A stretch of 64,000 nt of DNA, taken from contig JAGPDT010000001.1 of assembly GCA_018057455.1 (NCBI GenBank), positions 55,956-119,955 on the forward strand, written 5' to 3'. This document shows positions 1-64,000 of the stretch, one piece after another. Source of the stretch: Flavobacteriales bacterium. Lineage in GTDB: Bacteria; Bacteroidota; Bacteroidia; Flavobacteriales_F; PHOS-HE28. Numbering within the stretch: the first letter of the stretch is position 1; each line of letters starts with the position of its first letter. The position numbers and the translations under genes were made by a program. The notes under the pieces were generated by a model. The model ran no database searches and was not told the origin of the DNA. It was given only the letters and a program-made list of their open reading frames with translations.

Positions 1-1944
1 GACAGCTGGGGCACCATCATGAGCGGCAAGGACCACGGCACCGTGCCGCGCCTGCAGCAAGCCCCCATCTGGCACTACATCAACAGCAGCCAGTGGCGCT
101 ATGACAACAACCAGGCGGATTACAACAGCGTGCCCAACGACGCTTCACCGCTGGCGCGCAAACACTCCGCCGATTGGGTGCTCATGTCCGTGCGCAACGG
201 CTGGATGCCCTTCTTCCCGCAGTACAACAAGAGCAACCTGGACATCGCGGAAGATGCGCGCAAGGAAGGCGCCCGGACCGAGGCCGAGATCCGCGACTAC
301 GTGGTGCGCCAGCTCAAGAGCAAGCAGCTCGAGTATGCCGTGGCCGATCCCGACGACCCCATCAACTTCCCGCGCAACTGGTTCATCTGGCGCGGCAATG
401 CCCTGATGAGCTCCGCCAAGGGACACGAGTACATGCTCAACCACTACCTCGGCACCCACCACAACGACATCGCCAACGAAGTGGCCGGCGACCTGGTCAC
501 CGACATCAAGTTCCGCGAAAAGTCGCCCAGCGGCAAGATGGACCTGGTGGTGGACATCAACTTCCGCATGGACACCTCCGCGCTGTATTCCGACATCGTG
601 CTGCCCACCGCCTCGTGGTACGAAAAGGCCGACCTCAACAGCACCGACATGCACTCGTTCATCCACCCGCTCAGCGAGGCCATTCCCCCGGTGTGGGAAA
701 GCAAGACCGACTGGCAGATCTTCCAGGCCATCGCCAAAAAGGTGAGCGAACTCGCGAAGACGCACTTGCCCATGCCCGTCACCGACATCGTGAACGTGGC
801 CTTGTCGCACGACAGCGCCGACGAGATCAGCCAGCCCAAGCTGCAGGACTGGAGCAAGGGCGAATGCGAGCCCATCCCCGGCAAGACCATGCACAAGATC
901 GTGGTGGTGGAGCGCGACTACACGCAGATCCACAACCAGTACATCACCCTGGGCGACGGCGTGGCCAAGCACGGTTTGGGCGCGCACGGCGTGAAGTACG
1001 ACTGCGCCGACGTGTACGGGGAAATGCTGGAGAAGAAGAACCACGTGCAGGTGGTCAACGGCAAGGAATACCCTTCGCTGCGCGAGGACGTGGAAGCTTG
1101 CGACGCGGTGCTCAAGCTGAGCACCCTCACCAACGGCAAGCTCAACCTGCGCGGCTACCAATTCCTCGAGAAGAAGACCGGCCTGGTGCTGGCCGACCTC
1201 GCCGAAGGCCTGCAGGCCGTGCGCATCGACTACAAGGACCTGCAGACGCGCCCGCACCGCTACAACACCTCCGCCGTGTGGTCCGGCCTGATGAACGACG
1301 GACGCGCCTACGCCGCCTACACCCTCCAGGTGGACCGGCTGGTGCCGTGGCGCACCCTCACCGGCCGCCAGCACATCTACATGGACCACGACGGCTACAT
1401 CATGTTCGGTGAACACCTGCCCACCTACAAGCCCTCGCCACTGCCCCAGGTGTACGGCGACATCCGCATGACGGTGAACGACGGCAAGGCCAGGATGCTC
1501 AACTGCCTCACGCCCCACGGCAAGTGGCACATCCACAGCACCTACGGCGACACCCTGCGCATGCTCACCCTGAGCCGCGGCATGGAACCTTGCTGGATGA
1601 GCGAGAAGGACGCCGAGGAGCTCGGCATCAAGGACAACGACTGGGTGGAGGTGTACAACGACCACGGCGTGTACTGCACCCGCGCCTGCGTCAGCGCGCG
1701 CATCCCGCGCGGCGTGTGCATCGTGTACCACTCGCCCGAGCGCACCTACACCGTGCCCAAGAGCCAGGAGCGCGGCGGAAGGCGCGCCGGCGGCCACAAC
1801 AGCTTCACCCGCGTGCACCTCAAGCCCAGCTTGATGGTGGGCGGCTACGGCCAGTTCTCCTTCCACTTCAACTACTGGGGCCCCGTGGGCGCCAACCGCG
1901 ATACCCACGTGCTGGTGCGCAAAATGGAGAAAGTGGAATTCTGA
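1..1944 (+). CDS. narG: Respiratory nitrate reductase alpha subunit NarG, C-terminal ~648 aa; the 5' end lies outside the window
   Basis: The frame is open from nt 1 (the track ORF is 19..1944). The translation matches the NarG molybdopterin-oxidoreductase C-terminal region, and narH, narJ and narI follow immediately. Confidence 0.93.
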
Positions 1945-2027
1945 TCGCGCCGAAAGCACCACCGACCCGTGGAGGAAAGCAACGACAACAACGCACCCAA
2001 GGCCACCAGGACCAAACCGCCAAAGCC

Positions 2028-3520
<1,493 letters not shown>

Positions 3521-3521
<1 letters not shown>

Positions 3522-4234
3522 TGCGCAACGCACGGCCATACGGACAATACGCCTTGGCGGCGGAGCTCTTCCGCTACCCGGGAGCCGACTTCCAAGACCG
3601 GGTGGCCGCGGTGTACGGCATGCTCCGGGCGCAGTACCCCGAAGCAGCGGACACCTTGCTGCCCTTCGCCCAATGGGTGGACGCCACGCCCGCGCACCAC
3701 GTGGAGGAAGTCTTCAGCCGCACCTTCCACGTGCAGGCCATCTGTTACCTGGACATCGGCTTCGTCCTCTTCGGCGAAGACTACAAGCGCGGCGAGTTCC
3801 TGGTGAACATGAAGCAGGAACAGGCCATGGCCGGTAACGATTGCGGGGAAGAACTGCCGGACAACCTGGTGAACGTGCTCACCTTGCTGCCGCTGCTCAG
3901 GGACGAAGCCTTCCGCGCGGAGCTGGCCGGCCGCGTGCTGATGCCCGCCCTGCGCAGGATGATGGCCGAGTTCAGCCCCGCGAAGTCCAAGCTGCGCACC
4001 AACATGCTCCGCCGCAAGCACAAAGCGCTGATCATGGCCGAGGAGCAGCACATCAACGTGTACCACCACGCCCTGCTGGCGCTCTTCCACATGCTCGTGC
4101 ACGACTTCGATGAGGTCGCGTTGGTGGAGTACAAGCCCACCGGACCCGATCCCTTGCGGGCCGCCGCCCCGGCGTCGGACTGCGGCACGTGCAACAGCCC
4201 CCATTCACCCCGGATCAATACCATGAAGCCATGA
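3521..4234 (+). CDS. narJ: Nitrate reductase molybdenum-cofactor assembly chaperone NarJ (TorD family)
   Basis: The 238-aa product starts MRNARPYGQYALAAELFRYPG and resembles the NarJ/TorD family. The start codon overlaps the narH stop; the gene sits between narH and narI. Confidence 0.85.
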
Positions 4235-5199
4235 AGTTGCTAGAGTTCAACGGTTTGTTTTCAGCCGGTTCGTTGGTCACCTTCCTGGTGGGCCTCACGC
4301 TGGTGGTGCTGGTGGTTGCCATCTACATGGCCTCGCGTGCCAAGCGGCTCATCCGCGAGCTGCACGGCGTGCAACGGCCCTCGCCCACGAACTTCTCCCT
4401 GGTGCTGCTGTTGATGCTGGCGGCGGCCGGGGCCCTGGTGTACCTGTTGAAGCTGGGCCTGGAGGCGCAATGGGGCATGCTGAACACCTTGGTGTTCGTG
4501 GCGCTGCCCTACGTGGCGTCGGCCATTTTCCTCATCGGCTCCATCCACCGCTACCGCAGCAGGGGCTTCCAGGTGAGCTCGCTTTCCTCGGAATTCCTCG
4601 AGCGCAGGAAGCTCTTCTGGGGCAGCCAGCCCTTCCACTGGGGCCTGCTGGTGCTCTTCTTCGGCCACCTCATCGCCTTCCTCTTTCCCCGCACCGTGCT
4701 GGCCTGGAACGGGCAGCCCGTTCGCCTGTTGATCCTGGAATACAGTTCCTTCGCCTTCGGCCTGGCCACGCTGTTGGGCCTGGTGCTGCTGATCCGCCGC
4801 AGGCTCGGCAACAAGCGCGTGCTGATCGTGAGCAACCGCATGGACATGCTGGTGTATGCCGTGCTGATCACCCAGATCGTGAGCGGGCTGGGCGTGGCCT
4901 TCTTCGCCCGCTGGGGCTCCTCCTGGTTCGCCTCCAGCGTTACGCCCTACCTGCGTTCGCTCTTCGCCCTCAACCCCGACATCGCCGCGGTGAGCGCCAT
5001 GCCGTGGATCATCCAAGTGCACATCATCTCCGCCTTCGCCATCGTGGCCCTCATCCCGTTCACCCGCTTCATGCACTTCCTGGTGGCACCGATCGACTAC
5101 CTCTGGCGCGGCTACCAGCTGGTGATCTGGAACTGGGGCCGCAGGTCCATCCGCAGTTCGGGCAGCTATTATCCCGGCGTGAAGTCCAAGAACAACTGA
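4231..5199 (+). CDS. narI: Nitrate reductase gamma subunit NarI (heme b membrane anchor). The model includes an ~82-aa N-terminal extension with two extra predicted TM helices; the canonical NarI core begins at internal M97 (nt 4477). A start at 4189 is also possible.
   Basis: MLNTLVFVALPYVASAIFLIGSIHRYRSRGFQVSSLSSEF aligns with the E. coli NarI N-terminus ([24 protein letters not shown]). The ATG at 4231 overlaps the narJ stop (ATGA). The upstream in-frame portion is hydrophobic and helix-like, not junk. Confidence 0.8.
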   Translation: MKLLEFNGLFSAGSLVTFLVGLTLVVLVVAIYMASRAKRLIRELHGVQRPSPTNFSLVLLLMLAAAGALVYLLKLGLEAQWGMLNTLVFVALPYVASAIFLIGSIHRYRSRGFQVSSLSSEFLERRKLFWGSQPFHWGLLVLFFGHLIAFLFPRTVLAWNGQPVRLLILEYSSFAFGLATLLGLVLLIRRRLGNKRVLIVSNRMDMLVYAVLITQIVSGLGVAFFARWGSSWFASSVTPYLRSLFALNPDIAAVSAMPWIIQVHIISAFAIVALIPFTRFMHFLVAPIDYLWRGYQLVIWNWGRRSIRSSGSYYPGVKSKNN

Positions 5200-5238
5200 T
5201 GGGGCCCGATCGAACGCGGACCCGCAACAGGCAAGACC

Positions 5239-5943
5239 ATGAAGATCATCGACACCAAGACAGGCAAGCGGGTAGGGCAGGAGGAGCGCGACTTGCGGAA
5301 GAAGCTCAAGGACGAGGACCCGATCAAGCGCAACGCCGAGAAGGAAACGGGCGTGGCCGAGCTCTCGCCCATGGAGCCGCCCGGGGCCTATGAGGCCAAC
5401 GTGCCCGAAGCCAACGAAGTTCAGGTGGAGCATCCCTTGCTGGTGCAATTCATGCGCGAGCACGAAAAGGCCAAGGAGGTGCTGGAACGCTTCGAGAAGG
5501 CCATGGTGGAATACCGTGAATTGGGCTTCAAGCTCAACGACGGCATCAACGACAGCCTCCGTGAATTCTTCACCTGGTACGAGGAGCAGCTCTTCGACCA
5601 CAACCAGCGCGAGGAGCGGCAGCTGTTTCCCCTGCTGCACCGCCGGTTGATCGAGTCGGGCGAGCACAGCGAGAGCAAGCCGCCCACCACGGCCGTGGAC
5701 ATGATGGAGGACGACCATGTGAAGTTCATCCAGCTCAGCGCCCTCTGCTTCAACATCCTCGGCCTGGCAGCGCGCCTGCCCGATGAACGCTCACGCGCGC
5801 TGGCCTTCCAGGTGGCCTTCAACAATGCCCGCGAACTGGTGGAGCTCATCCGCCTGCACATCTACCGCGAAGACCACGTGGTGTTCCCCCTGGCCCAGAA
5901 GCTGATCACCACGGAAGAGCTGGACGCCATGCTGCAGAACTGA
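5239..5943 (+). CDS. Hemerythrin-like (HHE cation-binding) domain protein with a K/E-rich N-terminal tail
   Basis: His/Glu-containing helices recur (REHEKAKEV, FDHNQREERQLFPLLH, MEDDHVKF, HIYREDHVVFPLA), consistent with a hemerythrin domain. The gene is embedded between narI and moaA. An alternative start at M45 (nt 5371) is possible. Confidence 0.6.
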   Translation: MKIIDTKTGKRVGQEERDLRKKLKDEDPIKRNAEKETGVAELSPMEPPGAYEANVPEANEVQVEHPLLVQFMREHEKAKEVLERFEKAMVEYRELGFKLNDGINDSLREFFTWYEEQLFDHNQREERQLFPLLHRRLIESGEHSESKPPTTAVDMMEDDHVKFIQLSALCFNILGLAARLPDERSRALAFQVAFNNARELVELIRLHIYREDHVVFPLAQKLITTEELDAMLQN

Positions 5944-5952
5944 ACACCGGCC

Positions 5953-6954
5953 GTGGAAACCACCGCGCTCATCGACAAATTCGGCCGCAGGCATGATTAC
6001 CTGCGGATCTCGCTCACCGAGCGCTGCAACCTGCGTTGCGTGTACTGCATGCCGGCGGAGGGCATCGTGCTGCGGCCCCGGGAGCAGTTCATGCGGGCCG
6101 ATGAGGTGTTGGCCATGGCCGAAGTGTTCACCGGCCTGGGCGTAAGGAAGATCCGCCTCACCGGCGGGGAGCCGTTGGTGCGCAACGATGCGGCCACCAT
6201 CATCAGGGGCCTGGGCCGCCTGCCCGTGGAGCTGGCCATCACCACCAACGGGGTGCTGGTGCACCGGTTCATCGAGGTGTTCAAGGAAGCCGGGCTGCGC
6301 GCGGTGAACGTGAGCCTGGATTCGCTCCGCCCGGGGCGCATGCAGGCCATCGCGCGGCGCGATGCCTTCGCTCGCACCCGGGCCAACATCAGCCTGCTGC
6401 AGCAGGAAGGCTTCCACGTGAAGGTGAACATGGTGGTGATGCGCGGCATCAATGATGACGAGGTCACCGACTTCATGGCCTGGAGCCGGGAGGAACCGCT
6501 GCACGTGCGCTTCATCGAGTTCATGCCCTTCGACGGCAACCGCTGGGACTGGGGCAAGGGCGTGTCGGAGGCGGAGATCCTCTCGCGTGCCGCGGAGCGC
6601 TTCGGTGCCACGGGCTTCGAGCGCATCACCGACCGCCCGCACGATACCGCCCGCAACTACCGGATCACCGGCGGCTCAGGCACCTTCGCCATCATCAGTT
6701 CGGTGACCAACCCGTTCTGCGATACCTGCAACCGCATCCGGCTCACGGCCGACGGCAAGCTGAAGAACTGCCTGTTCAGCGCAGGCGAGACCGACTTGCT
6801 CGGGGCCCTGCGCAGGGGGGAAGACCTCGGCCCCATGATCCGCGGCTCGGTGCTGCACAAGAAGGCCATGCGCGGCGGAATGGACAGTTTTGACAAGTTT
6901 TCCGATCCGGCCCGGCACGGTGTGAACCGGAGCATGGTGGCCATTGGCGGTTGA
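5953..6954 (+). CDS. moaA: GTP 3',8-cyclase MoaA (molybdenum cofactor biosynthesis, radical SAM)
   Basis: The radical-SAM motif CNLRCVYC is present, with similarity to MoaA family throughout, and a second cluster CDTCNRIRLTADG. Product length is 333 aa. Confidence 0.92.
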   Translation: METTALIDKFGRRHDYLRISLTERCNLRCVYCMPAEGIVLRPREQFMRADEVLAMAEVFTGLGVRKIRLTGGEPLVRNDAATIIRGLGRLPVELAITTNGVLVHRFIEVFKEAGLRAVNVSLDSLRPGRMQAIARRDAFARTRANISLLQQEGFHVKVNMVVMRGINDDEVTDFMAWSREEPLHVRFIEFMPFDGNRWDWGKGVSEAEILSRAAERFGATGFERITDRPHDTARNYRITGGSGTFAIISSVTNPFCDTCNRIRLTADGKLKNCLFSAGETDLLGALRRGEDLGPMIRGSVLHKKAMRGGMDSFDKFSDPARHGVNRSMVAIGG

Positions 6955-6963
6955 TCGCCACTT

Positions 6964-7671
6964 TTGCGCCCACAACCTCTTCCTATGGCAGCCCACGGGG
7001 ACCTCCTCGCCCTTTTCAAAGCCTATTGCACGCCGGAGTGGCAGGCCTTGGCCCGATCACAGACCACCACCCTGGCCTTCAAGGCGGGGGAGACCATCTT
7101 CAAGGAAGGCCAACGGTGCGAGAACATGTACATGATCGACAAGGGGCGGGTGAAGGTGTTCACCAACTTCTCCAAGGACGTGGAAGTGATCCTGCGTTTG
7201 GCGAACGACGGTTTCGCCCTGGGGCACCGCGGCATCCGCAAGGCCCGCACCTTCCCGGTGTCCGCCGTGGCCATCGCCCCCACCACCATCAACATCCTGC
7301 CGATCCAGGTGTTTGAGGACATGTTGCGGGCCAACGCGCTCTTCTGCTACCACTTCACCTTGTTCCTGGCCGAGGAAATGGCCCGCTCCGAACAACTCCG
7401 CAAGAATTTCGTGAGCATGCCGGTGAAGAGCCGCGTGGCCCTGGCGCTGCGGATCAACGCCGACGTCTTCGGCTTCGACCCCAACGACCCCACCCTGTTG
7501 GCCCATACCATCACGCGCAAGGAGATCGCCGCGCTGGCCAACAGCACCTACGAATCCGTGGTACGCACCCTGGGCGACCTCCAGGAAGAGGGCGTGATCA
7601 CCTTGGAGCGCAAGAAGGTGCGCATCAACGACATGGACCAACTGTGCCGCTTGACGGACTGCACGGTGTGA
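6964..7671 (+). CDS. Crp/Fnr-family transcriptional regulator (cNMP-binding-like domain plus C-terminal HTH). It lacks the N-terminal FNR Cys cluster, so it is of the Dnr/NnrR-like type.
   Basis: The architecture matches Crp/Fnr: a beta-roll region (GETIFKEGQRCENMYMIDKGRVKV) followed by a C-terminal HTH (ITRKEIAALANSTYESVVRTLGDLQEEGVI). It sits at the end of the nar operon. Confidence 0.8.
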   Translation: MRPQPLPMAAHGDLLALFKAYCTPEWQALARSQTTTLAFKAGETIFKEGQRCENMYMIDKGRVKVFTNFSKDVEVILRLANDGFALGHRGIRKARTFPVSAVAIAPTTINILPIQVFEDMLRANALFCYHFTLFLAEEMARSEQLRKNFVSMPVKSRVALALRINADVFGFDPNDPTLLAHTITRKEIAALANSTYESVVRTLGDLQEEGVITLERKKVRINDMDQLCRLTDCTV

Positions 7672-7683
7672 ACGGAGGACTGT

Positions 7684-9231
7684 TCAGGACAAGCAGGCCT
7701 GCGCCACGCGCAGCCCGTCCATGGCGGCACTTACGATCCCGCCGGCGTAGCCCGCGCCTTCCGCGCAGGGGTACAGCCCGTGCACCTGCGGGTGCTGCAG
7801 CGTATGCGGGTCGCGCGGGATGCGCACCGGGGAGCTGGTGCGCGATTCCACCGCCACCAGCACGGCCTCGTTGGTGCGGTAGCCGCGCATTTTCTCCCCG
7901 AAGGCCTTCAGCCCCCCGCGCAGGCGCACGGCCACTTCGGCGGGCAGCACCTGGTCCAAGGTGCAGGGCACGATGCCCGGAGGATAGCTGCAGGTGGGCA
8001 GGTCCGTGCTGGATCGCCGCCTGATGAAATCCTCCAGGCGTTGCGCCGGTGCGCGCTGGCACTGGCCGCCGGCCCGCCAAGCCGCCTGCTCCACCTGTTG
8101 CTGGAAGTACATGCCGCGCAGCGGATCACCGCCCGATCGGGCGGGAAGCATGGGCGGGTCCACGGCCACCACGATGCCGCTGTTGGCGAAGGGGTTGTTG
8201 CGCTTGCTTGGGCTCCAGCCGTTGGTCACCACCTCACCGGGGGCCGTGGCACAGGGCGCAATGATGCCGCCGGGGCACATGCAGAAGCTGTACACCCCGC
8301 GCCCTTCCACCTGCTGCACCGCGTTGTAGCTGGCCGGGGGCAGGAAGGGGTCGCGCACATCGCAGTGGTAGCGTATGCGGTCGATCACCTCCTGCGGGTG
8401 CTCGATGCGCACGCCCATGGCGAAGGGCTTGGCCTCAATGGCGATGCCCTTGGCATGGAGCAGCTCGAAGATGTCCCGGGCGGAGTGGCCCGTGGCCAGC
8501 ACCACGGCTTCCGCCAGAAGCTCCTCGCCTTGGGCGGTGCGCACACCGTGGATACGCCCGTCCGAAAGCACCAGGTCGGTTACGCGTGTGTTGAAGCGCA
8601 CTTCGCCGCCCGCACCCTCGATGGATTCACGCATGGCGGTGATGATCCGCGGCAGCTTGTTGGTGCCGATGTGCGGGTGGGCATCGACCAAGATGTCCGG
8701 CGGGGCACCGAAGGCCACGAATGTTTCCAGCACCGCCATGATGTCACCGCGTTTGTCGCTGCGTGTATAAAGCTTGCCGTCGCTGTAAGTGCCCGCGCCG
8801 CCCTCGCCGAAGCAGTAGTTGCTGTCGGGGTCCACCACGTGCTCCCGGTTGATGGCGGCCAGGTCGCGGCGGCGCGCGCGCACGTCCTTGCCTCGCTCCA
8901 GGAGGATGGGCCGCAGCCCGCGCCGGATGCACCCCAGGGCCGCGAAGAGCCCGGCCGGCCCGCAGCCCACGATGATCACCGGTTTGCCGGTGCTTGCATC
9001 AGGCAGATCAGGAGGGGCAGCGGCCGGTTCCGGGAATCCGGCCTCCGTGGAAACTTCCACACGCAGCCGCACCAAGGGCTGCTTGCTTCGGGCATCGATG
9101 GAGCGCTTGAGGATGCGGGAGCCGCGCACCAGCTCCAAGGCCATACCGCAAGCTTCCGCAGCTGCTTCACGTACCAGCCCGGGATCGGCGGCTTCCCGGG
9201 GCGGCAGGGCGATGTCCACGGTGCGTTGCAT
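7684..9231 (-). CDS. NAD(P)/FAD-dependent oxidoreductase (COG2509-type FAD-dependent dehydrogenase)
   Basis: A Rossmann dinucleotide-binding motif VIIVGCGPAGLFAALG is present, length is 515 aa, and the product shows similarity consistent with the uncharacterised FAD-dependent dehydrogenase family. Confidence 0.8.
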   Translation of the reverse strand: MQRTVDIALPPREAADPGLVREAAAEACGMALELVRGSRILKRSIDARSKQPLVRLRVEVSTEAGFPEPAAAPPDLPDASTGKPVIIVGCGPAGLFAALGCIRRGLRPILLERGKDVRARRRDLAAINREHVVDPDSNYCFGEGGAGTYSDGKLYTRSDKRGDIMAVLETFVAFGAPPDILVDAHPHIGTNKLPRIITAMRESIEGAGGEVRFNTRVTDLVLSDGRIHGVRTAQGEELLAEAVVLATGHSARDIFELLHAKGIAIEAKPFAMGVRIEHPQEVIDRIRYHCDVRDPFLPPASYNAVQQVEGRGVYSFCMCPGGIIAPCATAPGEVVTNGWSPSKRNNPFANSGIVVAVDPPMLPARSGGDPLRGMYFQQQVEQAAWRAGGQCQRAPAQRLEDFIRRRSSTDLPTCSYPPGIVPCTLDQVLPAEVAVRLRGGLKAFGEKMRGYRTNEAVLVAVESRTSSPVRIPRDPHTLQHPQVHGLYPCAEGAGYAGGIVSAAMDGLRVAQACLS

Positions 9232-9419
9232 GGGGCGAAGATGGCGCAGGTATGCACTTTGGTATGTGGCTGCAGTGCAAAGTATTGGGGTGGAGATCGG
9301 AAATGGATGAACGGAGTCGAATAACTCCTTCCGCCGATTTGTTCGGCCAAGGGGACGTGGAAATGCAAAGGTGACGCCTCCAAGGTGTCAGCCCATGTGC
9401 GTAATAATCGTTCACCCGA

Positions 9420-10931
9420 TCACTCCTTCACCCAACGCCCTGACCGGACCGTGTGGCCGGACCTATCCGTGATGCGGTATAGATAGAGCCCTTGGGGAAG
9501 CGGAGCACAGTCCAATCGGCCTGTGGAACCGTAGATACCGGCCTCCGCCACCTGCGTGCCGCGCACATCGAATAAGGTGATCCTTCCTGCAACAAGACGA
9601 GGCCAGTTCACGGCAACTTCAAAGCCGGAGTTGCCGGGATTGGGGTACACTAGTGCCGTGCTGTAGGCCTCAAGGGCTTCGACGCCTAACGCGCAATCGG
9701 ATGCGCTGAAAGTTTGCACCCATGCCTGCATGGTGGCATTGGGGTCTGTCATGTCCTTCTTGCTACCCAAAATTGCGAAGCCTCCTTCCGGTGTGGTTTT
9801 TATCCGCGTTGGAATGTAGTAGGTACTGTCCGTGGATCCGTCCAGTATAAAATCGCACAGCACGTTCAGGTCGTGGTCCAATTTGTACACGTGCAGTACA
9901 TCGGGTCCAATGGGCTCATAGGGGAGCCATTGGCCCCACAGATGGATGTTCTCCCACGAAAGGAAATAGAAGGTATTGGAGTCAATGGCAGCAATCGTCT
10001 CGAACAGTGCGGAGTGGTCGTGATAATACGCACTGTGCGGAACAAAGACTTTCGACGTGGAATGGTCGGGCCGCACCAGGTACACGGCAGAACTATACTG
10101 TTCGTTGGGGAACTTGAAGGCACCGCCCACGATGAATGAACCCTCATCCAGAGCGAGCAACGTCATGGCACCCTTCAGAATACTGTCCAGCGGATGGAGT
10201 TGGTCGGGATGAGGGGCCTGGCCGGGCCAGTGGGCAAGGAGTTCCAAACTGCTGGAAAACTGGTGGTACCGGCCGGGGACACCAGGATACTCTTCCGTGG
10301 TGACCAACAAGCCATCGGCGTACGGTATAATGTCCCTGGTGTATTGGAGATGAACGCCGCTCATTCCGAAGGTATAGTCGGCTAGCACAGTACCAGCTTC
10401 ACTCAGCTTGAGCAGCTGCGTGTACTTGCAAGTTTCCTCGTCCGTATAGCCGATCGAACCGCCGACCATGATGGTGCCATCGTCCCCATATGCGGCATTC
10501 TCCATGTATGATTGGCGGGCATTTGGCGACAAGATGAACGAGGAGTCCTGGATTGACCCATCGGGTGAGCATCCGTAGTGGAAAAAGCCGCAGAGGGAGT
10601 CGGTGTGCTGCGAGTAGTTGCCGATTACATGCACGCGGCCATCCGAACTTGCCAGTACCACTTTTGGGGTTGTACTTGCCAGGATGGGAGCAAGGCCGTG
10701 CTCATCCACAAATTCACCAGAGCTGGTCAGCCGGATGATTGAGCCGGTGTACGGGGGGTGGAAGGGCGGGGCACCGAAATCGCATGATAGGACCATTCCG
10801 GCGTGGGACCACACCATATCGGTCACCCTTGCATCCATGCCCGGTAGTTCGTGGGTGAACACCCAGGGCTGTTGCCCCTTGGCCACCAAAGCGGCCAAAG
10901 GGAACAGCAAACAAAATGTGCGGATCATCAT
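9420..10931 (-). CDS. Secreted beta-propeller-like protein carrying a T9SS type-A C-terminal sorting domain
   Basis: The signal peptide MMIRTFCLLFPLAALVAKG begins at internal M66 of the track ORF. The C-terminus (...YPNPGNSGFEVAV...LYLYRITDRSGHTVRSGRWVKE) resembles a Por secretion tail. The start overlaps the stop of the upstream gene (ATGA). GC is lower than in the surroundings. Confidence 0.75.
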   Translation of the reverse strand: MMIRTFCLLFPLAALVAKGQQPWVFTHELPGMDARVTDMVWSHAGMVLSCDFGAPPFHPPYTGSIIRLTSSGEFVDEHGLAPILASTTPKVVLASSDGRVHVIGNYSQHTDSLCGFFHYGCSPDGSIQDSSFILSPNARQSYMENAAYGDDGTIMVGGSIGYTDEETCKYTQLLKLSEAGTVLADYTFGMSGVHLQYTRDIIPYADGLLVTTEEYPGVPGRYHQFSSSLELLAHWPGQAPHPDQLHPLDSILKGAMTLLALDEGSFIVGGAFKFPNEQYSSAVYLVRPDHSTSKVFVPHSAYYHDHSALFETIAAIDSNTFYFLSWENIHLWGQWLPYEPIGPDVLHVYKLDHDLNVLCDFILDGSTDSTYYIPTRIKTTPEGGFAILGSKKDMTDPNATMQAWVQTFSASDCALGVEALEAYSTALVYPNPGNSGFEVAVNWPRLVAGRITLFDVRGTQVAEAGIYGSTGRLDCAPLPQGLYLYRITDRSGHTVRSGRWVKE

Positions 10932-11854
10932 TGCTGGGTTTTGGCCAACTTGCCGTAGCGGTAGGTAACAAGGTGGAGTTTGTCGCTTCCTCCTCCACCC
11001 ATTGCCAAGTCGCCCAAAACGGTACAGCCCACCAGGCTCTTTGTTGGCACATACGAGTTCCGCGTTGTGACCATTAAATCGTATGTGCCTTGGGTATAGA
11101 ACTTCATGTCGGTGGGGTTGAAGCATCCCACTCCATTGTCCGAAAAGTAGACCGGGTAGTCACGGATATCATCACCCGCCATTGGATTGTCCGGGCCAAT
11201 TGGTGATGGGTGGCTCATCAAGCCCACCGTGTTGGTGGTTGGGTCGTCATAGCCTTGGTGATCAACCCACCAACTTTCCACATTGGTCCAATAGGACAGG
11301 TATCCACCGTTGATTCCATAGTTGATCCTGTACTGGATCTGTTTATCCGAACATTTGCCTTGGCCCCCGCTGTTCTGGCCACAACCACAGTAGTTCTCGT
11401 TAATCCCCATCCAGTTCCAGTAGTCGTTCTGGCCGTAGTTCGTGTTGGGCGCCCCCTTGTCATAGTTGCTCCCGACAACAGATACGGCGGTGATATCCAA
11501 ACTGCTGCCGGTGGAAGATGTGATCACATCCACCACGGCCACATGGCTGGAATTCGCCACGTTGAAGGCGTTGATCAAATAGCCCAATGTTTCGTATGCA
11601 TCACCCAATTGATCCTCTTGAACCTCACCGGCCACCATGGGAATGGAAATGGCAAGGGTGTCGACCAATTGGTCGTTGTACACCTGGGCAATGTTGGTAT
11701 ATGAATAGTTCAACGCAGCCTCAATGTACCATTCCGCACTATCCGTGGATATGGCCACTCCCTCCCTGGAACCGCTGCTCTGGACCGCCTTGGCAATGAA
11801 CGCCTCCACTCGGGGGGTTACGTTCGTCTCTATGTTCGTGCCCTCCACGGGCAT
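10928..11854 (-). CDS. Hypothetical protein (308 aa, no signal peptide, Gly/Asn/Tyr/Trp-rich), translationally coupled to the downstream T9SS cargo gene
   Basis: The ORF is intact with protein-like composition and a 4-nt ATGA overlap with the next gene. No family was recognised. GC is lower than the genome average. Confidence 0.5.
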   Translation of the reverse strand: MPVEGTNIETNVTPRVEAFIAKAVQSSGSREGVAISTDSAEWYIEAALNYSYTNIAQVYNDQLVDTLAISIPMVAGEVQEDQLGDAYETLGYLINAFNVANSSHVAVVDVITSSTGSSLDITAVSVVGSNYDKGAPNTNYGQNDYWNWMGINENYCGCGQNSGGQGKCSDKQIQYRINYGINGGYLSYWTNVESWWVDHQGYDDPTTNTVGLMSHPSPIGPDNPMAGDDIRDYPVYFSDNGVGCFNPTDMKFYTQGTYDLMVTTRNSYVPTKSLVGCTVLGDLAMGGGGSDKLHLVTYRYGKLAKTQQ

Positions 11855-11951
11855 TGGCGCTCATTCCTTCTGACAGCCTGTGAGGCTGGATAATACCAAG
11901 CCTAGAAAGGTCGTCATACCGATTACATACGACCATTGCCTGTGCCTATGA

Positions 11952-11996
11952 CTGTGCTGTGCTGTGCTGTTCTGTTCTGTGCTGTGCTGTGCTGTG
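11952..11996. repeat. Pentanucleotide microsatellite (CTGTG/CTGTT)x9 in the upstream region of the 10928..11854 / 9420..10931 operon
   Basis: Read directly from the sequence: ctgtg ctgtg ctgtg ctgtt ctgtt ctgtg ctgtg ctgtg ctgtg. Confidence 0.9.
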
Positions 11997-12112
11997 CATG
12001 ATAGTGTGGATTTTTGGTGAGTTTCAAATCTAACAGAATCCTGGCAATATCAATTGCTTGGAAAGAAAGTGTGCAAACTGCTGCACATTGGCAGGGAGGT
12101 CCCGCCTTTCGA

Positions 12113-12844
12113 TCACCCCTCAAACGTAAACGTGAGCACGTAGGTCTTGGAACGCAAGCTCTGGAGCGGGCTGCTGAAGCGGGTGCCGTCGTCCACGAGC
12201 AGGTTGGGGATGCCGATGCCGGTCTTGAGTTCGATGCCGAACTTGAAGTAGGGCAGGAACATGTCCATACCGCCGCCCACCTCGGCGCTGTAGTCGTACT
12301 TGGCGAGCTTCACCACCACGTCCTCGTCCAAGGCGTTGTCCACGTCCTTCTTGCTGGCCATGTCGATGCCGAACTTGCCGCCGCCGATGAGGTACACGGC
12401 GAAATTGTTGATGCGGTCGCTGCGGAACTTGAGCAGGAGCGGGAATTCGAGGTAGGTGCTCTCGATGGGTTTTTGGAAGTTGGCCGTTTTTCCGTCCGGC
12501 TTCAGGAAGGCGTATTTGAGGATGCGGTCCTGGAAGGAGAGGGTGGGGAGGAAGCGCAGGCTGAGGTTGTCGCTCATGTTCAGCGAGGCCACGATGCCCA
12601 GGTTGAAGCCCGGCTGCTTCACGTGGTCCACCGCCAGCAGGGAATCGGTGAAGGGCGACGATGGTTTCATCGTCATGAACAGGTCGCTGGTGTTGTAGCT
12701 GAGCAGAAAGCCGAAGTGGAAGCGGCGCAGATCGAAGTTGGGCAGGTTCTCCACCTTCACGCCGGCGCGTTGCGCGGTGGCGGGTGGGGCCATGCACCAG
12801 GCGAGCAGGAGCAAGAACGGGAGCAGGAGCTTGCGGAGGCGCAT
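12113..12844 (-). CDS. Outer-membrane beta-barrel protein, possibly PorT/SprT-family T9SS component
   Basis: The signal peptide MRLRKLLLPFLLLLAWCMAPPATAQ begins at internal M27. Alternating amphipathic beta-strands and a C-terminal aromatic residue (…TFTFEG) fit a beta-barrel. The position immediately downstream of ubiE mirrors the ubiE-porT arrangement recalled from Porphyromonas. Confidence 0.55.
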   Translation of the reverse strand: MRLRKLLLPFLLLLAWCMAPPATAQRAGVKVENLPNFDLRRFHFGFLLSYNTSDLFMTMKPSSPFTDSLLAVDHVKQPGFNLGIVASLNMSDNLSLRFLPTLSFQDRILKYAFLKPDGKTANFQKPIESTYLEFPLLLKFRSDRINNFAVYLIGGGKFGIDMASKKDVDNALDEDVVVKLAKYDYSAEVGGGMDMFLPYFKFGIELKTGIGIPNLLVDDGTRFSSPLQSLRSKTYVLTFTFEG

Positions 12845-12918
12845 CGGTGCAAGAACGGAAGTGGATGCCGATCCGTGCATGGCCTGTAAGTGCTTCGCAG
12901 GAAGCCGTGGGAGCGCGG

Positions 12919-13641
12919 TCATTTGCGGGCTGAATACAACGTGGCCACGCCGAAGGTGAGCCTGTGTGAGCGTACCTCGCGCAGTCCGCAGTCCGCCAAT
13001 ATGGCCTCGAAGTGCTTGCCCTGGGGGAAGGCGTCCACGCTGGCGGGCAGGTACGCATAGGCGGCATCGTCCTTGCTCACCAGCCGGCCGATCACGGGCA
13101 TCACCTGGTGGAAGTAGAACCGGAAGAGCTGCTTGAACGGGGTTTGCCCGGGCTTGCTGAACTCCAGCACGAAGAGCCTGCCGCCCGGGCGCAACACGCG
13201 CACCATGCCGCGGATGCCGCGGTGCAGGTCTTCGAAGTTGCGCACGCCGAAGGCGACGGTGATGGCATCGAAGGCACCGTCGGCAAAGGGCAGTTCGGCG
13301 GCATCGGCCTGCACCAGTTCAATGCGGCCGGCCAATCCGGCTTTTTCCACTTTGGTGCGGCCCTGGGCGAGCATGCCCGCCGAGATGTCCGCCCCGGTGA
13401 CGTGGCGGGCCACCTTGCTGGTCATGAGGGCGAGGTCGGCGGTGCCGGTGGCCACGTCCAGCAGGCGGTCCACGGGTTCCTGGCCCACGGCACGGACCAG
13501 CTTGCGGCGCCAGCTTTGGTCGGTGCCCAGGGAGCAGAGGCGGTTGAGCAGGTCGTACTTCGGCGAGATCTGGTCGAACATGCGTTCCACCTGCTCGCGT
13601 TTGGAGCCTTGCCCGGTGTAGGGTTTCACTTCAGTGCTCAT
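12919..13641 (-). CDS. ubiE: Demethylmenaquinone / ubiquinone C-methyltransferase UbiE/MenG
   Basis: The YDLLNRLCSLGTDQSWRR motif and the SAM-binding motif LDVATGTADLA are present. The start at internal M28 (MSTEVKPYTG) overlaps the stop of the upstream kinase gene. Confidence 0.88.
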   Translation of the reverse strand: MSTEVKPYTGQGSKREQVERMFDQISPKYDLLNRLCSLGTDQSWRRKLVRAVGQEPVDRLLDVATGTADLALMTSKVARHVTGADISAGMLAQGRTKVEKAGLAGRIELVQADAAELPFADGAFDAITVAFGVRNFEDLHRGIRGMVRVLRPGGRLFVLEFSKPGQTPFKQLFRFYFHQVMPVIGRLVSKDDAAYAYLPASVDAFPQGKHFEAILADCGLREVRSHRLTFGVATLYSARK

Positions 13642-14636
13642 CGGGCGTGGGCCAGGTCCAGTCGTTCGGCTTCGGCCAACAGGGCCTTGGGGTCCACGGG
13701 CACCACGCCCACGTGTTCGCACACCAGTCCACCGGCGAGGTTGGCCCAGGCGGCGATCAGCGGCAGCGGCAGGCCCAGGGCCAGGCAGAGGGAGGCAGTG
13801 GCGATCACGGTATCGCCCGCGCCGCTCACGTCGGTGATGTTGCGGCGGTGGGCCGGGAGGATCGTTTCGGTGCCGTTGTGGTGGGCATAGATGCCGTGTT
13901 CGCTGAGGGTGATCAGCGAGGCCTTGTTGGCCAGGCGCGCCTCCAGCAGCCGCACGGCGCCGCGCAGCAGGTCCATGTTGCCGGCGGGGATCTCCACTTT
14001 CAATCCGTCGCGCAGTTCCTTCAGGTTGGGCTTGAAGAGGTCCACTTCGCGGTAGTCGAAGAAGTGGCGCCGTTTGGGGTCCACCGATACGGGGATGCCC
14101 AGGCGGTGGGCCTCGGCGACAAGCCCTGCGATCACGGCCGGTGAGAGGGCGCCCTTGTCATAGTCCTCGAAGATCAACACGGCCGGGGTGGTCTTGCGCA
14201 GCAGGCCGATCACATGGTGCAGGAAGGCTTCCTGTGCGGGGCCGGGCAGGTGGTGCTCCACTTCCTCATCCACGCGCACCACGTGCTGGCTGCCGCTGAT
14301 CACGCGTGTTTTCACGGTGGTGGGCCGGCCGTTCACGGCATACAGCCCATCGGTGGGCAGGCCTTGTTCCCCGAACAGGCGGCGCAGGTCCTCGCCCGGC
14401 GCATCCTGGCCGGTGATGCCGGCCACCACGGCGTTGGCGCCCAAGGCTTGCAGGTTCAGCGCCACGTTGGCGGCGCCGCCCAGGCGGGCGCTGCGGCGGG
14501 TGACCTGCACGATGGGCACGGGGGCTTCGGGGCTGATGCGGTCCACGCGGCCCCAGAGGTAGGCGTCGAGCATCACGTCGCCCACCACCAGTGCGGTGAG
14601 GTTGCCGAAGCTGCTGAGGATCTCCCGTGGGGCCAT
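13638..14636 (-). CDS. PfkB-family sugar kinase; D-glycero-beta-D-manno-heptose-7-phosphate kinase (RfaE domain I-like)
   Basis: LVVGDVMLDAYLWGRVDRISPEAPVPIV...GGAANVALNLQALG resembles the HldE/RfaE kinase-domain signature. A PfkB C-terminal motif DVSGAGDTVIA is also present. Confidence 0.75.
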   Translation of the reverse strand: MAPREILSSFGNLTALVVGDVMLDAYLWGRVDRISPEAPVPIVQVTRRSARLGGAANVALNLQALGANAVVAGITGQDAPGEDLRRLFGEQGLPTDGLYAVNGRPTTVKTRVISGSQHVVRVDEEVEHHLPGPAQEAFLHHVIGLLRKTTPAVLIFEDYDKGALSPAVIAGLVAEAHRLGIPVSVDPKRRHFFDYREVDLFKPNLKELRDGLKVEIPAGNMDLLRGAVRLLEARLANKASLITLSEHGIYAHHNGTETILPAHRRNITDVSGAGDTVIATASLCLALGLPLPLIAAWANLAGGLVCEHVGVVPVDPKALLAEAERLDLAHAR

Positions 14637-14639
14637 GGG

Positions 14640-15824
14640 TCAATTGCGGGGCAGTGCGGCCACGGCCTTTGCGATGCGGGCGATGGCCTCGGTGAGCAGG
14701 GCATCGCCGGTGGCGTAGCTGATGCGCAGGGTGTTCGGGGCGCCGAAGGCATCGCCTTCCACCAGGCTTACGCCGGCCACCTCCAGCAGGTGCATGGAGA
14801 GGTCGGCGCTGGTGCGCAGGTTGCCGGTGAGGCTGCTGCCCACATCGGGCAGCACGTAGAAGGCGCCTTGGGGCTTGTTGCAGCGCCAGCCGGGCACTTG
14901 GGCGAGGCCGTTGAGCACCAGGTCGCGGCGGCGCAGGAAATCCTTGCGCAGCCCGGCGATCAAGGCTGGATCGGCCTCCACGCAAGCCTTGGCCACGCGC
15001 TGCGCAATGCCGTTGGCGCCGCTGGTGAATTGGCCTTGCACTTTGTTGGCGCCCTGCACCACCCACTTGGGCGCGCCGATGTAGCCTATGCGCCAGCCGG
15101 TGAGTGCGAAGGCTTTGGAGATGCCGTTGACGGTGATGGTGCGCTCCAGCATGCCGGGCAGGGCGCCTATGGAGCGGTGGGCGCCGTCGAACACGATGTG
15201 CTCATAGATCTCATCGCTGACCACCATCAGGCCGGGCCATCGCAGCACCACGGCGGCAAGCGCTTCCAGTTCGGCCTGGGTGAGCACCGATCCGCTGGGG
15301 TTGCACGGGGAGCTGTACAGCAGCAGCCGGGTGCGCGGGGTGATGGCCGCTGCGATGCGGGCCACCGGTGGTTTGTAGTCTTCCTCCAAGGTGCTGTGCA
15401 CCAGTACGGGCGTGCCGCCGGCGAAACGCACCTGCTCGGCATAGCTCACCCAGAACGGGGCGGGGATCACCACCTCATCGCCGGGGCCGATCAGGGAGAT
15501 GATCACGTTCATGATGGCCTGCTTGGCACCGGTGCTCACCATCACTTCCTCGGGGGCATAGTGCAGGCCGTTGTCACGCTTGAACTTTTCGCTGATGGAG
15601 GCGCGCAGGTCCGGGTAGCCCATGACGGGCGGGTACTTGTTCCACCTGTTGCCGGCGATGGCCTGTTGGGCGGCCTCCATGGCGAAGGCCGGCGGGTCCT
15701 GGTCGGGCTCGCCCAGGCTGAGGTCCACGATGTCGCGCCCGGCCGCCCGCATCTCGCGGCAGCGTTGGGCCATGCGCAGGGTGGCCGATTCGGACATGGA
15801 ACGGACAATGGGGGAGAGCTGCAT
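14640..15824 (-). CDS. Pyridoxal-phosphate-dependent aminotransferase, class I (aspartate aminotransferase-like)
   Basis: Length is 394 aa. The PLP-lysine region NGISKAFALTGWRIGY and the fold I pattern fit a class I aminotransferase. Confidence 0.88.
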   Translation of the reverse strand: MQLSPIVRSMSESATLRMAQRCREMRAAGRDIVDLSLGEPDQDPPAFAMEAAQQAIAGNRWNKYPPVMGYPDLRASISEKFKRDNGLHYAPEEVMVSTGAKQAIMNVIISLIGPGDEVVIPAPFWVSYAEQVRFAGGTPVLVHSTLEEDYKPPVARIAAAITPRTRLLLYSSPCNPSGSVLTQAELEALAAVVLRWPGLMVVSDEIYEHIVFDGAHRSIGALPGMLERTITVNGISKAFALTGWRIGYIGAPKWVVQGANKVQGQFTSGANGIAQRVAKACVEADPALIAGLRKDFLRRRDLVLNGLAQVPGWRCNKPQGAFYVLPDVGSSLTGNLRTSADLSMHLLEVAGVSLVEGDAFGAPNTLRISYATGDALLTEAIARIAKAVAALPRN

Positions 15825-16030
15825 GAGGAGGTTGCGGGTGGCGTCGGCAGGTGTGCCCGCCGGGCGTTAGAGTGCGGCGAAATTAGCCCTTGCCGGCGAT
15901 GTGCGCAGAAAGTGGGGAAATGGCCTGCGGGCGGGGCGGGTGGTGCATGCCGCGGTCCGTGATCCGCCGCTCTGCGGCTCATGGCCTGATCGGCCTGCCG
16001 GAGGCCGCCCGGTCCCCGCACGTGTTGTGC

Positions 16031-16073
16031 CGGGCTGGAAGACAACGAGGCCGGGCGTGAGCGCCCGGCCTCG
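16031..16073 (-). terminator. Candidate intrinsic terminator: a 12-bp GC-rich hairpin (cgaggccgggcg-tgag-cgcccggcctcg) 20 nt downstream of the 780-aa gene, followed on the minus strand by uugucuucc
   Basis: A perfect inverted repeat is seen directly in the sequence, placed just after the stop codon at 16094. Confidence 0.45.
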
Positions 16074-16093
16074 TCAACCGAGGAGTCGCGCGC

Positions 16094-18436
16094 TCAGTTG
16101 GGCAGGTCCAGCGCGAAGGCGGCCAGCGCATCGCGGTCCAGGTATTCCAGCACTTGGGTGCCGTTGGTGGCCCAGGCATCGGTGTGCAGGCTTTCGGCGA
16201 ATGCGGCGCTGGGGCAGCCGCCAAGCAGGTCGGCGGCGTTGTTCAACCCTTCATAGATCCGCTGCGCCGGTACAGCCAGGGTGTACACACCGCTGGTGTC
16301 GGTGGCCACATCGCCGCTGGCGCTGGCCGGGGCCACGAAATTGCCCAAGCCGCGCACCACCGTGAAGCTGAAGTTGCCGAAGTCGTTGGGGTGCCGGGCG
16401 TGGAAGCGGAGCTTCACCTTGGAGGTCAACGCATCGGCATAGTGCAGGAATCCGCAGTTGCTGGTGGCCTCGGTGAAACCCGTGCCGTTGTCCACGGCCG
16501 CATGGTAGATGCCCACCTCCATGTTGCGGTTGTCCACGCGTACCAGGATCTTGAAGCCGCTGGCCTTGGTGAGGGGCGATCCTTCCGTGAAGAGGAAGGC
16601 CGGTGGGGCGTCAATGGTGATGCTGTTGTCGTGGTAGTCCGGCACTTGGAAGAAGTCCTGGTCCATGTGCACGGGCACGAATCCACCGGCCATCACCTTG
16701 CCCAGCTGCATCACCACTTCGTACAGGCCGGCGGGGGCCAGCTGGATGGTGTCGAAGAAGGCACAATAGAATTCCTCCATTTCCCAGAAGCGCTGGAAAC
16801 CGGCGGGTGCGGCACCTACCGTGGCGATCACATCGTGCTGCGGGATGGTGTAGGTGGGTTGGGCCACAGTGGCCACGGGCCCCAGCTTATGGTCCTTGTG
16901 GTGGAAGATGTTCGTGGCCGTCTCAAAGTCGATGTAGCCGATGTTCACGTCCTGCCCGATGAAGTGCCAGCTGTCCGCTTCGGGCACCAGGGTGTTGTCC
17001 GCGGATGCGGTCCGGCCGTTGCCCCCGGGGAGGTGATGGCCGGCGGTGGCGCGTTCCTTCAACTTGTATTTCCACTGGTAGTGCGTAATGCCCGCGGCCA
17101 GCAGTCCGTCGGTGAAGTTCACCTTCATGGGCAGGGTGGCACCGAAGGGGGAGAAGTTGCCGCCGCCCACCAGGTCGCTCAGGCCGGTTTGGCGGAACAC
17201 CTTGCCACTGCGCAGGACCGTGGCGCCGGATTGCTCCACATGCTGGACGAAGGCGCTTGAACCGATGCGGCGGAATTCGATGCCCGAGCCCGGAAGCAGC
17301 GGCGACGGGCCGCAGGCGGGCACGCGCGGATCGGTGAGGTGCACCGTGATCTCCGTGCCGCAGGTGTAATCCCAATGGGTGTGGCAGGCACGGCCCGGGT
17401 TGTATACGGTGGTGTACGAGCCGCCCACCATGTATTCCACCCATACGTACACGTCCGGTTGCCACTCATCGGTGCAGCGGTTGTACAGGATGTCGAATCG
17501 GCCGTGCTCGTCGGTGAGCTCCGTGCCGATCTCCGTGCAACGGTACAGGTAGGGCCAGATCCAGGGCCACTGGCAGAAGTACGGGTGGAACAGCTGCACG
17601 TTGGCGGTGATGGTGGCACGCAGCTGCCCGATGTTGTCGGTGAGCATGGCCGCGATCAGGTCTTCGGACGGCCGGGGTGCGGCGATGGTGTTCAATGGCA
17701 GCACGGCGTTGCCGGTGGCGCGCAGCTTTACCATGGACCGCAGGTTGCCTTGCACCCCGGTGGGCTTCACAAAGCGCAGGCCGGCCTGCTGCTCGGTGAT
17801 GTGCGTGGTGAGGTCCTTCGCCTCGAAAGGCTCGATGAAGCGCGTTACCGGGGCGGGCGGCCACAGGTCGCGCGGGTCCTTGAAAGGCACGTCAAAGTCG
17901 ATCACCTCCTTCAAATGCAGGTCATGCAGCCATTCCCAGCGCCAACGCCAGTACACCAGGTCCGGCAGGGTGGGCAGTACCAAGGTGAGCTTGTCCACTT
18001 CGCACACGTGCACCTTCGCATTGCACACGGGGTAGTCCACGGAGATGCCATTGCGCAGCAGGGTCTTCACCACCTTGCCGCGGATGGTGCACCAGCAGAT
18101 CGACCAATAGGGCCAGAAGGAGGCTGGTACGGGGTACAGGTCCTGGAGGGTGCCCCGCGCATTGCGCACGACCGGTGAGTAGGATTTCCACTTGCGCATG
18201 TGCGCGGGTGTCACGGCGTCACCGGGTTGGAGGTCGCGGGGTTCGGGCGTGATGTGCAGTGTGCCGTACTTCAGTTGCTCCCCGGTGGCGTCGGGCAGCA
18301 GCAGTTCGCCCTTCTTGCCCACCGGGGCGCTGCTGACCAGCTTTTCCTGCCGGTCGAAGAGCCAAGCCCTCAAGGGGATGTCGGGGTTGTGTTTTTCACC
18401 CACGGGCAGATTGAGCCGTACTTGTTGCTTTGCCAT
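16094..18436 (-). CDS. Large conserved hypothetical protein (780 aa, Trp-rich, no signal peptide or TM segments)
   Basis: The ORF is intact with native-like GC and ordinary protein composition. No family was recognised. A hairpin terminator follows it. Confidence 0.6.
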   Translation of the reverse strand: MAKQQVRLNLPVGEKHNPDIPLRAWLFDRQEKLVSSAPVGKKGELLLPDATGEQLKYGTLHITPEPRDLQPGDAVTPAHMRKWKSYSPVVRNARGTLQDLYPVPASFWPYWSICWCTIRGKVVKTLLRNGISVDYPVCNAKVHVCEVDKLTLVLPTLPDLVYWRWRWEWLHDLHLKEVIDFDVPFKDPRDLWPPAPVTRFIEPFEAKDLTTHITEQQAGLRFVKPTGVQGNLRSMVKLRATGNAVLPLNTIAAPRPSEDLIAAMLTDNIGQLRATITANVQLFHPYFCQWPWIWPYLYRCTEIGTELTDEHGRFDILYNRCTDEWQPDVYVWVEYMVGGSYTTVYNPGRACHTHWDYTCGTEITVHLTDPRVPACGPSPLLPGSGIEFRRIGSSAFVQHVEQSGATVLRSGKVFRQTGLSDLVGGGNFSPFGATLPMKVNFTDGLLAAGITHYQWKYKLKERATAGHHLPGGNGRTASADNTLVPEADSWHFIGQDVNIGYIDFETATNIFHHKDHKLGPVATVAQPTYTIPQHDVIATVGAAPAGFQRFWEMEEFYCAFFDTIQLAPAGLYEVVMQLGKVMAGGFVPVHMDQDFFQVPDYHDNSITIDAPPAFLFTEGSPLTKASGFKILVRVDNRNMEVGIYHAAVDNGTGFTEATSNCGFLHYADALTSKVKLRFHARHPNDFGNFSFTVVRGLGNFVAPASASGDVATDTSGVYTLAVPAQRIYEGLNNAADLLGGCPSAAFAESLHTDAWATNGTQVLEYLDRDALAAFALDLPN

Positions 18437-18745
18437 GGTTCAAGGGGGGGTTGGTTTACCGGCAGGCATGCGCCGATGGAACAACGAAGTACACCACATT
18501 GTTTGTCGGTGACCATACCCGGAAACCGGTATTTTGAGGGGCGGTACCAAGTGCCGTACCTGGCCGGCGAGCCGGGTGGAGGAGGATGGGGAGCCTTGGT
18601 GCATCCTCGCAGCAGCGCACGGCGGCGGCCCTTGCGGGTTGAAGGGCTGCATCGTGCGGAGTACTGCCGGCGCTTGCCCACCAGGGATGGGTGTGCCACC
18701 GCCGTGAAGGGTTCTTCCCCGATCTTCGCCCGCAAATCCCTGCGC

Positions 18746-19285
18746 ATGACCGGTGATCAATTGTTCCAAGTCCTTCTGGCCTTGTTGCCTTCGGTGGTGG
18801 TGTTCCTCACGGCCTTCTACCTGATGCGCCAGTTCCTGGGCACCCGGCGGCACGAGGCCAACACGCAACTGATGGCCGAGGCCAAGCGGGAGGACCGCCA
18901 ACACGTGCTTCCCCTGCGTCTTCAGGCCCATGAAAGGCTCACCTTGTTCCTGGAGCGGATCGCACCGGGGGCCTTGGTGTTCCGGGTGCACAAGCACAAC
19001 ATGACGGCGCGCGTGCTGCACGCCGAGCTGCTGGCCACGGTGCGCGAGGAGTATGAGCACAACGTCACCCAGCAGATCTACTTGAGCGAGCGCGCCTGGC
19101 AGCAGGTGCGCATGGCCAAGGAGGAGACCCTCCGCATCATCAACATCGCGGCGGAGGCCACACCTGACGGGGCCAGTGGAACGGCATTGAGCGAGCGGGT
19201 CTTCGAAACGGCGGCACGCCTCACGCACCTGCCCACGCAGCAGGCCATCCTTGTGCTCAAGGAAGAGGTGAGGAAGTTGTTCTGA
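18746..19285 (+). CDS. Hypothetical small membrane protein (179 aa, one N-terminal TM helix plus a helical soluble domain)
   Basis: The ATG is internal to track ORF 18200..19285. From MTGDQLFQVLLALLPSVVVFLTAFYLMRQF onward the composition is protein-like. It is divergent from the 780-aa gene across a 309-nt spacer. Confidence 0.45.
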   Translation: MTGDQLFQVLLALLPSVVVFLTAFYLMRQFLGTRRHEANTQLMAEAKREDRQHVLPLRLQAHERLTLFLERIAPGALVFRVHKHNMTARVLHAELLATVREEYEHNVTQQIYLSERAWQQVRMAKEETLRIINIAAEATPDGASGTALSERVFETAARLTHLPTQQAILVLKEEVRKLF

Positions 19286-19388
19286 GCCGGAGGAAAGGCA
19301 CGACCGGGGCAGCCGCCTGCCCGTCCGGCGTCATGACCAGCGTCCGGGGGGGATCGACGGCCGTGGTCTGCGCCGTGAACAACGGGGC

Positions 19389-20366
19389 TCAGCCGGGGTG
19401 CCCGTACAACCGCAGCAGTTCCTGCGCGGCATCGAAGGGGTTGATCTCGCCCAGGCGAACGCGTTGTTCCATGCCCGGCAGCAGGTTGCGGATGTGTTCG
19501 TTGCGGTAGAAGTCGTCCACCAAGGCCTCCTCCACGGCGGTGCGCATCCACCAGCGGGCCTGCTCTTGGCGCCGCCTGGTCCGTTGGCCGCTTTCAAGGT
19601 CGCGACCGGCGATATGGTCCAAGGCATCGGCCAATCGCGCAATGCCTTTGCCGGTGGCGGCCGAGCAGAGCAGCACCTCCGGGCGGTGGCCGTTGTCGCG
19701 GGGCGGCAGCAAGGCGATGGCCTGGCGCAGGTCCATGGCGGTGCGCTGGTTGCGGGGCTCGTTGTCGCCGTCGGTCTTGTTGATGGCGATCAGGTCGGCC
19801 ACCTCCATGATGCCGCGTTTGATGCCCTGCAGGCCGTCGCCGGCACCGCCGATCATCAGCAGCAGGTTCAGGTCGGTGAGCTGGTCCACGGCGGCCTCGT
19901 TCTGGCCCACGCCCACGGTCTCAATGAGGATCCGGTCATGCCCTGCCGCCTCGCACAGCAGCATGGCCTCGCGGGTGCGGCGGGCCACCCCGCCCAAGGT
20001 GCCGCCGCTGGGGCTGGGCCGTATGAAGGCGCGTTCGTCCACGGCCAGGCGCTCCATGCGTGTCTTATCGCCCAGGATGCTGCCGCCGCTGCGGGTGCTG
20101 CTGGGGTCGATGGCCAGCACCGCCACCCGGTGTCCCCGGGTGATCAGGTGGCTGCCCAGGGCGTCGATCAGCGTGCTTTTTCCCACGCCCGGAATGCCGG
20201 TGATGCCCATGCGCACCGAACCGGAGCCGGTACGCAAGGCATGCTGCAACAGCTCGGCCGCCATGGGGCGGTCCGCGGTGCGCGTGCTTTCCACCAAGGT
20301 GATGGCGCGGGCCAGTGCCACCCGGTCGCCCTGTTGCAGGTCTTCAAAGAGATCGTTCGCGTTCAT
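19389..20366 (-). CDS. meaB: Methylmalonyl-CoA mutase-associated GTPase MeaB (ArgK family)
   Basis: The P-loop GITGIPGVGKST, the NKTD motif (LIAINKTDGD) and a MeaB-like C-terminal dimerisation region are present. Start is taken at internal M16. Confidence 0.85.
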   Translation of the reverse strand: MNANDLFEDLQQGDRVALARAITLVESTRTADRPMAAELLQHALRTGSGSVRMGITGIPGVGKSTLIDALGSHLITRGHRVAVLAIDPSSTRSGGSILGDKTRMERLAVDERAFIRPSPSGGTLGGVARRTREAMLLCEAAGHDRILIETVGVGQNEAAVDQLTDLNLLLMIGGAGDGLQGIKRGIMEVADLIAINKTDGDNEPRNQRTAMDLRQAIALLPPRDNGHRPEVLLCSAATGKGIARLADALDHIAGRDLESGQRTRRRQEQARWWMRTAVEEALVDDFYRNEHIRNLLPGMEQRVRLGEINPFDAAQELLRLYGHPG

Positions 20367-20380
20367 GTGCTGGCCAAGGG

Positions 20381-20953
20381 TCAGGATCCCCCGCGGTAAA
20401 TGTTCACCCATTGCGGCCGCCCCATGTCGCGGAGCAGGCGGAAGAGGTCCTCACCGATGATGAGCCCGTTGGTGGATTCCAGGCCGTAGTGCCCCAGGAT
20501 CTCCATCTGGCGCGGGCTTGGCGCCAATGGCTTTTCGCTCCATCCCGTGGCGTTGCGCTGGCCGGCCTGCACTTTCAAGGGGTACTCCCAGTAGCGTAGT
20601 TTCCACAGGTTGTCCAGGGTGCTGCAATCGGTCAGGAAGCCCATGGCGGCGCTGTCCGGCGGCAAGGTGCATTGCACCACGCCATACGTGCGGAAAAGGT
20701 CTTCTGCCCCGGGGTTGGCCGCGCTGAAGGCGCGTCCCTGCACCTGGCGGATGAAGTTCTCGCGCGAGAGCGGACGGCTTTCCACCACCTGCGGGGCACC
20801 GGCGGTGTCGCGGGCCACTTTCACCAGGAAGAGGCAGAAAAGGCGGCCATCGGTGGAAGGCGAAAGGCTGAGGGCGAACTGGTGTTCCGAAGGTGTTTGT
20901 GCCGCGGTCCACAGCCATAGGAGAAGAGCAGGAAGGACCGTGGGCAGGCGCAT
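20381..20953 (-). CDS. Hypothetical secreted protein
   Basis: The signal peptide MRLPTVLPALLLWLWTAAQTP begins at internal M27. No family was recognised. Confidence 0.45.
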   Translation of the reverse strand: MRLPTVLPALLLWLWTAAQTPSEHQFALSLSPSTDGRLFCLFLVKVARDTAGAPQVVESRPLSRENFIRQVQGRAFSAANPGAEDLFRTYGVVQCTLPPDSAAMGFLTDCSTLDNLWKLRYWEYPLKVQAGQRNATGWSEKPLAPSPRQMEILGHYGLESTNGLIIGEDLFRLLRDMGRPQWVNIYRGGS

Positions 20954-20987
20954 GGCACGAAAGTACCACCGCACCGGCCGGGCTGGT

Positions 20988-21569
20988 TCACGGGCTTTGT
21001 GTCGCGGGGTGCGATGCGCGTGCCGTTGCATGGCGGGTAAAGACGAGTGTATCCCGGAAGATGCCGTTCACCAGGATGTTCTCGCGCAGGTGGCCTTCCA
21101 GCACGAAACCGTTGTGCTCCAACACATGGATGGAGGCGGCATTGTCCGGCGTCACGGCGGCTTCCACGCTGTGCAGCCCGATCTTGCGGAAGCCATGGTC
21201 CACCACGGCGGCCACGGCCTCGCTCATCAGGCCTTGGCCCCAGAGGTCGGGGTGCAGGGCATAGCCGATCTCGGCGCGGTGGTGTTCCTTGAGGATGCGC
21301 CAGAAGCCGATGTAGCCCAGGAGCACATCGGAGCCCTTCACCGTTATGGCCCACATGATGGCGTTGCCCCCGGCAGCGGCGTGGTGGAATTCGCGCACCA
21401 GCTGCAGCCCTTCCTCCTGGCGGGTGCCGATGGGCTTGGGGATGTGGCGCATCACGGCCGGCGATGCGCGCAGGCGGAAGACGTCGGCCGCATCGCTGTC
21501 GCGCAGGGCGCGCAGTTCCATCCGTGCCGTGGATAGCCGGGGTATGCGCTTGAAGTCCGTGCGCAACAT
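20988..21569 (-). CDS. GNAT-family N-acetyltransferase (RimL/RimJ-like)
   Basis: The N-terminus MLRTDFKRIPRLSTARMELRALRDSDAADVF parallels the paralog at 23000..23953. A GNAT motif A region (AVDHGFRKIGLHSVEAAVTPDNAASIHVLEHNGF) is present. Confidence 0.8.
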   Translation of the reverse strand: MLRTDFKRIPRLSTARMELRALRDSDAADVFRLRASPAVMRHIPKPIGTRQEEGLQLVREFHHAAAGGNAIMWAITVKGSDVLLGYIGFWRILKEHHRAEIGYALHPDLWGQGLMSEAVAAVVDHGFRKIGLHSVEAAVTPDNAASIHVLEHNGFVLEGHLRENILVNGIFRDTLVFTRHATARASHPATQSP

Positions 21570-21633
21570 GCGTGCAAGGTAGCCCGGTGGGCAGGGCTGT
21601 CGCGTCAAATTATTCTGACCGGCATGGGGAATT

Positions 21634-21792
21634 GTGCGACGCCCTTCGGGGTCGAACGCTATTCATCGTGTTATTGCTACGCTATGTGACCCCGTTGGGG
21701 TCAGCCAATGAGGTTCAATGGTGACCCTGAAATTGGTCACACAACGTAGGACCATTGCACCTAAAGGGAAACGACCCCGAAGGGTGTCGCAC
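21634..21792. other. Structured inverted-repeat element (~159 nt) with multiple hairpins; candidate small RNA or miniature palindromic element
   Basis: The 21-nt arms gtgcgacgcccttcggggtcg (21634-21654) and cgaccccgaagggtgtcgcac (21772-21792) are reverse complements with 1 mismatch. Each arm folds into a UUCG- or GAAG-capped hairpin. Internal perfect hairpins are tgacccc-gtt-ggggtca (21687-21703) and gtgacc-N8-ggtcac (21721-21740). The element lies in a 310-nt divergent intergenic region. Confidence 0.3.
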
Positions 21793-21878
21793 AGCATGGC
21801 ATAGACCACATTGAGAATAAGACGCGATAGCCCTGGCCCGGTGGGCTGGTCCGCGGCGTTGGTCCGTAGTTTGGCCGC

Positions 21879-22991
21879 ATGAAGCGGGGAACGATCAGCG
21901 CACTGTTGGCCATGGGCTGTATAATCATGGTGCACCAAGTGCGGGCCACGGAGTATGTGGTGCCCGCCAAGGGCGATGTGGGCAAGTGGTTCGCCCAATT
22001 GCCCGAGGATGCCACCGCGGTGGTGTTCTCCGCCGCCGAACGCTACTTCAGCCAGGGCGACATCGTTCTTCCTCCGCGGCGCATGCTGGTGATCGACGGC
22101 AAGGGGAGCCGCCTCTCGCTGGGGCCTGCCTCCAACGGCTTCACCTATGCCATCGCCAACATGCAGCAGGCCATGGAGCGCACCAATTGCCGGTACGTGA
22201 TCAAGGATTTCGCCGAGGTCCGCGGCGGGCGCAAGGCCATCGACCTGCAGGCCACCTTGGGCAGCGTGATCGAGAACCTCAACCTGGAGGCCCAAAGTGA
22301 AGTGGCCGTGGACCTGCGTTTCTGCCTGCTCACGCGCCTGCGCAACGTGCGGGTGACCAACCCGCGGGGCAAGGGCTTCGTGCTGCGCCAGGGCGATTGG
22401 GCCGGTGCGACCGGCACCAACAGCCAAAGCAACAGCAGCGTGCTGGAGCAATGCCGCGTGTACTGCGCGCCCTCCACCACGGCGGCCTTCACCATCCTCA
22501 ACAGCGGAGGGGTGCGCCTGGCGGATTGCGTGTCAGAAGGAGCGGAGGCCGACTACGACCTCTTCCTCAGCGCCACGTTGGACGGCGATGAGGGCCGGCC
22601 CGCGGGCAATCCCGTGGTGAAGTCGTTCATGCTGTCCAACTTCCATGTGGAGCACCAGGTGCGCAAGGCCTCCATCTATGTGAACATGCCGGCCAAGTCC
22701 GTGGTGGACCTGGAGAACGTGTATTGGAATGCACCCATGAAGGCACCGGTGGTGCTGTACACCATGGGGCAGTTGAACCTCTCCAACATCGGCTGGTGGA
22801 ACCCGGGATTCTGGATCGGTACGCGGATCAGCGCACCGCGCATCAGCATCAGCGGCGCACCCAGCGAGGCCGACCTGGACGAGCGCCGGACCAAAGGCCC
22901 GAAGGGGGGCCTGTTGCGGTTGGTGGATGCATTGCCCGGCAATACCGAACTGAAGCTGAACTATGTGCAGGTCCGCCGCAAGTCGATGTAG
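21879..22991 (+). CDS. Hypothetical secreted protein (370 aa)
   Basis: Signal peptide MKRGTISALLAMGCIIMVHQVRA. No family was recognised. Confidence 0.55.
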   Translation: MKRGTISALLAMGCIIMVHQVRATEYVVPAKGDVGKWFAQLPEDATAVVFSAAERYFSQGDIVLPPRRMLVIDGKGSRLSLGPASNGFTYAIANMQQAMERTNCRYVIKDFAEVRGGRKAIDLQATLGSVIENLNLEAQSEVAVDLRFCLLTRLRNVRVTNPRGKGFVLRQGDWAGATGTNSQSNSSVLEQCRVYCAPSTTAAFTILNSGGVRLADCVSEGAEADYDLFLSATLDGDEGRPAGNPVVKSFMLSNFHVEHQVRKASIYVNMPAKSVVDLENVYWNAPMKAPVVLYTMGQLNLSNIGWWNPGFWIGTRISAPRISISGAPSEADLDERRTKGPKGGLLRLVDALPGNTELKLNYVQVRRKSM

Positions 22992-22999
22992 CTCCCGGC

Positions 23000-23953
23000 T
23001 CAACCGTGGTACACGCGCGAGGCATTGATCAGGCCGTTGCCTATTTCAAGCACCTCGCCCACGCGCAGGTCGGCTTCACCTTCCACATGGCGGATGTACT
23101 CCATGAACACGGCCTGCCCGTCCGCGATCAGGTTCAGTGGTTCGTAGCGCAGCGAGGGCAACCTGTCGAACGCATCGCGCCACCAATCCCGCAGGGCTGC
23201 CTTGCCTTGCACCCAGCCTCCGGTCTCGGGCTTGCGGGCCTGGAGCTTGGGGCTGAAGTGGCGTGCATCATCGGCGTACAAGGCCAGCAAGGCCTCCAGG
23301 TGGTGTGCATTGAAGGCGGCGAACCAACGGCCTGCAACGGCCTCATTCCTGCGGGCCGGCTTCAGGGTGTCGAACGGGCCGATGGCCTTGGAGGCCGCAT
23401 CGTTGGCCCGATCCACCTGCGCATAGACCAGCGTGTCCTTGAATCTGCCTTGGTGGAAAGTGTCTTCACGGAAATGGGCTTCCTGTGAGAAACCGGTGCG
23501 TTCCAGCACGCGGATCGAACCGGTGTTCTCCGGGTCCACGCCCGCCTCCACACTGTGGAACCGCAGGGTCTCGAAGGCATGGCGCACCACGCAATGCACC
23601 GCTTCGCTCATCAATCCCCGGCCCCAATGCGCACGGATCATCGCATAGCCCAGTTCCGTGCGCAAGTCTTCCTTGCGCATGCGGAGCAGGCACACGATGC
23701 CGATCAATTCCGGTGAGGGGGCTTTGGTGATCGCCCAGGCGAGCATCTTCTCCGCGTGCTGGTCCGCCAGGATCTGTGCGATATGCGCCACGGCATCGGC
23801 CATGGTGCTGGCCACCGGGCGCGGTATGTGTGCCATGGTCTGGCGGTCGGACCGCAGGGTGAACACGGCAGGGGCGTCCGCCTCCGTGATGGGCCGGAGC
23901 ACGAGCCGTTCGGTGCGCAGCGTGGGGATGTTCCTGAAATCGAGGTTCAGCAT
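23000..23953 (-). CDS. GNAT N-acetyltransferase (RimL-like) fused to a C-terminal NTF2/SnoaL-like domain
   Basis: MLNLDFRNIPTLRTERLVLRPITEADAPAVF starts at internal M31. The C-terminal ~120 aa (WFAAFNAHHLEALLALYADDARHFSP...) resembles the NTF2-like/SnoaL fold. Confidence 0.75.
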   Translation of the reverse strand: MLNLDFRNIPTLRTERLVLRPITEADAPAVFTLRSDRQTMAHIPRPVASTMADAVAHIAQILADQHAEKMLAWAITKAPSPELIGIVCLLRMRKEDLRTELGYAMIRAHWGRGLMSEAVHCVVRHAFETLRFHSVEAGVDPENTGSIRVLERTGFSQEAHFREDTFHQGRFKDTLVYAQVDRANDAASKAIGPFDTLKPARRNEAVAGRWFAAFNAHHLEALLALYADDARHFSPKLQARKPETGGWVQGKAALRDWWRDAFDRLPSLRYEPLNLIADGQAVFMEYIRHVEGEADLRVGEVLEIGNGLINASRVYHG

Positions 23954-24069
23954 GGGGCGGGCGAAGGTATCCGCGCCTTGGGCCTGCTCAACGGTCGGTG
24001 CTGGAGCCGGGCAACGGTTCCCGACGCGCGGAGGCGACCGCACCAGGGAACCTGTTCCGGTGATGCGGA

Positions 24070-24531
24070 TCAGCGGGTCCGTTTCACCCGGTGGGTGCCC
24101 GGCTCGCTGCGTGCCGCTATGGACAACCGGTTCCAGGCATTGATCGTGGCGATGGCGCAGGTGAGGTCGGCGAGTTCCGTGTCGTTGAAGTGCGGCCGCA
24201 CGGCTTCATGGACGCTGTCCGGCACTTGGCCATCCGCCACCAGCGTCACGGCTTCCGTCCATGCCAGCGCGGCCCGCTCGCGGTCGCTGTACCATGGGCA
24301 TTCGCGCCAGGCGTCCAAGGAGTAGAGACGTTGTTCGGTTTGGCCAAGGGCGCGGAGGTCCTTCCAGTGCATGTCGATGCAGTAGGCGCATGCGTTGATC
24401 TGCGAGGCACGCAGCTTCACCAAGTGGATCAATGGGACCTCGATGGAGCAGTGGTGCAGGTGTTCTTCCAGCGCCATCATGGCCTTGTACACGCCCGGTG
24501 AAGCGGTGGATAGGTTGAATCTTGGTTGCAT
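24070..24531 (-). CDS. Carboxymuconolactone decarboxylase / AhpD-like family protein
   Basis: MQPRFNLSTASPGVYKAMMALEEH starts at internal M34. An AhpD-core CxxHC-like motif (ACAYCIDMH) is present, and the ~150-aa size fits the family. Confidence 0.75.
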   Translation of the reverse strand: MQPRFNLSTASPGVYKAMMALEEHLHHCSIEVPLIHLVKLRASQINACAYCIDMHWKDLRALGQTEQRLYSLDAWRECPWYSDRERAALAWTEAVTLVADGQVPDSVHEAVRPHFNDTELADLTCAIATINAWNRLSIAARSEPGTHRVKRTR

Positions 24532-24626
24532 TGGTTGAAGGAGATAGGAGCACGAAGGTACCGTGGTATGGTCCGGATCGCCGGGGGAGCCCGGCCGTCC
24601 GGTGCCTTTCCGTTCACGCACCAGCG

Positions 24627-25157
24627 TCAAAACACCACGCGGAACACCATCACCGGCTCACCGCGGTGCGTGCCCAGTCGCTCCAACTCCATGCCGTTCC
24701 GCCTGGCCACGGCTTGGCTGGCGAAATTCCCCGGGTCGATCAACGAGACCACCGAAGGGGCCAATGCATGCCGTATCACGAAAGCCTTGCAGGCCATGGC
24801 CGCTTCCGTTGCGTAGCCATGCCCCCATGCAGACGGTAGCAGGTGGTAGCCGATCTCCAACTCCGCGACGCCATCAACCTCCTGCGTCAACAGGCCGATC
24901 ATGCCCACCGGCTTGTTGGTGCCATGGTCGGTGATCACGTTCAGGCAGGAGCCGTCGCGTGCAATGCGGTCCAGCGAGCGCTGGATGAAGAATTCGCAAT
25001 CCGCCTTGCTGCCCACGGTGAACGGCATGAAGCGGATGGCCTCGGCGTTGTCCAGGTATTCCATCCACCAGGAGCAGTCTTCCATGACTGGATGACGGAA
25101 GGCGAGGCGTTCGGTGGTAACCCCTTCCATGGAGGGAATGGGGAGGTTGACGGGCAT
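24627..25157 (-). CDS. GNAT-family N-acetyltransferase
   Basis: Length is 176 aa. The acetyl-CoA binding region (AWGHGYATEAAMACKAFV) fits the GNAT fold, and this is the third GNAT in the local cluster. Confidence 0.75.
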   Translation of the reverse strand: MPVNLPIPSMEGVTTERLAFRHPVMEDCSWWMEYLDNAEAIRFMPFTVGSKADCEFFIQRSLDRIARDGSCLNVITDHGTNKPVGMIGLLTQEVDGVAELEIGYHLLPSAWGHGYATEAAMACKAFVIRHALAPSVVSLIDPGNFASQAVARRNGMELERLGTHRGEPVMVFRVVF

Positions 25158-25298
25158 ATTGTTGTAGTTGGGATAGGCCGGAGGCCTTCAATGAGTACTA
25201 TGATCGCGACACACGCGAGCTCGGACCGGGGGAGAATTCAAGACGAAGGCATCAGGTTCTGCGAGCGGTTCGCGATCAATGCACGCGCCGACACAGGT

Positions 25299-25784
25299 TC
25301 ATGCCGGATCAGGAAAGTCCAATTCACCCAGCACCTCGCTCGGTGGTTTCCGGACCGAGAGGATCCCGAACTTCGGTGAGAGCCCGGCTTCACACAGCCG
25401 ATCGAACTTTTTTCTGTACCCTTCGTCGGCGGTGAGGAAATGGCTTACATCGGGCGTTGCATCAGCCTGTGCGAACAATTTCGTGTCGTTGGCGATAAGC
25501 AAGCGCTCGCCCGGAGCAGCAGCTTGCCCGCGGAATGCCGCACGGAACTTTCCGGCGCGAATGGCATGTTCCACATTGAAAGGCAGCATCTTCAAGTATT
25601 TCAAAGGCAATTGATCAATGGTGCCTCCTACGCAGAACTCCGCCACCACGATCGTGGAGAGGTACATGGGCAATTGATGGTCCACCAGATGTTTGAAGAA
25701 GCCATCGGCATTGCGGAATAGCGGATCGGATTCGTTGAGGAACCGCAGGAAGAAGCTGGTGTCCAGCAGCACGCCTTTAAGCAT
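25299..25784 (-). CDS. PIN-domain ribonuclease (VapC-like toxin)
   Basis: MLKGVLLDTSFFLRFL starts at internal M14. The conserved acidic residues D8, E (VVAEF) and D (ANDTKLFAQAD) are present. The start overlaps the stop of the upstream gene by 8 nt. Confidence 0.7.
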   Translation of the reverse strand: MLKGVLLDTSFFLRFLNESDPLFRNADGFFKHLVDHQLPMYLSTIVVAEFCVGGTIDQLPLKYLKMLPFNVEHAIRAGKFRAAFRGQAAAPGERLLIANDTKLFAQADATPDVSHFLTADEGYRKKFDRLCEAGLSPKFGILSVRKPPSEVLGELDFPDPA

Positions 25785-26553
25785 CGGCACCACGGATATC
25801 GTCCAACCAGGCATCCGGGTCAATGCCCTTGAGCCACGGGGAGGCTTTCTTTCTGAGCTGATCGAAATAGGCCTTGTCGAAGCGGGCCTGATGGTCGATC
25901 AACTCGATGAACCGGACGGCATTACGGTCCACTTCGCCCGTGGACATGTTCTGCTTTCCAAGCACGCGCAGGCCGTACGGTTTGTAGATGATGCTTTCCT
26001 TCAGGTCCGCAATGGTCTGCTTGGGCGTTTGGACAATGAAAACGCCCTTGCCCGGAACCGATACATGGATGTTGGCCTTTTCCTTTCCGCCCGCATCGAT
26101 CACTTCCCCATACAGGTACAATTCAACCTCTACCCACACATCATCGGTTCGCTTGAACAGGGTTTCGCGGTCCACCACGAGCTTGGCGCTATTGGTCAGC
26201 CCGGTGGATAAAGTGAAAGCCCAGCCCTTCTTGATCGCCTCGTTCTGCATGGCCTCAATGGCCGAGGCGGTGCGCACTTCCAGGAAATCGATGTTCTGCT
26301 GCTGTTGCACCTGGCCCAACACCGCGTTGAAGGCGATCACTGTTTGCATGCTGGTGGTGAAGATGTTCCTCACCGAGCCTTCCTCGTTGCGATACCCGAT
26401 GGTGGGCCGGTCCTTTCGCTCGCCGGGGAAGAGCAGGTCTTCAACGCGTGCCAGCAGGTCCTTCAGCTCGCGAATGTCGATGACCTCCGGGGTGAGCTTC
26501 AACGCGCCTGCATGGCCCTCCATGCGGATCTCTATGGTGCCGGTCTTTTCCAC
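25777..26553 (-). CDS. Hypothetical protein (258 aa) immediately upstream of, and overlapping, the PIN gene; candidate cognate partner
   Basis: The ORF is intact with protein-like composition. No family was recognised. A possible R-x6-H HEPN-like motif (RFIELIDH) occurs near the C-terminus. Confidence 0.5.
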   Translation of the reverse strand: MEKTGTIEIRMEGHAGALKLTPEVIDIRELKDLLARVEDLLFPGERKDRPTIGYRNEEGSVRNIFTTSMQTVIAFNAVLGQVQQQQNIDFLEVRTASAIEAMQNEAIKKGWAFTLSTGLTNSAKLVVDRETLFKRTDDVWVEVELYLYGEVIDAGGKEKANIHVSVPGKGVFIVQTPKQTIADLKESIIYKPYGLRVLGKQNMSTGEVDRNAVRFIELIDHQARFDKAYFDQLRKKASPWLKGIDPDAWLDDIRGADA

Positions 26554-26662
26554 GGATCAAAGGTAGGAGCGGATACAGATGTGCTCGGGGCGAAAACGCG
26601 AGCGCGTGCTTGGGGGTGTGGCGTGGTCAAATGAACCGCAGTCCCTGTGCCCTTCTGCCAGT

Positions 26663-29047
26663 TCACTCCTTCACCATCCCCAACACGGCTTCCACCACAT
26701 CCTCCACGCTGGGCTTGCTGAAATAATCCCCGTCCGTGCCATACGCGGGGCGGTGGGCTTTGGCGGTCAGGGTGGCGGGCGCGCTGTCCAACCAGCGGTA
26801 GCCGCCTTGCACTTGCAGCACCTGTTGCAGGATGTAGGCGCTGGCGCCGCCGGGCACGTCCTCGTCCACCACCAGCAGGCGGCTGGTCTTCTTCAGGCTT
26901 TCCACGATGCGGTGTTGGCGGTCGAAGGGCAGCAGCGTGCGCGCATCGATCATCTCCACCTGGATGCCGAGTTTGGATAGGCGGTCGGCGGCGTGCAGGC
27001 AAAGGTTGAGGGTGCTGCCGTAGCTCACCAGGGTGAGGTCTCCGCCTTCGCGCACCACTTCGGGGATGCCTATGGGCACGGTGAATTCGCCGAGGTTGCT
27101 GGGCAAGCGTTCCTTGCTGCGGTAGCCGTTGAGGCATTCGATCACCAGCGCGGGATCGTCGCTTTGGATGAGCGTGTTGTACATGCCGGCGGCCTGCTGC
27201 ATGTTGCGCGGCACGCACACCACCATGCCACGCAGACTGCTGAGTACCATGCCCATGGGGCTGCCGCTGTGCCAAACACCTTCGAGCCGGTGGCCACGGG
27301 TGCGCACGATCAGCGGGGCCTTTTGCCCGCCCTTGGTGCGCCATTGCAGGGTGGCGAGGTCGTCGCTCAACACTTGGAGGGCGTAGAGCAGGTAGTCCAG
27401 GTATTGGATCTCCGCCACGGGGCGCAGGCCGCGCAGGGCCATGCCGATGCCTTGGCCGATGATGGTGTTCTCGCGGATGCCCACGTCGGTGATACGAAGT
27501 TCTCCGAAGCGCCCCTGCAGGCCTTCCAGGCCTTGGTTCACGTCGCCGATGCCGCCGGTGTCCTCGCCGAAGGTGAGCAGCAACGGTTCCTTTTCGAAGA
27601 GTGCGGCGAAGTTGTCGCGGATGATGATGCGGCCGTCCACCTCTTCGTCACCGTTGTATTCCACCGGCACTTCGGGGACGTTCAGGCAGCTCTTGGCGCT
27701 TTGGCTGAAGAGGTGGCTGCCGTAGCGTTCGGCGTTGGCGGCCATCGCGTGGTCCAACCAGGCTTGCAGGTCTTCCGTTGAGGCATGCGCCGAGCGCCCG
27801 GCGATCAACGCCCGGCGGGCAATGCCGAGGATGTCTTTGCGGCCGGGGTCCAACGCGCTGCGCAATTCCTGGGCGAGGGCCGTGGTTTCGCCGGTGCCCA
27901 TCGCCTCCACAAGCTCGGTCACTTCCTGGCGCTCCGCATGGATGGGCGCGAGGAATGCGGCCCATGCGGCCTTTTGGGCGGCGCGGGCATCGGCCTTGGC
28001 CTTGGCTTGGATGGCGTCCAGTTCCTCCACCGAGGCGATGGGGATGCCGCCCGGCTTGAAGGCGAGGATGAACTCGCGGAAGCGCACGTTGCAATCGGCG
28101 GTCTTGTACCACTCCAACAGTTCCTTGCTCTTGTAGCGCTCATGGCTGCCACTGGTGCTGTGCCCCTGCGGCTGGGTGATCTCCTCCACGTGGATCAGGC
28201 AGGGCACATGTTCCTCGCGGCATTGGGCGATGGCTTGCTCGTAGGTCTTGTTCAGCGCGGCATAGTCCCAGCCCTTCACCTTATGGATGCGGAGGCCATT
28301 GGTGCCTTCCTGCTTTTCAAAACCCTTGAGCAGGGTGCTGATGCTGCCCTTGGTGGTCTGGTATTGCTTGCTTACGCTGATGCCCCAGCCATCGTCCCAT
28401 ACGCTCACGGCCATGGGCACCTGCAGCACCCCGGCTGCATTGATCGTTTCCCAGAAGGGTCCTTCGCTGGTGCTGGCGTCGCCGATGGTGCCGAAAGCCA
28501 CTTCGTTGCCTCTGTCGCTGAACCGCGTGTAGCCGTGCAGGGCCTCGTTCTGCCGGAACATCTTGCTGGCCTGTGCGAGGCCGAGCAGGCGCGGCATTTG
28601 GCCGGCGGTGGGGGAGATGTCCGCGCTGGAATTGCACTGTGAGGCAAGGTCCTTCCACTCGCCGTCGGCGTCGAGGCTGCGCGTGGCGAAGTGGCCGTTC
28701 ATCTGGCGGCCTGCGCTGGCGGGCTCCGCGTCCACGTCCGCATGCGCATACAGCTGCGCGAACCATTGCTGCACGGTGAGCTCCCCGATGGCGAACATGA
28801 AGGTCATGTCGCGGTAGTAGCCGCTGCGCCAATCGCCGGGGCGGAACTGCTTGGCCATGCACACCTGGGCCAGTTCCTTGCCATCGCCGAAGATGCCGAA
28901 CTTGGCCTTGCCGGTGAGCACTTCCTTGCGGCCCAGCAGGCTGGCCTCTCGGCTCAGGCACACCAGTTGGTAGTCGCGGAGGATCTCTTCCTTCAGTTCA
29001 TGCAAAGTGATGCTTTCGTCGGTGGGGGAGGTCCGGTCTAATGGCAT
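26663..29047 (-). CDS. Thiamine-diphosphate-dependent 2-oxoacid dehydrogenase E1 component, fused alpha/beta subunits
   Basis: MPLDRTSPTDESITLHELKEE starts at internal M62. The product is ~794 aa, with an N-terminal E1-alpha TPP-binding region and a C-terminal E1-beta/transketolase-like region (…VVDEDVPGGASAYILQQV…). Confidence 0.88.
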   Translation of the reverse strand: MPLDRTSPTDESITLHELKEEILRDYQLVCLSREASLLGRKEVLTGKAKFGIFGDGKELAQVCMAKQFRPGDWRSGYYRDMTFMFAIGELTVQQWFAQLYAHADVDAEPASAGRQMNGHFATRSLDADGEWKDLASQCNSSADISPTAGQMPRLLGLAQASKMFRQNEALHGYTRFSDRGNEVAFGTIGDASTSEGPFWETINAAGVLQVPMAVSVWDDGWGISVSKQYQTTKGSISTLLKGFEKQEGTNGLRIHKVKGWDYAALNKTYEQAIAQCREEHVPCLIHVEEITQPQGHSTSGSHERYKSKELLEWYKTADCNVRFREFILAFKPGGIPIASVEELDAIQAKAKADARAAQKAAWAAFLAPIHAERQEVTELVEAMGTGETTALAQELRSALDPGRKDILGIARRALIAGRSAHASTEDLQAWLDHAMAANAERYGSHLFSQSAKSCLNVPEVPVEYNGDEEVDGRIIIRDNFAALFEKEPLLLTFGEDTGGIGDVNQGLEGLQGRFGELRITDVGIRENTIIGQGIGMALRGLRPVAEIQYLDYLLYALQVLSDDLATLQWRTKGGQKAPLIVRTRGHRLEGVWHSGSPMGMVLSSLRGMVVCVPRNMQQAAGMYNTLIQSDDPALVIECLNGYRSKERLPSNLGEFTVPIGIPEVVREGGDLTLVSYGSTLNLCLHAADRLSKLGIQVEMIDARTLLPFDRQHRIVESLKKTSRLLVVDEDVPGGASAYILQQVLQVQGGYRWLDSAPATLTAKAHRPAYGTDGDYFSKPSVEDVVEAVLGMVKE

Positions 29048-29235
29048 AATGGCGTTGGAATGCGTGCGAGGCGAAGGTAACGGGCAGCCGCCGAACCCGG
29101 GCCGCGGGCCCCTTCCCGGCCAGGGCCGGAGGGGCGGTGGCGGAAGGAAACAGGCCGGTGGTTGCCGATGGTCACGCTTTTGTAAGACCTTTGCCGCGCG
29201 GAACGGTCCGCGCAAAACCATCAACATCACATTCC

Positions 29236-29736
29236 ATGTACCAAGCCATGACGATCACCAAAGCCTTGATGCCCCTGGGCATCGCCCTGCTGTTGGCCTC
29301 CTGCGGGGGCGAAGCACCGGGCACCAACCCTGCTGCACCGGCGGCCACCCCTGAAACGGCTGCCCCGCCTGCGGCCGCCCCTGCCGAGGCAACGGCCACC
29401 ACGGCCTACCCGGCGGGCTTCATCCAGCCGGGCGACATCGTGCTCGGTGACAAGATCGACGAGGGCATGGTGGCCGAGGCCAACAAGATCTTCGATACCA
29501 AATGCCACGTGTGCCACAGCAAGACCGACCAGAAGGTGGTGGGCCCCGGCTGGAAAGGCGTGATCAACGAGCGCAAGCCCGAGTGGATCATGAACATGAT
29601 GCTGCACACCCAGTGGATGGTGGAGAACGATGCCGATGCACAGGCCTTGGTGGAAGAGACCAAGACGGTGATGCCGGACCAGCAGCTCACCAAGGAGCAG
29701 GCCCGTGCCATGCTGGAGCTGATCCGTACGTTGTGA
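29236..29736 (+). CDS. c-type cytochrome lipoprotein (class I, one CxxCH site)
   Basis: The lipobox is LLLASCGG, followed by an Ala/Pro/Thr-rich linker and the heme-binding site CHVCH. It is a paralog of 31159..31656, sharing VVGPGW...RKPEW.MNM.LHT. Confidence 0.8.
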   Translation: MYQAMTITKALMPLGIALLLASCGGEAPGTNPAAPAATPETAAPPAAAPAEATATTAYPAGFIQPGDIVLGDKIDEGMVAEANKIFDTKCHVCHSKTDQKVVGPGWKGVINERKPEWIMNMMLHTQWMVENDADAQALVEETKTVMPDQQLTKEQARAMLELIRTL

Positions 29737-29802
29737 GCGCAAGCCCTAGGCAAGCAAGAGGCCGGCCCACCGTGGGCCGGCCTCTTGCCATTACTGGCGG
29801 GA

Positions 29803-31032
29803 TCACGGCTTGATGGCCGCGGCCAGCTCGGCCTCCTTGCGCATCTTCCAGGAATGGCCCAGCAGCACGAAGATGCCCACGGGCAACAACAGCGACACCA
29901 GAAGGATGATCCAGTAGTAGCCGGGGATCATGCCCCAGCCCGCCCAAAAGGAGAGGCCTTGGATGAACAACACCCCCTCCATCAGCAGCATGCCGCTGGT
30001 GAAGGTGGCCAGGCCGATGCGGGCCACGGCCGAAGTGCTGATGAACCAGCCGCGCAGCAGCGCCATGGCGAACAACATCATGCTGATCACGCCCAAGGTG
30101 TTCAGGTGCACGAAGCCGACCACGTAGTTGCGCACGGTGAACGCCATGATGGCCACCTCGGGGATCGCCACGGCGGCCTGCATCAACACCTTCAGGCCCA
30201 TGGCCGCCAAGGAGTACGTAACGCAACGCCAGGCCCACAACGGAGCTTTGTCATGCAGCATTTTCTGGGCCCCCAAGATGGCCCGGGCGGTACGCCAACC
30301 GGCCGCCAATTGAAGCACCACGCCGATGGAGTTGGTGGCGTACACGGCCCAATGGTGTTCGCTCCAGGCTATGGCCAAGGCGAAGGTGAGCACCACGGAG
30401 ACCAGCCAGAGGCGGATGGTGATGCGGTCCATGACATGGCGTGCACCATGGGTCTCCGCCCACCTGCTCCACAAGGCCAAGGCACCGAACCAGAACCAGC
30501 CGTTGAGCTGGAAGTGCAGGTAGAACTGGATGGACCAGTAGTACAGCTCCGTGCCGAAGCCGCCATTGGCGATGATCAGGCCGGTGGCCCACACCCCCAG
30601 GGTTGAAACGAACATCAGCACCACGGCGATGCGGGCCAGCAAGCGGCTTCCGTTGGCCCGCCAGGTGCGTGTGGCCTTCCAGACCTGTAAGCACAGCACG
30701 TAGCTCGCCAGCATGTGCAGCACCGATACCGTGATCGTGAAGGGGCCATAGCTCTGCACGGGAAAGCCCAGGAGCATGCCCACCACGGCCACTTGGGCCG
30801 TGACCAGCATGGCCAAGCTCAGGCGCGAAGGGCCCTTGGGGGTTTCATCGCGCAGCAGGAACACCACCATGGCAATGAAAGCCCAGCCCAACATGGCCAC
30901 GTGGGAGTGGGCATTGAGCAGGGCCTTGAAACGGACAAAGGGGATCTCCCAGATGTAGATGGCGCGCAGTACGCAGCCCACCAGGCCGGCGATCCCGAAG
31001 TTGAACAGGGCAATATTGTACCAACGTTGCAT
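29803..31032 (-). CDS. Polytopic membrane protein (~12 TM, conserved His), possibly an NnrS-family protein
   Basis: About 410 aa from internal M33, highly hydrophobic with His-containing helices. It sits on the opposite strand inside the nos cluster. The family assignment is tentative. Confidence 0.5.
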   Translation of the reverse strand: MQRWYNIALFNFGIAGLVGCVLRAIYIWEIPFVRFKALLNAHSHVAMLGWAFIAMVVFLLRDETPKGPSRLSLAMLVTAQVAVVGMLLGFPVQSYGPFTITVSVLHMLASYVLCLQVWKATRTWRANGSRLLARIAVVLMFVSTLGVWATGLIIANGGFGTELYYWSIQFYLHFQLNGWFWFGALALWSRWAETHGARHVMDRITIRLWLVSVVLTFALAIAWSEHHWAVYATNSIGVVLQLAAGWRTARAILGAQKMLHDKAPLWAWRCVTYSLAAMGLKVLMQAAVAIPEVAIMAFTVRNYVVGFVHLNTLGVISMMLFAMALLRGWFISTSAVARIGLATFTSGMLLMEGVLFIQGLSFWAGWGMIPGYYWIILLVSLLLPVGIFVLLGHSWKMRKEAELAAAIKP

Positions 31033-31092
31033 GTGGCTGCGAAGTTGGGTACAAGCCGGGAATGGGCGCGGCTGATCATTCTCACGGCCGTT

Positions 31093-31108
31093 CCTGACAA
31101 CGGTCAGG
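31093..31108. promoter_or_regulatory. Candidate Crp/Fnr-family (Dnr/NnrR-like) binding site cCTGAC-aacg-GTCAGg in the divergent promoter region between the NnrS-like gene and the cyt c-nosZ operon
   Basis: A perfect 16-bp palindrome with a TGAC-N4-GTCA core is centred about 35 nt upstream of a TTTG -7-like element (31133-31136) and about 58 nt upstream of the cyt c start codon. Confidence 0.35.
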
Positions 31109-31158
31109 CCTATCTTCGCCACGGTCACGAATTTTGAACCCGCAAACCACTACGATCC

Positions 31159-31656
31159 ATGTCGCTCCCCAACACTTCCTTCCCGAAGAATTCCATCAAA
31201 GGCCTTGGCATTGCTGCCGTGCTGGCCATGGCCGTTGCCTGTGGCGGCGGTGAAGCCCCCGCCGGCGGAGACGCCACCGCCACCACGCCCGCAACCCCGG
31301 AAGCGGCCGCACCGGCCGGTGTGGACCTGATCACGGCGGACGACATCAAGTTTGCCGAACAGGTGGACCAAGGCATGGCCGCCAAAGGCAAGGAACTCTA
31401 TGAAGTGAAGTGCCAAGCCTGCCACAGCACCGGGACCAACCGCGTGGTAGGGCCGGGCTGGGCGGGGATCCTGGACCAACGCAAGCCCGAGTGGGTCATG
31501 AACATGATCCTGCACACCGATGCCATGCTGGAGACCGATCCAGAGGCCCAGGCCATGCTGGAAGAGTGCTTGGTGCGCATGCCCAACCAGAACCTCACGC
31601 ATGACGATGCCCTCAACGTGCTCGAGTTCATGCGCACCCTAACGCCGGCCAAGTAA
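31159..31656 (+). CDS. c-type cytochrome lipoprotein (class I, CQACH), a likely electron donor encoded immediately upstream of nosZ
   Basis: The lipobox is AMAVACGG and the heme site is CQACH. It is a paralog of 29236..29736, and its position upstream of nosZ is typical of clade II clusters. Confidence 0.8.
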   Translation: MSLPNTSFPKNSIKGLGIAAVLAMAVACGGGEAPAGGDATATTPATPEAAAPAGVDLITADDIKFAEQVDQGMAAKGKELYEVKCQACHSTGTNRVVGPGWAGILDQRKPEWVMNMILHTDAMLETDPEAQAMLEECLVRMPNQNLTHDDALNVLEFMRTLTPAK

Positions 31657-31690
31657 CCGGCACCACCCAAGAACAACCAACCAACAAATC

Positions 31691-33679
31691 ATGAAGAGGA
31701 GACCGTCCCATACTGCGATCCCCTTGATATTGGCCGCAGGCCTTGTCATACCCTACATGCAGGGGTGCAAGCCTACCAATACCAAGACCGCCATCACCGG
31801 CGATGCCGCCTCCAAGGTCTTTGTACCACCCGGGCAGCACGATGAATTCTACAACTTCGTCAGCGGCGGCTTCAGCGGGCAGATGTCCGTGTACGGCCTG
31901 CCTTCCGGGCGCCTGTTGCGGGACATCCCGGTGTTCTCGGTGGACCCCGAGAACGGCTGGGGTTACAGCGAGGAGACCAAGCCCATGCTGATGACCACCC
32001 ATGGCTTCATCCCCTGGGACGACTCCCACCACGTGGAGGCTTCCATGTCCGATGGCGTGCCCGACGGCAAGTACATGTTCATCAACGGCAACAACACGCC
32101 GCGGGTGGCCATGATCGACCTGAAGACCTTCCGCACGGCCAGCATCATCGAGATCCCCAACAGCGCGGGCAACCACAGCTCGCCCTTCATCACGCCCAAC
32201 AGCGAGTACCTGGTGGCGGGCACCCGCTTCAGCATCCCCATGGGCACCGATGCGCAGCGTGACGTCCCCATCGAGACCTACAAGGAGAACTTCAACAGCA
32301 CCATCAGCTTCGTGAAGCCCGATACGGCCACGAGCACCATGTCCATCGCTTTCCAGATCAAGACCCCCGCGGTGGACTTCGACCTGGCGCACGCGGGCAA
32401 GGGGCCCAGCGACGGCTGGTTCTTCTTCAGCACCTACAACACGGAGAAAGCCCACGAGCTGCTGGAGGTGAACGCCAGCCAGCGCGACAAGGACTTCATC
32501 CTGGCGGTGAACTGGAAGAAGGCCGAGCAGTATGTGAAAGACGGCAAGGGCAAGAAGATCCCCGGCAAGCACTACATGAACCACTACGACGAGTCCACCC
32601 ACACGGCCTCCAGCAAGGTGATCGAGGAAGTGCTGCAACTGGACCCCGCCGAGCTCGCCGACCTGCTCTACTTCATGCCCTGCCCCAAGAGCCCGCACGG
32701 CTGCGACGTGGACCCCTCGGGCGAATACATCGTGGGCAGCGGCAAACTGGCCGCAACCCTCCCGGTGTTCTCCTTCGCGAAGATGCAAACGGCCATTGCC
32801 AACAAGGATTTCGAGGGGGACTACGACGGCATCCCGGTGCTGAAGTACGAGAGCGTGCTGCACGGTGAAGTGAAGAAGCCCGGCCTCGGGCCCCTGCACA
32901 CCGAGTTCGACAACAACGGCTTCGCCTACAGCTCCATGTTCGTGAGCAGCGAGATCGTGAAGTGGAACGTGAAGACCCTGGAAGTGGTGGACCGCGTGCC
33001 CACCTACTACTCCATCGGCCACCTGAGCGTGCCCGGCGGCGACAGCAAGAAGCCCTGGGGCAAATACGTGGTGGCTTACAACAAGATCACCAAGGACCGC
33101 TACCTGCCCACCGGCCCCGAGCTCACCCAATCCGCCCAGCTGTACAGCATCGACGGGCCCAAGATGGAACTGCTGCTGGACTTCCCCACCACGGGTGAAC
33201 CCCACTACGCACAATCCGTGCCCGCCGACCTGCTGAAGAACAAGTCCACCAAGTTCTTCAAGATCGAGGAGAACAAGCACCCCTACGTCACCAAGGGCGA
33301 GAAGGAAGCCCGTGTGGTGCGCGAAGGCAACAAGGTGCACGTGTACATGACCTGCATCCGCTCGCACTTCGCACCGGACAACATTGAAGGGGTGAAGATG
33401 GGCGACGAGGTGTACTTCCACGTGACCAACCTGGAGCAGGACTGGGACGTGCCGCACGGCTTCGCCATCAAGGGTGCCGCCACGGCTGAACTGCTGATCA
33501 TGCCCGGTGAAACCCAAACGCTCAAGTGGGTGCCCACAAGCGTAGGCGTGAAGCCCTTCTACTGCACGGACTTCTGCAGCGCGCTCCACCAGGAGATGCA
33601 GGGCTACATCCGCGTATCGCCCGCCGGAAGCAATGTGCCCCTCACCGCCAATACCAAGAGCCCCGACGCAGGTCTCTGA
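31691..33679 (+). CDS. nosZ: Nitrous-oxide reductase NosZ (clade II, Sec-type signal peptide)
   Basis: Length is 662 aa. The signal peptide is a Sec/lipo-type (…AAGLVIPYMQGC), not a twin-arginine motif. The C-terminal CuA motif is CTDFCSALHQEM, preceded by a His-rich beta-propeller region. Confidence 0.95.
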   Translation: MKRRPSHTAIPLILAAGLVIPYMQGCKPTNTKTAITGDAASKVFVPPGQHDEFYNFVSGGFSGQMSVYGLPSGRLLRDIPVFSVDPENGWGYSEETKPMLMTTHGFIPWDDSHHVEASMSDGVPDGKYMFINGNNTPRVAMIDLKTFRTASIIEIPNSAGNHSSPFITPNSEYLVAGTRFSIPMGTDAQRDVPIETYKENFNSTISFVKPDTATSTMSIAFQIKTPAVDFDLAHAGKGPSDGWFFFSTYNTEKAHELLEVNASQRDKDFILAVNWKKAEQYVKDGKGKKIPGKHYMNHYDESTHTASSKVIEEVLQLDPAELADLLYFMPCPKSPHGCDVDPSGEYIVGSGKLAATLPVFSFAKMQTAIANKDFEGDYDGIPVLKYESVLHGEVKKPGLGPLHTEFDNNGFAYSSMFVSSEIVKWNVKTLEVVDRVPTYYSIGHLSVPGGDSKKPWGKYVVAYNKITKDRYLPTGPELTQSAQLYSIDGPKMELLLDFPTTGEPHYAQSVPADLLKNKSTKFFKIEENKHPYVTKGEKEARVVREGNKVHVYMTCIRSHFAPDNIEGVKMGDEVYFHVTNLEQDWDVPHGFAIKGAATAELLIMPGETQTLKWVPTSVGVKPFYCTDFCSALHQEMQGYIRVSPAGSNVPLTANTKSPDAGL

Positions 33680-33817
33680 CCTCACCGGAACGGAATGACA
33701 CGAATGCGCCCGGCCCCCAGCATCGAACAACGGTGTGAAGGGCCGGGCGGTTCTTTTTCAACCACCGCCCCAGGCGGTAAAAACCCGGCCGCAGCAGTTC
33801 CGAAAGCGGCACCAACC

Positions 33818-34537
33818 ATGGATCACACCCCAAGCGAAATGGTACCGTCCGAACCAGTTCAAGCGGAAACCGCCCAAGCGGCGCCCGCACCGATGTCCGG
33901 CATCCAGATCGGCCGCGTCATCCTCTTCAGGAACCTGAACCTGCCCATGCGGCCGATCTCGCGCATCCTTGCCGCCTTTGCCGCACTGGCCATGCTCATC
34001 AACCTGGTGCAGCCCATCTGGCGGATCGACCTGATGGCCCCGCAGTACCCCGAAGGGCTGGTGCTGCAGATCTTCCACGACCGCTTCGTGGGCAACGTGG
34101 ACCAGATCAACGGCCTGAACCACTACATCGGCATGGCCACCATCCACAACGAAATGTTCCCCGAGTTCGAGATCATGCGCTACGCCATCGGCCTGCTGGT
34201 GGGCTGGGGCCTGTTGGCCGCCCTGGTGGGCCGCCGCTGGGCCTTGGCCAGTTGGCTCTTCGGCCTGTTGGCCTTCGTGCTCTGGGCCATGTGGGACATG
34301 TACTCCTGGGGGTACAACTACGGCCACAACCTCGATCCCCATGCCGCCATCAAGATCGAAGGCATGACCTACCAGCCTCCGCTCTTCGGCCATAAGACCC
34401 TGCTTAACTTTGAGGCCTGGTCCTACCCCGACGTTGGCGGATACGTGCTGTTCGTTGCCATTTCATTGGCCGTGGCGGTCTTCCTCTATGAATGGCGCAG
34501 GTCCTTTGTATCGGTCATGAAGAACGAACGCAAATGA
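33818..34537 (+). CDS. nosB: NosB-like transmembrane protein (clade II nos cluster membrane component)
   Basis: It begins at internal M42 of track ORF 33695..34537 and has 4 or more predicted TM helices. Its position directly downstream of nosZ is typical of clade II. The stop overlaps the nosL start (ATGA). Confidence 0.6.
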   Translation: MDHTPSEMVPSEPVQAETAQAAPAPMSGIQIGRVILFRNLNLPMRPISRILAAFAALAMLINLVQPIWRIDLMAPQYPEGLVLQIFHDRFVGNVDQINGLNHYIGMATIHNEMFPEFEIMRYAIGLLVGWGLLAALVGRRWALASWLFGLLAFVLWAMWDMYSWGYNYGHNLDPHAAIKIEGMTYQPPLFGHKTLLNFEAWSYPDVGGYVLFVAISLAVAVFLYEWRRSFVSVMKNERK

Positions 34538-34977
34538 AGCAACTGCTTTTCACCGTTTTCCTGGCCTTGCTGGCCTCCAGCTGCTCCAAAGGGCAGCCGG
34601 AGATCAACTACGGCAACGATGAGTGCGCCCACTGCCGCATGAACGTGGTGGACGCCAAGTTCGGCGCCGCCGTACAGACCGTGAAGGGGCGCACCTACGT
34701 GTTCGACGCGCCCGAATGCCTGGTGCCCTTCACCGGGCTGAAGGGCCACCTGGTGGCCGCGGAGGTGGCCGGCTGGTACGTCAGCGATTTCGCACACCCC
34801 GGCACCTTGATCGATGCCACCAAGGCGTTCTACCTGCATGCACCCACGCTGAAGAGCCCCATGCGGGGCAACGTGGCCGCTTTCGCCACTGATGCCGACC
34901 GCAAAGAGGCCAAAAAGCATTTCCCCGGTGAGGAGGTCGATTGGGGCGCGGTGCAAAAGATGTTCGCGGAAGAATGA
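34534..34977 (+). CDS. nosL: Copper chaperone lipoprotein NosL
   Basis: MKQLLFTVFLALLASSCSKG is a lipoprotein signal beginning at internal M15. The metal-binding motif ECAHCRM is present, and the ~147-aa size fits NosL. Confidence 0.75.
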   Translation: MKQLLFTVFLALLASSCSKGQPEINYGNDECAHCRMNVVDAKFGAAVQTVKGRTYVFDAPECLVPFTGLKGHLVAAEVAGWYVSDFAHPGTLIDATKAFYLHAPTLKSPMRGNVAAFATDADRKEAKKHFPGEEVDWGAVQKMFAEE

Positions 34978-36242
34978 CCGGCTTCCGCGCCTTGCGCCCG
35001 CTGATCGCACCCCTGCTGGTGCTGTGCACCACCGGGCCGCTGGCGGCGAAAACCTGGACCGTGGGCCCCGACGGCGTCCACCGCAAGCTCGCTGAGGCCG
35101 TGGCCGCAGCCGCGCCAAGGGATACCATCCGCGTGCTGCAGGGCACCTATGCCGAAGGCACCATCCGCATCACCAAGCCCCTCACCCTCCATGGCATCGG
35201 CAAGCCGTTGGTCGATGGGGGCGGGGCCGGCGACGTCTTTGAGATCACCGCTTCGGACGTCACCATCCGCGGCTTCCGGATCACCGGCACCAAGGCCAGC
35301 AACCTCAACGACAATGCCGGCATCAAGGTGATCGCTTCCGACCGCGTGCACGTGGTGGGCAATGAACTGCTGCGTTGCTTCTTCGCCATCCACCTGTCCA
35401 AGGCCCGCGAACCGCTCATCGAGGGCAACACCATCTCCGGCGACCCCACCGTGCCCGACAGCGAGCGGGCCAACGGGGTGCACCTCTGGCAGTGCACCGG
35501 CGCCTTGATCAACAACAACACCATCACCGACCACCGCGACGGCATCTACTTCGAGTTCGTCACCAACAGCCACATCAACGGCAACACCAGCTTGCGCAAC
35601 GAGCGCTACGGGCTCCACTTCATGTTCAGCAACAACGACACCTACGCGCGCAACCTCTTCCAGCACAACGGGGCCGGCGTGGCGGTGATGTACAGCAAGG
35701 AGGTGGACATGCGCCACAACCGCTTCCTGAGCAACCGCGGCGCCAGTGCCTACGGATTGCTGCTCAAGGAGATCAACGATGTCACCATCGACAGCAACCA
35801 CTTCGCCGACAACACCACCGCCATGCTGGTGGACGGCTGCAACCGCATGGAGGCCATGGGCAATGCGTTCCGCAGCAACGGGTGGGCCATACGGCTCTTC
35901 TCCAATGCCACCGCCTGCCACTTCAGGGCCAACACCTTCACCGGCAACACGTTCGACCTGGCCACCAACGGCAACCCCGTGTACAACTCCTTCAGCGGCA
36001 ATTATTGGGACCGCTACAAAGGCTACGACCTCGACCGCAACGGCACCGGCGACGTGCCCTTTCGGCCCCTGAGCCTTTTCGCCATGGTGAATGAGCGCAT
36101 GCCCTATGCCGTGGTGCTTTCGCGCAGCCTGCTCACCGGCCTGATGGACCAGGCCGAACGGCTGATCCCCTCCATGACCCCCGAGGGGCTGGAGGACGAC
36201 AAACCCTTGATGAGACCTCCCCATGGCACGCGTGATCTTTGA
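34974..36242 (+). CDS. nosD: Periplasmic copper-binding protein NosD (right-handed parallel beta-helix)
   Basis: The signal peptide MTGFRALRPLIAPLLVLC begins at internal M12. Repeated beta-helix units of the NosD type (NNTITDHRDGIYF, NGNTSLRNERYGLHF) are present. The start overlaps the nosL stop. Confidence 0.9.
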   Translation: MTGFRALRPLIAPLLVLCTTGPLAAKTWTVGPDGVHRKLAEAVAAAAPRDTIRVLQGTYAEGTIRITKPLTLHGIGKPLVDGGGAGDVFEITASDVTIRGFRITGTKASNLNDNAGIKVIASDRVHVVGNELLRCFFAIHLSKAREPLIEGNTISGDPTVPDSERANGVHLWQCTGALINNNTITDHRDGIYFEFVTNSHINGNTSLRNERYGLHFMFSNNDTYARNLFQHNGAGVAVMYSKEVDMRHNRFLSNRGASAYGLLLKEINDVTIDSNHFADNTTAMLVDGCNRMEAMGNAFRSNGWAIRLFSNATACHFRANTFTGNTFDLATNGNPVYNSFSGNYWDRYKGYDLDRNGTGDVPFRPLSLFAMVNERMPYAVVLSRSLLTGLMDQAERLIPSMTPEGLEDDKPLMRPPHGTRDL

Positions 36243-36960
36243 AAACACCGGTAAGCTTTATGGAAGCATGTGGGCGTTGCGCGAGCTCAACGCGCGCTTC
36301 GAGCCCGGCGAGACCGTCTCCGTGATCGGCCCCAACGGCTCGGGCAAGACCACCCTGATCAAATGCCTCCTCGGCCTGGTGCATCCCACCACCGGCACCA
36401 TCCATGTGAACGGGCACAAGGTGGGGCCCGACCCCACCTACCGGCACCACGTGGGCCACATGCCGCAGATCTCCCGCTTCCCCAACGAGCTGATGATCGG
36501 CCAGCTCATCGACCTGATGGACGACATCCGCGGCAGCGACATGGCCCGCGACGAAGGCCCGCTGGTGAAGCAGCTGGGCGTGGATGCCATGATGAACAAG
36601 CGCCTGGGCACTCTCTCCGGGGGGCAGCGCCAAAAAGTGAGCGCCGTGCTCGCCTTCCGCTATGCGCCCAGCGTGCTGGTGCTGGACGAACCCACCGCGG
36701 GCCTGGACCCCTTGAGCGCCGAACTGCTGCTGGCGGCCGTGCGCGACATCAAGCGCACCGGTTGCACCGTGCTCATCACCAGCCACCTCATGGAGGAGGT
36801 GGAAGCCCTGGCCGACCGTGTGGCCTACCTCCACGAAGGCCGCCTGCAGTTCCTGCTCACACCGGAGGAGATCGTGGGGGCCACCGGCCACCAGCGCCTC
36901 TCCAAAGCCATTCCCGCCATGCTCATCCGTGATCCCCGACCGCATGTGGAAAGTTTATAA
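36223..36960 (+). CDS. nosF: ABC transporter ATP-binding protein NosF
   Basis: Walker A GPNGSGKTT, ABC signature LSGGQRQK and Walker B VLVLDEP are present. Confidence 0.85.
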   Translation: MARVIFENTGKLYGSMWALRELNARFEPGETVSVIGPNGSGKTTLIKCLLGLVHPTTGTIHVNGHKVGPDPTYRHHVGHMPQISRFPNELMIGQLIDLMDDIRGSDMARDEGPLVKQLGVDAMMNKRLGTLSGGQRQKVSAVLAFRYAPSVLVLDEPTAGLDPLSAELLLAAVRDIKRTGCTVLITSHLMEEVEALADRVAYLHEGRLQFLLTPEEIVGATGHQRLSKAIPAMLIRDPRPHVESL

Positions 36961-37711
36961 GTACACCCTGATCGACCTGGCCCGGAACAAGTTCGTGGCC
37001 GGTTGGCTGCTGCTGTTGCTGGCCATCACCACAGGTCTCTTCCAATTGGAGGACCAGCCGGTGAAGGCCATGCTCAGCCTCTCACAAGTGTTGCTCGCCT
37101 TGGTGCCGTTGGTGTCGTGCATATTCTCGATCGTGTATCTCTACGATGCATTGGAATTCACCGAGCTGCTGGCCGTGCAGCCCCTGCACCGGTCCAAGAT
37201 CCTCGGCGGCCAGATCATGGCCTTGGCCAGCGCGCTGGTGGTGGGCGCCTTGCTCGGCGCCGGCCTGCCGCTGCTGCTCTTCCTGCCCGATGCCGCCTCG
37301 CTCACCCTGGTGCTGGCCAGTATCATGCTCACCCTCGTCTTCACCGCCATCGGTGCGCTCATCGCCATCAAGAACCGCGAAAAGGCACGCGGCGTGGGCC
37401 TGGGCCTGGTGATCTGGTTCCTCTTCGTGCTGGTCTACGATGCCGTGCTGCTCTGGATCATGTTCGCCTTCAGCGATTATCCCATCGAGCCCTGGATCGT
37501 GCCCTTGGCCGCCCTGGACCCCATCGACCTCGGCCGCATCATGGTGCTCCTCAAGGTGGACCTGGCCGCGATGATGGGCTATAGCGGGGCGATCTACGAG
37601 AAGTTCTTCGGCAACGTGAAGGGCATCTTGGTGGCCATGGCGGCTCTGGCCACATGGGTGGCCGTGCCCGGCCTCTTCGCCTTCCACGCATTCCGGAAAA
37701 AGGACTTTTAG
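36944..37711 (+). CDS. nosY: ABC transporter permease NosY
   Basis: MWKVYKYTLIDLARNKFVAGWLLLLLAI begins at internal M43 of track ORF 36818..37711. Six predicted TM helices give the ABC-2 type permease topology. Confidence 0.8.
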   Translation: MWKVYKYTLIDLARNKFVAGWLLLLLAITTGLFQLEDQPVKAMLSLSQVLLALVPLVSCIFSIVYLYDALEFTELLAVQPLHRSKILGGQIMALASALVVGALLGAGLPLLLFLPDAASLTLVLASIMLTLVFTAIGALIAIKNREKARGVGLGLVIWFLFVLVYDAVLLWIMFAFSDYPIEPWIVPLAALDPIDLGRIMVLLKVDLAAMMGYSGAIYEKFFGNVKGILVAMAALATWVAVPGLFAFHAFRKKDF

Positions 37712-37849
37712 AGGAGCCTGTTGAGGATCTCTTGAACGAAGGACCCTGAGGCGATTTTCTGGCGAAGTATGGTCGGAAAAGCGTCCTCGTCCCGGCTCCT
37801 TCGGGGAGACCGGGGGGGCGAGTTTGAAGAGATCTTAAACAGGCTCCTA
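37712..37849. repeat. Long imperfect palindrome (arms ~24 nt, 2 mismatches, ~89-nt spacer with internal UUCG-capped hairpin) starting 1 nt after the nosY stop; candidate terminator or REP-like element
   Basis: aggagcctgttgaggatctcttgaac (37712-37737) matches gaagagatcttaaacaggctcct (37827-37849) in reverse complement. The spacer contains the inner hairpin ccggctccttcggggagaccgg. Confidence 0.4.
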
Positions 37850-38217
37850 GAGGTCGGCAGCATCGCTGAAGCCAGCACCGGTACCGTATACGCGGCCGGC
37901 AGGGCTGTTGGGCACATGACCTTCGATCGAATGCTTACCTCTCCGCAAGGCGTGAAGGGGGGCGTGCATACCCGGTGCCGAGCCAGCGGGATCAGGTGTG
38001 CTGCGGCCTTGTTCGGTCCAAGGGTGGCCTCGTATGCGACCAGGTCGAGCCCCGAAGTGGTGTTCTTCCGGCCACATGCCACCCCGGAAATGGCAATGGG
38101 TACACCTGGACCTGACAACAATCAACCAAAAAACTGCGAAAGCGCAATGTTGGTCCGGGGTGATCGCAGGACTTTTGGTCCATCCAAACACACCATCACC
38201 AGCAATTTCGACCTCCC

Positions 38218-38778
38218 ATGAAAACCAAGCACATTGCTCCCTTCGCCATGGCAGCCCTGCTTTTCGCCTGCGGCGAAGGCACCTCGGAAACGGCCGGAAG
38301 CGCGGCACCGGAGGCCACCGCGGCAGCCACGGCCGTGGGCCAATCCAACGTGGTGGACGACGAATCCCAGCGCAACGTGGTGCAAGTGGCCGTGGCCTCC
38401 CCGGACCACAGCACCTTGGTCACCGCCGTGCAGGCCGCCGAACTGGTCAACGCCCTCTCCAACGCGGGCCCCTTCACGGTGTATGCCCCCACCAATGCCG
38501 CCTTTGAAGCATTGCCCGCCGGTACCGTGGAAGGCTTGCTGAAGCCCGAGAAGAAGGATGCCTTGATCGACATCCTGCAGTACCACGTGGCCGTGGGCGT
38601 GTACAAGCCCGAGAACATGCAGGACGGGCAGGTGCTGGGCATGGTGAACGGCGGCAACGCCACCTTCCAAGTGAAGGACGGGCAAGTAACGATCAACGGG
38701 GCCAAGATCGTGGCCACCGTACCTGCGGCCAACGGCCTGGTCTGCGTCATCGACCAAGTGATCCTGCCCGGGCAGTAA
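38218..38778 (+). CDS. Fasciclin (FAS1) domain lipoprotein
   Basis: The lipobox is LLFACGEG. FAS1 motifs (TVYAPTNAAFEALPAG; ILQYHVAVG; VIDQVILP) are present. Confidence 0.85.
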   Translation: MKTKHIAPFAMAALLFACGEGTSETAGSAAPEATAAATAVGQSNVVDDESQRNVVQVAVASPDHSTLVTAVQAAELVNALSNAGPFTVYAPTNAAFEALPAGTVEGLLKPEKKDALIDILQYHVAVGVYKPENMQDGQVLGMVNGGNATFQVKDGQVTINGAKIVATVPAANGLVCVIDQVILPGQ

Positions 38779-39023
38779 GCAAAGGAATGCCATCGCCCTT
38801 CCTTGTTGGGGCCTGGTGAAAGTCGGCGAAGGCGTCCATCCGGGCGCCTTCGCTGTTTCCGGGTGGGCCGGTTTTCAACAGCGGATCGCTGCATAACTTT
38901 TGGCGGGCCACCGCTGAATGCCGGATCGTTCATAACGCTGTGAATGATCGGTCACCGGCCGGGGCAGGACGATGGAATGGATGGAGGAGCTTTGGCCTTC
39001 CCCACCTGACACTTTTTTCCACG

Positions 39024-41597
39024 ATGCCACAAGCCATACTATTTGACAGCCGCACGCAGATGCCACCCACTTCCCCCGTGAAGCCGCGCCTTACCCCGGA
39101 GGAGGTACTGGCAGCTGCCCTCGAGTACTTCCACAACGACGAGCTGGCCGCCACCACCTGGATGAACAAATACGCCCTCCGCAACGAGCAGGGCGAACTG
39201 GTCGAACTCACCCCGGCCGATACCCATTGGCGCATGGCCCGTGAGTTCGCCCGCATCGAACGCAACTACGATGCACCGCCCGCCGAGAAAAAGACCCAGC
39301 TGTCCACCTATGGCCGCAAGCGCAAGCCCCTGGACGAGGAAGGCATCTTCCAACTGTTCGACGGCTTCCGCGACATCGTGCCGCAGGGCAGCGTGATGGC
39401 CTCCCTGGGCGACCACACCCGCTTGGCCTCCCTGTCCAACTGCGTGGTGATCCCCGCGCCCGTGGACAGCTACGGGGGCATCTTCCGCAACGACCAGCAA
39501 CTGGCCCAACTCTTCAAGCGCCGTTGCGGCGTGGGCTTCGACCTGAGCACCTTGCGGCCCTCCGGTGCCGCCGTCAGCAATGCCGCCCGCACCAGCACCG
39601 GTGCCGTCTCCTTCATGGAGCGCTTCAGCAACACCACCCGCGAAGTGGCCCAAAAGGGCCGGAGAGGGGCCCTGATGCTCACCATGGACATCGCCCACCC
39701 GGACGTGGAGCACTTCATCACCATCAAGCAGGACCTCACCAAGGTCACCGGCGCCAACGTGAGCGTGCGCGTGAGCGATGAGTTCCTCCAGGCCGTGGAG
39801 GAGAATGGCGAGTACACCCACCGCTGGCCCATCGACAGCAAAAACCCCGCAGTGACCAAGACCGTGCGGGCCCGTGAACTGTGGGACACCTTGGTGAAGT
39901 GCGCACACGGCAGCGCCGAGCCAGGCATCATCTTCTGGGACCGCCAGCACAAGTACTCCACTTCCTCGATCTACCCCGGCTACAAGAATGAAAGCACCAA
40001 TCCTTGCGGCGAGATCGCCATGCAGGGGGGCGACAGCTGCCGCCTGATCGCCATCAACTTCTACTCCTTCGTGAAGGAGCCCTTCACCGCCAAGGCCCGC
40101 TTCGACCATGAGCGCCTGGCCCAGGTCACCTATGAGGCCCAACGCCTGATGGACGACCTGGTGGACCTGGAACTGGAGGCCGTGGAGCGCATTTTGGTGA
40201 AGATAGACAACGACCCTGAGCCCGAGGCCGTGAAGCGCGTGGAACGCGAAACCTGGCAACTGCTGGGTGACACCGGCCGCAAGGGCCGCCGTACCGGTTT
40301 GGGCTTCACCGGCCTGGCCGACGCGCTGGCCGCCCTCAACCTGGCCTACGACAGCGAAGCCGCCGTGGAAGCCGCCGAGCACATCATGCGCACCAAGTGC
40401 GAAGCCGAGTTCAACAGCAGCATCGACCTGGCCATCGAGCGCGGTGCCTTCACCGGCTTCGATCCCGCCGTGGAGCGCACCTCGGAATTCACCAACATGC
40501 TGGCGCAAGACCTGCCCGAGCTCCACGCCCGCATGATGAAGCACGGCCGCCGGAACATCAGCATCAGCACCGTGGCACCCACCGGCACCCTCAGCCTGCT
40601 CACCCGCACCAGCAGCGGCATCGAACCGGTGTACATGCTGGGCTACACCCGCCGCCGCAAGCTCGGCCCCAACGCCCCCAAGGAGGCCGTGGCCTTCACC
40701 GATGCCTTGGGCGACCAGTGGGAGGAATTCACCGTGCACCATCCCCGCCTGGTGGACTGGATGGGCGCCACCGGCAAGAAGGACGTGAACGAAAGCCCGT
40801 ACTTCAACAGCACCGCGCCCGACATTGACTGGCACCACCGCGTGCGCCTGCAGGCCGCCGTGCAGAAGTACACCACGCACAGCATCAGCAGCACCATCAA
40901 CCTGCCCTCCACCGTCACCCCCGAGCTGGTGGGCAACATCTACATCGAAGCTTGGCGCATGGGCCTCAAGGGCGTTACCGTATACCGCGATGGATCACGC
41001 ACGGGCGTGCTGGTGGCCAAGGACGACAAGAAGAAGGACGCAACCACCACCAATGCCAAGCGCCCCGAGGTGCTGGAGGCCGACGTGATCCGCTTCAACA
41101 ACGAACTCGAACCGTGGATCGCCGTGGTGGGCCTGCTGGACGGCAGACCCTACGAGATCTTCACCGGCAAGGCCGAGGGTGTGTTCCAACTGCCCAAGTG
41201 GGTGGAGAAAGGCTGGGTGATCAAGCGCAAGGACGCCAAGTCCCAGAAGAACATCTACGACCTGCAGTACGCCGACAGCGACGACTACCGCGTGACCATC
41301 CAGGGCCTCAGCCGCAGCTTCGACAAGGAATACTGGAACTACGCCATCCTCATCAGCGGCATGCTGCGCCAAGGCGTCTCCGTGCCCCATGTGGTGGACA
41401 CCGTGGTGAACCTCAACCTCTACGACAATACCCTCAATACCTGGAAGAATGGCGTGGCCCGGGCCCTCTCGCGCTACATCGCCGACGGCACCAGCGCCAG
41501 CGGCCGCAAATGCAACGACTGCGGCGACAGCGAAGGGGTGTACTACGAGGAAGGCTGCCTGAAGTGCCGCAGCTGCGGAAGCAGCAAGTGCGGGTAG
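39024..41597 (+). CDS. nrdJ: Adenosylcobalamin-dependent ribonucleoside-diphosphate reductase (class II RNR, NrdJ)
   Basis: It begins at internal M29 (MPQAILFDSR) and is ~857 aa. The class II RNR active-site region (…NPCGEIAMQGGDSCRL…) and a C-terminal Zn-ribbon tail CNDCGDSEGVYYEEGCLKCRSCGSSKCG are present. Confidence 0.92.
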   Translation: MPQAILFDSRTQMPPTSPVKPRLTPEEVLAAALEYFHNDELAATTWMNKYALRNEQGELVELTPADTHWRMAREFARIERNYDAPPAEKKTQLSTYGRKRKPLDEEGIFQLFDGFRDIVPQGSVMASLGDHTRLASLSNCVVIPAPVDSYGGIFRNDQQLAQLFKRRCGVGFDLSTLRPSGAAVSNAARTSTGAVSFMERFSNTTREVAQKGRRGALMLTMDIAHPDVEHFITIKQDLTKVTGANVSVRVSDEFLQAVEENGEYTHRWPIDSKNPAVTKTVRARELWDTLVKCAHGSAEPGIIFWDRQHKYSTSSIYPGYKNESTNPCGEIAMQGGDSCRLIAINFYSFVKEPFTAKARFDHERLAQVTYEAQRLMDDLVDLELEAVERILVKIDNDPEPEAVKRVERETWQLLGDTGRKGRRTGLGFTGLADALAALNLAYDSEAAVEAAEHIMRTKCEAEFNSSIDLAIERGAFTGFDPAVERTSEFTNMLAQDLPELHARMMKHGRRNISISTVAPTGTLSLLTRTSSGIEPVYMLGYTRRRKLGPNAPKEAVAFTDALGDQWEEFTVHHPRLVDWMGATGKKDVNESPYFNSTAPDIDWHHRVRLQAAVQKYTTHSISSTINLPSTVTPELVGNIYIEAWRMGLKGVTVYRDGSRTGVLVAKDDKKKDATTTNAKRPEVLEADVIRFNNELEPWIAVVGLLDGRPYEIFTGKAEGVFQLPKWVEKGWVIKRKDAKSQKNIYDLQYADSDDYRVTIQGLSRSFDKEYWNYAILISGMLRQGVSVPHVVDTVVNLNLYDNTLNTWKNGVARALSRYIADGTSASGRKCNDCGDSEGVYYEEGCLKCRSCGSSKCG

Positions 41598-41921
41598 GGT
41601 TTTCATGAACCACTGGACAAGTGCAGCCCCGCCATCCCGGCGGGGCTGTTTGTTGGCAGTGGCTTCATTCGGGGCCATCACGGCTGAACGGCGACAGTCC
41701 AAATCGTCCGCCCTCCGCGCGCCCGCGCTTTTTGCGCGAGGCATGCGAGGTGCCCGGCGCCATGGATGATGCTTCACCCTGCAATCGAACAATCCAGTGG
41801 ATTTTATCCCACTAGTACCCAGGCCCGTGCAAGCCGTTCCTGATACCGTCCCTACCGCAACCCGTTCACTGCATCCGTTCTCCCGGACAACAGGGCAACT
41901 TGCTTCCATATCCGATGGAAC

Positions 41922-44900
41922 ATGACTTCATGCACTACCCTTCTGAAGCGTACTGTTACGAGAAACCGCTACGGGCTGCTCACCTTGTTCTGGATGTTGA
42001 CCTTCGCATGGTCGGCAGTGGCGCAACCCCCCGATGTAATGCCCGCACATCAGCGGTGGAGCACCTACGTGGGCGGCATCGGCGATGACCAGGTGCTCAG
42101 CGTGGCTACCGATCCCTTCGGCCATGTGTACGTGGCGGGCCGCACTACGGACGGCCTGTTGCTGGGCAACGACACCACGGGCAACAGCGGGCTGACGTAC
42201 CAGCACAACTTCGGCGGCGGAGCCTCCGATGCCTTCCTGGCCAAGATCGCACCGCAGGGTGCCGTGCTTTGGTGTACCTACTTCGGCGGCGCGGGCGATG
42301 ATGAGGCCGTGCAGGTGGTGGTGAACGGCATGGATGAAGTGTACCTCATCGGCAACACCACCTCCAGCGATAGCATTGCCACGGACTCGCTCTCCTTTCA
42401 GCAGGGCCCAGGCGGAGGAGCCGACCTGTTCGTGGCCCGCTTCACCGGCGATGGGGCATTGGTGGGTGCCACCTACTTCGGCGGGCCAGCGGATGAGATG
42501 GCCACCGGGGGGACGATGGATGCTTATGGGCGGTTGGTGGTGTGTGCTTACGCCAATGGCCCGTGCGATCTTCCCGGTGGCCTTGCTCCGCAACAGGCAT
42601 GGACCGCGGACAACGATGGCTTGCTGCTTCGGCTGAAGGGCACGGAGGAACTGCTTGCCGCCACCTACATCGGCGGCAGCGGGGACGACCGTTTGGTGCA
42701 GGTGGCCAAGGGCGACAGCAGTGGAGTGGTGCTGCTGGGCAATACGACAAGTACCAACGGCATCGCCACGGTCGGCGCCATGACGGGGCAACTGCAAGGG
42801 GGGCGGGATGCCTTCCTGATGAAGGTGGATACCAGCATGGCCGTACACTTCGGCACCTACTACGGCGGCGATGGCGATGATGAGGCACGCTCGCTCGCCC
42901 AGCATGGCGGCCTATTGGCCATTGCGGGTGCCACGTGGTCGGATTCTTTGTACACCACGCCGCAGTCCTATCAGCCCGGAAATGCGGGTGGCGGTGACGG
43001 ATTCCTCGCGGTGCTGGACAATGCCTTCACGCTGCAATGGGCCACCTTCCTCGGCGATACCGGAGCCAACGCCATAGCTGCTGTGGCCATTGATTCGCTG
43101 GGCGGCGTGTACACGGCGGGCATCTCCGATGGGGGCTTCATCGTGTCCCCGGATACCATCGCGGACAGCACCTTGGTGGTGCCGCTGCTGAAGGAGGTGG
43201 TGCTGAAACGATTCCTTGCGCCTGATAGCCTGGACTGGAGCGTGCATGTGGGTGGAATGGGCGAGGACGAGGCCCATGCCATGGCAGTGATGGGCTTCAC
43301 CACGGTGTACCTCGGAGGGCGCACCTCATCCACGCAGTACTTCACGAACAACCCGCACCAGATACAATTCGGCGGTGGAACGTGGGATGGGTTTTCCATG
43401 CGGATGGACCAGCGGGTCTCCACGCCGTGCAGCGGTATCAGCACGTGTACTGGCGGTGGTGGTGGTAGTGGTGGCGGAGACAGCGATGGATCGTCAGGGG
43501 TGAACCCGCCACAGCCCGTATATCATGTGTGCCGCGGCGATTCCATCCTGTTCGTCGCTTACGGTGGCGCACTGGGCTTCGATGCCGAATGGATGTGGTA
43601 CGCCGATACCTGCGGGGCCAACAGCCGCTTCCTCACCAGCGGCGACACCATTGTCCTCTATCCCGATAGCTCCTTTACGCTTTACGTCCGTGCTGAGGGG
43701 CTCAACCATGTCACGTCGTGCAGCTACGCGATCATCGTGGTGCATGAGCTTCCCGTGCCCGTGGCCCTTGCTCCGGATACCGTCTGCGCCGGTGCGCCGA
43801 TCACCGTGCATGGTTCAGGTGCTGAGACCTACGCATGGCTCGTGGGCGATTCCGTGCTGGCCACCGGTGCCGATGCCACCTTCAACGCACCGATGACGGG
43901 CGGTGTGATGGCCTTGGTCCTGGCGGGCACCAACGGACCGGCGTGTACGGTGGACGTACCGGTGCCGGTAGTGGTGCTGCCTCCGCCCGATGTGCAGTGG
44001 AACATTACGCACGTGGGTTGCACCGGCGAACCCGGCATGATCGCCATGGAGCTGCCCAATCCCTCGGCCACCGATAGCGCCAACCTTACCATCGCCTGGA
44101 TACCACCTTCGCTACAAGGGCCCACGCCCACCGGGCTGGCCGAAGGCTTGTACATCGCCTTGGTCACGGACACCAGTACAGGTTGCAGCCGCACCGACAC
44201 GCTGCACGTGTTGCGCCCGCCCGTGTTGGACGCCGCGTGGCAGGTGGAAGGGGTGGGCTGCAACGGCGAGCCCGGCTCCATCCAGTTGGTAGTGCCCGAT
44301 AGCACGGTGTTGGATTCCGCCTTGCAGATCACATGGGCGCAGAACGGCCTGAATGGGCCGCAGCTCACAGGCCTTTCCGCAGGCAGCTACATGGCCACGC
44401 TGCAAGACACACTGGGCTGCAGCCGCACAGATACCTTGGTGATCACGCAGCCGCCATTGCTGAATGTGGCTTGGCACGTGCAGGGCACCACGTGCTACGA
44501 TGGAGGCGACGGCGCGATCCTGTTGATGCAGCCCGCGCCCGACAGTCCGGACACGGCGGTCTTCACCTTCATCTGGGCACAGCCCGGCCTTACCGGCCAT
44601 GCGCTTACGGGCCTCGCTCCCGGCCCGTACATCGTCACTGTGGCGGATTCCACCGGTTGCAGCCGTATGGACAGCCTGCTGGTAACTGCGCCACCGCCGT
44701 TGATGGACAGCGTAGCCACCACGAATGCGTGGTGCGGCATGGCCACGGGTAGCGCTCTTGTACATACCATCAGCATAGCGCCGGGGCTGCAGTTCAACTT
44801 CGGGAACGGGCCGGACACGGATTCCTTCACTGGGCAACTTCTACCCGGAGGCTACACGGTGAACGCCAGCGACAATGCCGGTTGCGCACAGCAGATCGGC

Positions 44901-45467
44901 TTCACCATCCAAGCCTTCGGAACGATCAGCGTAAGCATCGACGCAGATACGCTGATCGCTGTGAACGACACCACCTTCCTGCAGTGCGTCATGGTGCCTG
45001 CGGACAGTGCGGCCAGCATACAGTGGTCTCCTTCCATCGGCCTTGCCGAACCCACGGCCGCGGGTACAGCCTGCGTGGTTTCCGATACCACCGTGTACGT
45101 GGTGCTGGTGACCAGCCACGCCGGTTGCACCGCATCCGATTCCGTGGTGGTGGTGCCCTTGAAATTGGTGCCACCCAGCATCACGCCGCCCTGTGGCGAC
45201 TTCTTCCTGCCGGACCATTTCTCGCCCAACGGCGACGGCATCAACGACGTGCTCTGCCCCTTGGGCGGCTGCATCACCAGCCTCCATTGGGAAGTGCTGG
45301 ACCGCTGGGGAGGTAAGCTCTTTTCGTCCGAAAGTCCTGAACTGTGCTGGGACGGCACGCACAACGGCATCCCCGTACCGGCGGGCAGCTACGTGCTCAC
45401 CCTGGCGGTGGAGCGCAGCACCGGAGAAACGATCCAACGCACCGGCACCATTACCCTACGGCGATGA
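41922..45467 (+). CDS. Large secreted cell-surface protein with beta-propeller (SBBP-like) repeats, multiple SprB repeats and a T9SS type-B C-terminal sorting domain
   Basis: Length is 1181 aa with an N-terminal signal peptide. Repeated units of the form …D.TGCSRTDTL.V..PP.L…G..C.G..G… resemble SprB repeats. The C-terminus (PPCGDFFLPDHFSPNGDGINDVL...) resembles the gliding-motility C-terminal domain. The stop overlaps the porP/sprF start. Confidence 0.8.
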   Translation: MTSCTTLLKRTVTRNRYGLLTLFWMLTFAWSAVAQPPDVMPAHQRWSTYVGGIGDDQVLSVATDPFGHVYVAGRTTDGLLLGNDTTGNSGLTYQHNFGGGASDAFLAKIAPQGAVLWCTYFGGAGDDEAVQVVVNGMDEVYLIGNTTSSDSIATDSLSFQQGPGGGADLFVARFTGDGALVGATYFGGPADEMATGGTMDAYGRLVVCAYANGPCDLPGGLAPQQAWTADNDGLLLRLKGTEELLAATYIGGSGDDRLVQVAKGDSSGVVLLGNTTSTNGIATVGAMTGQLQGGRDAFLMKVDTSMAVHFGTYYGGDGDDEARSLAQHGGLLAIAGATWSDSLYTTPQSYQPGNAGGGDGFLAVLDNAFTLQWATFLGDTGANAIAAVAIDSLGGVYTAGISDGGFIVSPDTIADSTLVVPLLKEVVLKRFLAPDSLDWSVHVGGMGEDEAHAMAVMGFTTVYLGGRTSSTQYFTNNPHQIQFGGGTWDGFSMRMDQRVSTPCSGISTCTGGGGGSGGGDSDGSSGVNPPQPVYHVCRGDSILFVAYGGALGFDAEWMWYADTCGANSRFLTSGDTIVLYPDSSFTLYVRAEGLNHVTSCSYAIIVVHELPVPVALAPDTVCAGAPITVHGSGAETYAWLVGDSVLATGADATFNAPMTGGVMALVLAGTNGPACTVDVPVPVVVLPPPDVQWNITHVGCTGEPGMIAMELPNPSATDSANLTIAWIPPSLQGPTPTGLAEGLYIALVTDTSTGCSRTDTLHVLRPPVLDAAWQVEGVGCNGEPGSIQLVVPDSTVLDSALQITWAQNGLNGPQLTGLSAGSYMATLQDTLGCSRTDTLVITQPPLLNVAWHVQGTTCYDGGDGAILLMQPAPDSPDTAVFTFIWAQPGLTGHALTGLAPGPYIVTVADSTGCSRMDSLLVTAPPPLMDSVATTNAWCGMATGSALVHTISIAPGLQFNFGNGPDTDSFTGQLLPGGYTVNASDNAGCAQQIGFTIQAFGTISVSIDADTLIAVNDTTFLQCVMVPADSAASIQWSPSIGLAEPTAAGTACVVSDTTVYVVLVTSHAGCTASDSVVVVPLKLVPPSITPPCGDFFLPDHFSPNGDGINDVLCPLGGCITSLHWEVLDRWGGKLFSSESPELCWDGTHNGIPVPAGSYVLTLAVERSTGETIQRTGTITLRR

Positions 45468-46480
45468 AACGCACCATCTGCTTCGCGGTTGCCGGCCTGC
45501 TGGTGGGGCTGCTGCACGGTCAGGATGCCGATCCGTCCTTCGCTGGAAGCGCACCGCTGCTGCTGGATCCCTCGCGCAGCGGCTTCAGTCCGGGTGGGCA
45601 GGTCAGCTTCATCCATCGCGACCAATGGTTGCAATTGCCTGGCACCTGGCGTAGCGATCAGCTGGCCGCCGAATGGTGCGCGCGCAACACCCGCAAGCCA
45701 GTGGAATCATGGTTGGGCATCGCACTGATCGCGCAGCAGGACCGGCAAGCCGTGGAGGGCGGACGGCGCACCGTGCTGGACTTCACGTCAGCGATGCATG
45801 TACGCGCGGGCCGCCGTTCGTTCCTTTCCTCCGGGATCGAAGCACGCTTGGCCGACCAGCAAGTGGGCGACGTTGGTGGAACCTGGGGCAGCCAGTACGG
45901 AGGTGGCCGCTACGACCCCGGCCTGGCAACGGGGGAAGGGTCCGGCACGGGAAGGCTCACCACGCTGGAAATGCGCGTGGGACTTTCCTACACCTTGAAG
46001 TACGAGGAGGAAAGCCGCTTGCGCCGCGAGCTCGACATGCTGGTGGCCGGCATCGCCGCCGACCACATAGGCGGTTTTTCGCTGCATGAGGAAGGGGCAC
46101 CGGTGGGATCGCCGCCCATACGCCTCACGGCATACGTGCTGGGTGAGCTGCCGCATGAACTATGGGACAAGGGCTTCTTCTCCGCGGAACTCATCGGCCA
46201 AGCGCAGGGGCCGTTCCTCACCGGGCGCATCGGGGTATTCGCCGGTAAGCACCTGCTCAATGCCGTGCGCGAGCCGGGTGGCCCCATGCTGCAGGGTTTC
46301 AAGGCCGGGTTGTCCTATCGCCTGCACGATGCGCTGCTGGTGAACGCCGCGCTGGACCTGGGCCGCACCACCTTCGGCATGGCCTACGGCTGGAGCATCT
46401 TCAACCCCAACAAGGCCGTGGCCGGCAGGCGCACCTTCGAGCTGCTGGCACAAGTGCGCTTTGTGAAGGGCGGGAAGTAG
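45464..46480 (+). CDS. PorP/SprF-family T9SS outer-membrane protein, partner of the type-B cargo
   Basis: The signal peptide MKRTICFAVAGLLVGLLHGQ begins at internal M41. Beta-barrel composition is present. The position immediately downstream of, and coupled to, a type-B CTD cargo gene is canonical. Confidence 0.75.
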   Translation: MKRTICFAVAGLLVGLLHGQDADPSFAGSAPLLLDPSRSGFSPGGQVSFIHRDQWLQLPGTWRSDQLAAEWCARNTRKPVESWLGIALIAQQDRQAVEGGRRTVLDFTSAMHVRAGRRSFLSSGIEARLADQQVGDVGGTWGSQYGGGRYDPGLATGEGSGTGRLTTLEMRVGLSYTLKYEEESRLRRELDMLVAGIAADHIGGFSLHEEGAPVGSPPIRLTAYVLGELPHELWDKGFFSAELIGQAQGPFLTGRIGVFAGKHLLNAVREPGGPMLQGFKAGLSYRLHDALLVNAALDLGRTTFGMAYGWSIFNPNKAVAGRRTFELLAQVRFVKGGK

Positions 46481-46631
46481 GGGGCATGTACGTGAAGCGA
46501 GGTAGGGAGCGCAATGGAAGATGGTTCCGCCCTGCACCGGGGTTCGCTTTGCGTGGGCGGGGCCAGTGACTAAATCGAAAAAGACCATTGGTCCCTGCAC
46601 TACCCGTACTTTGAACCGCGTTTTCCACCGC

Positions 46632-46787
46632 ATGAGCCCAACCCCCGAACAACAAGCCCGCGAACGCATCGATGCGATGCTCACCGCGTCCGGCTGGGCC
46701 GTGCAGGACAAAAAAGCCCTGAACCCCGCGGTGGGCCGTTTACGGCAGGCGTTTTTGGAGCGGGCATTTGAGAGGAGGTTGGGGTGA
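46632..46787 (+). pseudogene. Remnant of a restriction-enzyme R-subunit N-terminus (HSDR_N-like; 51-codon stub)
   Basis: MSPTPEQQARERIDAMLTASGWAVQD matches the E..R..ID..L...GW N-terminal signature of type I/III restriction R subunits. It terminates after 51 aa with no helicase or nuclease body. Confidence 0.4.
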
Positions 46788-46790
46788 GGT

Positions 46791-47749
46791 ATGGGTACGC
46801 TTACGTCATATAAGTCTATCGAGGAGAAGCAGGCGGTCTTCACAAATTGTGTCTTCTGCGACACCGAGAAGGATATACGCGACTGGCTCACTGGTATTGG
46901 TGAAGGAAGCTTAAATGGTGTTGGCATGGCATTCCGCGGACTTACACGCGGCAGTTACAAGCTGTACAGCAGCTTGCAGCGAAGCTGGGTTGAGCAAGAC
47001 TTGGCTTTACACCAACAGAACCACAAGGGTATTGTACAGCGCATCCTTGATGAAGCTTTTGAACAACGTGTGAACGGTACATCACTCGTGAATGGAGAGC
47101 GTGACGAGCTTGCAATGTTGTCCTACTTGCAGCACCATGGCTGCCCAACGCCTTTCCTTGATTTCACTTCGGACGTACGGGTGGCTTTGTTCTTTGCCAG
47201 TCAGGAGCCGAAGGGGGCTGGAAATGGCAGTGAGCTTGACAACTACTTCTCAATCTCATCCATCGCGAAATTGTGGATGCCATGAACTCAGGCTTGGCGA
47301 AAGCATGGAGAGAATGCGATTCTGGACATAGGGCGGAGGCTGCACAATGGTTCCGGTCTTATGAGATGAACGCCTTGCAGGATACGCTCATCTTCGAAAC
47401 GCAGTGGATCAACCGGAACTATGGAGGGGGCGTTGTGAGCTTGGATACCTCGGATCGCTTCAGGCGCCAGGCTGGATTGTTCGCGATGAACAACACAGCA
47501 GACCTGCCATTCCCTGAGGCGGTTCATGCATTTGTTGATGCACGTACGAACGATGTGCGGGAGCAGCGTTCGGTCCGAACGTGGATTAATAGCCTGAACA
47601 TCCATCGAAACTATGCGGGGCTGGTCACGTCTTGGCTGAGCAGCCAGGATCCCCCTATAACGGAAAATTATCTGCTTCCGGTACAAGAGAATGAGGGTTG
47701 GATATGTGACATCTTCGACCGCATGTTGGGGAACTGCTCACGTGAATGA
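46791..47749 (+). pseudogene. FRG-domain protein gene interrupted by a frameshift near 47273-47285 (two track ORFs, 46791..47285 and 47273..47749)
   Basis: FRGLTRGSYKLYSSLQR (the FRG motif), LQHHGCPTPFLDFTSD (resembling the HyG.PT.LLDwT motif) and RFRRQAGLFAMNN (the R..Q.G.F motif) are spread over two overlapping frames. GC is lower than in flanking DNA. Confidence 0.55.
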
Positions 47750-47766
47750 TGGAACTGAATTGTTGA

Positions 47767-50700
47767 ATGAATAACAAGATCAACCAAGACGACCCCGCCG
47801 TAAGCAACGCCTACGACGCGTTGAAGAACACGGCGGACAAGGTGATGCAGGGCCTGGAGAAGGTCCGTGAGCACCAAGGAATAAACCGGCGCCGGTGGCT
47901 GTGGGAACTGGTGCAGAACGCGAAGGATGTTCCGAACCGTTTCGGCCAGGTGTCCATCAAGATTGTGCGTGAGCCGGACCTACTCACCTTCGCCCACAAC
48001 GGCGATCCCTTTCAGGTGCGCAATGTGACCGCCCTGATCAACCAGGTGAGTTCCAAGCCCTCGGACAGTATCGATGCGCAAATCACCGGCAAGTACGGTA
48101 CGGGCTTCATCAGCACGCACTTGCTGAGCACCACCATCGAGGTAACAGGCGTGATCCATCGGGAAGGCCGACCAGCCAAGCGGATGCACTTGATGCTGGA
48201 CCGTGAAGGTACCCGCAGCGAGGACCTTATCCCGAAGATTGAAAATGCCAGGGCGCTGGTGGAGCGGATTGACACTGATGCCGCCTTTGAGGATATGCCG
48301 GACTACGATACACAACGCACGGAGCAGAGCTTTGATACGGTTTTCACCTACCCATTGATCACCGAGGATGCCCGTTTGGCCGCTTCGGATGGTTTGGCCG
48401 ATCTGGTGAACACGCTACCGTATACCCTCGGTAACCTCGCCAAGGTGAAGCGGCTTATCGTGGAGGACAGTGTAAAGGGGCAAACGCTGGACTACCGGTG
48501 CAAGGTGGTGGCGAACGATGGCTCCATTCGTAAGTTGTGCATGAGCGCCGGGGAGCAGGTCATTGCCCACTTCATCTCATACGGCAAGGACAACTTGACT
48601 CTGACCGTGGAGGTGAATGGGTTTGAGCGGCCCAAGCTGAAGGCCAACTTCGGGGAGCAACCAAACCTGTACCGCGACTTTCCTCTGATCGGGTCCGAAA
48701 AATTCCACTTCCCCTTCATCCTGAACAGCGTAGAACTGTACCCCAACGAGGAGCGCAGCGGCATCTTCCTGAACGCTGCCGGTACCAGCCATGTGGCCAC
48801 CAACCGGCAGGTAATAGAACGCGCGATGGATTTGGCAGTGGAATTCGGGCAATGGCTGGCGGAACAGGGCGCAAGCAATTTGTATGTAGCGGCGTACAGC
48901 CGTCTGCCTGGCGTGAATATGGACCCCAGCGCCATGGAGTGGTACCAAGAGCGGCAACGGAACTGGCGTGGACGAATACTAAAATTGCCTTTAGTGGAGA
49001 CCACCGCTGGCACCACCATCGCTCTGAAAGATGCGATCATTCCCAGGCATGGTCCTGAAGGCATGGCGAACGCGGTTCTGTGGGAATTGGTGGTGGCCTT
49101 TCATGGACGAGGACGGCTTCCACGCAAGGATCTTCTCGCCCCATGGCTGAAAGCCCTGGGCCCCATGGAGGAATCCGATTCTTGGAATCAAGGCGCCACC
49201 CTTATCCAGGGTTTGGAAGATCTGTTCAAACATGTAGAAAGCAAGGGAGCGCTGGAGGCCTTGGTCTTGGAACCCTGGCCGGAAGGCGTAGCCCATTCGC
49301 CTGTTGACTGGCTTAGTCGGCTGTTCCGGTTCGCCATCGAGCAGAAGGAAGGGGAATTGCTGGACAAGTATGCCGTGGTGCCGGACCAGTACGGGCGCTT
49401 TCACAAGCTCAGCGAACTCTACCTCGAAGACATAGAGGCCCGTATACCGGACGCGGTCCTGGATGTGATGAAGAAGCTCGGTGCCGATTGGCGAGCCCTG
49501 CTGATCCACCGCAGTCTGGATCTGGATCAAAAGAGCCATAAGCGCTGGGGGCTGGCGGATGCATCCAAGAAGGTGACCGAGCTGCTGGGTGGTGACCTCG
49601 CCGAGCAGGCGACTGGTACGACATTTACCGGCAGGACCGATGCGCTGGACATTCTATTCGAACTGATCGCCATCGTTCCTACGGGAGGTCGGAAGGGCTT
49701 TCGCGCTTCACTCTTCAGCAACGGTTGCAGCTTCTTCCAGCGCACTGGGGATTTGAACGAGACAAGCGGTTGTTCTGACTTCAATTTTGCGCCCGCTATA
49801 CGCCTACTCCTGCAATTCATCCATAATCGCATCACTGAATGCAGCAACATGGATGGACTTGCCCTTTTCATGGCCGTTTCCAAGGACCAAGCTGTTCTGT
49901 GGCTGGATAGACACCTGCGCTCCCTTGTTGGACATGATGAGTACAAGGCCTTCCTTGAGCGCGGGAATATCATACCCAACCGGTATGGTGAGCTAAAAGG
50001 TTACGATGCTCTCTACAACTACGGGACCGAGGACCAACCCATGGATGCCGACCTAGTCGAAGTGCTCAAGGAACTCGATGATGCACAGGATTGGAACAAG
50101 GTGCTTGTAGGTGATGACATTGGAATATCTCTGAAGGAGACCCGCTCGATGCTCCAGCTCGGTAAGGCCATCGATGATCAGGTGGCCCAGATTTGGGGCA
50201 AGGCAGCCTCAGAACCGCAGATCCTTGAGGAGAGGCAAGCCACGCTAGTGGCGCTCATCGATTGGTGCAATGCGAATGAGGACGATGCCAACCGCTTCAT
50301 GCCCGGCTTCATGCAGATCAAGGACAAGCTGTCCTTTGACCTCATTATCCGGCCGAACCTGTCCAGCGGTGTCATAGGTCTACTCGGGGACAAGCGGTAT
50401 GGTGCCGTGCTGCAATCCATCCAAAGCCGTGGCTTGGATGTCGGAAAGGTCAAGGAGTTACTGGAAATCACCGGCGCGTTGGGCTCCTTGGACCCAATCA
50501 TCAATAGGGCAAAGGAGATGCTGGAGGAAAAGCAGGACCTCGAGTACAAGAAGGAGTTAGGGGAAGGCATGGAGAAACTGCTGAAGGAGGCGCTCGATGC
50601 AGAAGGCTTCCAGACGCACGTCCAAGGCATCGGCGATTATGACATATCGGTCACCAATCCCGCGAACGGCAAGATGTTCTACATTGAACTCAAGTCGGTG

Positions 50701-51042
50701 GCGGCCGGGTCGAAGGCCCCCTTGAAGCTGGCCCCGTCACAAGCGCAGGTATGGAAGACTGATGCGCGGGATAGGGCACTGTGCCTTATTGAACGAGGAA
50801 CTACAGCCTCTCCTGCTACCATCGCCTACATTATGCAACAGTTGCGCACAAGGCAAGGTCTTTCCGGTGATCTTGCGGCTGGCAACGCAGCCTTGGGCAC
50901 ATTCCAGATTTTACAGCATGAAAGTAATCTCGACTTTCAGCTCTTGGGCGATGTCAGGGTACGCCTGGAGCAACATCGGTTTATGCAAGGGGCGGTCGAT
51001 TACGCTAAGCTTATCGAAGCAATCAAGAATGCGATCAGTTGA
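47767..51042 (+). CDS. Large GHKL/Bergerat-fold ATPase (sacsin/Hsp90-like N-terminal domain) fused to a C-terminal PD-(D/E)xK nuclease of the NOV_C/DUF3883 type (bacterial NO VEIN-like protein); candidate single-protein defence factor
   Basis: The N-box RRWLWELVQNAKDV, G1-like FAHNGDPF and G2 box TGKYGTGFIS are present. The C-terminus has GIGDYDISV...KMFYIELKSV, giving a D...(D/E)xK signature. Length is 1091 aa, with lower GC than the chromosome backbone. Confidence 0.7.
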   Translation: MNNKINQDDPAVSNAYDALKNTADKVMQGLEKVREHQGINRRRWLWELVQNAKDVPNRFGQVSIKIVREPDLLTFAHNGDPFQVRNVTALINQVSSKPSDSIDAQITGKYGTGFISTHLLSTTIEVTGVIHREGRPAKRMHLMLDREGTRSEDLIPKIENARALVERIDTDAAFEDMPDYDTQRTEQSFDTVFTYPLITEDARLAASDGLADLVNTLPYTLGNLAKVKRLIVEDSVKGQTLDYRCKVVANDGSIRKLCMSAGEQVIAHFISYGKDNLTLTVEVNGFERPKLKANFGEQPNLYRDFPLIGSEKFHFPFILNSVELYPNEERSGIFLNAAGTSHVATNRQVIERAMDLAVEFGQWLAEQGASNLYVAAYSRLPGVNMDPSAMEWYQERQRNWRGRILKLPLVETTAGTTIALKDAIIPRHGPEGMANAVLWELVVAFHGRGRLPRKDLLAPWLKALGPMEESDSWNQGATLIQGLEDLFKHVESKGALEALVLEPWPEGVAHSPVDWLSRLFRFAIEQKEGELLDKYAVVPDQYGRFHKLSELYLEDIEARIPDAVLDVMKKLGADWRALLIHRSLDLDQKSHKRWGLADASKKVTELLGGDLAEQATGTTFTGRTDALDILFELIAIVPTGGRKGFRASLFSNGCSFFQRTGDLNETSGCSDFNFAPAIRLLLQFIHNRITECSNMDGLALFMAVSKDQAVLWLDRHLRSLVGHDEYKAFLERGNIIPNRYGELKGYDALYNYGTEDQPMDADLVEVLKELDDAQDWNKVLVGDDIGISLKETRSMLQLGKAIDDQVAQIWGKAASEPQILEERQATLVALIDWCNANEDDANRFMPGFMQIKDKLSFDLIIRPNLSSGVIGLLGDKRYGAVLQSIQSRGLDVGKVKELLEITGALGSLDPIINRAKEMLEEKQDLEYKKELGEGMEKLLKEALDAEGFQTHVQGIGDYDISVTNPANGKMFYIELKSVAAGSKAPLKLAPSQAQVWKTDARDRALCLIERGTTASPATIAYIMQQLRTRQGLSGDLAAGNAALGTFQILQHESNLDFQLLGDVRVRLEQHRFMQGAVDYAKLIEAIKNAIS

Positions 51043-51155
51043 ACAAGCCGGAACGCCGTGGATTCTTATGTTCTTAACGTCCGCCCACGTGTGCTGTGCA
51101 AGGCGTGCAAGGTGTGCGGCCATGGAAGACCTCCTCGCCAGACTTGCCTATCCCA

Positions 51156-52295
51156 TCACCGGTACTTGAACCAGGCCGCCATGAAGGGATTGTACGGTGC
51201 GTAAACAGGCTTTCCGGATTCGGCAGCGTGTTCGGTGATGTAGATCAGCTCGCGATCAAGCAGGGCTTGGAGGGCATGCACCAAGGCGGCCGAGGAAGGC
51301 AGGTTGTACTTCCGGGTGAAGGCCGCGCCCGTGGGGGTGTCCACCTCGCCTTCGCGGGAGATGGCGGCGAAGAGGTCCCACTGGTTGCGCGTGAGTGCGC
51401 TGCGCAGCGTGGCCATGATGGCATCCTGCTCGCGCACGATGGCCAGCAGCGAACGCACCACCGTGTCGCGGTCCAGTGTTGCGGAATCGCCGAAAAGGCG
51501 GTTGAGGAGCACTTGCATGTAGTAGGTGTGGCCCCGGCACAGGTCGTAGCAGAACAGGGCCTCCTCCTTTTTCAGGGAGCGGCCATGGCGCTTCATCAGG
51601 TGGGGGGCAAAATCCGCATATGTGGCGCGGTCGATGCGCTTGAGCTCGACCTGGTCCGCGCTGCCATAGAACGGATTGGCGGCGTTGTTGAACAGGTCCA
51701 GCAGGATGTGGCGCTGGCTGCCGGAGAAGATGCAGCGCACCTTGGTGCTGCGCTGCAGCTCGGTCCGGAGCAGCGCGTCCATGCGCGCCTCCTGGAAGGT
51801 CGCGATCTGCTGGAACTCGTCGATGGCCAGGAAGATGGTGCGGTCCTGCTCGTTGAGCACGCGGAAGATCTCCCGCGTGGTGGCTGCTTCCTGCCGGTGG
51901 CTGCTGCGTTCCAGGCTGATGCTCGGGCTGCCCGTCAGCTCGTCCATGCTCACCACCGGGCGCAGGGCGGAGAACCAGGCCATCACGTTCTTCAGGAACT
52001 GCTTGGGCGTGGGGTTGAGGGCTTGGTGTACGGCGTTCAGCAGAATGGTGTTGAATTCATGCACGTCACGCGCCGCGTAGATGTCGGCGAACACGGTCCG
52101 CGCGCCGCGCACCTTGGACAGCCCGTGGAACACATGGTGGATGAGGCCCGTTTTCCCATACCGCCTGGGGCTGTACAGCATCACGTGCCGTCCGTTCCGC
52201 AAGGCGGACGCGATGGTCCTCGTTTCCTCCTCCCGGTCGCAGAAGAAGCTTGGCCCCATGTAGGCGTTCACGGCGAACGGGTTGTCATCGGTCAT
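51156..52295 (-). CDS. AAA-type ATP-binding protein (archaeal-type ATPase PF01637 plus DUF234 architecture)
   Basis: FFCDREEETRTIASALRNGRHVMLYSPRRYGKTGLI is the family N-terminal signature with a Walker A motif. Walker B is IFLAIDEFQQI. Length is 379 aa. Confidence 0.75.
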   Translation of the reverse strand: MTDDNPFAVNAYMGPSFFCDREEETRTIASALRNGRHVMLYSPRRYGKTGLIHHVFHGLSKVRGARTVFADIYAARDVHEFNTILLNAVHQALNPTPKQFLKNVMAWFSALRPVVSMDELTGSPSISLERSSHRQEAATTREIFRVLNEQDRTIFLAIDEFQQIATFQEARMDALLRTELQRSTKVRCIFSGSQRHILLDLFNNAANPFYGSADQVELKRIDRATYADFAPHLMKRHGRSLKKEEALFCYDLCRGHTYYMQVLLNRLFGDSATLDRDTVVRSLLAIVREQDAIMATLRSALTRNQWDLFAAISREGEVDTPTGAAFTRKYNLPSSAALVHALQALLDRELIYITEHAAESGKPVYAPYNPFMAAWFKYR

Positions 52296-52687
52296 GGCAG
52301 CGAAGTTAGGTCATCTTACTAAGAATAGTTTAGTAAAGATTACTTAGTAAGTAGTTTTTATTCAATTGAATGGGCGCCGGATGTTGCCGCCAAGGATGAT
52401 CGGTTCGCCCGGCACACGGTCCAGGTGGGCCGGATAGGACGAAGGCTGGAGCTTCAACCTCCGCCAGGGACGGCACGAAGCGGAACGTGGCTTACCAGGG
52501 CCGTTCGGGGCTTTTGGGCATTTCAACACGTCCTTTGGTCATCCTTCGTACACTTGCTTGGCGATTACCCCTTTGGGTTTTACGGGAGCGGACCTGATGA
52601 AGGTCGGGGTTTCCGAGCCCACTGGGGGATCGTCTTTTATCACAGGGCCTTATCAGTACCCCCTTGGCCCTGCGCCTCCTTCAGTGA

Positions 52688-55433
<2,746 letters not shown>

Positions 55434-55618
55434 GCAGCAGCCTATGGACCTCATGAACCCCGCGCCGCAGCCTGCTCCAGTGCTTGGGGCCCGGTCACGG
55501 CAGCCGCGTCCATCCCACTTGCCACCGGTTCGGATCGATCGCACCTTCCGCCTCGCGCCGTTGCCTTGCTTTCTTGCACCGGACCTTGCACCGCTCGCCT
55601 CCGCATGGCCAGCACCGG

Positions 55619-56407
55619 TCAGCTCTTCAAGCTCACCCCCAATCCAAAGAGCGCAAGGTCGTATTTCACCGGGTCTGCCGGGTCGTAGCGGCGCAGGGCC
55701 CCGGTGAGTTCCACCACGCTCTTCCAATCGTCCTGTTGCCGCTGGAGCAGGCCCAGCTCGCGGGCCATGCGGCCGGTGTGCACATCCAGCGGCACATGCA
55801 GCCCGGAAGCCGGGATATGCTTCCACAGGCCCAAGTCCACACCGCGGTCATCGGGCCGCACCATCCACCGCAGGAACATGTTGATGCGCTTGGCATTGCT
55901 GCCGCGCACGGGATCGGCCACATGCTTGTGCGTGCGCACGGGGTGCGGCGGTTCGAAGAAACGCTGGCGGAACAAGGCGATCATTTCCGCCATGGGCGGC
56001 AGACTGCCTTGCTTTTGCGCCGGCAGGAATGCCTGTTCCAGCCCGCCGTAGGTGGTGTTCACGTGCCGCAGCCCATGGATGAAGCATTGCAGGTCGGTAC
56101 CGTTGAAGGTGCGGTGCACGAATCCGCTTAAGTGCCCAAGTTCACGGGTTGAGGCGTTCATCACGAAGTCGTATGGTGCCTCATCCAACAACCGTACGAG
56201 CTTCCAGGCGTTGTTGATGATGGTCTTTCGTTGTCCCCAGGCGATCGTGGCCGTGAGGAAGCCGATGGTCTCGGCATCGGCCCGCCGGGTGAAGGCGCGA
56301 GGCACCTGCACGGGGTCGTCCGCAATGAAGGCCGGCGTGGCGTAACGCGCGTAGGCCTCCTCCAACAGCAGGAACAGTTGCTTGTCGTTCATCCGCTTCA
56401 GGGCCAT
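55619..56407 (-). CDS. Conserved hypothetical protein, TIGR02757/DUF2400 family
   Basis: MALKRMNDKQLFLLLEEAYARYATPAFIADDPVQVP is the family-typical N-terminus, beginning at internal M20. Length is ~262 aa. Confidence 0.65.
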   Translation of the reverse strand: MALKRMNDKQLFLLLEEAYARYATPAFIADDPVQVPRAFTRRADAETIGFLTATIAWGQRKTIINNAWKLVRLLDEAPYDFVMNASTRELGHLSGFVHRTFNGTDLQCFIHGLRHVNTTYGGLEQAFLPAQKQGSLPPMAEMIALFRQRFFEPPHPVRTHKHVADPVRGSNAKRINMFLRWMVRPDDRGVDLGLWKHIPASGLHVPLDVHTGRMARELGLLQRQQDDWKSVVELTGALRRYDPADPVKYDLALFGLGVSLKS

Positions 56408-56522
56408 GCGCCCCGAACATACCATGGAATGCACGGGGAATTCCGCGCATGGTCCCGGAAGCACCCAACCTTGGGTGCCTGAAGCCCGTGTAGGTCATAA
56501 ACCCGTTCCAATCCCTGACCGC

Positions 56523-57485
56523 ATGAAGAACCCGCCGCTTTTCCGAACAGTCCTGATCCCTGCCCTGGTTGCCGTGGCCTTGGCCGGTTGTCGGAAGGAG
56601 GAACCTTCGGCTGGGGCGCCCGTGCCGCCGGCACCCCAGACCAACCCGCTGCGCCAGCTGTTCGCGGACCATGTGGCCCAGGCCACGCAGCATTACACCA
56701 TCAATACGGACAATGGACCGGCCTTCGTGCAAGGTGCGCACGGGCTCCTGGCCACCTTCGGGCAGCATGCCTTCCGCAAGGCGGACGGCAGCACGGCCAC
56801 AGGGCCCGTCGATATCGCCCTGGTGGAAGCCTTGAACGTGGGCGACATGCTCTGGTTGAACAAGCAGACCGTGGGCCTGGGCAACGGACAGATGAGCCTG
56901 TTGGTGAGCGGTGGACAATTCCGCCTCGCTGCCACACAGAACGGTGAGGCGTTGACCTTGGCACCGGGCGGATCCCACATCCAAGTGCCGGCCTCCGGCA
57001 CACCCGATCCGCAGATGGCCTTGTTCAGCGGCACCGAACAAGGGGATGGCACCATGCTCTGGAACCCGTGGGCCACCAACCCGCTGGCCCCGGGAGCCAT
57101 CGATTCCTCGGGGTATTACAGCTTCCCCAATGACTCCCTGGGGTGGATCAATTGCGACTACTTCTATGGCGGACCTGAACCGCTCACCGTGGTGCAAGTG
57201 ACGTGCCCGCCCACCTGCGACCATGCGAACACCTTCGTGTGGCTGGTGTTCCCGGCGATCAATTCAATCACCAACCTCGGTGGCGGTACCGGCCATGTGT
57301 TCGCCACCAACGCGGGATACATGCTTCCCGTAGGGCTGGCGATCACGGTGGTGGCCTTGGCGGAGATCGATGGAGCGTACTACTCCTCGTTCACCGATGC
57401 GGTGGTGGCCGACGGAATGAACCTGCCCATCAGCATGCAGGCCACCACCTTGGAGCAGTTCGCGGTGGATGCCGGAGGCTTGTAG
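56523..57485 (+). CDS. Hypothetical lipoprotein
   Basis: MKNPPLFRTVLIPALVAVALAGC is a lipobox, at internal M48 of track ORF 56382..57485. No family was recognised. Confidence 0.55.
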   Translation: MKNPPLFRTVLIPALVAVALAGCRKEEPSAGAPVPPAPQTNPLRQLFADHVAQATQHYTINTDNGPAFVQGAHGLLATFGQHAFRKADGSTATGPVDIALVEALNVGDMLWLNKQTVGLGNGQMSLLVSGGQFRLAATQNGEALTLAPGGSHIQVPASGTPDPQMALFSGTEQGDGTMLWNPWATNPLAPGAIDSSGYYSFPNDSLGWINCDYFYGGPEPLTVVQVTCPPTCDHANTFVWLVFPAINSITNLGGGTGHVFATNAGYMLPVGLAITVVALAEIDGAYYSSFTDAVVADGMNLPISMQATTLEQFAVDAGGL

Positions 57486-57574
57486 GGGCCGGGAAAAGCA
57501 CAAGCCGCAGCAACTTGCTTGGTTGCTGCGACTTGTGGAATTTCCGGGCCTTGGCCCCGCGGCCCCGGAAGAGG

Positions 57575-58366
57575 TCACCTGTTCGGCTTGACCGACGGAC
57601 TGGTCTGGGGAACGATCGGCACGCTCGGCCTCGGCGCCGGTACCGGAGCGGAGGACCGTACAGGCGGGTTCACGCGGCCGGGGTTATGCACGGGTGCCAG
57701 ATCATGCACTGGATGCGGCCTGGGGGTTGGAGGTGGCGCGGGGTTGTCGCCGGGGCGCGGGTCGTGCACCGGGTCTTTCACGGGTGCCACCGGACCAACG
57801 GGCGGTTTGGGGCCATCGGGCGAAGGAGACTTTACGGGCGGCCGGTAATCATCGATGGGGCCGGGTGTGGGCGGATCAACGGGATCGTTTCCTGCTGCTC
57901 CGGTGCCCACCGGCTTGCGTTCGGGGCCCAGCGGTTGCTTGGTGGCAACCGGATAATTGAAGCTGACGCTGCTTGTGGGCGCCGGCCGGTAGACCGTGGT
58001 GTCCGGCATCACCTCCGGGGTGCAGTCGATCTGCGCGGTCTCCGTGTGCACGCCGATGGTGCCGCAACCCGTGGAGGTGAGCCCGTTGGCATCCTGCACG
58101 GTGATGCACCCGCCGCTGTTGGCCACCATGTTGAAGTCCACAACGGTATACGGCGCTTGCCCGCCCACCACATGCCAGGTGTAACCGCCTTGGGACTGCA
58201 CCACGCTCTGCACCACGTTGGTGAGGCCCGCTTCATTGGTGGCACCGGTGCAGATGTAGTTGACCACCACACGGTCCGAGGTATGCACCACCACCTGGAA
58301 CTTGTCCGGTTTGGAGGCGTTGGCGGAAAGGGCTGCCAATAGCAAGGGATAGATCAGTTCACGCAT
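57575..58366 (-). CDS. Hypothetical secreted protein with a Pro-rich C-terminal region
   Basis: The signal peptide MRELIYPLLLAALSANA begins at internal M14. The C-terminal ~110 aa are PxP-rich low-complexity sequence. Confidence 0.5.
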   Translation of the reverse strand: MRELIYPLLLAALSANASKPDKFQVVVHTSDRVVVNYICTGATNEAGLTNVVQSVVQSQGGYTWHVVGGQAPYTVVDFNMVANSGGCITVQDANGLTSTGCGTIGVHTETAQIDCTPEVMPDTTVYRPAPTSSVSFNYPVATKQPLGPERKPVGTGAAGNDPVDPPTPGPIDDYRPPVKSPSPDGPKPPVGPVAPVKDPVHDPRPGDNPAPPPTPRPHPVHDLAPVHNPGRVNPPVRSSAPVPAPRPSVPIVPQTSPSVKPNR

Positions 58367-58484
58367 GGCATTTGGCGGGTTTTGGTTGGATGAATGTACG
58401 GCCAATGCGGGCTGCAGCCAAATTCATGCCGGATACCCCCACGGCCGGTGAGTGGGTCATACCCCGTTGGAAGCCCGGCCAAAT

Positions 58485-59285
58485 TCAGGAATCCTGGCGC
58501 TGCCAGCTGCGCTCGATCACCTCCAGCAGCTCCGCGTGGATGGCGCTGTTGCTGGCCACGATCTCCTCGTCGAACACGGGGTCTTTGCTGGGGCGGAAGC
58601 CACTGACCTGTCCACCGGCCTCGCGCACCAGGATCACTCCTGCGGCCACATCCCAGCTATTGAGGCCGTACTCGTAGAACGCCTCGAAGCGGCCGCAAGC
58701 CACGTAGGCCAGGTCGGCGGCGGCGCTGCCCAGGCGGCGGATGCCGCGGGTGCGGTGCATCAGTTCGCGCAGCAGGTCCATGTATTCGGCCTCGAAGCCG
58801 AAGTCGTCGTAGGGGAAGCCCGTGGCCAGGAGGCTTTCCTGCAGCTGGCTCCGGGAGGAGACACGGATGGGCATGCCGTTGAGCGTGGCCCCGCCACCGG
58901 CCCATGCCGCGAAGCATTCATCGCGGTTCACCTCCAGCACCACGCCCAGCAGCACATCACCGCCGCGCACCAAGGCCACGCTCGTGCAGTAGCAGGGCAT
59001 GCCATGGACGAAGTTGGTGGTGCCGTCCAGCGGATCGATCACCCAGTTGAGGCCTTCCGCACGTTCGCCCGTGCCTTCCTCGGCAATGAAGCCGGCCTCG
59101 GGGAGCAGCTCGTTCAGGCCTGCCACGAAGCGCGCCTCGGCCTGCTTGTCCACATAGCTCACCAGGTTGTTCAGGCCTTTGCTCTCCACTTCCGCTTCGG
59201 TGAATCGCCGGCTTTCCAGGCGGATGAAGGCCGCCACCTCGCGGCTGAGCAGTACCACGTGTTCAGTCAACTTCTGCAGGTCCAT
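58485..59285 (-). CDS. Inositol monophosphatase family protein (SuhB-like)
   Basis: IMPase motifs WVIDPLDGTTNFVHG and WDVAAGVILVREAGG are present. Length is 266 aa. Confidence 0.88.
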   Translation of the reverse strand: MDLQKLTEHVVLLSREVAAFIRLESRRFTEAEVESKGLNNLVSYVDKQAEARFVAGLNELLPEAGFIAEEGTGERAEGLNWVIDPLDGTTNFVHGMPCYCTSVALVRGGDVLLGVVLEVNRDECFAAWAGGGATLNGMPIRVSSRSQLQESLLATGFPYDDFGFEAEYMDLLRELMHRTRGIRRLGSAAADLAYVACGRFEAFYEYGLNSWDVAAGVILVREAGGQVSGFRPSKDPVFDEEIVASNSAIHAELLEVIERSWQRQDS

Positions 59286-60456
59286 GCTTTTTTCGTTTGT
59301 TCAGCACCACCAGGCTGGCCGTGCCGAGGATGAGGAGGCCAAGGCTGATCACCTCGGCTTGGGTCCAGGTGCCCAGGAAGAGTTCATTGACCCGGATTTT
59401 CTCAATGAGGAAACGCTCCACGCCGTTCATGATCAAGTACAAGGCGAAGAGGGCACCGGGGAGCGTGACCTTCTTGCGCAGCCACCAGAGAGCGCCGAAG
59501 AGCAGCAGGCACATGAGTGTTTCATACAGCGGGGTGGGGAACACGCCGGGCACCAAATGGGTGCAGTAGCCTTCGAAGCAGGTGCCATCGGTGATGGGCA
59601 TGCCGCTGTAGCCGCCGCGGTGCGGGCCCAGCACCGCGTTCACGTTGTTGGGGTAGTCGTAGCTCCAGAGCCATTGGGGGATCCAGCCGGGCTTGGCGGC
59701 GCTGTTGGCGATGCCCCAATCGCCATCACCGGAGATGTGGCAGCCCAGGCGCCCGATGCCGTATGCCAGCATGAGGCCGGGCGCCGCGGCGTCCATGGAG
59801 GGCAGGATGGCCAGGCCGTTGCGCTTGAAATAGCGCACCACCATGATGCCGGCCACGATCAGCCCGCCGTACATGGTAAGGCCGCTCACCAGGTCCTGCA
59901 CGTTGCCGGTGGCCACCAGGTCGAAGAAGTCACGCGGGCTCTCCAGCCAATGGAAGAGCTTGGCGCCGATGAAGCCCCAGAGCGCAGCGGTGAGGGTGAT
60001 GTTGCCGCCGTGTTGGGCGGGGTGTACGGTGATGGCCTTTTCCACGGGTTCTTTCAGGCGCTGCTTTTCTTTCTCGCGCCAAAGCAACCAGGCCAGCAAG
60101 GCGGCCACGGCGATGCCCCCGAGGAAGTTGCCCTGGCCGCTGAGCAGGAAGGCCGGCGGGTTCGCGGTAGCTTCCTCCATGTGCAGCAGCAGGTACAGGC
60201 CTTTCCAGCCCAGCACGAAGCCCACCAAGCCTTGCATCACCAACTCGCCGGGGGAGGCGCCCAGGCCCACCATCTCCTTGCGGGTGGTGGGCTTGATCAA
60301 GCCGATGGCTTCCTTGCGCTTCAGTTCGGAGACCAGGGTGAGGTAGGCGCCCACAAAGGCCAAGGCCACGAAAAAACCGAAGCTGTTGAGGAACTTCAAC
60401 AGCGGCCAGTCCAATCCGGTGAGGTCGAGCAGGGCGTGGTAGAGGGTGGGGTACAT
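59263..60456 (-). CDS. lgt: Prolipoprotein diacylglyceryl transferase Lgt (long Bacteroidota form)
   Basis: It begins at internal M151 of the track ORF (MYPTLYHALLDLTGLDWPLLKFLNSFGFFVALAFVG). The Lgt signature region …GIGRLGCHISGDGDWG… is present. Product length is 397 aa. Confidence 0.88.
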   Translation of the reverse strand: MYPTLYHALLDLTGLDWPLLKFLNSFGFFVALAFVGAYLTLVSELKRKEAIGLIKPTTRKEMVGLGASPGELVMQGLVGFVLGWKGLYLLLHMEEATANPPAFLLSGQGNFLGGIAVAALLAWLLWREKEKQRLKEPVEKAITVHPAQHGGNITLTAALWGFIGAKLFHWLESPRDFFDLVATGNVQDLVSGLTMYGGLIVAGIMVVRYFKRNGLAILPSMDAAAPGLMLAYGIGRLGCHISGDGDWGIANSAAKPGWIPQWLWSYDYPNNVNAVLGPHRGGYSGMPITDGTCFEGYCTHLVPGVFPTPLYETLMCLLLFGALWWLRKKVTLPGALFALYLIMNGVERFLIEKIRVNELFLGTWTQAEVISLGLLILGTASLVVLNKRKKHGPAEVD

Positions 60457-60499
60457 GGGCGGGTGGAGCGGAAGGTCGGTGGGGGCGGATGACGGCGGA

Positions 60500-61891
60500 T
60501 CAGGAGATCCCGTGATGGGATGGTACCGCTGAAGCCATGGTCCGCGCGGTGGGTCCGGAAAGCAGGTCGTGCAGCGGGCGCCCCAGTGCGTGGCCATCGG
60601 CATCGATGTGCGACAAGGCCACCGGCACCACGGTGTTGGCCAGGGACGGGTGGAAGGGCACGGCCACGCGGATGTAGTTGTCCGTGTAGCCGAAGAGGTG
60701 GTCCGAGGGGTCCGGCGCCTGGGGATCTTCACCGTGCTCGAACAGCACGGGCCGTGCCTGGCCCAGGTGGGCTTGGTAGTGGGCGCGCTGCAACTTGGCG
60801 CCCAAGCTGCGCAGCTGGCGGGTGCGGTCGCGGCGCACCTCCACGGGGACGGCATCGTCCATGCGCACGGCCGTGGTGTTGGCGCGTTCGCTGTAGGTGA
60901 ACACATGCAGGTAGTTCACGTCGATGCCGCGCAGGAAGGCATGGGTCTTCAGGAATTCGTCCTCCGTTTCCCCCGGGGTGCCGGTGATCACGTCCACCCC
61001 GATGCCGGCATGGGGCATCACCCGGCGGATGTGGGCCACGCGGTCGGCATAGAGGGCCGTGTCGTAGCGCCGACGCATGCGCTGGAGGATGGTGTCGCTG
61101 CCGCTTTGCAGGGGCATGTGCAGGTGGGGCATGAAGCGGTGGCTGCGTGCCACGAAGTCGATGACGGCATCGCTGCAGAGGTTGGGCTCGATGCTGCTGA
61201 TGCGGAAGCGTTCGATGCCCTGCACACGGTCCAGTTCCCCGATCAGCTGCAGGAAGGTTTCGCCGTGCTCACGGCCGAAGTCGCCCGTGTTCACCCCGGT
61301 GAGGACGATCTCCTTCACCCCGGTGGCGGCTATGGCCCGGGCTTGTTGGAGCGTATCGGCGATGGTGCCGCTGCGGCTGCGCCCACGTGCCAGGGGAATG
61401 GTGCAGAAGGAACAGAAATAGTCGCAGCCGTCCTGCACTTTCAGGAAGGTGCGGGTGCGGTCGTTGGCGTTGTACGAAGGGATGAAGCGCCTCACCTCCT
61501 TGATGGGCCCGGCGATCACCTGCCCGTGGCCTTCCGCGTGGCCGGGGAGCCGCTCGATGTGCTGGGCCAGGTTGAATTTCTCGTTGGCGCCCAACACCAG
61601 GTCCACCCCCGGGATGTTGGCGATCTCGCCGGGCTTCAACTGGGCGTAGCAGCCCACCACTGCGATGAAGGCCCAGGGGTTGATCCCCCGGAAGCGGCGC
61701 ACCAGGCGGCGGCACTCCTTGTCGGCGTTGTCCGTTACGCTGCACGTGTTCAGCACGAACACGTCCGGGCGCTCATCCTCGCGCACCCGCGCATAGCCGG
61801 CATCTTCCAACGACCGCGCCAGGGTGCTGGTCTCGGCGAAGTTGAGCTTGCAGCCCAAGGTGTGGAATGCGGCCTTGCGGGGAGCGCTCAT
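60500..61891 (-). CDS. mtaB: tRNA threonylcarbamoyladenosine methylthiotransferase MtaB (MiaB-like radical SAM)
   Basis: The MTTase N-terminal Cys are present (HTLGCKLN…NTCSV…GCYAQ), along with the radical-SAM CDYFCSFC motif and a C-terminal TRAM-like region. Confidence 0.88.
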   Translation of the reverse strand: MSAPRKAAFHTLGCKLNFAETSTLARSLEDAGYARVREDERPDVFVLNTCSVTDNADKECRRLVRRFRGINPWAFIAVVGCYAQLKPGEIANIPGVDLVLGANEKFNLAQHIERLPGHAEGHGQVIAGPIKEVRRFIPSYNANDRTRTFLKVQDGCDYFCSFCTIPLARGRSRSGTIADTLQQARAIAATGVKEIVLTGVNTGDFGREHGETFLQLIGELDRVQGIERFRISSIEPNLCSDAVIDFVARSHRFMPHLHMPLQSGSDTILQRMRRRYDTALYADRVAHIRRVMPHAGIGVDVITGTPGETEDEFLKTHAFLRGIDVNYLHVFTYSERANTTAVRMDDAVPVEVRRDRTRQLRSLGAKLQRAHYQAHLGQARPVLFEHGEDPQAPDPSDHLFGYTDNYIRVAVPFHPSLANTVVPVALSHIDADGHALGRPLHDLLSGPTARTMASAVPSHHGIS

Positions 61892-62313
61892 GGGGTGTTG
61901 CCCGGGCGGGGTTGCGGCCCGCTTGCATCCGGGCCACCGGTTTCCCCAATGGGGCTGCGAAGGTATCCACCTGCCGCCGAACCGCCGGTATCAATGGATG
62001 AATGCGCCGTGCGGTGCATGGGCATGGCCCCAAGGCCCGGGTTGGAGCAGGATGTTTCCCGTGCACCGGATCGTGCCGCAGAAGCCCACCGGAACGGTTG
62101 CCTGGTACGGTGAACCACGTGATCTGGCACGGACTTGGCAACGCGTGCGGGATTCCTGCGTCATATCCTCGGTAAGCCGGATCCCGCCATGCAGCAAGAC
62201 TCTTTCTTCTACAGAAGCCAACTATGCTTCGTCTGCATCCTGGTCGGCGCCTTGGCCGGCTTGGTGCTGTTGTTGGTGGCCTACATGCCCATCTGATCCC
62301 CGGCGCCAAGGTC

Positions 62314-63213
62314 ATGGGCGTGCATCCCTACCTTGCACCCGTGCGCTGGCCGGTCTTCCTTCCCCTCTTGTTCCCTGCCTTGGCCTGGGGGCAAGCTCCT
62401 GCTCCCGGGTTGCTGTGGAAAGTGAGCGGCCATGGGCTGGAACGCCCCAGTTTCGTGGTGGGCACGGTACACAGCCGCGATGCCCGGGCCTACGGCCAAG
62501 TACCGCAGCTGTTGGCCATCATCCAAGGGCAGGATGCGGTGGCCGGTGAGCTGGACCTCACGGCCGGGCCCGCTACCAGCCGGGTCATGGCCGAGGCCAT
62601 CCTGATGCCGCCGGGCACGGAACTGGCCGACCTTCTTCCGTCGGCGAAGCTCAAGCGGGTGCGCAAGGCCATGGATGCGGAGCTGGGCCCCATGGCCCTG
62701 TTGGCGGGCCGGATGAAACCGTTCTTCGTGGCCGCGTTCCTGGGCGAGAAGTCCATGGGGGCCGACAGCGCCTTGGTGCTGGACCACTACCTGCAGGTGA
62801 AAGCCAAGGAACTGGGCAAGTCCGTGGTAGGTGTGGAAACCGTGGAGGAACAGATCGCCGCCGTGGACCGGATCCCTTTGCAGGAACAGGCCGACATGCT
62901 GTACCAATTGGTGCGCAAGGATGTCGACGGCAAGGACCTGGACCGGCTGCTGCAAGCCTACGCGGCCCAGGACCTGGGCCGGTTGGCGGAGCTGGTGGCC
63001 AAGGGCGTGCCTTCCGGGGCCATGGGGCGGCAATTGCTGCTGGACCGCAACGGGTTGATGGCCGCACGCATGGACAGTCTCCTGCAGGCCGGCAGCACCT
63101 ATTTGTTCGCCTTCGGGGCGGCCCATTTGCCGGGCGGCCAAGGGGTGCTGGAACTGTTGCGGGGCCAGGGCTACTCCGTGGAAGCGGTGGGGCAGGCCGC
63201 GGAGCGGCCTTAA
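62314..63213 (+). CDS. TraB/GumN-family protein
   Basis: The signal peptide MGVHPYLAPVRWPVFLPLLFPALAWGQ begins at internal M31. The family motif LWKVSGHGLERPSFVVGTVHS is present. Confidence 0.7.
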   Translation: MGVHPYLAPVRWPVFLPLLFPALAWGQAPAPGLLWKVSGHGLERPSFVVGTVHSRDARAYGQVPQLLAIIQGQDAVAGELDLTAGPATSRVMAEAILMPPGTELADLLPSAKLKRVRKAMDAELGPMALLAGRMKPFFVAAFLGEKSMGADSALVLDHYLQVKAKELGKSVVGVETVEEQIAAVDRIPLQEQADMLYQLVRKDVDGKDLDRLLQAYAAQDLGRLAELVAKGVPSGAMGRQLLLDRNGLMAARMDSLLQAGSTYLFAFGAAHLPGGQGVLELLRGQGYSVEAVGQAAERP

Positions 63214-64000
63214 GGGGCCAGGGCGGCCTGTTGGCCGATCAGCCCCAAGTGGCAGGTGATGGCGTGGTGGTCGCTGAGCTCATCGGGCAGGGTGCGGTAC
63301 CCCCACGACCGGAATGCGGGGCCATGCAGGATGTGGTCTATGCGGAAGCTGGGCGCATCGCCGATATAGGTGTGCCCGAATCCCTTCCCGCTTTCCACGA
63401 AGGCATCGCTGAGGCCGGCCCGCAACAGGGCATGGTGGCTGTAGCTCATGGGCGTGTCGTTGAGGTCGCCGCAGTATACCACGGGCCACGGGCTGGTGGC
63501 CATGTGCGCGGTGATGGTGGCCACCTCGGCCGAGCGCCGTATGAATGCATCCTTCATGCGCCCCACGATGCGCCCACCGGCGCGCGAGATGGAATCCATG
63601 CCCATGCTTTGGTCCAGGTCGCGCATGAAGGTGTAGTCCTTGTCGCCGAAACGCAGGCTGGCCAAATGTGCGGTGTACACGCGGATGGTGTCCGCGCCCA
63701 CGGCGATATCGGCCCACAGGCAGAGGTTGTTCAGCTCATCGGGGAAGTGGAGCGTGCCTTGTGCCAGGATGGGCCAGGTGCTGAAGATGGCGATGCCAAT
63801 GGAATGCCCGCCCCGGGCCTGCACGGTGTAGGCATCGGCGCAATGGGTGTAGCGGTAGTTGGTGAGCAGGCTGTCCTTCACCATCAAGGGGTTGCCGGGG
63901 TCCACGTTGAGGAACTCCTGCAGGCACAGGATGTCGGGGTCTTCCACGCGGATCAGCTCCATCATCTCATCGCGCGTTTGCTGGTTGTGCGTCCAGTTGT
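63210..64000 (-). CDS. Endonuclease/exonuclease/phosphatase (EEP) family protein; the 5' end probably lies outside the window
   Basis: EEP motifs ILCLQE, …YTAHL…, …VYCGDLN… and …SDHHAI… are present. The ORF runs to the window edge. Confidence 0.75.
   Translation of the reverse strand, partial: NWTHNQQTRDEMMELIRVEDPDILCLQEFLNVDPGNPLMVKDSLLTNYRYTHCADAYTVQARGGHSIGIAIFSTWPILAQGTLHFPDELNNLCLWADIAVGADTIRVYTAHLASLRFGDKDYTFMRDLDQSMGMDSISRAGGRIVGRMKDAFIRRSAEVATITAHMATSPWPVVYCGDLNDTPMSYSHHALLRAGLSDAFVESGKGFGHTYIGDAPSFRIDHILHGPAFRSWGYRTLPDELSDHHAITCHLGLIGQQAALAP

What the first reader, a model, noticed from the sequence alone, without database searches (positions are those of the whole stretch)
25299..26553. 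PIN-domain (VapC-like) gene coupled to an unusually large (258 aa) unannotatable upstream partner
The PIN gene has the canonical acidic residues and starts 8 nt before the stop of the upstream ORF, which implies co-translation. Typical VapB-type antitoxins are 70-90 aa DNA-binding proteins; this partner is three times that size with no recognisable fold. A possible R-x6-H HEPN-like motif (RFIELIDH) sits near its C-terminus. The pair could be a non-canonical toxin-antitoxin module, or a sensor-effector defence pair.
Basis: partly seen in the sequence, partly recalled or inferred. Interest (0 to 1): 0.55.

Follow-up and report, generated by a model that had tools for sequence, protein, structure and literature searches.

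The report
PIN toxin with novel OB-fold partner
A small RNA-cutting "PIN" toxin gene is welded to an uncharacterised 258-residue partner gene, and the same two-gene cassette recurs in hundreds of bacterial species, behaving like a toxin-antitoxin or phage-defence module whose antitoxin belongs to a protein family nobody has described.

Summary
On the minus strand, a 258-aa ORF (25777-26553) overlaps a 161-aa PIN gene (25299-25784) by 8 nt. The PIN passes Pfam's threshold, and its acidic quartet D8/E49/D100/D120 is invariant across homologues. The partner matches nothing by sequence in Pfam, NCBIfam, PADLOC, PHROGs or PDB. The suggested HEPN R-x6-H motif is not conserved and is rejected.

The partner belongs to a large family of uniform length: 751 clusters at 50% identity, in more than 543 species. 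It occurs mainly in Bacteroidota and Ignavibacteriota, with a Burkholderiales branch. AlphaFold models show three parts: an N-terminal ferredoxin-like domain, an OB-fold, and two lower-confidence C-terminal helices.

The pairing is essentially obligate in both directions. The 8- or 11-nt overlap is conserved, and the two proteins co-diverge (r=0.89). Decay is asymmetric. The PIN is destroyed in 13 of 77 loci that keep a full partner. The partner is damaged in 1 of 71 loci with an intact PIN, and that locus retains the C-terminal helices.

The cassette has lower GC than its flanks. It also occurs on a plasmid, at prophage edges and next to restriction-modification genes.

Best reading: a VapC-type toxin-antitoxin or abortive-infection module with a new large antitoxin/sensor. 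This is a new variant of a known kind and is moderately interesting.

The parts
25777..26553 (-). Partner gene (258 aa, GTG start, stop TAA at 25777-25779): putative antitoxin/sensor of a novel family
   Evidence: ORF. The start is supported by the conserved MEKTGxIEI N-terminus. The family has 130 word-indexed hits, 751 clusters at 50% identity and relatives in more than 543 species genomes. There is no significant hit in any sequence library.
26188..26553 (-). Partner residues 1-122: ferredoxin-like beta-alpha-beta-beta-alpha(alpha)-beta domain
   Evidence: AF2 model of the domain alone: pLDDT 81.8, pTM 0.73. The Foldseek PDB hits are designed ferredoxin folds, ACT domains and dimeric alpha+beta barrels, at E 2e-3 to 0.1 and TM<=0.47. 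This is fold-level similarity only.
25888..26181 (-). Partner residues ~125-222: OB-fold (b1-b2-b3-helix-b4-b5). Its best-conserved segments are AGGK(D/E)KANIH (153-163), which I place in the b1-b2 loop, and GKQ...TGE(V/I)D (199-209), which I place at b4 and the following loop
   Evidence: Secondary structure from AF2. The top Foldseek PDB hits are almost all OB-fold proteins (RPA, ExoVII OB, IF1/aIF1A, Rim1 SSB, Stn1/Ten1), with probability up to 1.0 and E 0.01-0.1. Mean column conservation is 0.89 for residues 153-163 and 0.81 for 196-209, against 0.74 for the whole domain.
25780..25887 (-). Partner residues 223-258: two amphipathic C-terminal helices with conserved Y229, L230, L233, A237, W240, W249, L250, R254 and G255. 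This is the proposed PIN-binding, neutralising tail
   Evidence: pLDDT is lower here (57-73) than in the folded body. Invariant and near-invariant residues are listed. This is the only part of the partner retained beside an intact PIN in L151. It holds 16 of the 50 top inter-protein MI-APC pairs against about 7 expected, which is weak evidence at Neff 63.
25299..25784 (-). PIN-domain (VapC-like) gene, 161 aa, ATG start: the proposed RNase toxin/effector
   Evidence: Pfam PF01850 at 33.4 bits, above the 23.6 cut-off. D8, E49, D100 and D120 are invariant. The family has at least 941 hits, a few of them named VapC-family toxin or PIN domain-containing protein by their sources.
25777..25784 (-). 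8-nt overlap ATGCTTAA between the partner stop and the PIN start (translational coupling signal)
   Evidence: Sequence. An 8- or 11-nt overlap occurs in 63 of 64 intact species-level loci.
26554..26662 (-). 109-nt spacer upstream of the partner, downstream of the E1 dehydrogenase gene. A promoter presumably lies here but was not identified
   Evidence: No sigma-70-like site and no inverted repeat were found. No Rfam match. Bacteroidota promoters are not covered by the scan.

Best explanation
This is a two-gene, translationally coupled toxin-antitoxin-like cassette.

**Toxin.** The downstream gene encodes a VapC-type PIN endoribonuclease with a complete metal-binding acidic quartet. It is the harmful effector.

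**Neutraliser.** The upstream 258-aa protein is its cognate neutraliser. It is not a small DNA-binding VapB. It has three parts: a ferredoxin-like N-domain, an OB-fold whose most conserved loops I place on the canonical ligand-binding side of the fold, and two amphipathic C-terminal helices.

**Proposed mechanism**
1. The two proteins are made from one mRNA in a fixed ratio, through the conserved 8/11-nt stop-start overlap.
2. The C-terminal helices of the partner dock on the PIN and block its active-site groove, as the C-terminal parts of VapB/FitA antitoxins do.
3. The folded ferredoxin-like/OB body either binds nucleic acid to control the operon or senses a trigger such as foreign ssDNA or RNA. 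Trigger binding, or loss of the partner, frees the PIN to cut cellular or phage RNA and stop growth.

**Shown here:** gene anatomy, PIN identity and catalytic residues, partner fold classes, obligate co-occurrence, co-divergence, asymmetric decay, and mobility/defence context.

**Inferred:** toxicity, direct binding, which region neutralises, the ligand of the OB-fold, and any anti-phage role.
For: **PIN identity.** Pfam PIN is above threshold and the acidic quartet is invariant.

**Pairing in both directions**
- Of 80 loci picked through the partner in GTDB species genomes, 64 have an intact PIN immediately downstream, with an 8-, 11- or 4-nt overlap.
- In the remaining informative loci the PIN is a frameshifted or deleted remnant.
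- Of 80 metagenome loci picked through the PIN, 70 have a full partner upstream and 9 are cut by a contig end.
- All 10 IMG/VR contigs carry both genes.
- So do Bordetella plasmid pA, at 23% partner and 35% PIN identity, and a Kerstersia prophage edge.

**Co-divergence.** Pairwise distances of the two proteins correlate at r=0.89 (Mantel p=0.001, 127 unique pairs).

**Asymmetric decay**
- The PIN is destroyed in 13 of 77 loci that keep a full-length partner. The partner is damaged in 1 of 71 loci with an intact PIN (Fisher p=0.0013).
- Several PIN lesions are N-terminal deletions that remove D8, so they are not sequencing errors.
- P0047 is a partner-PIN fusion in which the DTS motif of the first catalytic Asp reads RYE.
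- The single damaged partner (L151) keeps exactly the last ~46 residues, that is beta5 plus the two C-terminal helices.

**Accessory and mobile character**
- GC is 0.55-0.57 against 0.63-0.67 in the flanks.
- Neighbours vary between genomes.
- Type IIG RM/MTase, MADS-like, SNF2, HATPase+HD-CE and DndB-like genes are often adjacent.

**Partner structure.**
Against: - There is no experimental evidence of toxicity or neutralisation.
- The partner lacks every classical antitoxin DNA-binding fold. No operator-like inverted repeat lies upstream in the window.
- The decay asymmetry is biased by how loci were chosen. Each set was ranked by match quality to the selecting protein, and the two sets come from different collections.
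- Some frameshifts in MAGs could be assembly errors.
- The C-terminal neutralisation model rests on lower pLDDT, one natural truncation and a noisy covariation signal (Neff 63). No complex model could be made.
- The OB-fold assignment rests on weak Foldseek E-values (>=0.01).
- In the window itself the neighbours are housekeeping-like (E1 dehydrogenase, GNATs, CMD), not defence genes.
Confidence: 0.6

Rival explanations
1. Obligate two-subunit nuclease rather than toxin plus antitoxin. The OB-fold/ferredoxin-like protein is the substrate-recruiting or activating subunit of the PIN RNase. Both are needed for activity, either as a defence effector complex or as an RNA-processing enzyme. The partner does not inhibit the PIN.
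For: - The conserved OB-fold loops suggest nucleic-acid binding.
- Co-occurrence is strict and divergence rates are equal: mean distance 0.38 against 0.40, r=0.89.
- The partner is as conserved as an enzyme subunit and is well folded, unlike the labile, partly disordered classical antitoxins.
Against: - If the partner only served the PIN, it should decay once the PIN is lost. Yet 13 species-level loci and Paraburkholderia L183 keep a full-length partner beside a dead PIN.
- The one locus with a damaged partner keeps only its C-terminal tail and not the OB-fold, beside an intact PIN.
- The gene order (partner first) and the stop-start overlap are the classical antitoxin-toxin layout.
Confidence: 0.2
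2. Dedicated anti-phage abortive-infection system. The partner is an immune sensor whose OB-fold detects a phage product, such as ssDNA, RNA or an SSB-like protein, and then releases or activates the PIN. This overlaps the best explanation but makes defence the selected function.
For: - Type IIG RM, MADS-like, SNF2, HATPase_c_3+HD-CE, DndB-like and MTase genes lie directly next to the pair in many loci. Seven of 124 nearest-neighbour genes are Eco57I-type enzymes.
- Two Spirosoma species share the flanks but carry different defence cargo.
- The pair occurs on IMG/VR contigs, at a prophage edge and on a plasmid.
- There are full-length structural hits to phage proteins, one of them annotated DUF6575. 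DUF6575 occurs in an experimentally selected E. coli defence system.
Against: - No PADLOC model matches either protein in any branch.
- There is no Pfam DUF6575 signal in 46 members.
- Many loci, including the window, have housekeeping neighbours.
- Adjacency to RM genes is also typical of ordinary TA modules.
- No phage-challenge data exist.
Confidence: 0.3
3. Housekeeping RNA-metabolism pair with no conflict or addiction role, vertically inherited.
For: In the window and its closest Flavobacteriales relatives, the pair sits between the same metabolic genes (E1 dehydrogenase upstream, acetyltransferase downstream) on the same strand.
Against: - Distribution is patchy: a few hundred of 185,579 species genomes.
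- GC is lower than in the flanks.
- Contexts differ between genomes and include plasmid and prophage copies.
- The PIN is frequently pseudogenised.
Confidence: 0.05

Closest known systems
VapBC / FitAB type II toxin-antitoxin systems (PIN toxin, PF01850)
   Same: - The downstream toxin is a ~160-aa single-domain PIN with the D-E-D-D quartet. Its spacing matches characterised VapCs: for example D6/E43/D99/E120 in H. influenzae VapC1, from the table in PMC5499597, against D8/E49/D100/D120 here.
- The antitoxin gene comes first and the two genes overlap.
- The module is small and mobile, often lies near RM systems, and the toxin decays faster than the antitoxin.
   Different: - The upstream protein is three times the size of a VapB.
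- It has no RHH, AbrB, HTH or Phd domain, and it is a well-folded protein with two folded domains plus a C-terminal tail.
- The overlap is 8 or 11 nt rather than the usual 1 or 4 nt.
- No operator palindrome was seen.
- The PIN is too divergent to hit any solved VapC by sequence, even with a profile.
PIN subfamilies with non-canonical context in the Matelska et al. 2017 classification (PIN.4-PIN.7, 'function unknown'; PMC5499597)
   Same: These are PF01850-type PINs with a full set of catalytic residues, and they are not paired with transcription-factor-like antitoxins.
   Different: I could not establish that this PIN belongs to any of those clusters. No partner with an OB-fold is described there: the term 'OB-fold' occurs 0 times in the paper.
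TA-derived phage-defence modules with large multidomain antitoxins or sensors (the NetFlax network, PanA-type and other novel antitoxins; PMC10440598)
   Same: A conserved toxin fold is paired with a novel, larger neutralising protein, and the module is linked to defence islands and mobile elements.
   Different: The partner was not recognised among the antitoxin domains named in the main text of that paper, which was only text-searched. No PADLOC model hits it.
DUF6575-containing E. coli defence system (Vassallo et al. 2022; PMC9519451) and phage DUF6575-annotated proteins
   Same: The best structural match of the whole partner model in BFVD is a phage protein annotated DUF6575 (E=1.2e-8, 259 aligned columns).
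   Different: - The TM-score is only 0.37 and the RMSD 12.7 A.
- No Pfam DUF6575 hit appears in any of 46 family members, even at E<=10.
- I could not check which part of the phage protein aligns. This is a lead, not a membership.

Membership tests
PIN domain (PF01850), VapC-like group | Profile match above Pfam's gathering score | tested here: met
   33.4 bits against a 23.6 cut-off, E=7.5e-8. Residues 5-124 cover profile positions 1-115 of 120.
PIN domain (PF01850), VapC-like group | Four conserved acidic active-site residues (D, E, D, D/E), with a Thr/Ser after the first Asp | tested here: met
   D8, T9, S10, E49, D100 and D120 are invariant in 25 homologues at 44-83% identity. They are also present in the Bordetella homologue.
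PIN domain (PF01850), VapC-like group | Metal-dependent ribonuclease activity | not testable with these tools
   This needs an in vitro cleavage assay.
Type II toxin-antitoxin system (VapBC type) | Bicistronic operon with the antitoxin upstream and the genes overlapping or abutting | tested here: met
   There is an 8-nt overlap in the window. An 8- or 11-nt overlap occurs in 63 of 64 intact loci.
Type II toxin-antitoxin system (VapBC type) | [quoted passage not shown] | tested here: not met
   The partner is 258 aa with no such Pfam domain. The model shows ferredoxin-like and OB folds instead.
Type II toxin-antitoxin system (VapBC type) | The toxin is harmful and the antitoxin neutralises it by direct binding | not testable with these tools
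   Support is indirect only. The PIN is destroyed in 13 of 77 loci against 1 of 71 for the partner. The two proteins co-diverge at r=0.89.
Type II toxin-antitoxin system (VapBC type) | Autoregulation through operator repeats upstream of the antitoxin gene | tested here: inconclusive
   There is no inverted repeat of >=8 nt in the 109-nt upstream spacer and no sigma-70-like promoter. Bacteroidota promoters are not covered by the scan, and homologous upstream regions were not compared.
HEPN (R-x4-6-H) nuclease | Conserved R-x4-6-H motif | tested here: not met
   R214 and H221 of 'RFIELIDH' vary freely in homologues: S/T/K/Q/L at position 214 and Y/F/S/L at position 221. This region is modelled as a beta-strand of the OB-fold, not a helix.
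OB-fold nucleic-acid-binding domain | Five-stranded beta-barrel topology b1-b2-b3-helix-b4-b5, with structural matches to OB proteins | tested here: met
   Strands lie at 140-155, 160-166, 170-176, 192-202 and 213-220, with a helix at 178-182. The top PDB Foldseek hits are RPA, ExoVII, IF1, SSB and Stn1/Ten1 OB domains. E-values are weak (0.01-0.1), so this is a fold assignment and not proven homology. Ligand binding was not tested.
Known anti-phage defence systems (PADLOC-DB v2) | Match of either protein to a defence-system model | tested here: not met
   There were no hits at E<=1 for the window pair, the Bordetella pair or three distant partner relatives.
DUF6575 (Pfam) | Profile match | tested here: not met
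   DUF6575 is not among the matches of any of 46 members at E<=10. There is only a structural hit to a phage protein carrying that annotation.

The most novel reading that the evidence does not exclude
The 258-aa protein would found a new class of immune sensor-antitoxin. Its OB-fold, perhaps with the ACT-like ferredoxin domain, would detect a phage-derived nucleic acid or protein. Binding would withdraw the C-terminal helices from the PIN active site. That would unleash an RNase that aborts infection. The system would be a widespread, so far uncatalogued abortive-infection system of Bacteroidota and Ignavibacteriota, with relatives on Burkholderiales prophages and plasmids and structural cousins in phages.
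Probability: 0.25. Interest if true: 0.7.

Novelty: new variant of a known kind. Interest (0 to 1): 0.5.

Why it matters
PIN/VapC toxins are the most abundant toxin family in prokaryotes. Their known neutralisers are almost all small DNA-binding proteins.

This cassette pairs a canonical-looking PIN with a large, well-folded partner that contains an OB-fold. The partner family is absent from Pfam, NCBIfam, PADLOC and PHROGs, and has no detectable sequence relative among solved structures. It is nevertheless present in hundreds of species and forms about 750 clusters at 50% identity.

If the partner is an antitoxin, it adds a new neutraliser architecture. It would also be a candidate for ligand- or nucleic-acid-controlled release of a toxin. 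If the cassette defends against phages, it is an unlisted system in Bacteroidota, a phylum whose defence repertoire is poorly tested experimentally.

The proposal can be tested directly with two small genes, and natural variants already point to the informative constructs: dead PINs, a C-terminal-only partner, and a fusion.

Tried and rejected
1. **HEPN reading of RFIELIDH.** Rejected because the motif is not conserved and lies in a beta-strand.
2. **Sequence annotation of the partner.** Pfam, NCBIfam, PADLOC, PHROGs, and PDB phmmer and profile searches gave nothing. Scanning all 46 family members at E<=10 gave only scattered chance hits.
3. **Closest solved VapC by sequence.** Single-sequence and profile searches found nothing.
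4. **N-domain function by structure.** Only generic ferredoxin-like or ACT-like folds matched, best of all de novo designs, so no function can be assigned.
5. **Operator, promoter or RNA element upstream.** No inverted repeat, no sigma-70 site and no Rfam hit were found.
6. **Inter-protein covariation (MI-APC, 127 pairs, Neff 63).** It is noisy. It shows only a ~2.3-fold enrichment of the C-terminal tail among the top 50 pairs, and the pairs are not independent. I treat this as weak support.
7. **A complex model.** I did not attempt one. The structure tool takes one chain and returns no contact or PAE data. The only natural fusion (P0047) has a corrupted first strand, so the result could not have been read. 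I used the second structure job on the N-domain instead.
8. **P0335 (530 aa).** The partner's N-part is joined to histidine-kinase, receiver and AraC segments. It looks like a chimera or truncation and was not pursued.
9. **Literature.** Searches on PIN + OB-fold + antitoxin/defence, NetFlax and DUF6575 found no description of this pair. The library is incomplete, so this is absence of evidence only.
Full report
**1. What is in the sequence**

On the minus strand, a 258-aa ORF (25777-26553, GTG start) is followed by a PIN-domain ORF.

- The PIN frame can be opened at a TTG at 25823. The start consistent with all relatives is the ATG at 25784, which gives 161 aa (25299-25784).
- With that start the two genes overlap by 8 nt, reading ATGCTTAA on the coding strand.
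- The GTG start of the upstream gene is supported by the near-invariant N-terminal residues G5, I7, E8 and I9, which precede the internal Met used by a public gene call (P0001, 248 aa).
- All neighbouring genes on this side are also on the minus strand. A fused E1 alpha/beta 2-oxoacid dehydrogenase lies upstream. A GNAT, a carboxymuconolactone-decarboxylase-family protein and a GNAT-SnoaL fusion lie downstream.
- The pair has 55-57% G+C, against 63-67% in the flanks.

**2. The PIN gene**

- It passes Pfam's curated threshold for PF01850: 33.4 bits against 23.6, E=7.5e-8.
- In an alignment of 25 relatives at 44-83% identity, D8, T9, S10, E49, D100 and D120 are invariant.
- Their spacing matches that tabulated for characterised VapC toxins in PMC5499597, for example D6/E43/D99/E120. 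The catalytic machinery is therefore intact.
- The family is divergent. No solved structure is hit by sequence, even with a profile.
- A ~35-residue C-terminal extension beyond the Pfam domain carries several conserved positions (F139, G153, L155).

**3. The partner**

No sequence library recognises it. Pfam, NCBIfam, PADLOC, PHROGs and PDB sequences give nothing significant. Scanning 46 family members one by one at E<=10 gives only scattered chance matches.

It is nevertheless a real, sizeable and strikingly uniform family:
- 130 word-indexed hits, almost all 258-261 aa.
- 751 clusters at 50% identity with E<=1e-3, of which 468 have E<=1e-10.
- Relatives in at least 543 of the GTDB species genomes.
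- It occurs mostly in Bacteroidota and Ignavibacteriota. There is a separate Burkholderiales branch (Bordetella, Achromobacter, Kerstersia, Paraburkholderia, Variovorax) at about 23% identity.
- Every named member is annotated 'hypothetical protein'.

It falls in a predicted beta-strand. The HEPN idea is rejected.

**4. Structure of the partner**

An AlphaFold2 model built with 46 sequences has mean pLDDT 80.6. It has three parts.

- *Residues 4-117.* These form a beta-alpha-beta-beta-alpha(alpha)-beta unit. Modelled alone it reaches pLDDT 81.8 and pTM 0.73. It matches only generic ferredoxin-like folds in the PDB: de novo designs, ACT domains and dimeric alpha+beta barrels, at E 2e-3 to 0.1 and TM<=0.47. 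This assigns a fold class and no function.
- *Residues ~140-220.* These have the b1-b2-b3-helix-b4-b5 order of an OB-fold. Nearly all the top PDB matches of the full model are OB domains: RPA subunits, ExoVII large subunit, IF1/aIF1A, the mitochondrial SSB Rim1 and Stn1/Ten1. E-values are weak (0.01-0.1) but probabilities reach 1.0. The most conserved segments of the domain are AGGK(D/E)KANIH (153-163) and GKQ...TGE(V/I)D (199-209), with mean column conservation of 0.89 and 0.81. I place them in the b1-b2 loop and at b4 plus the following loop. From general knowledge of OB-folds, those are the elements that usually form the ligand-binding face. Nucleic-acid binding is an inference.
- *Residues 227-254.* These form two helices with lower confidence (pLDDT 57-73). 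They carry conserved hydrophobic and basic residues: Y229, L230, L233, A237, W240, W249, L250, R254 and G255. That pattern is expected of a segment that folds on a partner.

**5. Linkage of the two genes**

- In every context retrieved by exact protein look-up, the partner is followed by a 158-163-aa PIN.
- Among 80 species-level loci chosen through the partner, 64 have an intact PIN. The PIN ATG overlaps the partner stop by 8 nt in 28 loci, 11 nt in 35 and 4 nt in 1.
- Three loci are cut by a contig end.
- In the other 13 loci the PIN survives only as a frameshifted, N-terminally deleted or almost wholly deleted remnant.
- Among 80 metagenome loci chosen through the PIN, 70 have a full-length partner upstream and 9 are uninformative because of contig ends. 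One (L151) has a partner reduced to its last ~46 residues.
- All ten IMG/VR contigs that encode the partner also encode the PIN, including one at 31% identity.
- The Bordetella bronchiseptica plasmid pA homologue (23% identity) is followed by a Pfam-positive PIN that is 35% identical to the window's.
- Pairwise distances of the two proteins over 127 unique pairs correlate at r=0.89 (Mantel p=0.001), with nearly equal mean divergence of 0.38 and 0.40.

The two genes are one evolutionary unit.

**6. Which gene is the dangerous one**

Decay is asymmetric.
- The PIN is destroyed beside a full partner in 13 of 77 informative loci. The partner is damaged beside an intact PIN in 1 of 71 (Fisher p=0.0013).
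- Several PIN lesions are deletions that remove the first strand with D8, so they are not sequencing artefacts. Examples are L029, L036, L068 and L080.
- An independent example is Paraburkholderia L183, where the PIN starts at the equivalent of residue 35.
- P0047 is a 418-aa fusion in which the DTS of the first catalytic motif reads RYE.
- The single damaged partner keeps beta5 and the two C-terminal helices, in an ORF that still overlaps the PIN start.

This is the pattern expected if the PIN is harmful, the partner protects against it, and the C-terminal tail is the protective part.

Caveats:
- Each locus set was ranked by the quality of the match to the selecting protein, which favours intact copies of that protein.
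- The two sets come from different collections.
- Some MAG frameshifts may be assembly errors.

A covariation analysis (MI-APC) places 16 of the 50 top inter-protein pairs in the C-terminal 36 residues, against about 7 expected. With Neff 63 and recurrent residues, this is only weak support.

**7. Context**

The neighbours differ from genome to genome.
- Of 124 nearest-neighbour genes from 31 loci, 7 are Eco57I-type type IIG restriction-methylases. Others hit MADS (mad2), ResIII, SWI2/SNF2, RhuM, ORF6N and DUF2442. Many are ordinary metabolic genes.
- In an Ignavibacteria-group genome assembly (GCA_016860725.1) the pair follows two DNA methyltransferases.
- In Spirosoma montaniterrae it follows an N6/N4 methyltransferase and a DndB-like protein. 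In S. linguale it follows a HATPase_c_3 + HD-CE protein. Peptidase_S58 and DUF6265 genes lie near the pair in both species. That suggests a shared region with variable cargo.
- In a metagenome contig carrying the Chitinophaga eiseniae PIN protein (P0193) it follows a 1246-aa SNF2 helicase.
- In Kerstersia it lies about 900 bp from a gene whose product has a TMP_3 (tape-measure) domain, so apparently at a prophage edge.
- In Bordetella it is on a 39-kb plasmid.
- In the window and its closest Flavobacteriales relatives it lies between housekeeping genes, with a GC dip.

This is the behaviour of an accessory, horizontally moving module that often lands in defence neighbourhoods.

**8. Most likely mechanism**

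My best explanation (confidence about 0.6) is a VapC-type toxin-antitoxin-like cassette.
- Translational coupling produces both proteins from one mRNA.
- The partner's C-terminal helices bind the PIN and occlude its active site, as the C-terminal regions of VapB/FitA do (described in PMC5499597).
- The ferredoxin-like plus OB body provides either operator binding or sensing of a trigger.
- Loss or displacement of the partner frees the RNase.

The steps that are shown and those that are inferred are listed in the structured fields.

The main rival (0.2) is that the partner is a substrate-recruiting subunit of a two-protein nuclease. The persistence of intact partners beside dead PINs, and of a tail-only partner beside a live PIN, argues against it.

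A defence-sensor reading (about 0.3, overlapping the main one) is suggested by the neighbourhoods and by a full-length structural match in BFVD to two phage proteins. One of them is annotated DUF6575 (E=1.2e-8, TM 0.37). DUF6575 is a domain of one experimentally selected E. coli defence system. However, no sequence signal for DUF6575 or for any PADLOC model exists in any branch.

A housekeeping role is unlikely (0.05).

**9. Comparison with what is known, and novelty**

- The toxin is a member of the PIN/VapC group: profile score and catalytic residues were both tested and met.
- The module works like a type II VapBC system in layout and evolutionary behaviour. It fails one defining feature, because the antitoxin is not a small RHH, AbrB, HTH or Phd protein. 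I therefore do not file it as a canonical VapBC.
- The 2017 PIN classification notes PF01850 subclusters (PIN.4-PIN.7) with non-TA contexts and unknown function. It never mentions an OB-fold. I could not map this PIN to those clusters.
- A text search of the NetFlax paper's main text did not turn up this pair, and PADLOC-DB v2 has no model matching either protein. No paper in the searchable library describes the pair.

I rate it a new variant of a known kind: a familiar toxin with a previously undescribed, widespread antitoxin/sensor family.

**10. Verdict**

The TA or defence-pair reading holds. The HEPN motif and the 'no recognisable fold' statement do not.
- Interest is 0.5. The finding is a solid, testable, uncatalogued family with natural variants that already point to the mechanism. 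It is an extension of the well-known PIN toxin-antitoxin theme rather than a new principle.

Noticed in passing
L151 3697-4456: This metagenome contig has an intact PIN (3992-4456). The upstream partner is reduced to a 101-aa ORF in which only the last ~46 residues (beta5 plus the two C-terminal helices) are recognisable. It directly follows an unrelated 626-aa gene. It may be a natural 'mini-antitoxin'.
   Followed up: partly
P0047 (418 aa, JGI metagenome protein): The partner and PIN are fused into one ORF. At the junction, the first catalytic motif LLDTSFF reads VVRYELFF, so D8 is lost. This is either a double frameshift or an inactivated fusion.
   Followed up: partly
L006 (Spirosoma montaniterrae CP014263) and L009 (S. 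linguale CP001769): In both genomes the pair has Peptidase_S58 and DUF6265 genes nearby. The gene directly upstream differs: N6_N4 MTase + DndB-like in one, HATPase_c_3 + HD-CE in the other. The region looks like a variable defence hot-spot.
   Followed up: no
window 25250-26500: G+C drops to 0.55-0.57 over the two genes, against 0.63-0.67 on both sides. This is consistent with acquisition from a lower-GC donor.
   Followed up: partly
BFVD hits A0A8S5QA00 and A0A8S5T657: Two phage proteins from metagenomes align structurally over the full length of the partner model (E 1e-8 and 2e-6, TM 0.37). One is annotated DUF6575, a domain of an E. coli PD defence system. There is no sequence-level link, and I could not fetch the sequences.
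   Followed up: partly
L182 (Bordetella bronchiseptica plasmid pA), L185/L186 (Kerstersia gyiorum), L183 (Paraburkholderia sp. 35.1): A betaproteobacterial branch of the cassette exists. It is found on a 39-kb plasmid full of small hypothetical genes, about 900 bp from a gene with a TMP_3 (tape-measure) domain (apparently a prophage edge), and near IS66 transposase genes with an N-terminally truncated PIN.
   Followed up: partly
L042 and L087: Contigs binned as a Methanobacteriaceae archaeon and as a Hyphomicrobiales bacterium carry a Bacteroidota-like copy of the pair (47% identity to the window partner). This is either binning contamination or horizontal transfer.
   Followed up: no
window 21879-22991 (+), 29803-31128 (-), 16094-18436 (-), 20381-21031 (-): Four sizeable ORFs near the finding (370, 441, 780 and 216 aa) have no Pfam match at E<=1e-3.
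   Followed up: no
window 23000-25157 (-): Directly downstream of the PIN, on the same strand, lie a GNAT acetyltransferase, a CMD-family protein whose start overlaps the GNAT stop by 4 nt, and a GNAT-SnoaL fusion. I did not examine whether they are co-transcribed with the cassette.
   Followed up: no
P0335 (530 aa): The N-terminal ~180 residues of a partner homologue are joined to histidine-kinase-like ATPase, receiver and AraC-type HTH segments. It is probably a chimeric or truncated gene call.
   Followed up: no

What the first reader, a model, noticed from the sequence alone, without database searches (positions are those of the whole stretch)
46481..52420. A ~6 kb compositionally distinct islet (HsdR_N stub, FRG gene, GHKL-nuclease, DUF234 ATPase) bounded by an AT-rich palindromic junction
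GC drops visibly, from ~65% in the backbone to roughly 50-55% across 46.8-51 kb. The islet begins with a 51-codon stub that has the restriction R-subunit N-terminal signature (E..R..ID..L...GW). It ends at a ~70-nt AT-rich stretch (52305-52372) containing the palindromic repeats cttactaag / cttagtaag / tttagtaaag. A ~1.2 kb tract of decayed coding fragments follows. Together this looks like a defence/mobile islet that replaced an older restriction system.
Basis: partly seen in the sequence, partly recalled or inferred. Interest (0 to 1): 0.6.

Follow-up and report, generated by a model that had tools for sequence, protein, structure and literature searches.

The report
Decayed restriction locus carrying Tiamat defence gene
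The low-GC islet is the wreck of a type I restriction-modification operon that carried two embedded anti-phage genes; only the Tiamat gene (tmtA) is still intact, which makes this an ordinary defence locus with an unusually readable history of decay.

Summary
The GC dip is real: 46.7-51.1 kb has GC 0.55 against 0.63 for the window, and GC3 0.58-0.69 against 0.77-0.89. It ends at the tmtA stop codon (51042), not at 52.4 kb.

- **The 51-codon "stub".** It is an in-frame fusion of the first ~33 codons of hsdR with the last 16 codons of hsdS. This is an internal ~4 kb deletion of a type I R-M operon.
- **The FRG gene.** It is a PADLOC PDC-S15 homologue inactivated by a 4-nt deletion.
- **The "GHKL-nuclease".** It is a full-length Tiamat TmtA with an Hsp90-like ATPase and a C-terminal PD-(D/E)xK nuclease. 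All conserved residues are present.
- **Relatives.** The intact arrangement survives elsewhere as hsdR-hsdS-[FRG or TmtA or other cargo]-hsdM. The cargo therefore did not replace a restriction system. It sat inside one that later collapsed.
- **The ATPase.** It lies on the minus strand, has backbone composition and gives no DUF234 hit.
- **The AT-rich palindromes.** They are that ATPase gene's own upstream element, conserved before its orthologues in unrelated contexts. They are not an islet junction.
- **Mobility.** No integrase, tRNA or bounding repeats were found.

Verdict: new member of known kinds, modest interest. The side observations are recurrent hsdR'::'hsdS mini-ORFs and cargo cassettes flanked by hsdS-tail repeats.

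The parts
46632..46787 (+). hsdR'::'hsdS in-frame fusion mini-ORF (51 codons). 46632-46730 is the hsdR 5' part, matching residues 12-45 of the relative's HsdR. 46731-46736 is the junction. 46737-46787 is the last 16 codons of hsdS plus the stop codon.
   Evidence: The hsdR part shares 28/34 aa and 85.7% nt with the L030 hsdR 5' end. The tail RLRQAFLERAFERRLG* compares with RLRQAVLKRAFEGRLV* in four relatives' HsdS, 12/15 aa. N-termini of DEAD/DEAH helicases next to hsdS on plasmids also match.
46791..47749 (+). FRG-domain gene (PADLOC candidate PDC-S15), now a pseudogene. A 4-nt deletion at about 47252/47253 splits it into ORFs 46791-47285 and 47273-47749.
   Evidence: PF08867 E 2.9e-15. PDLC04932 positions 2-162 fall on the first ORF and 241-310 on the second. 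Intact homologues of 318-330 aa are 43-67% identical over 98% of the joined sequence. The 4-nt gap appears in the DNA alignment. The same split is present in all strain assemblies.
47767..51042 (+). tmtA (Tiamat), 1091 aa and intact. It has an N-terminal Hsp90/sacsin-like GHKL ATPase with a middle domain, a helical region, and a C-terminal PD-(D/E)xK nuclease (NOV_C/DUF3883-like).
   Evidence: PADLOC PDLC03967 E 2.3e-190 over 6-1060/1063. NCBIfam NF047352 E 1.3e-20. Invariant E47, N51, D54, G108, K109, G111, T112, G113, D959, E974 and K976 across 110 homologues. AF2 model pLDDT 87, with Foldseek top hits Hsp90/TRAP1. The C-terminal 200 aa model has pLDDT 90 and hits Hjc, the SPARDA nuclease and PvuII. 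PF13020 is sub-threshold here (15.2 bits) but passes in homologues.
51156..52295 (-). AAA+ ATPase of the ATPase_2 family (379 aa). It has backbone composition, is not part of the compositional islet, and is convergent with tmtA.
   Evidence: PF01637 E 3.7e-10 with no DUF234 hit. GC3 0.876. A dense series of 66-84% identical orthologues of 379-381 aa exists in Flavobacteriales MAGs, in different neighbourhoods.
52296..52372 (-). AT-rich 5' region of the ATPase gene. It holds three TTAsTAA half-palindromes (52316-52322, 52330-52336, 52344-52350) and a conserved CCTAACTTCGC box just before the ATG. Likely a promoter/operator.
   Evidence: GC is 0.39 over 52296-52400. The motif occurs only here in the 64 kb, against 0.41 expected by chance. 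Similar TTAsTAA-type copies, one diverged, and the box are present upstream of orthologues in L039, L040 and L122.
52688..53671 (-). Remnant of a phage or conjugative-element Mu F / PBECR2 'polyvalent' protein gene. Only the last ~40 residues of the Mu F domain plus a PBECR2-like C-terminus remain. It has intermediate GC.
   Evidence: PF04233 covers profile positions 75-111 of 112 only. PBECR2 is sub-threshold. phrog_220 'minor head protein and DNA pilot' E 5e-10 over 36 residues. Phage tblastn hits. GC3 0.63.

Best explanation
The interval between the T9SS gene porP/sprF (ends 46480) and the ATPase gene is the collapsed remainder of a type I restriction-modification operon of the form hsdR-hsdS-[embedded defence cargo]-hsdM.

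**Inferred history**
1. One internal deletion removed about 4 kb, from hsdR codon ~34 to the 16th-last codon of hsdS. It left a 51-codon in-frame hsdR'::'hsdS mini-ORF that keeps the hsdR start.
2. The mini-ORF also keeps the hsdS stop codon, which lies 3 nt before the first cargo gene.
3. hsdM and any further cargo are no longer detectable; what removed them was not established. The boundary lies exactly at the tmtA stop codon.
4. The first cargo gene, an FRG-domain PDC-S15 candidate, was inactivated by a 4-nt deletion. FRG is an ART-superfamily domain and a predicted NADase effector.
5. The second cargo gene, tmtA (Tiamat), is intact and is the only part likely to work.

**Inferred mechanism of TmtA (not shown)**
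- It is a single-protein system.
- An Hsp90/sacsin-like GHKL ATPase acts as an ATP-dependent switch or clamp.
- That switch licenses the C-terminal PD-(D/E)xK nuclease to cut DNA during infection.
- tmtA may be transcribed from the retained hsd promoter, but that was not tested.

The neighbouring ATPase gene and its AT-rich palindromic upstream element are a separate unit with backbone composition.
For: **Shown**
- The stub equals the hsdR 5' end (82% aa, 86% nt to L030 hsdR) joined to the hsdS tail (12/15 aa to four relatives).
- The hsdS-stop/FRG-ATG junction is the same as in the intact loci L032 and L038.
- Relatives keep the intact architecture:
  - L030: hsdR-hsdS-TmtA(63%)-...-hsdM.
  - L025: hsdS tail-PDC-S06-347 aa-TmtA(80%)-M78/DUF4411-...-hsdM.
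  - L032: hsdS-FRG(67%)-PDC-S32-...-hsdM.
  - L038: hsdS-FRG(55%).
  - L072: hsdM-hsdS-TmtA(31%)-hsdR.
  - L035: FRG(62%) directly followed by a 1097-aa ORF of TmtA size, not itself tested.
- The FRG frameshift is documented.
- TmtA is full length with all invariant catalytic residues and the expected folds.
- DNA homology to the closest tmtA (L025) covers only 47788-51043.
- Composition supports a foreign origin for the cargo.
- There are no hsdM or hsdS remnants elsewhere in the window.

**From the literature**
- Type I R-M systems frequently carry embedded defence genes, and the PDC models were built from such genes (bioRxiv 10.1101/2024.01.29.577857).
- Tiamat is listed as a single-gene system with a PD-(D/E)xK domain (bioRxiv 10.1101/2024.10.26.620412).
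- A review lists the Tiamat mechanism as unknown (PMC12926258).
- FRG is described as an ART-superfamily putative NADase (PMC9503650).
Against: - No genome with the intact operon at this exact chromosomal site, and no empty site, was found. The order of events, and whether decay happened in situ or before transfer, is therefore inferred.
- The stub's hsdR part has near-backbone GC (0.646) while the cargo is 0.50-0.56. The two could have different residence times.
- Among 80 more distant TmtA loci, only about 5 have hsd genes nearby and none has FRG. Embedding is therefore typical of this clade rather than of Tiamat in general.
- Expression of tmtA from the hsd promoter, ATPase activity, nuclease activity and anti-phage function are all untested.
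- PF13020 is below threshold in this protein.
Confidence: 0.8

Rival explanations
1. A mobile defence islet (FRG, GHKL-nuclease, ATPase) inserted here and displaced an older, unrelated restriction system. It would be bounded on the right by an AT-rich palindromic attachment-like junction.
For: There is a compositional dip and an hsdR remnant at the left edge. An AT-rich palindromic stretch exists at 52315-52351.
Against: - The stub also contains the hsdS tail, and its junction to FRG is the native hsdS/FRG junction seen in relatives.
- FRG and TmtA homologues sit inside type I operons elsewhere.
- The ATPase has backbone GC3 and lies on the other strand.
- The palindromic element travels with ATPase orthologues in unrelated contexts.
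- There is no integrase, tRNA or flanking repeat.
Confidence: 0.07
2. The block stub-FRG-tmtA was acquired by horizontal transfer already in its collapsed form. In this reading no working type I system ever existed at this site in this lineage.
For: - Orthologous stubs with the identical junction (NPAAG|RLRQ), 87% identical over 48 aa, exist in other assemblies (P0259, P0408, P0409).
- The cargo has clearly foreign composition.
- The arrangement is fixed in all strain-level contigs.
Against: - The contexts of those orthologous stubs could not be retrieved.
- They may simply be close relatives at this locus. The non-coding DNA upstream of the stub also appears conserved when P0408 is read in another frame of the window sequence (inference).
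- The hsdR part of the stub has near-backbone GC.
Confidence: 0.3
3. The hsdR'::'hsdS mini-ORF is retained by selection as a leader. It would keep the hsd promoter, the start codon and the stop/start coupling to the first cargo gene, so that embedded defence genes stay expressed after the R-M genes are lost.
For: - A second fusion with junctions that differ on both sides precedes TmtA in L042. Its stop codon overlaps the tmtA ATG (ATGA).
- In the window the stub stop lies 3 nt before the FRG ATG.
- 36 of the best 150 library representatives are in-frame HsdR-N/HsdS-tail fusions with varied junctions.
Against: - The protein-library search can only see in-frame fusions, so ascertainment is biased.
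- Two in-frame cases have a chance probability of about 1/9.
- The first gene after the window's stub is a pseudogene, so coupling is not currently protecting it.
- There are no expression data.
Confidence: 0.25
4. The GC dip reflects gene-intrinsic composition of defence genes, such as amino-acid content, rather than foreign origin.
For: TmtA GC2 is low (0.381). The tmtA region is also below its flanks in L030.
Against: - GC3, which is least constrained by protein sequence, is 0.58-0.69 against 0.77-0.89 for neighbours.
- The closest tmtA homologues sit in different loci and genomes, and DNA homology stops at the ORF ends.
Confidence: 0.08

Closest known systems
Tiamat (TmtA) single-gene anti-phage system (Millman et al. 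2022, as cited in PMC12926258; PADLOC and DefenseFinder models)
   Same: Full-length match to PADLOC TmtA model PDLC03967 (E 2.3e-190). It is a single ~1090-aa protein with an N-terminal GHKL/sacsin-like ATPase and a C-terminal PD-(D/E)xK domain, and all family-invariant residues are present.
   Different: It is a Bacteroidota clade member found embedded in a type I R-M operon that is decayed here. Most of the more distant TmtA loci sampled show no hsd neighbours. The mechanism is unknown in the literature I could read, and activity was not tested here.
PDC-S15, the FRG-domain phage defence candidate from the 'guilt-by-embedding' survey (bioRxiv 10.1101/2024.01.29.577857)
   Same: Both halves of the window gene match PDLC04932. 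Intact homologues lie immediately after hsdS inside type I R-M operons, which is the context from which the PDC models were derived.
   Different: The window copy is a pseudogene with a 4-nt deletion. In L032 and L038 the gene is flanked by direct repeats of the hsdS 3' tail. I did not find that feature described in the embedding paper: a term search for 'hsdS' and 'recombination' found no occurrence.
Type I R-M operons with embedded defence genes (PrrC/EcoprrI, RloC, GmrSD/BrxU-like; Payne et al. preprint; PMC3710099)
   Same: Relatives show hsdR-hsdS-[cargo]-hsdM, with cargo on the same strand and tightly spaced. Cargo includes PDC-S06, PDC-S32, M78/DUF4411, Mrr and GmrSD_N.
   Different: Here the host R-M system is gone and only a 33+16-codon fusion remains, while one cargo gene survives intact.
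Eukaryotic sacsin / NO VEIN (NOV) proteins
   Same: They share the Hsp90-like 'sacsin N-terminal ATP-binding' module. For NOV they also share the C-terminal PF13020 (NOV_C, formerly DUF3883) domain.
   Different: The window protein is a bacterial single-module protein in a defence context. This is a resemblance of domains only, and no functional equivalence is implied.

Membership tests
Tiamat (TmtA) | Full-length match to a TmtA family model as a single-gene system | tested here: met
   PADLOC PDLC03967 E 2.3e-190, protein 8-1090 against profile 6-1060/1063.
Tiamat (TmtA) | N-terminal GHKL (Bergerat-fold) ATPase with an intact nucleotide-binding motif | tested here: met
   NF047352 sacsin ATP-binding domain E 1.3e-20. 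E47, N51, D54 and G108-K-x-G-T-G113 are invariant in 110 homologues. Foldseek top hits are Hsp90/TRAP1/GRP94.
Tiamat (TmtA) | C-terminal PD-(D/E)xK nuclease domain (DUF3883/NOV_C) | tested here: met
   D959...E974-x-K976 are invariant. The C-terminal model (pLDDT 90) matches Hjc resolvases, the SPARDA nuclease and PvuII. PF13020 is sub-threshold in this protein (15.2 against 22.1 bits) but passes in homologues P0055 and P0067.
Tiamat (TmtA) | Protects cells against phage infection | not testable with these tools
   This requires cloning and phage challenge.
PDC-S15 / FRG-domain defence candidate | FRG domain plus a full-length match to a PDC-S15 model in one intact ORF | tested here: not met
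   The domain and model both match. However, the match is split over two frames by a 4-nt deletion, whereas intact homologues are 318-330 aa. The window copy is a pseudogene.
Type I restriction-modification system | hsdR, hsdM and hsdS genes all present | tested here: not met
   Only 33 hsdR codons and 16 hsdS codons remain. No hsdM, hsdS or hsdR match exists elsewhere in the 64 kb.
Integrative mobile element / genomic island | Integrase or recombinase, tRNA or att target, flanking direct repeats | tested here: not met
   No tRNA in the window. No bounding direct or inverted repeats beyond chance-size matches. No integrase-family hit among the ORFs scanned.
   Pfam gives ATPase_2 (PF01637) and generic AAA families only, at E up to 5.

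The most novel reading that the evidence does not exclude
Type I hsd operons of this Bacteroidota group may act as a cassette platform for defence genes, in two ways.

**Cassette exchange**
- Cargo is bounded by repeats of the conserved hsdS 3' tail: 35-38 nt at 91-92% identity around FRG in L032 and L038.
- Cargo can also be bounded by repeats of the hsdM 5' head: 76 nt at 96% identity in L030.
- Such repeats are the signature of Campbell-type or homology-driven integration, and they would allow cassette exchange between loci.

**A minimal expression platform**
- When the R-M genes are lost, selection would keep an in-frame hsdR'::'hsdS mini-ORF.
- That mini-ORF preserves the promoter, the start codon and the stop/start coupling to the cargo.
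- The window and L042 would be two separate examples, and dozens more fusions exist in the protein library.
Probability: 0.25. Interest if true: 0.55.

Novelty: new member of a known kind. Interest (0 to 1): 0.35.

Why it matters
It gives a concrete, base-resolved example of how a defence island erodes. The host restriction system is lost through one internal deletion, while an embedded single-gene system (Tiamat) survives.

It also shows that Tiamat and the FRG candidate PDC-S15 are recurrent cargo placed directly after hsdS in Bacteroidota type I operons. For annotation, short ORFs with an HsdR N-terminal signature can mark collapsed type I loci whose neighbours are defence genes.

If the side observations hold, they suggest how embedded defence genes move and stay expressed. 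Those observations are the hsdS-tail repeats around cassettes and the recurrent in-frame hsdR'::'hsdS mini-ORFs.

Tried and rejected
- **Empty site or alternative cargo in relatives.**
  - The GTDB scan with PorP found only 49-60% identical relatives, and synteny downstream was lost.
  - Exact-protein look-ups of PorP, the ATPase and TmtA returned only same-species contigs with the identical arrangement.
  - Orthologues of the ATPase (about 80% identical) lie in other neighbourhoods, so they give no empty site.
- **Boundary repeats, tRNA, promoters and terminators.** Nothing meaningful was found.
- **hsdM or hsdS remnants.** A relaxed tblastn over 46-54 kb (E up to 5) found none beyond the stub.
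- **General FRG-TmtA or hsd-TmtA linkage.** Among 80 metagenomic TmtA loci there was no FRG, and only about 5 had hsd genes. I therefore rejected the idea of an obligate FRG+TmtA two-gene system.
- **Sequence search of solved structures.** The stub and the TmtA profile gave no hits.
- **Fusion ORFs on plasmids.** tblastn of two fusion ORFs found no fused copies, only separate hsdR and hsdS genes.
- **Millman et al. 2022.** The paper is not held in the library.

Full report
**Source and composition**

The window is 100% identical to contig JAHZTR010000162.1 of GCA_020054605.1, a Flavobacteriales MAG.

- GC is about 0.64 in the flanks and falls to 0.51-0.58 between 46.5 and 51.2 kb.
- The 4.4-kb window starting at 46701 is the lowest of the whole 64 kb: 0.550 against mean 0.628, sd 0.024.
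- GC3 is 0.58-0.61 for the FRG gene and 0.69 for the large gene. The neighbours (RNR, CHU_C, PorP, guaB, DUF2400) have 0.77-0.89.
- The dip ends at the stop codon of the large gene (51042). The next gene, 51156-52295 on the minus strand, has backbone composition (GC 0.637, GC3 0.876).
- A second, weaker dip at 52.0-53.75 kb (0.56-0.59) is a different segment.

**Gene content**

- Upstream lie a T9SS cargo protein (CHU_C) and PorP/SprF.
- ORF 46791-47285 has an FRG domain (PF08867) and matches PADLOC PDC-S15 model positions 2-162 of 324.
- The overlapping ORF 47273-47749, in another frame, matches positions 241-310 of the same model.
- Intact homologues are single proteins of 318-330 aa, 43-67% identical over 98% of the joined sequence.
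- A DNA alignment shows a 4-nt deletion at about 47252/47253 in the window. The split is present in every strain-level assembly. It is therefore a real pseudogene and not a sequencing error.

**The large gene is Tiamat TmtA**

- The 1091-aa protein (47767-51042) matches the PADLOC TmtA model PDLC03967 end to end (E 2.3e-190) and the NCBIfam sacsin ATP-binding domain.
- In an alignment of 110 homologues the Bergerat motifs (E47, N51, D54; G108-K-x-G-T-G113) and a C-terminal D959...E974-x-K976 triad are invariant.
- An AlphaFold model (pLDDT 87) matches the Hsp90/TRAP1/GRP94 N-terminal and middle domains.
- A model of the last 200 residues (pLDDT 90) matches PD-(D/E)xK nucleases: Hjc resolvases, the SPARDA nuclease and PvuII.
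- PF13020 (NOV_C, formerly DUF3883) is sub-threshold in this protein but passes in homologues.
- A review lists the Tiamat mechanism as unknown (PMC12926258). A preprint places it among single-gene systems with a PD-(D/E)xK domain.
- My inference is that it acts as an ATP-gated nuclease.

**The stub is a fusion of hsdR and hsdS**

The closest TmtA homologue with long context is P0010 (63% identical, GCA_002482775.1, locus L030). It lies in hsdR(916 aa)-hsdS-TmtA-68 aa-Mrr-GmrSD_N-...-hsdM.

- Window 46632-46730 encodes residues 12-45 of that HsdR: 28/34 aa identical and 85.7% nt identical.
- The rest of the 51-codon ORF, RLRQAFLERAFERRLG*, is the C-terminal tail of HsdS. Four relatives have RLRQAVLKRAFEGRLV* (12/15 aa).
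- The following stop-nn(n)-ATG junction to FRG is the same as in the intact loci L032 and L038.
- The stub is therefore an in-frame hsdR'::'hsdS fusion left by an internal deletion of about 4 kb.
- No hsdM, and no further hsdR or hsdS sequence, is detectable in the window.

**Contexts of relatives**

| Locus | Arrangement |
|---|---|
| L025 | hsdS tail-PDC-S06-347 aa-TmtA(80%)-M78/DUF4411-cNMP-hsdM |
| L028 | TmtA(68%) between a methylmalonyl-CoA mutase gene and HTH/HipA, with no hsd genes |
| L072 | hsdM-DUF4145-hsdM-hsdS-TmtA(31%)-hsdR |
| L032 | hsdS-FRG(67%)-PDC-S32-...-M78/DUF4411-PIN-hsdM |
| L038 | hsdS-FRG(55%)-AF_1680-helicase... |
| L035 | FRG(62%) followed after 16 nt by a 1097-aa ORF of TmtA size |

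- Among 80 more distant metagenomic TmtA loci, only about five have hsd genes nearby and none has FRG.
- FRG and this TmtA clade are therefore recurrent cargo placed right after hsdS. They are not an obligate pair, and Tiamat in general is not tied to type I systems.
- That type I systems often hold embedded defence genes, and that the PDC models were derived from such genes, is already published (bioRxiv 10.1101/2024.01.29.577857).
- DNA homology between the window and L025 is confined to 47788-51043, which is the tmtA ORF itself.

**The ATPase and the AT-rich palindromes**

- The minus-strand gene is an ATPase_2 (PF01637) AAA+ protein with no DUF234 hit.
- It has a dense series of 66-84% identical orthologues of 379-381 aa in Flavobacteriales MAGs.
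- Those orthologues lie in different neighbourhoods: after acyl-CoA dehydrogenase in L039 and L040, and between DUF1801 and a P-type ATPase in L122.
- The AT-rich stretch lies directly upstream of its ATG. Its three TTAsTAA copies are the only ones in 64 kb, against 0.41 expected by chance.
- Similar copies and a CCTAACTTCGC box precede the orthologues too.
- It is therefore most likely the promoter/operator of the ATPase gene and not an islet junction.

**The tract beyond**

The region at 52.4-53.86 kb holds a 327-codon ORF. It retains only the last ~40 residues of a Mu F domain and a sub-threshold PBECR2 domain. I read this as a remnant of a phage or conjugative-element polyvalent protein gene. 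guaB follows at 53859.

**Mobility and empty site**

- No tRNA, integrase or bounding repeat was found.
- All strain-level contigs from at least eight samples share the arrangement.
- The nearest other genomes (PorP 49-60% identical) have lost synteny. No empty site is available.
- Whether decay happened in situ or before transfer therefore remains open.

**Side observations in related loci**

1. *Tail and head repeats.* In L032 and L038 the FRG cassette is flanked by direct repeats of the hsdS tail (35-38 nt, 91-92% identical). Several FRG proteins end in the HsdS-tail peptide in frame. In L030 a 76-nt repeat of the hsdM 5' end (96% identical) flanks a DprA-like/helicase cargo block. Such repeats are what single-crossover integration at a conserved hsd end would leave.
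2. *A second fusion.* L042 (TmtA 44% identical) carries a second hsdR'::'hsdS in-frame mini-ORF, MASLTPEQQARERIDTML|GQAMWLRQAVLKRAFEGGWGR*. Its junctions differ on both sides from the window's, and its stop codon overlaps the tmtA start (ATGA).
3. *Library-wide fusions.* A phmmer search with the stub found that 36 of the best 150 representatives are short ORFs that fuse an HsdR N-terminus to an HsdS tail at varied junctions. This search can only see in-frame fusions.
4. *Same-junction stubs.* Three stubs share the window's junction (P0259, P0408, P0409; 87% identical over 48 aa). P0408 has the same contig statistics as TmtA homologue P0011, which is 52% identical. Adjacency could not be checked.

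**Verdict**

The interpretation needs correcting on three points:
- It is a defence locus, but the restriction system was its scaffold rather than its predecessor.
- The palindromic junction belongs to the neighbouring gene.
- There is no sign of an integrative element.

All components belong to known kinds: Tiamat, PDC-S15 and type I R-M with embedded cargo. Interest is modest. The recurrent mini-ORF and the tail-repeat cassettes are the only parts that might repay a systematic study.

Noticed in passing
window 52316-52350 (minus-strand upstream region of the gene at 51156-52295): Three TTAsTAA half-palindromes spaced 14 nt apart, plus a CCTAACTTCGC box just before the ATG. Similar elements precede ATPase_2 orthologues in L039, L040 and L122, which lie in unrelated contexts. 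Probably an operator/promoter for an unknown regulator.
   Followed up: yes
window 52688-53671 (minus strand): A 327-codon ORF holding only the C-terminal ~40 residues of a Mu F / SPP1 gp7 domain plus a weak PBECR2 nuclease-like domain. GC3 is 0.63. It looks like a 5'-truncated remnant of a phage or ICE polyvalent protein gene lying next to guaB.
   Followed up: partly
L032 4239-4273 / 5213-5247; L038 2959-2996 / 3951-3988; L030 17213-17288 / 20729-20804: Embedded cargo is flanked by direct repeats of conserved hsd gene ends: the hsdS 3' tail around FRG, and the hsdM 5' end around a DprA-like/helicase block. Several FRG proteins end in frame with the HsdS tail peptide (..VLKRAFEGRLG).
   Followed up: partly
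L042 9455-9574 (and 956-990): A second hsdR'::'hsdS in-frame mini-ORF, with junctions that differ from the window's, sits immediately before a TmtA gene (44% identical) with an ATGA stop/start overlap. Another hsdS-tail copy lies 8.5 kb upstream, after a 251-aa ORF, with aldo/keto reductase and ADH genes in between.
   Followed up: partly
protein library hits P0258-P0407: 36 of the best 150 representatives matching the stub are short ORFs (45-487 aa) that fuse an HsdR N-terminus to an HsdS C-terminal tail at many different junctions. P0259, P0408 and P0409 share the window's junction. Contexts were not retrievable.
   Followed up: partly
L035 3-24 and L042 103-124: An identical 22-nt sequence, TTCGACTTTTAACCGGACAGCA, lies just upstream of the first cargo gene in two different loci (FRG in L035, a 251-aa ORF in L042). 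It may be a shared promoter or cassette boundary.
   Followed up: no
window 9000-13000: A second low-GC tract (0.55-0.57) in the same window. It encodes a T9SS Por_Secre_tail protein, an outer-membrane beta-barrel protein and two ORFs with no family match. None has a PADLOC hit.
   Followed up: partly
window 41922-46480; L007, L008, L009: The pair of a large CHU_C/SBBP T9SS cargo gene followed by porP/sprF is conserved in distant relatives (49-60% identical PorP), while everything downstream differs. The 3' side of porP seems to be a variable junction.
   Followed up: no
L039, L040, L122 compared with window 51156-52295: The ATPase_2 gene is highly conserved (66-84% identical, constant length) across many Flavobacteriales MAGs. 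Its neighbours differ between the window, L039/L040 and L122. Either genome rearrangement is extensive or the gene moves together with its own upstream element.
   Followed up: partly

Follow-up and report, generated by a model that had tools for sequence, protein, structure and literature searches.

The gene tmtA, at 47767..51042 in a 64,000-nucleotide stretch of Flavobacteriales DNA (the window; all coordinates are counted from its first letter, and features lie on the plus strand unless stated otherwise), is a genuine defence-type gene, and the kind of system it represents already has a name, Tiamat. We are highly confident that its 1091-aa product belongs to the TmtA family. The best overall explanation, which we consider quite probable, is that it is a short-form TmtA, the sole protein of the Tiamat anti-phage system, acquired horizontally and residing in a variable defence slot; an anti-phage role for this copy is likely as well. 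The original prediction knew of no experimentally defined function for the bacterial counterparts of this protein, a view that is out of date since the family is Tiamat/TmtA and one of its members has been verified as anti-phage.

As a gene call the result is ordinary: PADLOC assigns Tiamat directly. Its TmtA profile PDLC03967 aligns residues 8-1090 with profile positions 6-1060 of 1063 (E 2.3e-190, 633.5 bits), and the N-terminus is also hit by six more TmtA profiles (E 6e-13 to 7e-7). DefenseFinder would probably call the gene Tiamat too. In the supplements of Millman et al. (2022), TmtA is described as 'Hsp90, DUF3684, DUF3883', and the table marks the TmtA of B. cereus FORC_005 (IMG 2641244160, 1590 aa), given as a single gene, as verified. 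The second one tested, an Enterobacter TmtA (1429 aa), carries the mark 'x' in that table, which we read as absence of defence. The family table of the same study includes Algoriphagus resistens, Saprospira grandis and a Pontibacter species, taxa also represented among the short-form homologs collected here. Very probably, its Table S20 counts the short form as TmtA, as PADLOC does.

Comparison with the verified B. cereus protein was made through its first 399 aa, a query that recovered only fragments of up to 680 aa when used in searches. The window protein is 33% identical to it over 87 aa that include all three ATP-binding motifs (BLASTP, E 3e-5); the B. cereus motifs are of the same types, motif II reading ANNGNPF. 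When the family profile was aligned by hhalign with a relative that is 53% identical to the verified protein, about 315 residues matched (columns 29-343, E 6.9e-6, probability 84.5%), with the FPF...R motif of the middle domain aligned. The window protein and the B. cereus TmtA are both encoded by a single gene and both combine an N-terminal Hsp90/sacsin-type ATPase (motifs ExxQNAxD, hNGxPF and GxxGTGF) with a C-terminal DUF3883/NOV_C nuclease. Of the sequence and organizational features of Tiamat, the TmtA profile, the Hsp90-like ATPase, the nuclease and the single-gene organization are present in the window protein, and only the central DUF3684 region, annotated in both TmtA proteins that Millman et al. 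tested, went undetected: Pfam found this domain neither in the window protein (E<=0.1) nor in 45 relatives (E<=0.01). The lack of a detectable DUF3684 and a length about 500 aa below that of the B. cereus form (1091 versus 1590 aa) mark a short subtype. A defence role of the short Bacteroidota TmtA is a prediction from family membership, the sole verified member being long-form. A literature search found no mechanistic study of Tiamat.

The reading frame is complete, with an ATG start and a stop codon, and agrees exactly in coordinates, strand and length with what had been predicted. The motifs quoted in that prediction were all found, namely RRWLWELVQNAKDV (residues 42-55), FAHNGDPF (75-82), GKYGTGF (108-114), GDYDIS (956-961) and FYIELKS (971-977). 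There are at least 538 homologs, usually about 1085-1110 aa long, and in alignments of 45-51 of them (34-80% identity) the residues R43, W44, W46, E47, L48, Q50, N51, A52, K53, D54, H77, N78 and F82, together with G108, K109, G111, T112, G113, F114, G956, D959, E974, K976, S977 and Q992, are invariant. Given this invariance, the quoted motifs are not due to chance. The AF2 model of the protein has a mean pLDDT of 84.8. Pfam gave no match for the whole protein at E<=0.1, and sequence searches of the PDB with the protein, with a 51-sequence profile and with a C-terminal profile returned nothing meaningful. A sigma-70 promoter scan, which does not cover Bacteroidota promoters, found 1 site against 2.5 expected, and a terminator scan found 1 terminator-like site against 5.7 expected.

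The N-terminus is supported, by sequence models and predicted fold, as a Bergerat ATPase of the sacsin/Hsp90 type, as originally proposed. The NCBIfam model NF047352 (P_loop_sacsin) reaches 73.7 bits, above its cut-off of 50, and its match, together with motif residues invariant in 51 homologs, defines an ATP-binding core at residues 42-126 (47890..48144). By Foldseek and hhalign the resemblance extends further, in that residues about 26-338 (47842..48780) correspond to an Hsp90-like N-terminal domain and the beginning of the middle domain: all 50 PDB matches listed by Foldseek are of the Hsp90 family (TRAP1, Hsp90, GRP94, Hsc82, HtpG; best E 1.9e-8, probability 1.00), and no entry named MORC or MutL is among them. 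The expected match to the Pfam models HATPase_c or HATPase_c_3 was not obtained for the window protein, although 13 of 45 relatives match HATPase_c_3, a model that also covers MORC. In detail, the GHKL motif I, ExxxNAxD, with its catalytic Glu and Mg-binding Asn, is present as ELVQNAKD (E47, N51, D54; 47905-47928), invariant in 51 sequences. Motif III, GxxGxG, is present as the invariant GKYGTGF (G108, G111, G113, F114; 48088-48108), and the overall GHKL fold is indicated by this motif, NF047352 and Foldseek. The canonical motif II, DxGxG, is absent. In its place stands the sacsin-type HNGDPF (residues 77-82, within FAHNGDPF at 47989-48012), in which an Asn invariant in 51 sequences replaces the adenine-contacting Asp. 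Because motif II carries Asn instead of Asp, ATP hydrolysis, as distinct from binding, is considered putative. In sacsin the position of Hsp90 D79 is conserved but not invariant, and the pattern reported for sacsin in relation to Hsp90 is the one seen here in the invariant E47, N51, D54 and GxxGxGF (PMC9880540). The invariant R330 (48754-48756) is a candidate catalytic-loop arginine, a role suggested by comparison with Hsp90 R380 and sacsin R474 (PMC9880540).

The likeness to Hsp90 (TRAP1, GRP94, HtpG) and to the SRR/SIRPT units of sacsin comprises a Bergerat fold, the beginning of a middle domain like that of Hsp90 directly after it, the catalytic Glu, the Mg-binding Asn, GxxGxGF and an invariant Arg in a loop after the ATPase domain. 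However, identity to the Hsp90 family is only 9-12%, and the window protein lacks the Hsp90 C-terminal domain, the MEEVD tail and any DnaJ/HEPN module. Unlike Hsp90 and sacsin, its ATPase is fused to a nuclease, implying a nucleic-acid output instead of protein folding. Iyer, Abhiman and Aravind reportedly linked prokaryotic MORC/paraMORC and MutL-type GHKL ATPases to restriction systems in 2008. Like TmtA, the MORC/paraMORC, MutL-type and Mza proteins are GHKL ATPases of conflict systems, presumed to work as dimerising ATP switches and often found beside R-M genes, but they belong to multi-gene systems, whereas TmtA stands alone. No S5-fold domain was identified.

Between ATPase and nuclease lies a central region of about 540 residues (about 367-908, 48865..50490), of mixed alpha/beta structure and without a match in Pfam or NCBIfam. 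In the verified long-form TmtA its place is taken by a longer part that carries the DUF3684 annotation. The region is confidently predicted, most 10-residue blocks having a pLDDT of 80-95 (AF2). Sequence variation is greater in it than in the ATPase core. The idea of one hypervariable specificity region was rejected, entropy being fairly even outside that core.

The C-terminus (residues about 909-1091, 50491..51039) is shown, by conservation and predicted structure, to be an Hjc-like PD-(D/E)xK nuclease domain of the NOV_C/DUF3883 kind with an intact E...D...ExK site. The putative catalytic residues E936 (50572-50574), D959 (50641-50643) and E974-x-K976 (50686-50694) are all invariant in the homolog alignments. 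In the AF2 model E936 lies in helix 909-945, D959 precedes strand 960-963, and E974 and K976 fall in strand 970-978, which is the PD-(D/E)xK arrangement of an Asp at the start of strand 2 and (D/E)xK in strand 3, preceded by an acidic residue in helix 1. The anticipated match to NOV_C (PF13020) stayed below the gathering threshold: the isolated domain scored 15.3 bits against 22.1 (E 0.022, residues 951-1002 versus profile positions 24-73 of 91) and the full protein was unmatched. The domain reading nevertheless stands through the relatives, 11 of 45 of which pass PF13020 at E<=0.01, and through the predicted structure, which has the junction resolvases Hjc and RecU among its closest nuclease folds. 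With these, fusellovirus D212 and the type II restriction endonucleases it has in common the core fold and the E...D...ExK arrangement, but identity is only 9-16%, and here the nuclease is the C-terminal module of a 1091-aa ATPase. NO VEIN (NOV) is a nuclear protein of eukaryotes with a role in development. As compared through Pfam names and literature, the plant protein is made of the same two modules, with an ATPase resembling that of sacsin and, at the C-terminus, a NOV_C domain of the restriction-endonuclease fold, and Tiamat HMMs retrieve plant sequences (PMC12409356). Orthology with NOV is not implied.

The composition of the gene sets it apart. The GC content of tmtA is 0.559 against 0.633 in the rest of the window, as the claim of low GC had it, and in windows of 300 nt it drops to 0.49-0.59 from about 46.65 to 51.15 kb. 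Upstream, the vestigial restriction R-subunit is real: a remnant of the hsdR 5' end (type I restriction, 46641..46731) matches the beginning of the intact hsdR of the related locus L006 at 85.7% identity across 91 nt, with 28 of 34 residues identical. It belongs to the context, not to the Tiamat system, and is followed by an FRG-domain gene, the PADLOC candidate PDC-S15 (46791..47749), in which the domain is present as claimed (PF08867, E 2.9e-15) but the gene is split into two overlapping ORFs, 46791-47285 and 47273-47749. PDLC04932 positions 2-162 fall on the first and 241-310 on the second, and the first ends where a 418-aa relative carries on. Downstream and convergent with tmtA, the gene called a DUF234 ATPase (51156..52295, minus strand) is indeed an ATPase (ATPase_2/AAA, PF01637, E 3.7e-10), with no DUF234 domain detected. 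An AT-richer junction follows, as described, with an 18-nt palindrome (52315-52351).

Comparison with the syntenic locus L023 shows a block replaced by recombination at 46778..50523, made up of the FRG gene and tmtA codons 1 to about 919. By blastn, the left side is 88.8% identical as far as 46777 and the right side (50524-52372) 94.6%; between the two sides just two patches of about 140 nt align, at 70%. At the protein level, identity to the TmtA relative P0011 is 34-54% over residues 1-900 and then 87% and 97%. In these alignments the right-hand crossover falls on the boundary between the ATPase region and the nuclease domain, and a foreign ATPase/central part is joined to a resident nuclease domain. 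The ATPase_2/AAA gene is resident flank. As a partner of TmtA it was rejected, being found only in the window and in L023 and having a normal, host-like GC of 0.637; the FRG gene was also rejected as a partner, as it is absent from L023 and every other tmtA locus examined. No tRNA gene lies within the window, no convincing direct or inverted repeats flank the region around 46.5-53.7 kb, and a scan of the neighbours over 45.3-53.7 kb revealed no integrase. Such a mosaic gene, between a split or frameshifted FRG gene and an hsdR cut to about 34 codons, might be a decaying or non-functional product of recombination. We hold this to be highly improbable, given that the ORF runs uninterrupted through 1091 codons, that all 80 family-invariant positions are present (though defined with the window sequence in the alignment), and that AF2 is confident across a junction that coincides with a natural domain boundary.

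In 10 independent tmtA loci the neighbouring genes are all different, and DNA and protein homology to the loci of relatives ends at the borders of the tmtA ORF. The gene thus stands alone, as had been proposed, with no conserved partner across these loci. The constructs of Millman and colleagues are said to have contained the candidate systems by themselves. Most homolog contexts are rich in defence genes or mobile elements, in line with expectation, and mostly housekeeping flanks are found in two loci only. These two loci, the domain layout in common with NO VEIN, the plant matches of Tiamat HMMs and the presence of Hjc and RecU among the nearest folds would suit a housekeeping factor for DNA repair or chromosome organisation, like NO VEIN or MORC-type proteins, with no part in defence. 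This is hardly credible when tmtA occupies no conserved position in the loci of relatives that were examined, has a GC unlike that of its host, undergoes allele replacement at a fixed slot and has homologs whose contexts are mostly of the defence or mobile kind, and when an anti-phage phenotype has been verified for one member of the family.

A type I operon contains or adjoins TmtA in 4 of the 10 independent loci: the order is hsdR-hsdS-TmtA in L006 and hsdM-hsdS-TmtA-hsdR in L021 and L025, and TmtA lies between hsdS and hsdR in L026. The window and L023 keep an hsdR stump directly upstream. The position recalls TgvAB of the V. cholerae VPI-2 island, embedded in a type I R-M operon, and PrrC, embedded in the EcoprrI type I operon. 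Neither has any sequence or domain relationship to TmtA, which also occurs without a type I enzyme. TmtA could, like PrrC, be a guard or accessory that fires when a phage anti-restriction factor blocks the type I enzyme. We find this very improbable: the same operons carry unrelated cargo (DarTG, GmrSD, DUF3644 and helicases), TmtA is found too in loci lacking neighbouring type I genes, the window has lost its type I system while tmtA remains intact, and the verified B. cereus TmtA is tabulated as a single gene (Millman et al., 2022). Moreover, it is a general pattern already known that independently acting defence genes are embedded in type I operons (10.1101/2024.04.04.588119).

For the preferred reading, a stand-alone Tiamat system, the following course can be proposed. 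tmtA would have entered a Flavobacteriales genome horizontally, into a variable defence slot. ATP binding would bring the N-terminal domains of a dimer together, by analogy with Hsp90, MutL and MORC. Invading DNA or a cue of infection may trigger this clamp-like closure, or may be recognised once closure licenses it. Closure would position or activate the paired C-terminal nuclease domains, which would cut DNA and halt phage replication. Neither a methyltransferase nor another partner is needed, and therefore it would fall to the ATPase and central regions, through what they recognise, to tell self from non-self. ATP-gated DNA cleavage is a tentative proposal, somewhat short of an even chance, and dimerisation, DNA binding and the trigger of TmtA are pure inference.

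An abortive mode of action is possible but doubtful. The Hsp90-like module would sense a phage protein as a 'client' and closure would free the nuclease on host and phage DNA, so that the cell dies. It draws on the fact that the nearest structural relatives are protein chaperones, with no MORC or MutL named among the 50 matches listed, on the lack of a modification partner to mark self DNA, and on the swapped block, which spans the entire non-nuclease part, as expected if that part sets what is sensed. Client binding, however, is conjectural, ATPase-nuclease fusions of the sacsin/NOV type could equally act on nucleic acids, and the present observations suit cell-death defence and direct defence alike.

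The compact 1091-aa Bacteroidota TmtA would be a convenient subject for learning how an Hsp90/sacsin-type ATPase controls a nuclease, with its confident predicted structure and clearly assignable putative catalytic residues, E47/N51 and E936/D959/E974/K976. The question matters as well for NO VEIN and the sacsin-like proteins of eukaryotes. The natural chimera and the recurrent type I embedding give testable hints on the specificity-determining part and on the spread of the gene. It would be a bold and improbable further step to regard short-form TmtA as a modular sensor-effector, with a swapped recognition part (codons 1 to about 919) and a resident nuclease, carried preferentially inside type I operons through a functional coupling to them. 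If such a coupled sensor-effector (e.g., a PrrC-like guard) were true, Tiamat would be the first Hsp90-type 'client-sensing' immune nuclease, and the recurrent hsdS-tmtA-hsdR arrangement would be explained.

The 1091-residue protein studied here belongs to a defence family that already has a name, since PADLOC assigned it over its whole length to TmtA (E 2.3e-190; residues 8-1090 against positions 6-1060 of the 1063-position profile). TmtA is the sole protein of the Tiamat defence system. The ATPase-nuclease architecture and the defence role put forward in the original prediction are supported, but the novelty it implied is not: the gene is a new member, of a short subtype, of a named defence family and not a new system. 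The reading frame had been placed exactly (47767-51042, + strand, ATG start), and the low GC content of the gene was confirmed (0.559 versus 0.633 in the remaining window), the dip at about 46.65-51.15 kb taking in an FRG-domain gene together with tmtA.

All motifs first recognized by eye were found, at residues 42-55 (N-box), 75-82 (FAHNGDPF), 108-114 (GKYGTGF), 956-961 (GDYDIS) and 971-977 (FYIELKS). In alignments of 45-51 homologs with 34-80% identity to the window protein, E47, N51 and D54 of the N-box, H77, N78 and F82, and G108-K-x-G-T-G-F114 were invariant, as were C-terminal E936, D959, E974, K976, S977 and Q992. These resemblances are therefore not due to chance. The profile searches proposed for the two ends of the protein failed when taken literally, because a Pfam scan of the whole protein gave zero matches at E<=0.1. 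Nevertheless, an N-terminal ATPase is supported by other lines of evidence. Residues 42-126 match the NCBIfam sacsin N-terminal ATP-binding domain model (73.7 bits; cut-off 50), HATPase_c_3 is matched by 13 of 45 relatives, and the top PDB matches, among those listed, of a full-length AlphaFold2 model (51 input sequences; mean pLDDT 84.8) were Hsp90-family structures (E ~2e-8, probability 1.00), in alignments of 400-800 columns that comprise the ATPase domain and an Hsp90-like middle region. Compared to Hsp90, sacsin retains the catalytic Glu, the Mg-binding Asn and the GxxGxGF motif and is looser at the adenine-contacting Asp position (PMC9880540). Window TmtA has this same pattern, with Asn78 at the latter position.

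The C-terminal PD-(D/E)xK nuclease also held up, both in predicted structure and in the relatives. Modelled separately, residues 900-1091 reached pLDDT 88.4 and pTM 0.81. The full-length model places E936 in the long helix ahead of the core strands, D959 immediately before core strand 2, and E974-x-K976 within strand 3, a predicted arrangement of the classical E...D...ExK type. Pfam NOV_C was matched by 22 of 28 relatives when the C-terminal domain was scanned alone, although the domain of the window protein itself reached 15.3 bits, under the 22.1-bit threshold. Anantharaman et al. (2013; PMC3710099) reported DUF3883 as a new domain of the restriction-endonuclease kind. Within the family, variability is highest past the nuclease core, at residues 1001-1091 (entropy 2.3-2.6 bits in the family alignment).

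Two Tiamat candidates that were put to the test appear in the supplements to Millman et al. (2022; bioRxiv 10.1101/2022.05.11.491447), each with the annotation "Hsp90, DUF3684, DUF3883": a 1590-aa TmtA from Bacillus cereus FORC_005, marked "verified", and a 1429-aa TmtA from Enterobacter, marked "x". Their family table includes many Bacteroidetes, and homologs of the window protein of about 1100 aa are present in taxa named there (Algoriphagus resistens, Saprospira grandis and a Pontibacter species). The verified TmtA has the three ATP-binding motifs in common with the window protein (33% identity over 87 residues, first 399 aa compared) but is about 500 aa longer, and DUF3684 was detected neither in the window protein (Pfam, E<=0.1) nor in 45 relatives (E<=0.01). 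Taken together with the PADLOC match, this makes the window protein a short Bacteroidota subtype of the known family. The short-form profile aligns about 315 residues with a relative 53% identical to the verified TmtA, across a common FPF...R motif whose invariant Arg (R330 in the window protein) is a plausible equivalent of Hsp90 R380 and sacsin R474. At the 90% identity level the family falls into at least 538 clusters, named by NCBI as "sacsin N-terminal ATP-binding-like" or "DUF3883 domain-containing" proteins; a partial nr protein from "Flavobacteriales bacterium" is 100% identical to window TmtA. A 680-aa protein (cluster of 79 sequences) and other matches of about 680 aa to the N-terminal part of verified TmtA combine SACS (PF25794) with NOV_C, suggesting a sacsin-ATPase-plus-nuclease architecture even more compact than the window protein, and some of them may be gene fragments. 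In plant-associated metagenomes every Tiamat HMM match fell on plant genome sequences (PMC12409356), presumably by cross-detection of NO VEIN-like genes, which is a caveat for Tiamat counts from metagenomes.

Comparison with L023, a syntenic metagenomic locus encoding a TmtA 52% identical overall, shows that alleles were replaced within one fixed slot of the chromosome. The two share a left flank (ribonucleotide reductase, T9SS cargo gene, PorP/SprF and an hsdR stump; 83-89% DNA identity) and, on the right, an ATPase_2 gene (51156-52295, - strand; 94.6%). Between them, window 46778-50523 and L023 7966-10772 are unalignable, and L023 lacks the FRG gene. Over residues 1-900 the two TmtA proteins share 34-54% identity, and over the last ~190 they share 87-97%. 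The FRG gene and the whole non-nuclease part of tmtA (codons 1 to ~919) were therefore exchanged as a block whose right-hand crossover falls exactly where the nuclease domain begins, and window TmtA is a natural chimera. Separate exchange of the C-terminal tail is hinted at by two homologs (P0006 and P0010), in which residues 1001-1091 are 46-48% similar to the window protein, against 55-83% elsewhere.

Homology between the window and loci of relatives with 80%, 68% and 63% identity ends at the ORF limits, no neighbour gene of tmtA is conserved across 10 independent loci, and in 10 of 11 loci the GC content of tmtA is below that of the surrounding sequence. Type IX secretion genes lie upstream in the window, in keeping with the Flavobacteriales source of the identical nr protein. 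In four loci a type I R-M operon contains or directly adjoins tmtA (L006 3784-11282, L021 3106-14297, L025 3410-14274 and L026 3191-18463), usually with hsdS on one side and hsdR on the other. This placement would suit an alternative in which TmtA is a guard of type I restriction, coupled to the type I enzyme. However, the same operons hold unrelated cargo, often beside tmtA (DarT-Macro, GmrSD, DUF3644 and AAA_11/12 helicases), and we therefore read the embedding as a case of the known accumulation, within type I operons, of defence genes that act on their own (10.1101/2024.04.04.588119) rather than as a sign of coupling. Type I R-M operons of Bacteroidota appear to be landing pads for such genes. 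The hsdR stump directly upstream of the FRG gene (91 nt at 46641-46731, within ORF 46521-46787) corresponds to ~34 codons of the 5' end and is 86% identical to the intact L006 hsdR. Both the window and L023 have this stump, which points to an L006-like hsdR-hsdS-tmtA cassette in their ancestor and to later deletion of its type I genes.

Two overlapping ORFs in different frames (46791-47285 and 47273-47749), collinear on one 324-position profile, make up the FRG-domain gene (PADLOC candidate PDC-S15). The split either marks a pseudogene with a frameshift or comes from a misassembly around 47270-47285. Just past the start of the ATPase_2 gene, an AT-rich near-perfect 18-nt palindrome (52315-52351; CTTACTAAGAATAGTTTA / TAAAGATTACTTAGTAAG) could be the trace of a junction formed by recombination or insertion; L023 similarity stops nearby, at 52372. 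A second lower-GC patch (52.05-53.7 kb), at the end of this synteny, holds ORF 52688-53671 (- strand), whose match to Phage_Mu_F is confined to the final ~37 positions of that model. It also has a weak match to a PBECR2 nuclease-toxin domain, and looks like a 5'-truncated MuF-toxin remnant.

Window TmtA combines a three-part architecture and intact ATP-binding and nuclease motifs with the lack of any partner gene conserved between loci. If it works like Hsp90, MutL and MORC, its N-terminal domains would dimerise on ATP, gating or positioning a dimeric PD-(D/E)xK nuclease that would cut invader DNA. Alternatively, TmtA could sense a phage protein in the manner of a chaperone and so trigger abortive infection. 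We found no mechanistic study of Tiamat in the literature searched; in reviews its mechanism is listed as unknown, and a preprint goes no further than grouping it with single-gene PD-(D/E)xK systems. The value of this gene comes mainly from the unexplained mechanism of Tiamat, a compact, well-predicted form of the protein, the allele swap at a domain boundary and the embedding in type I R-M operons.
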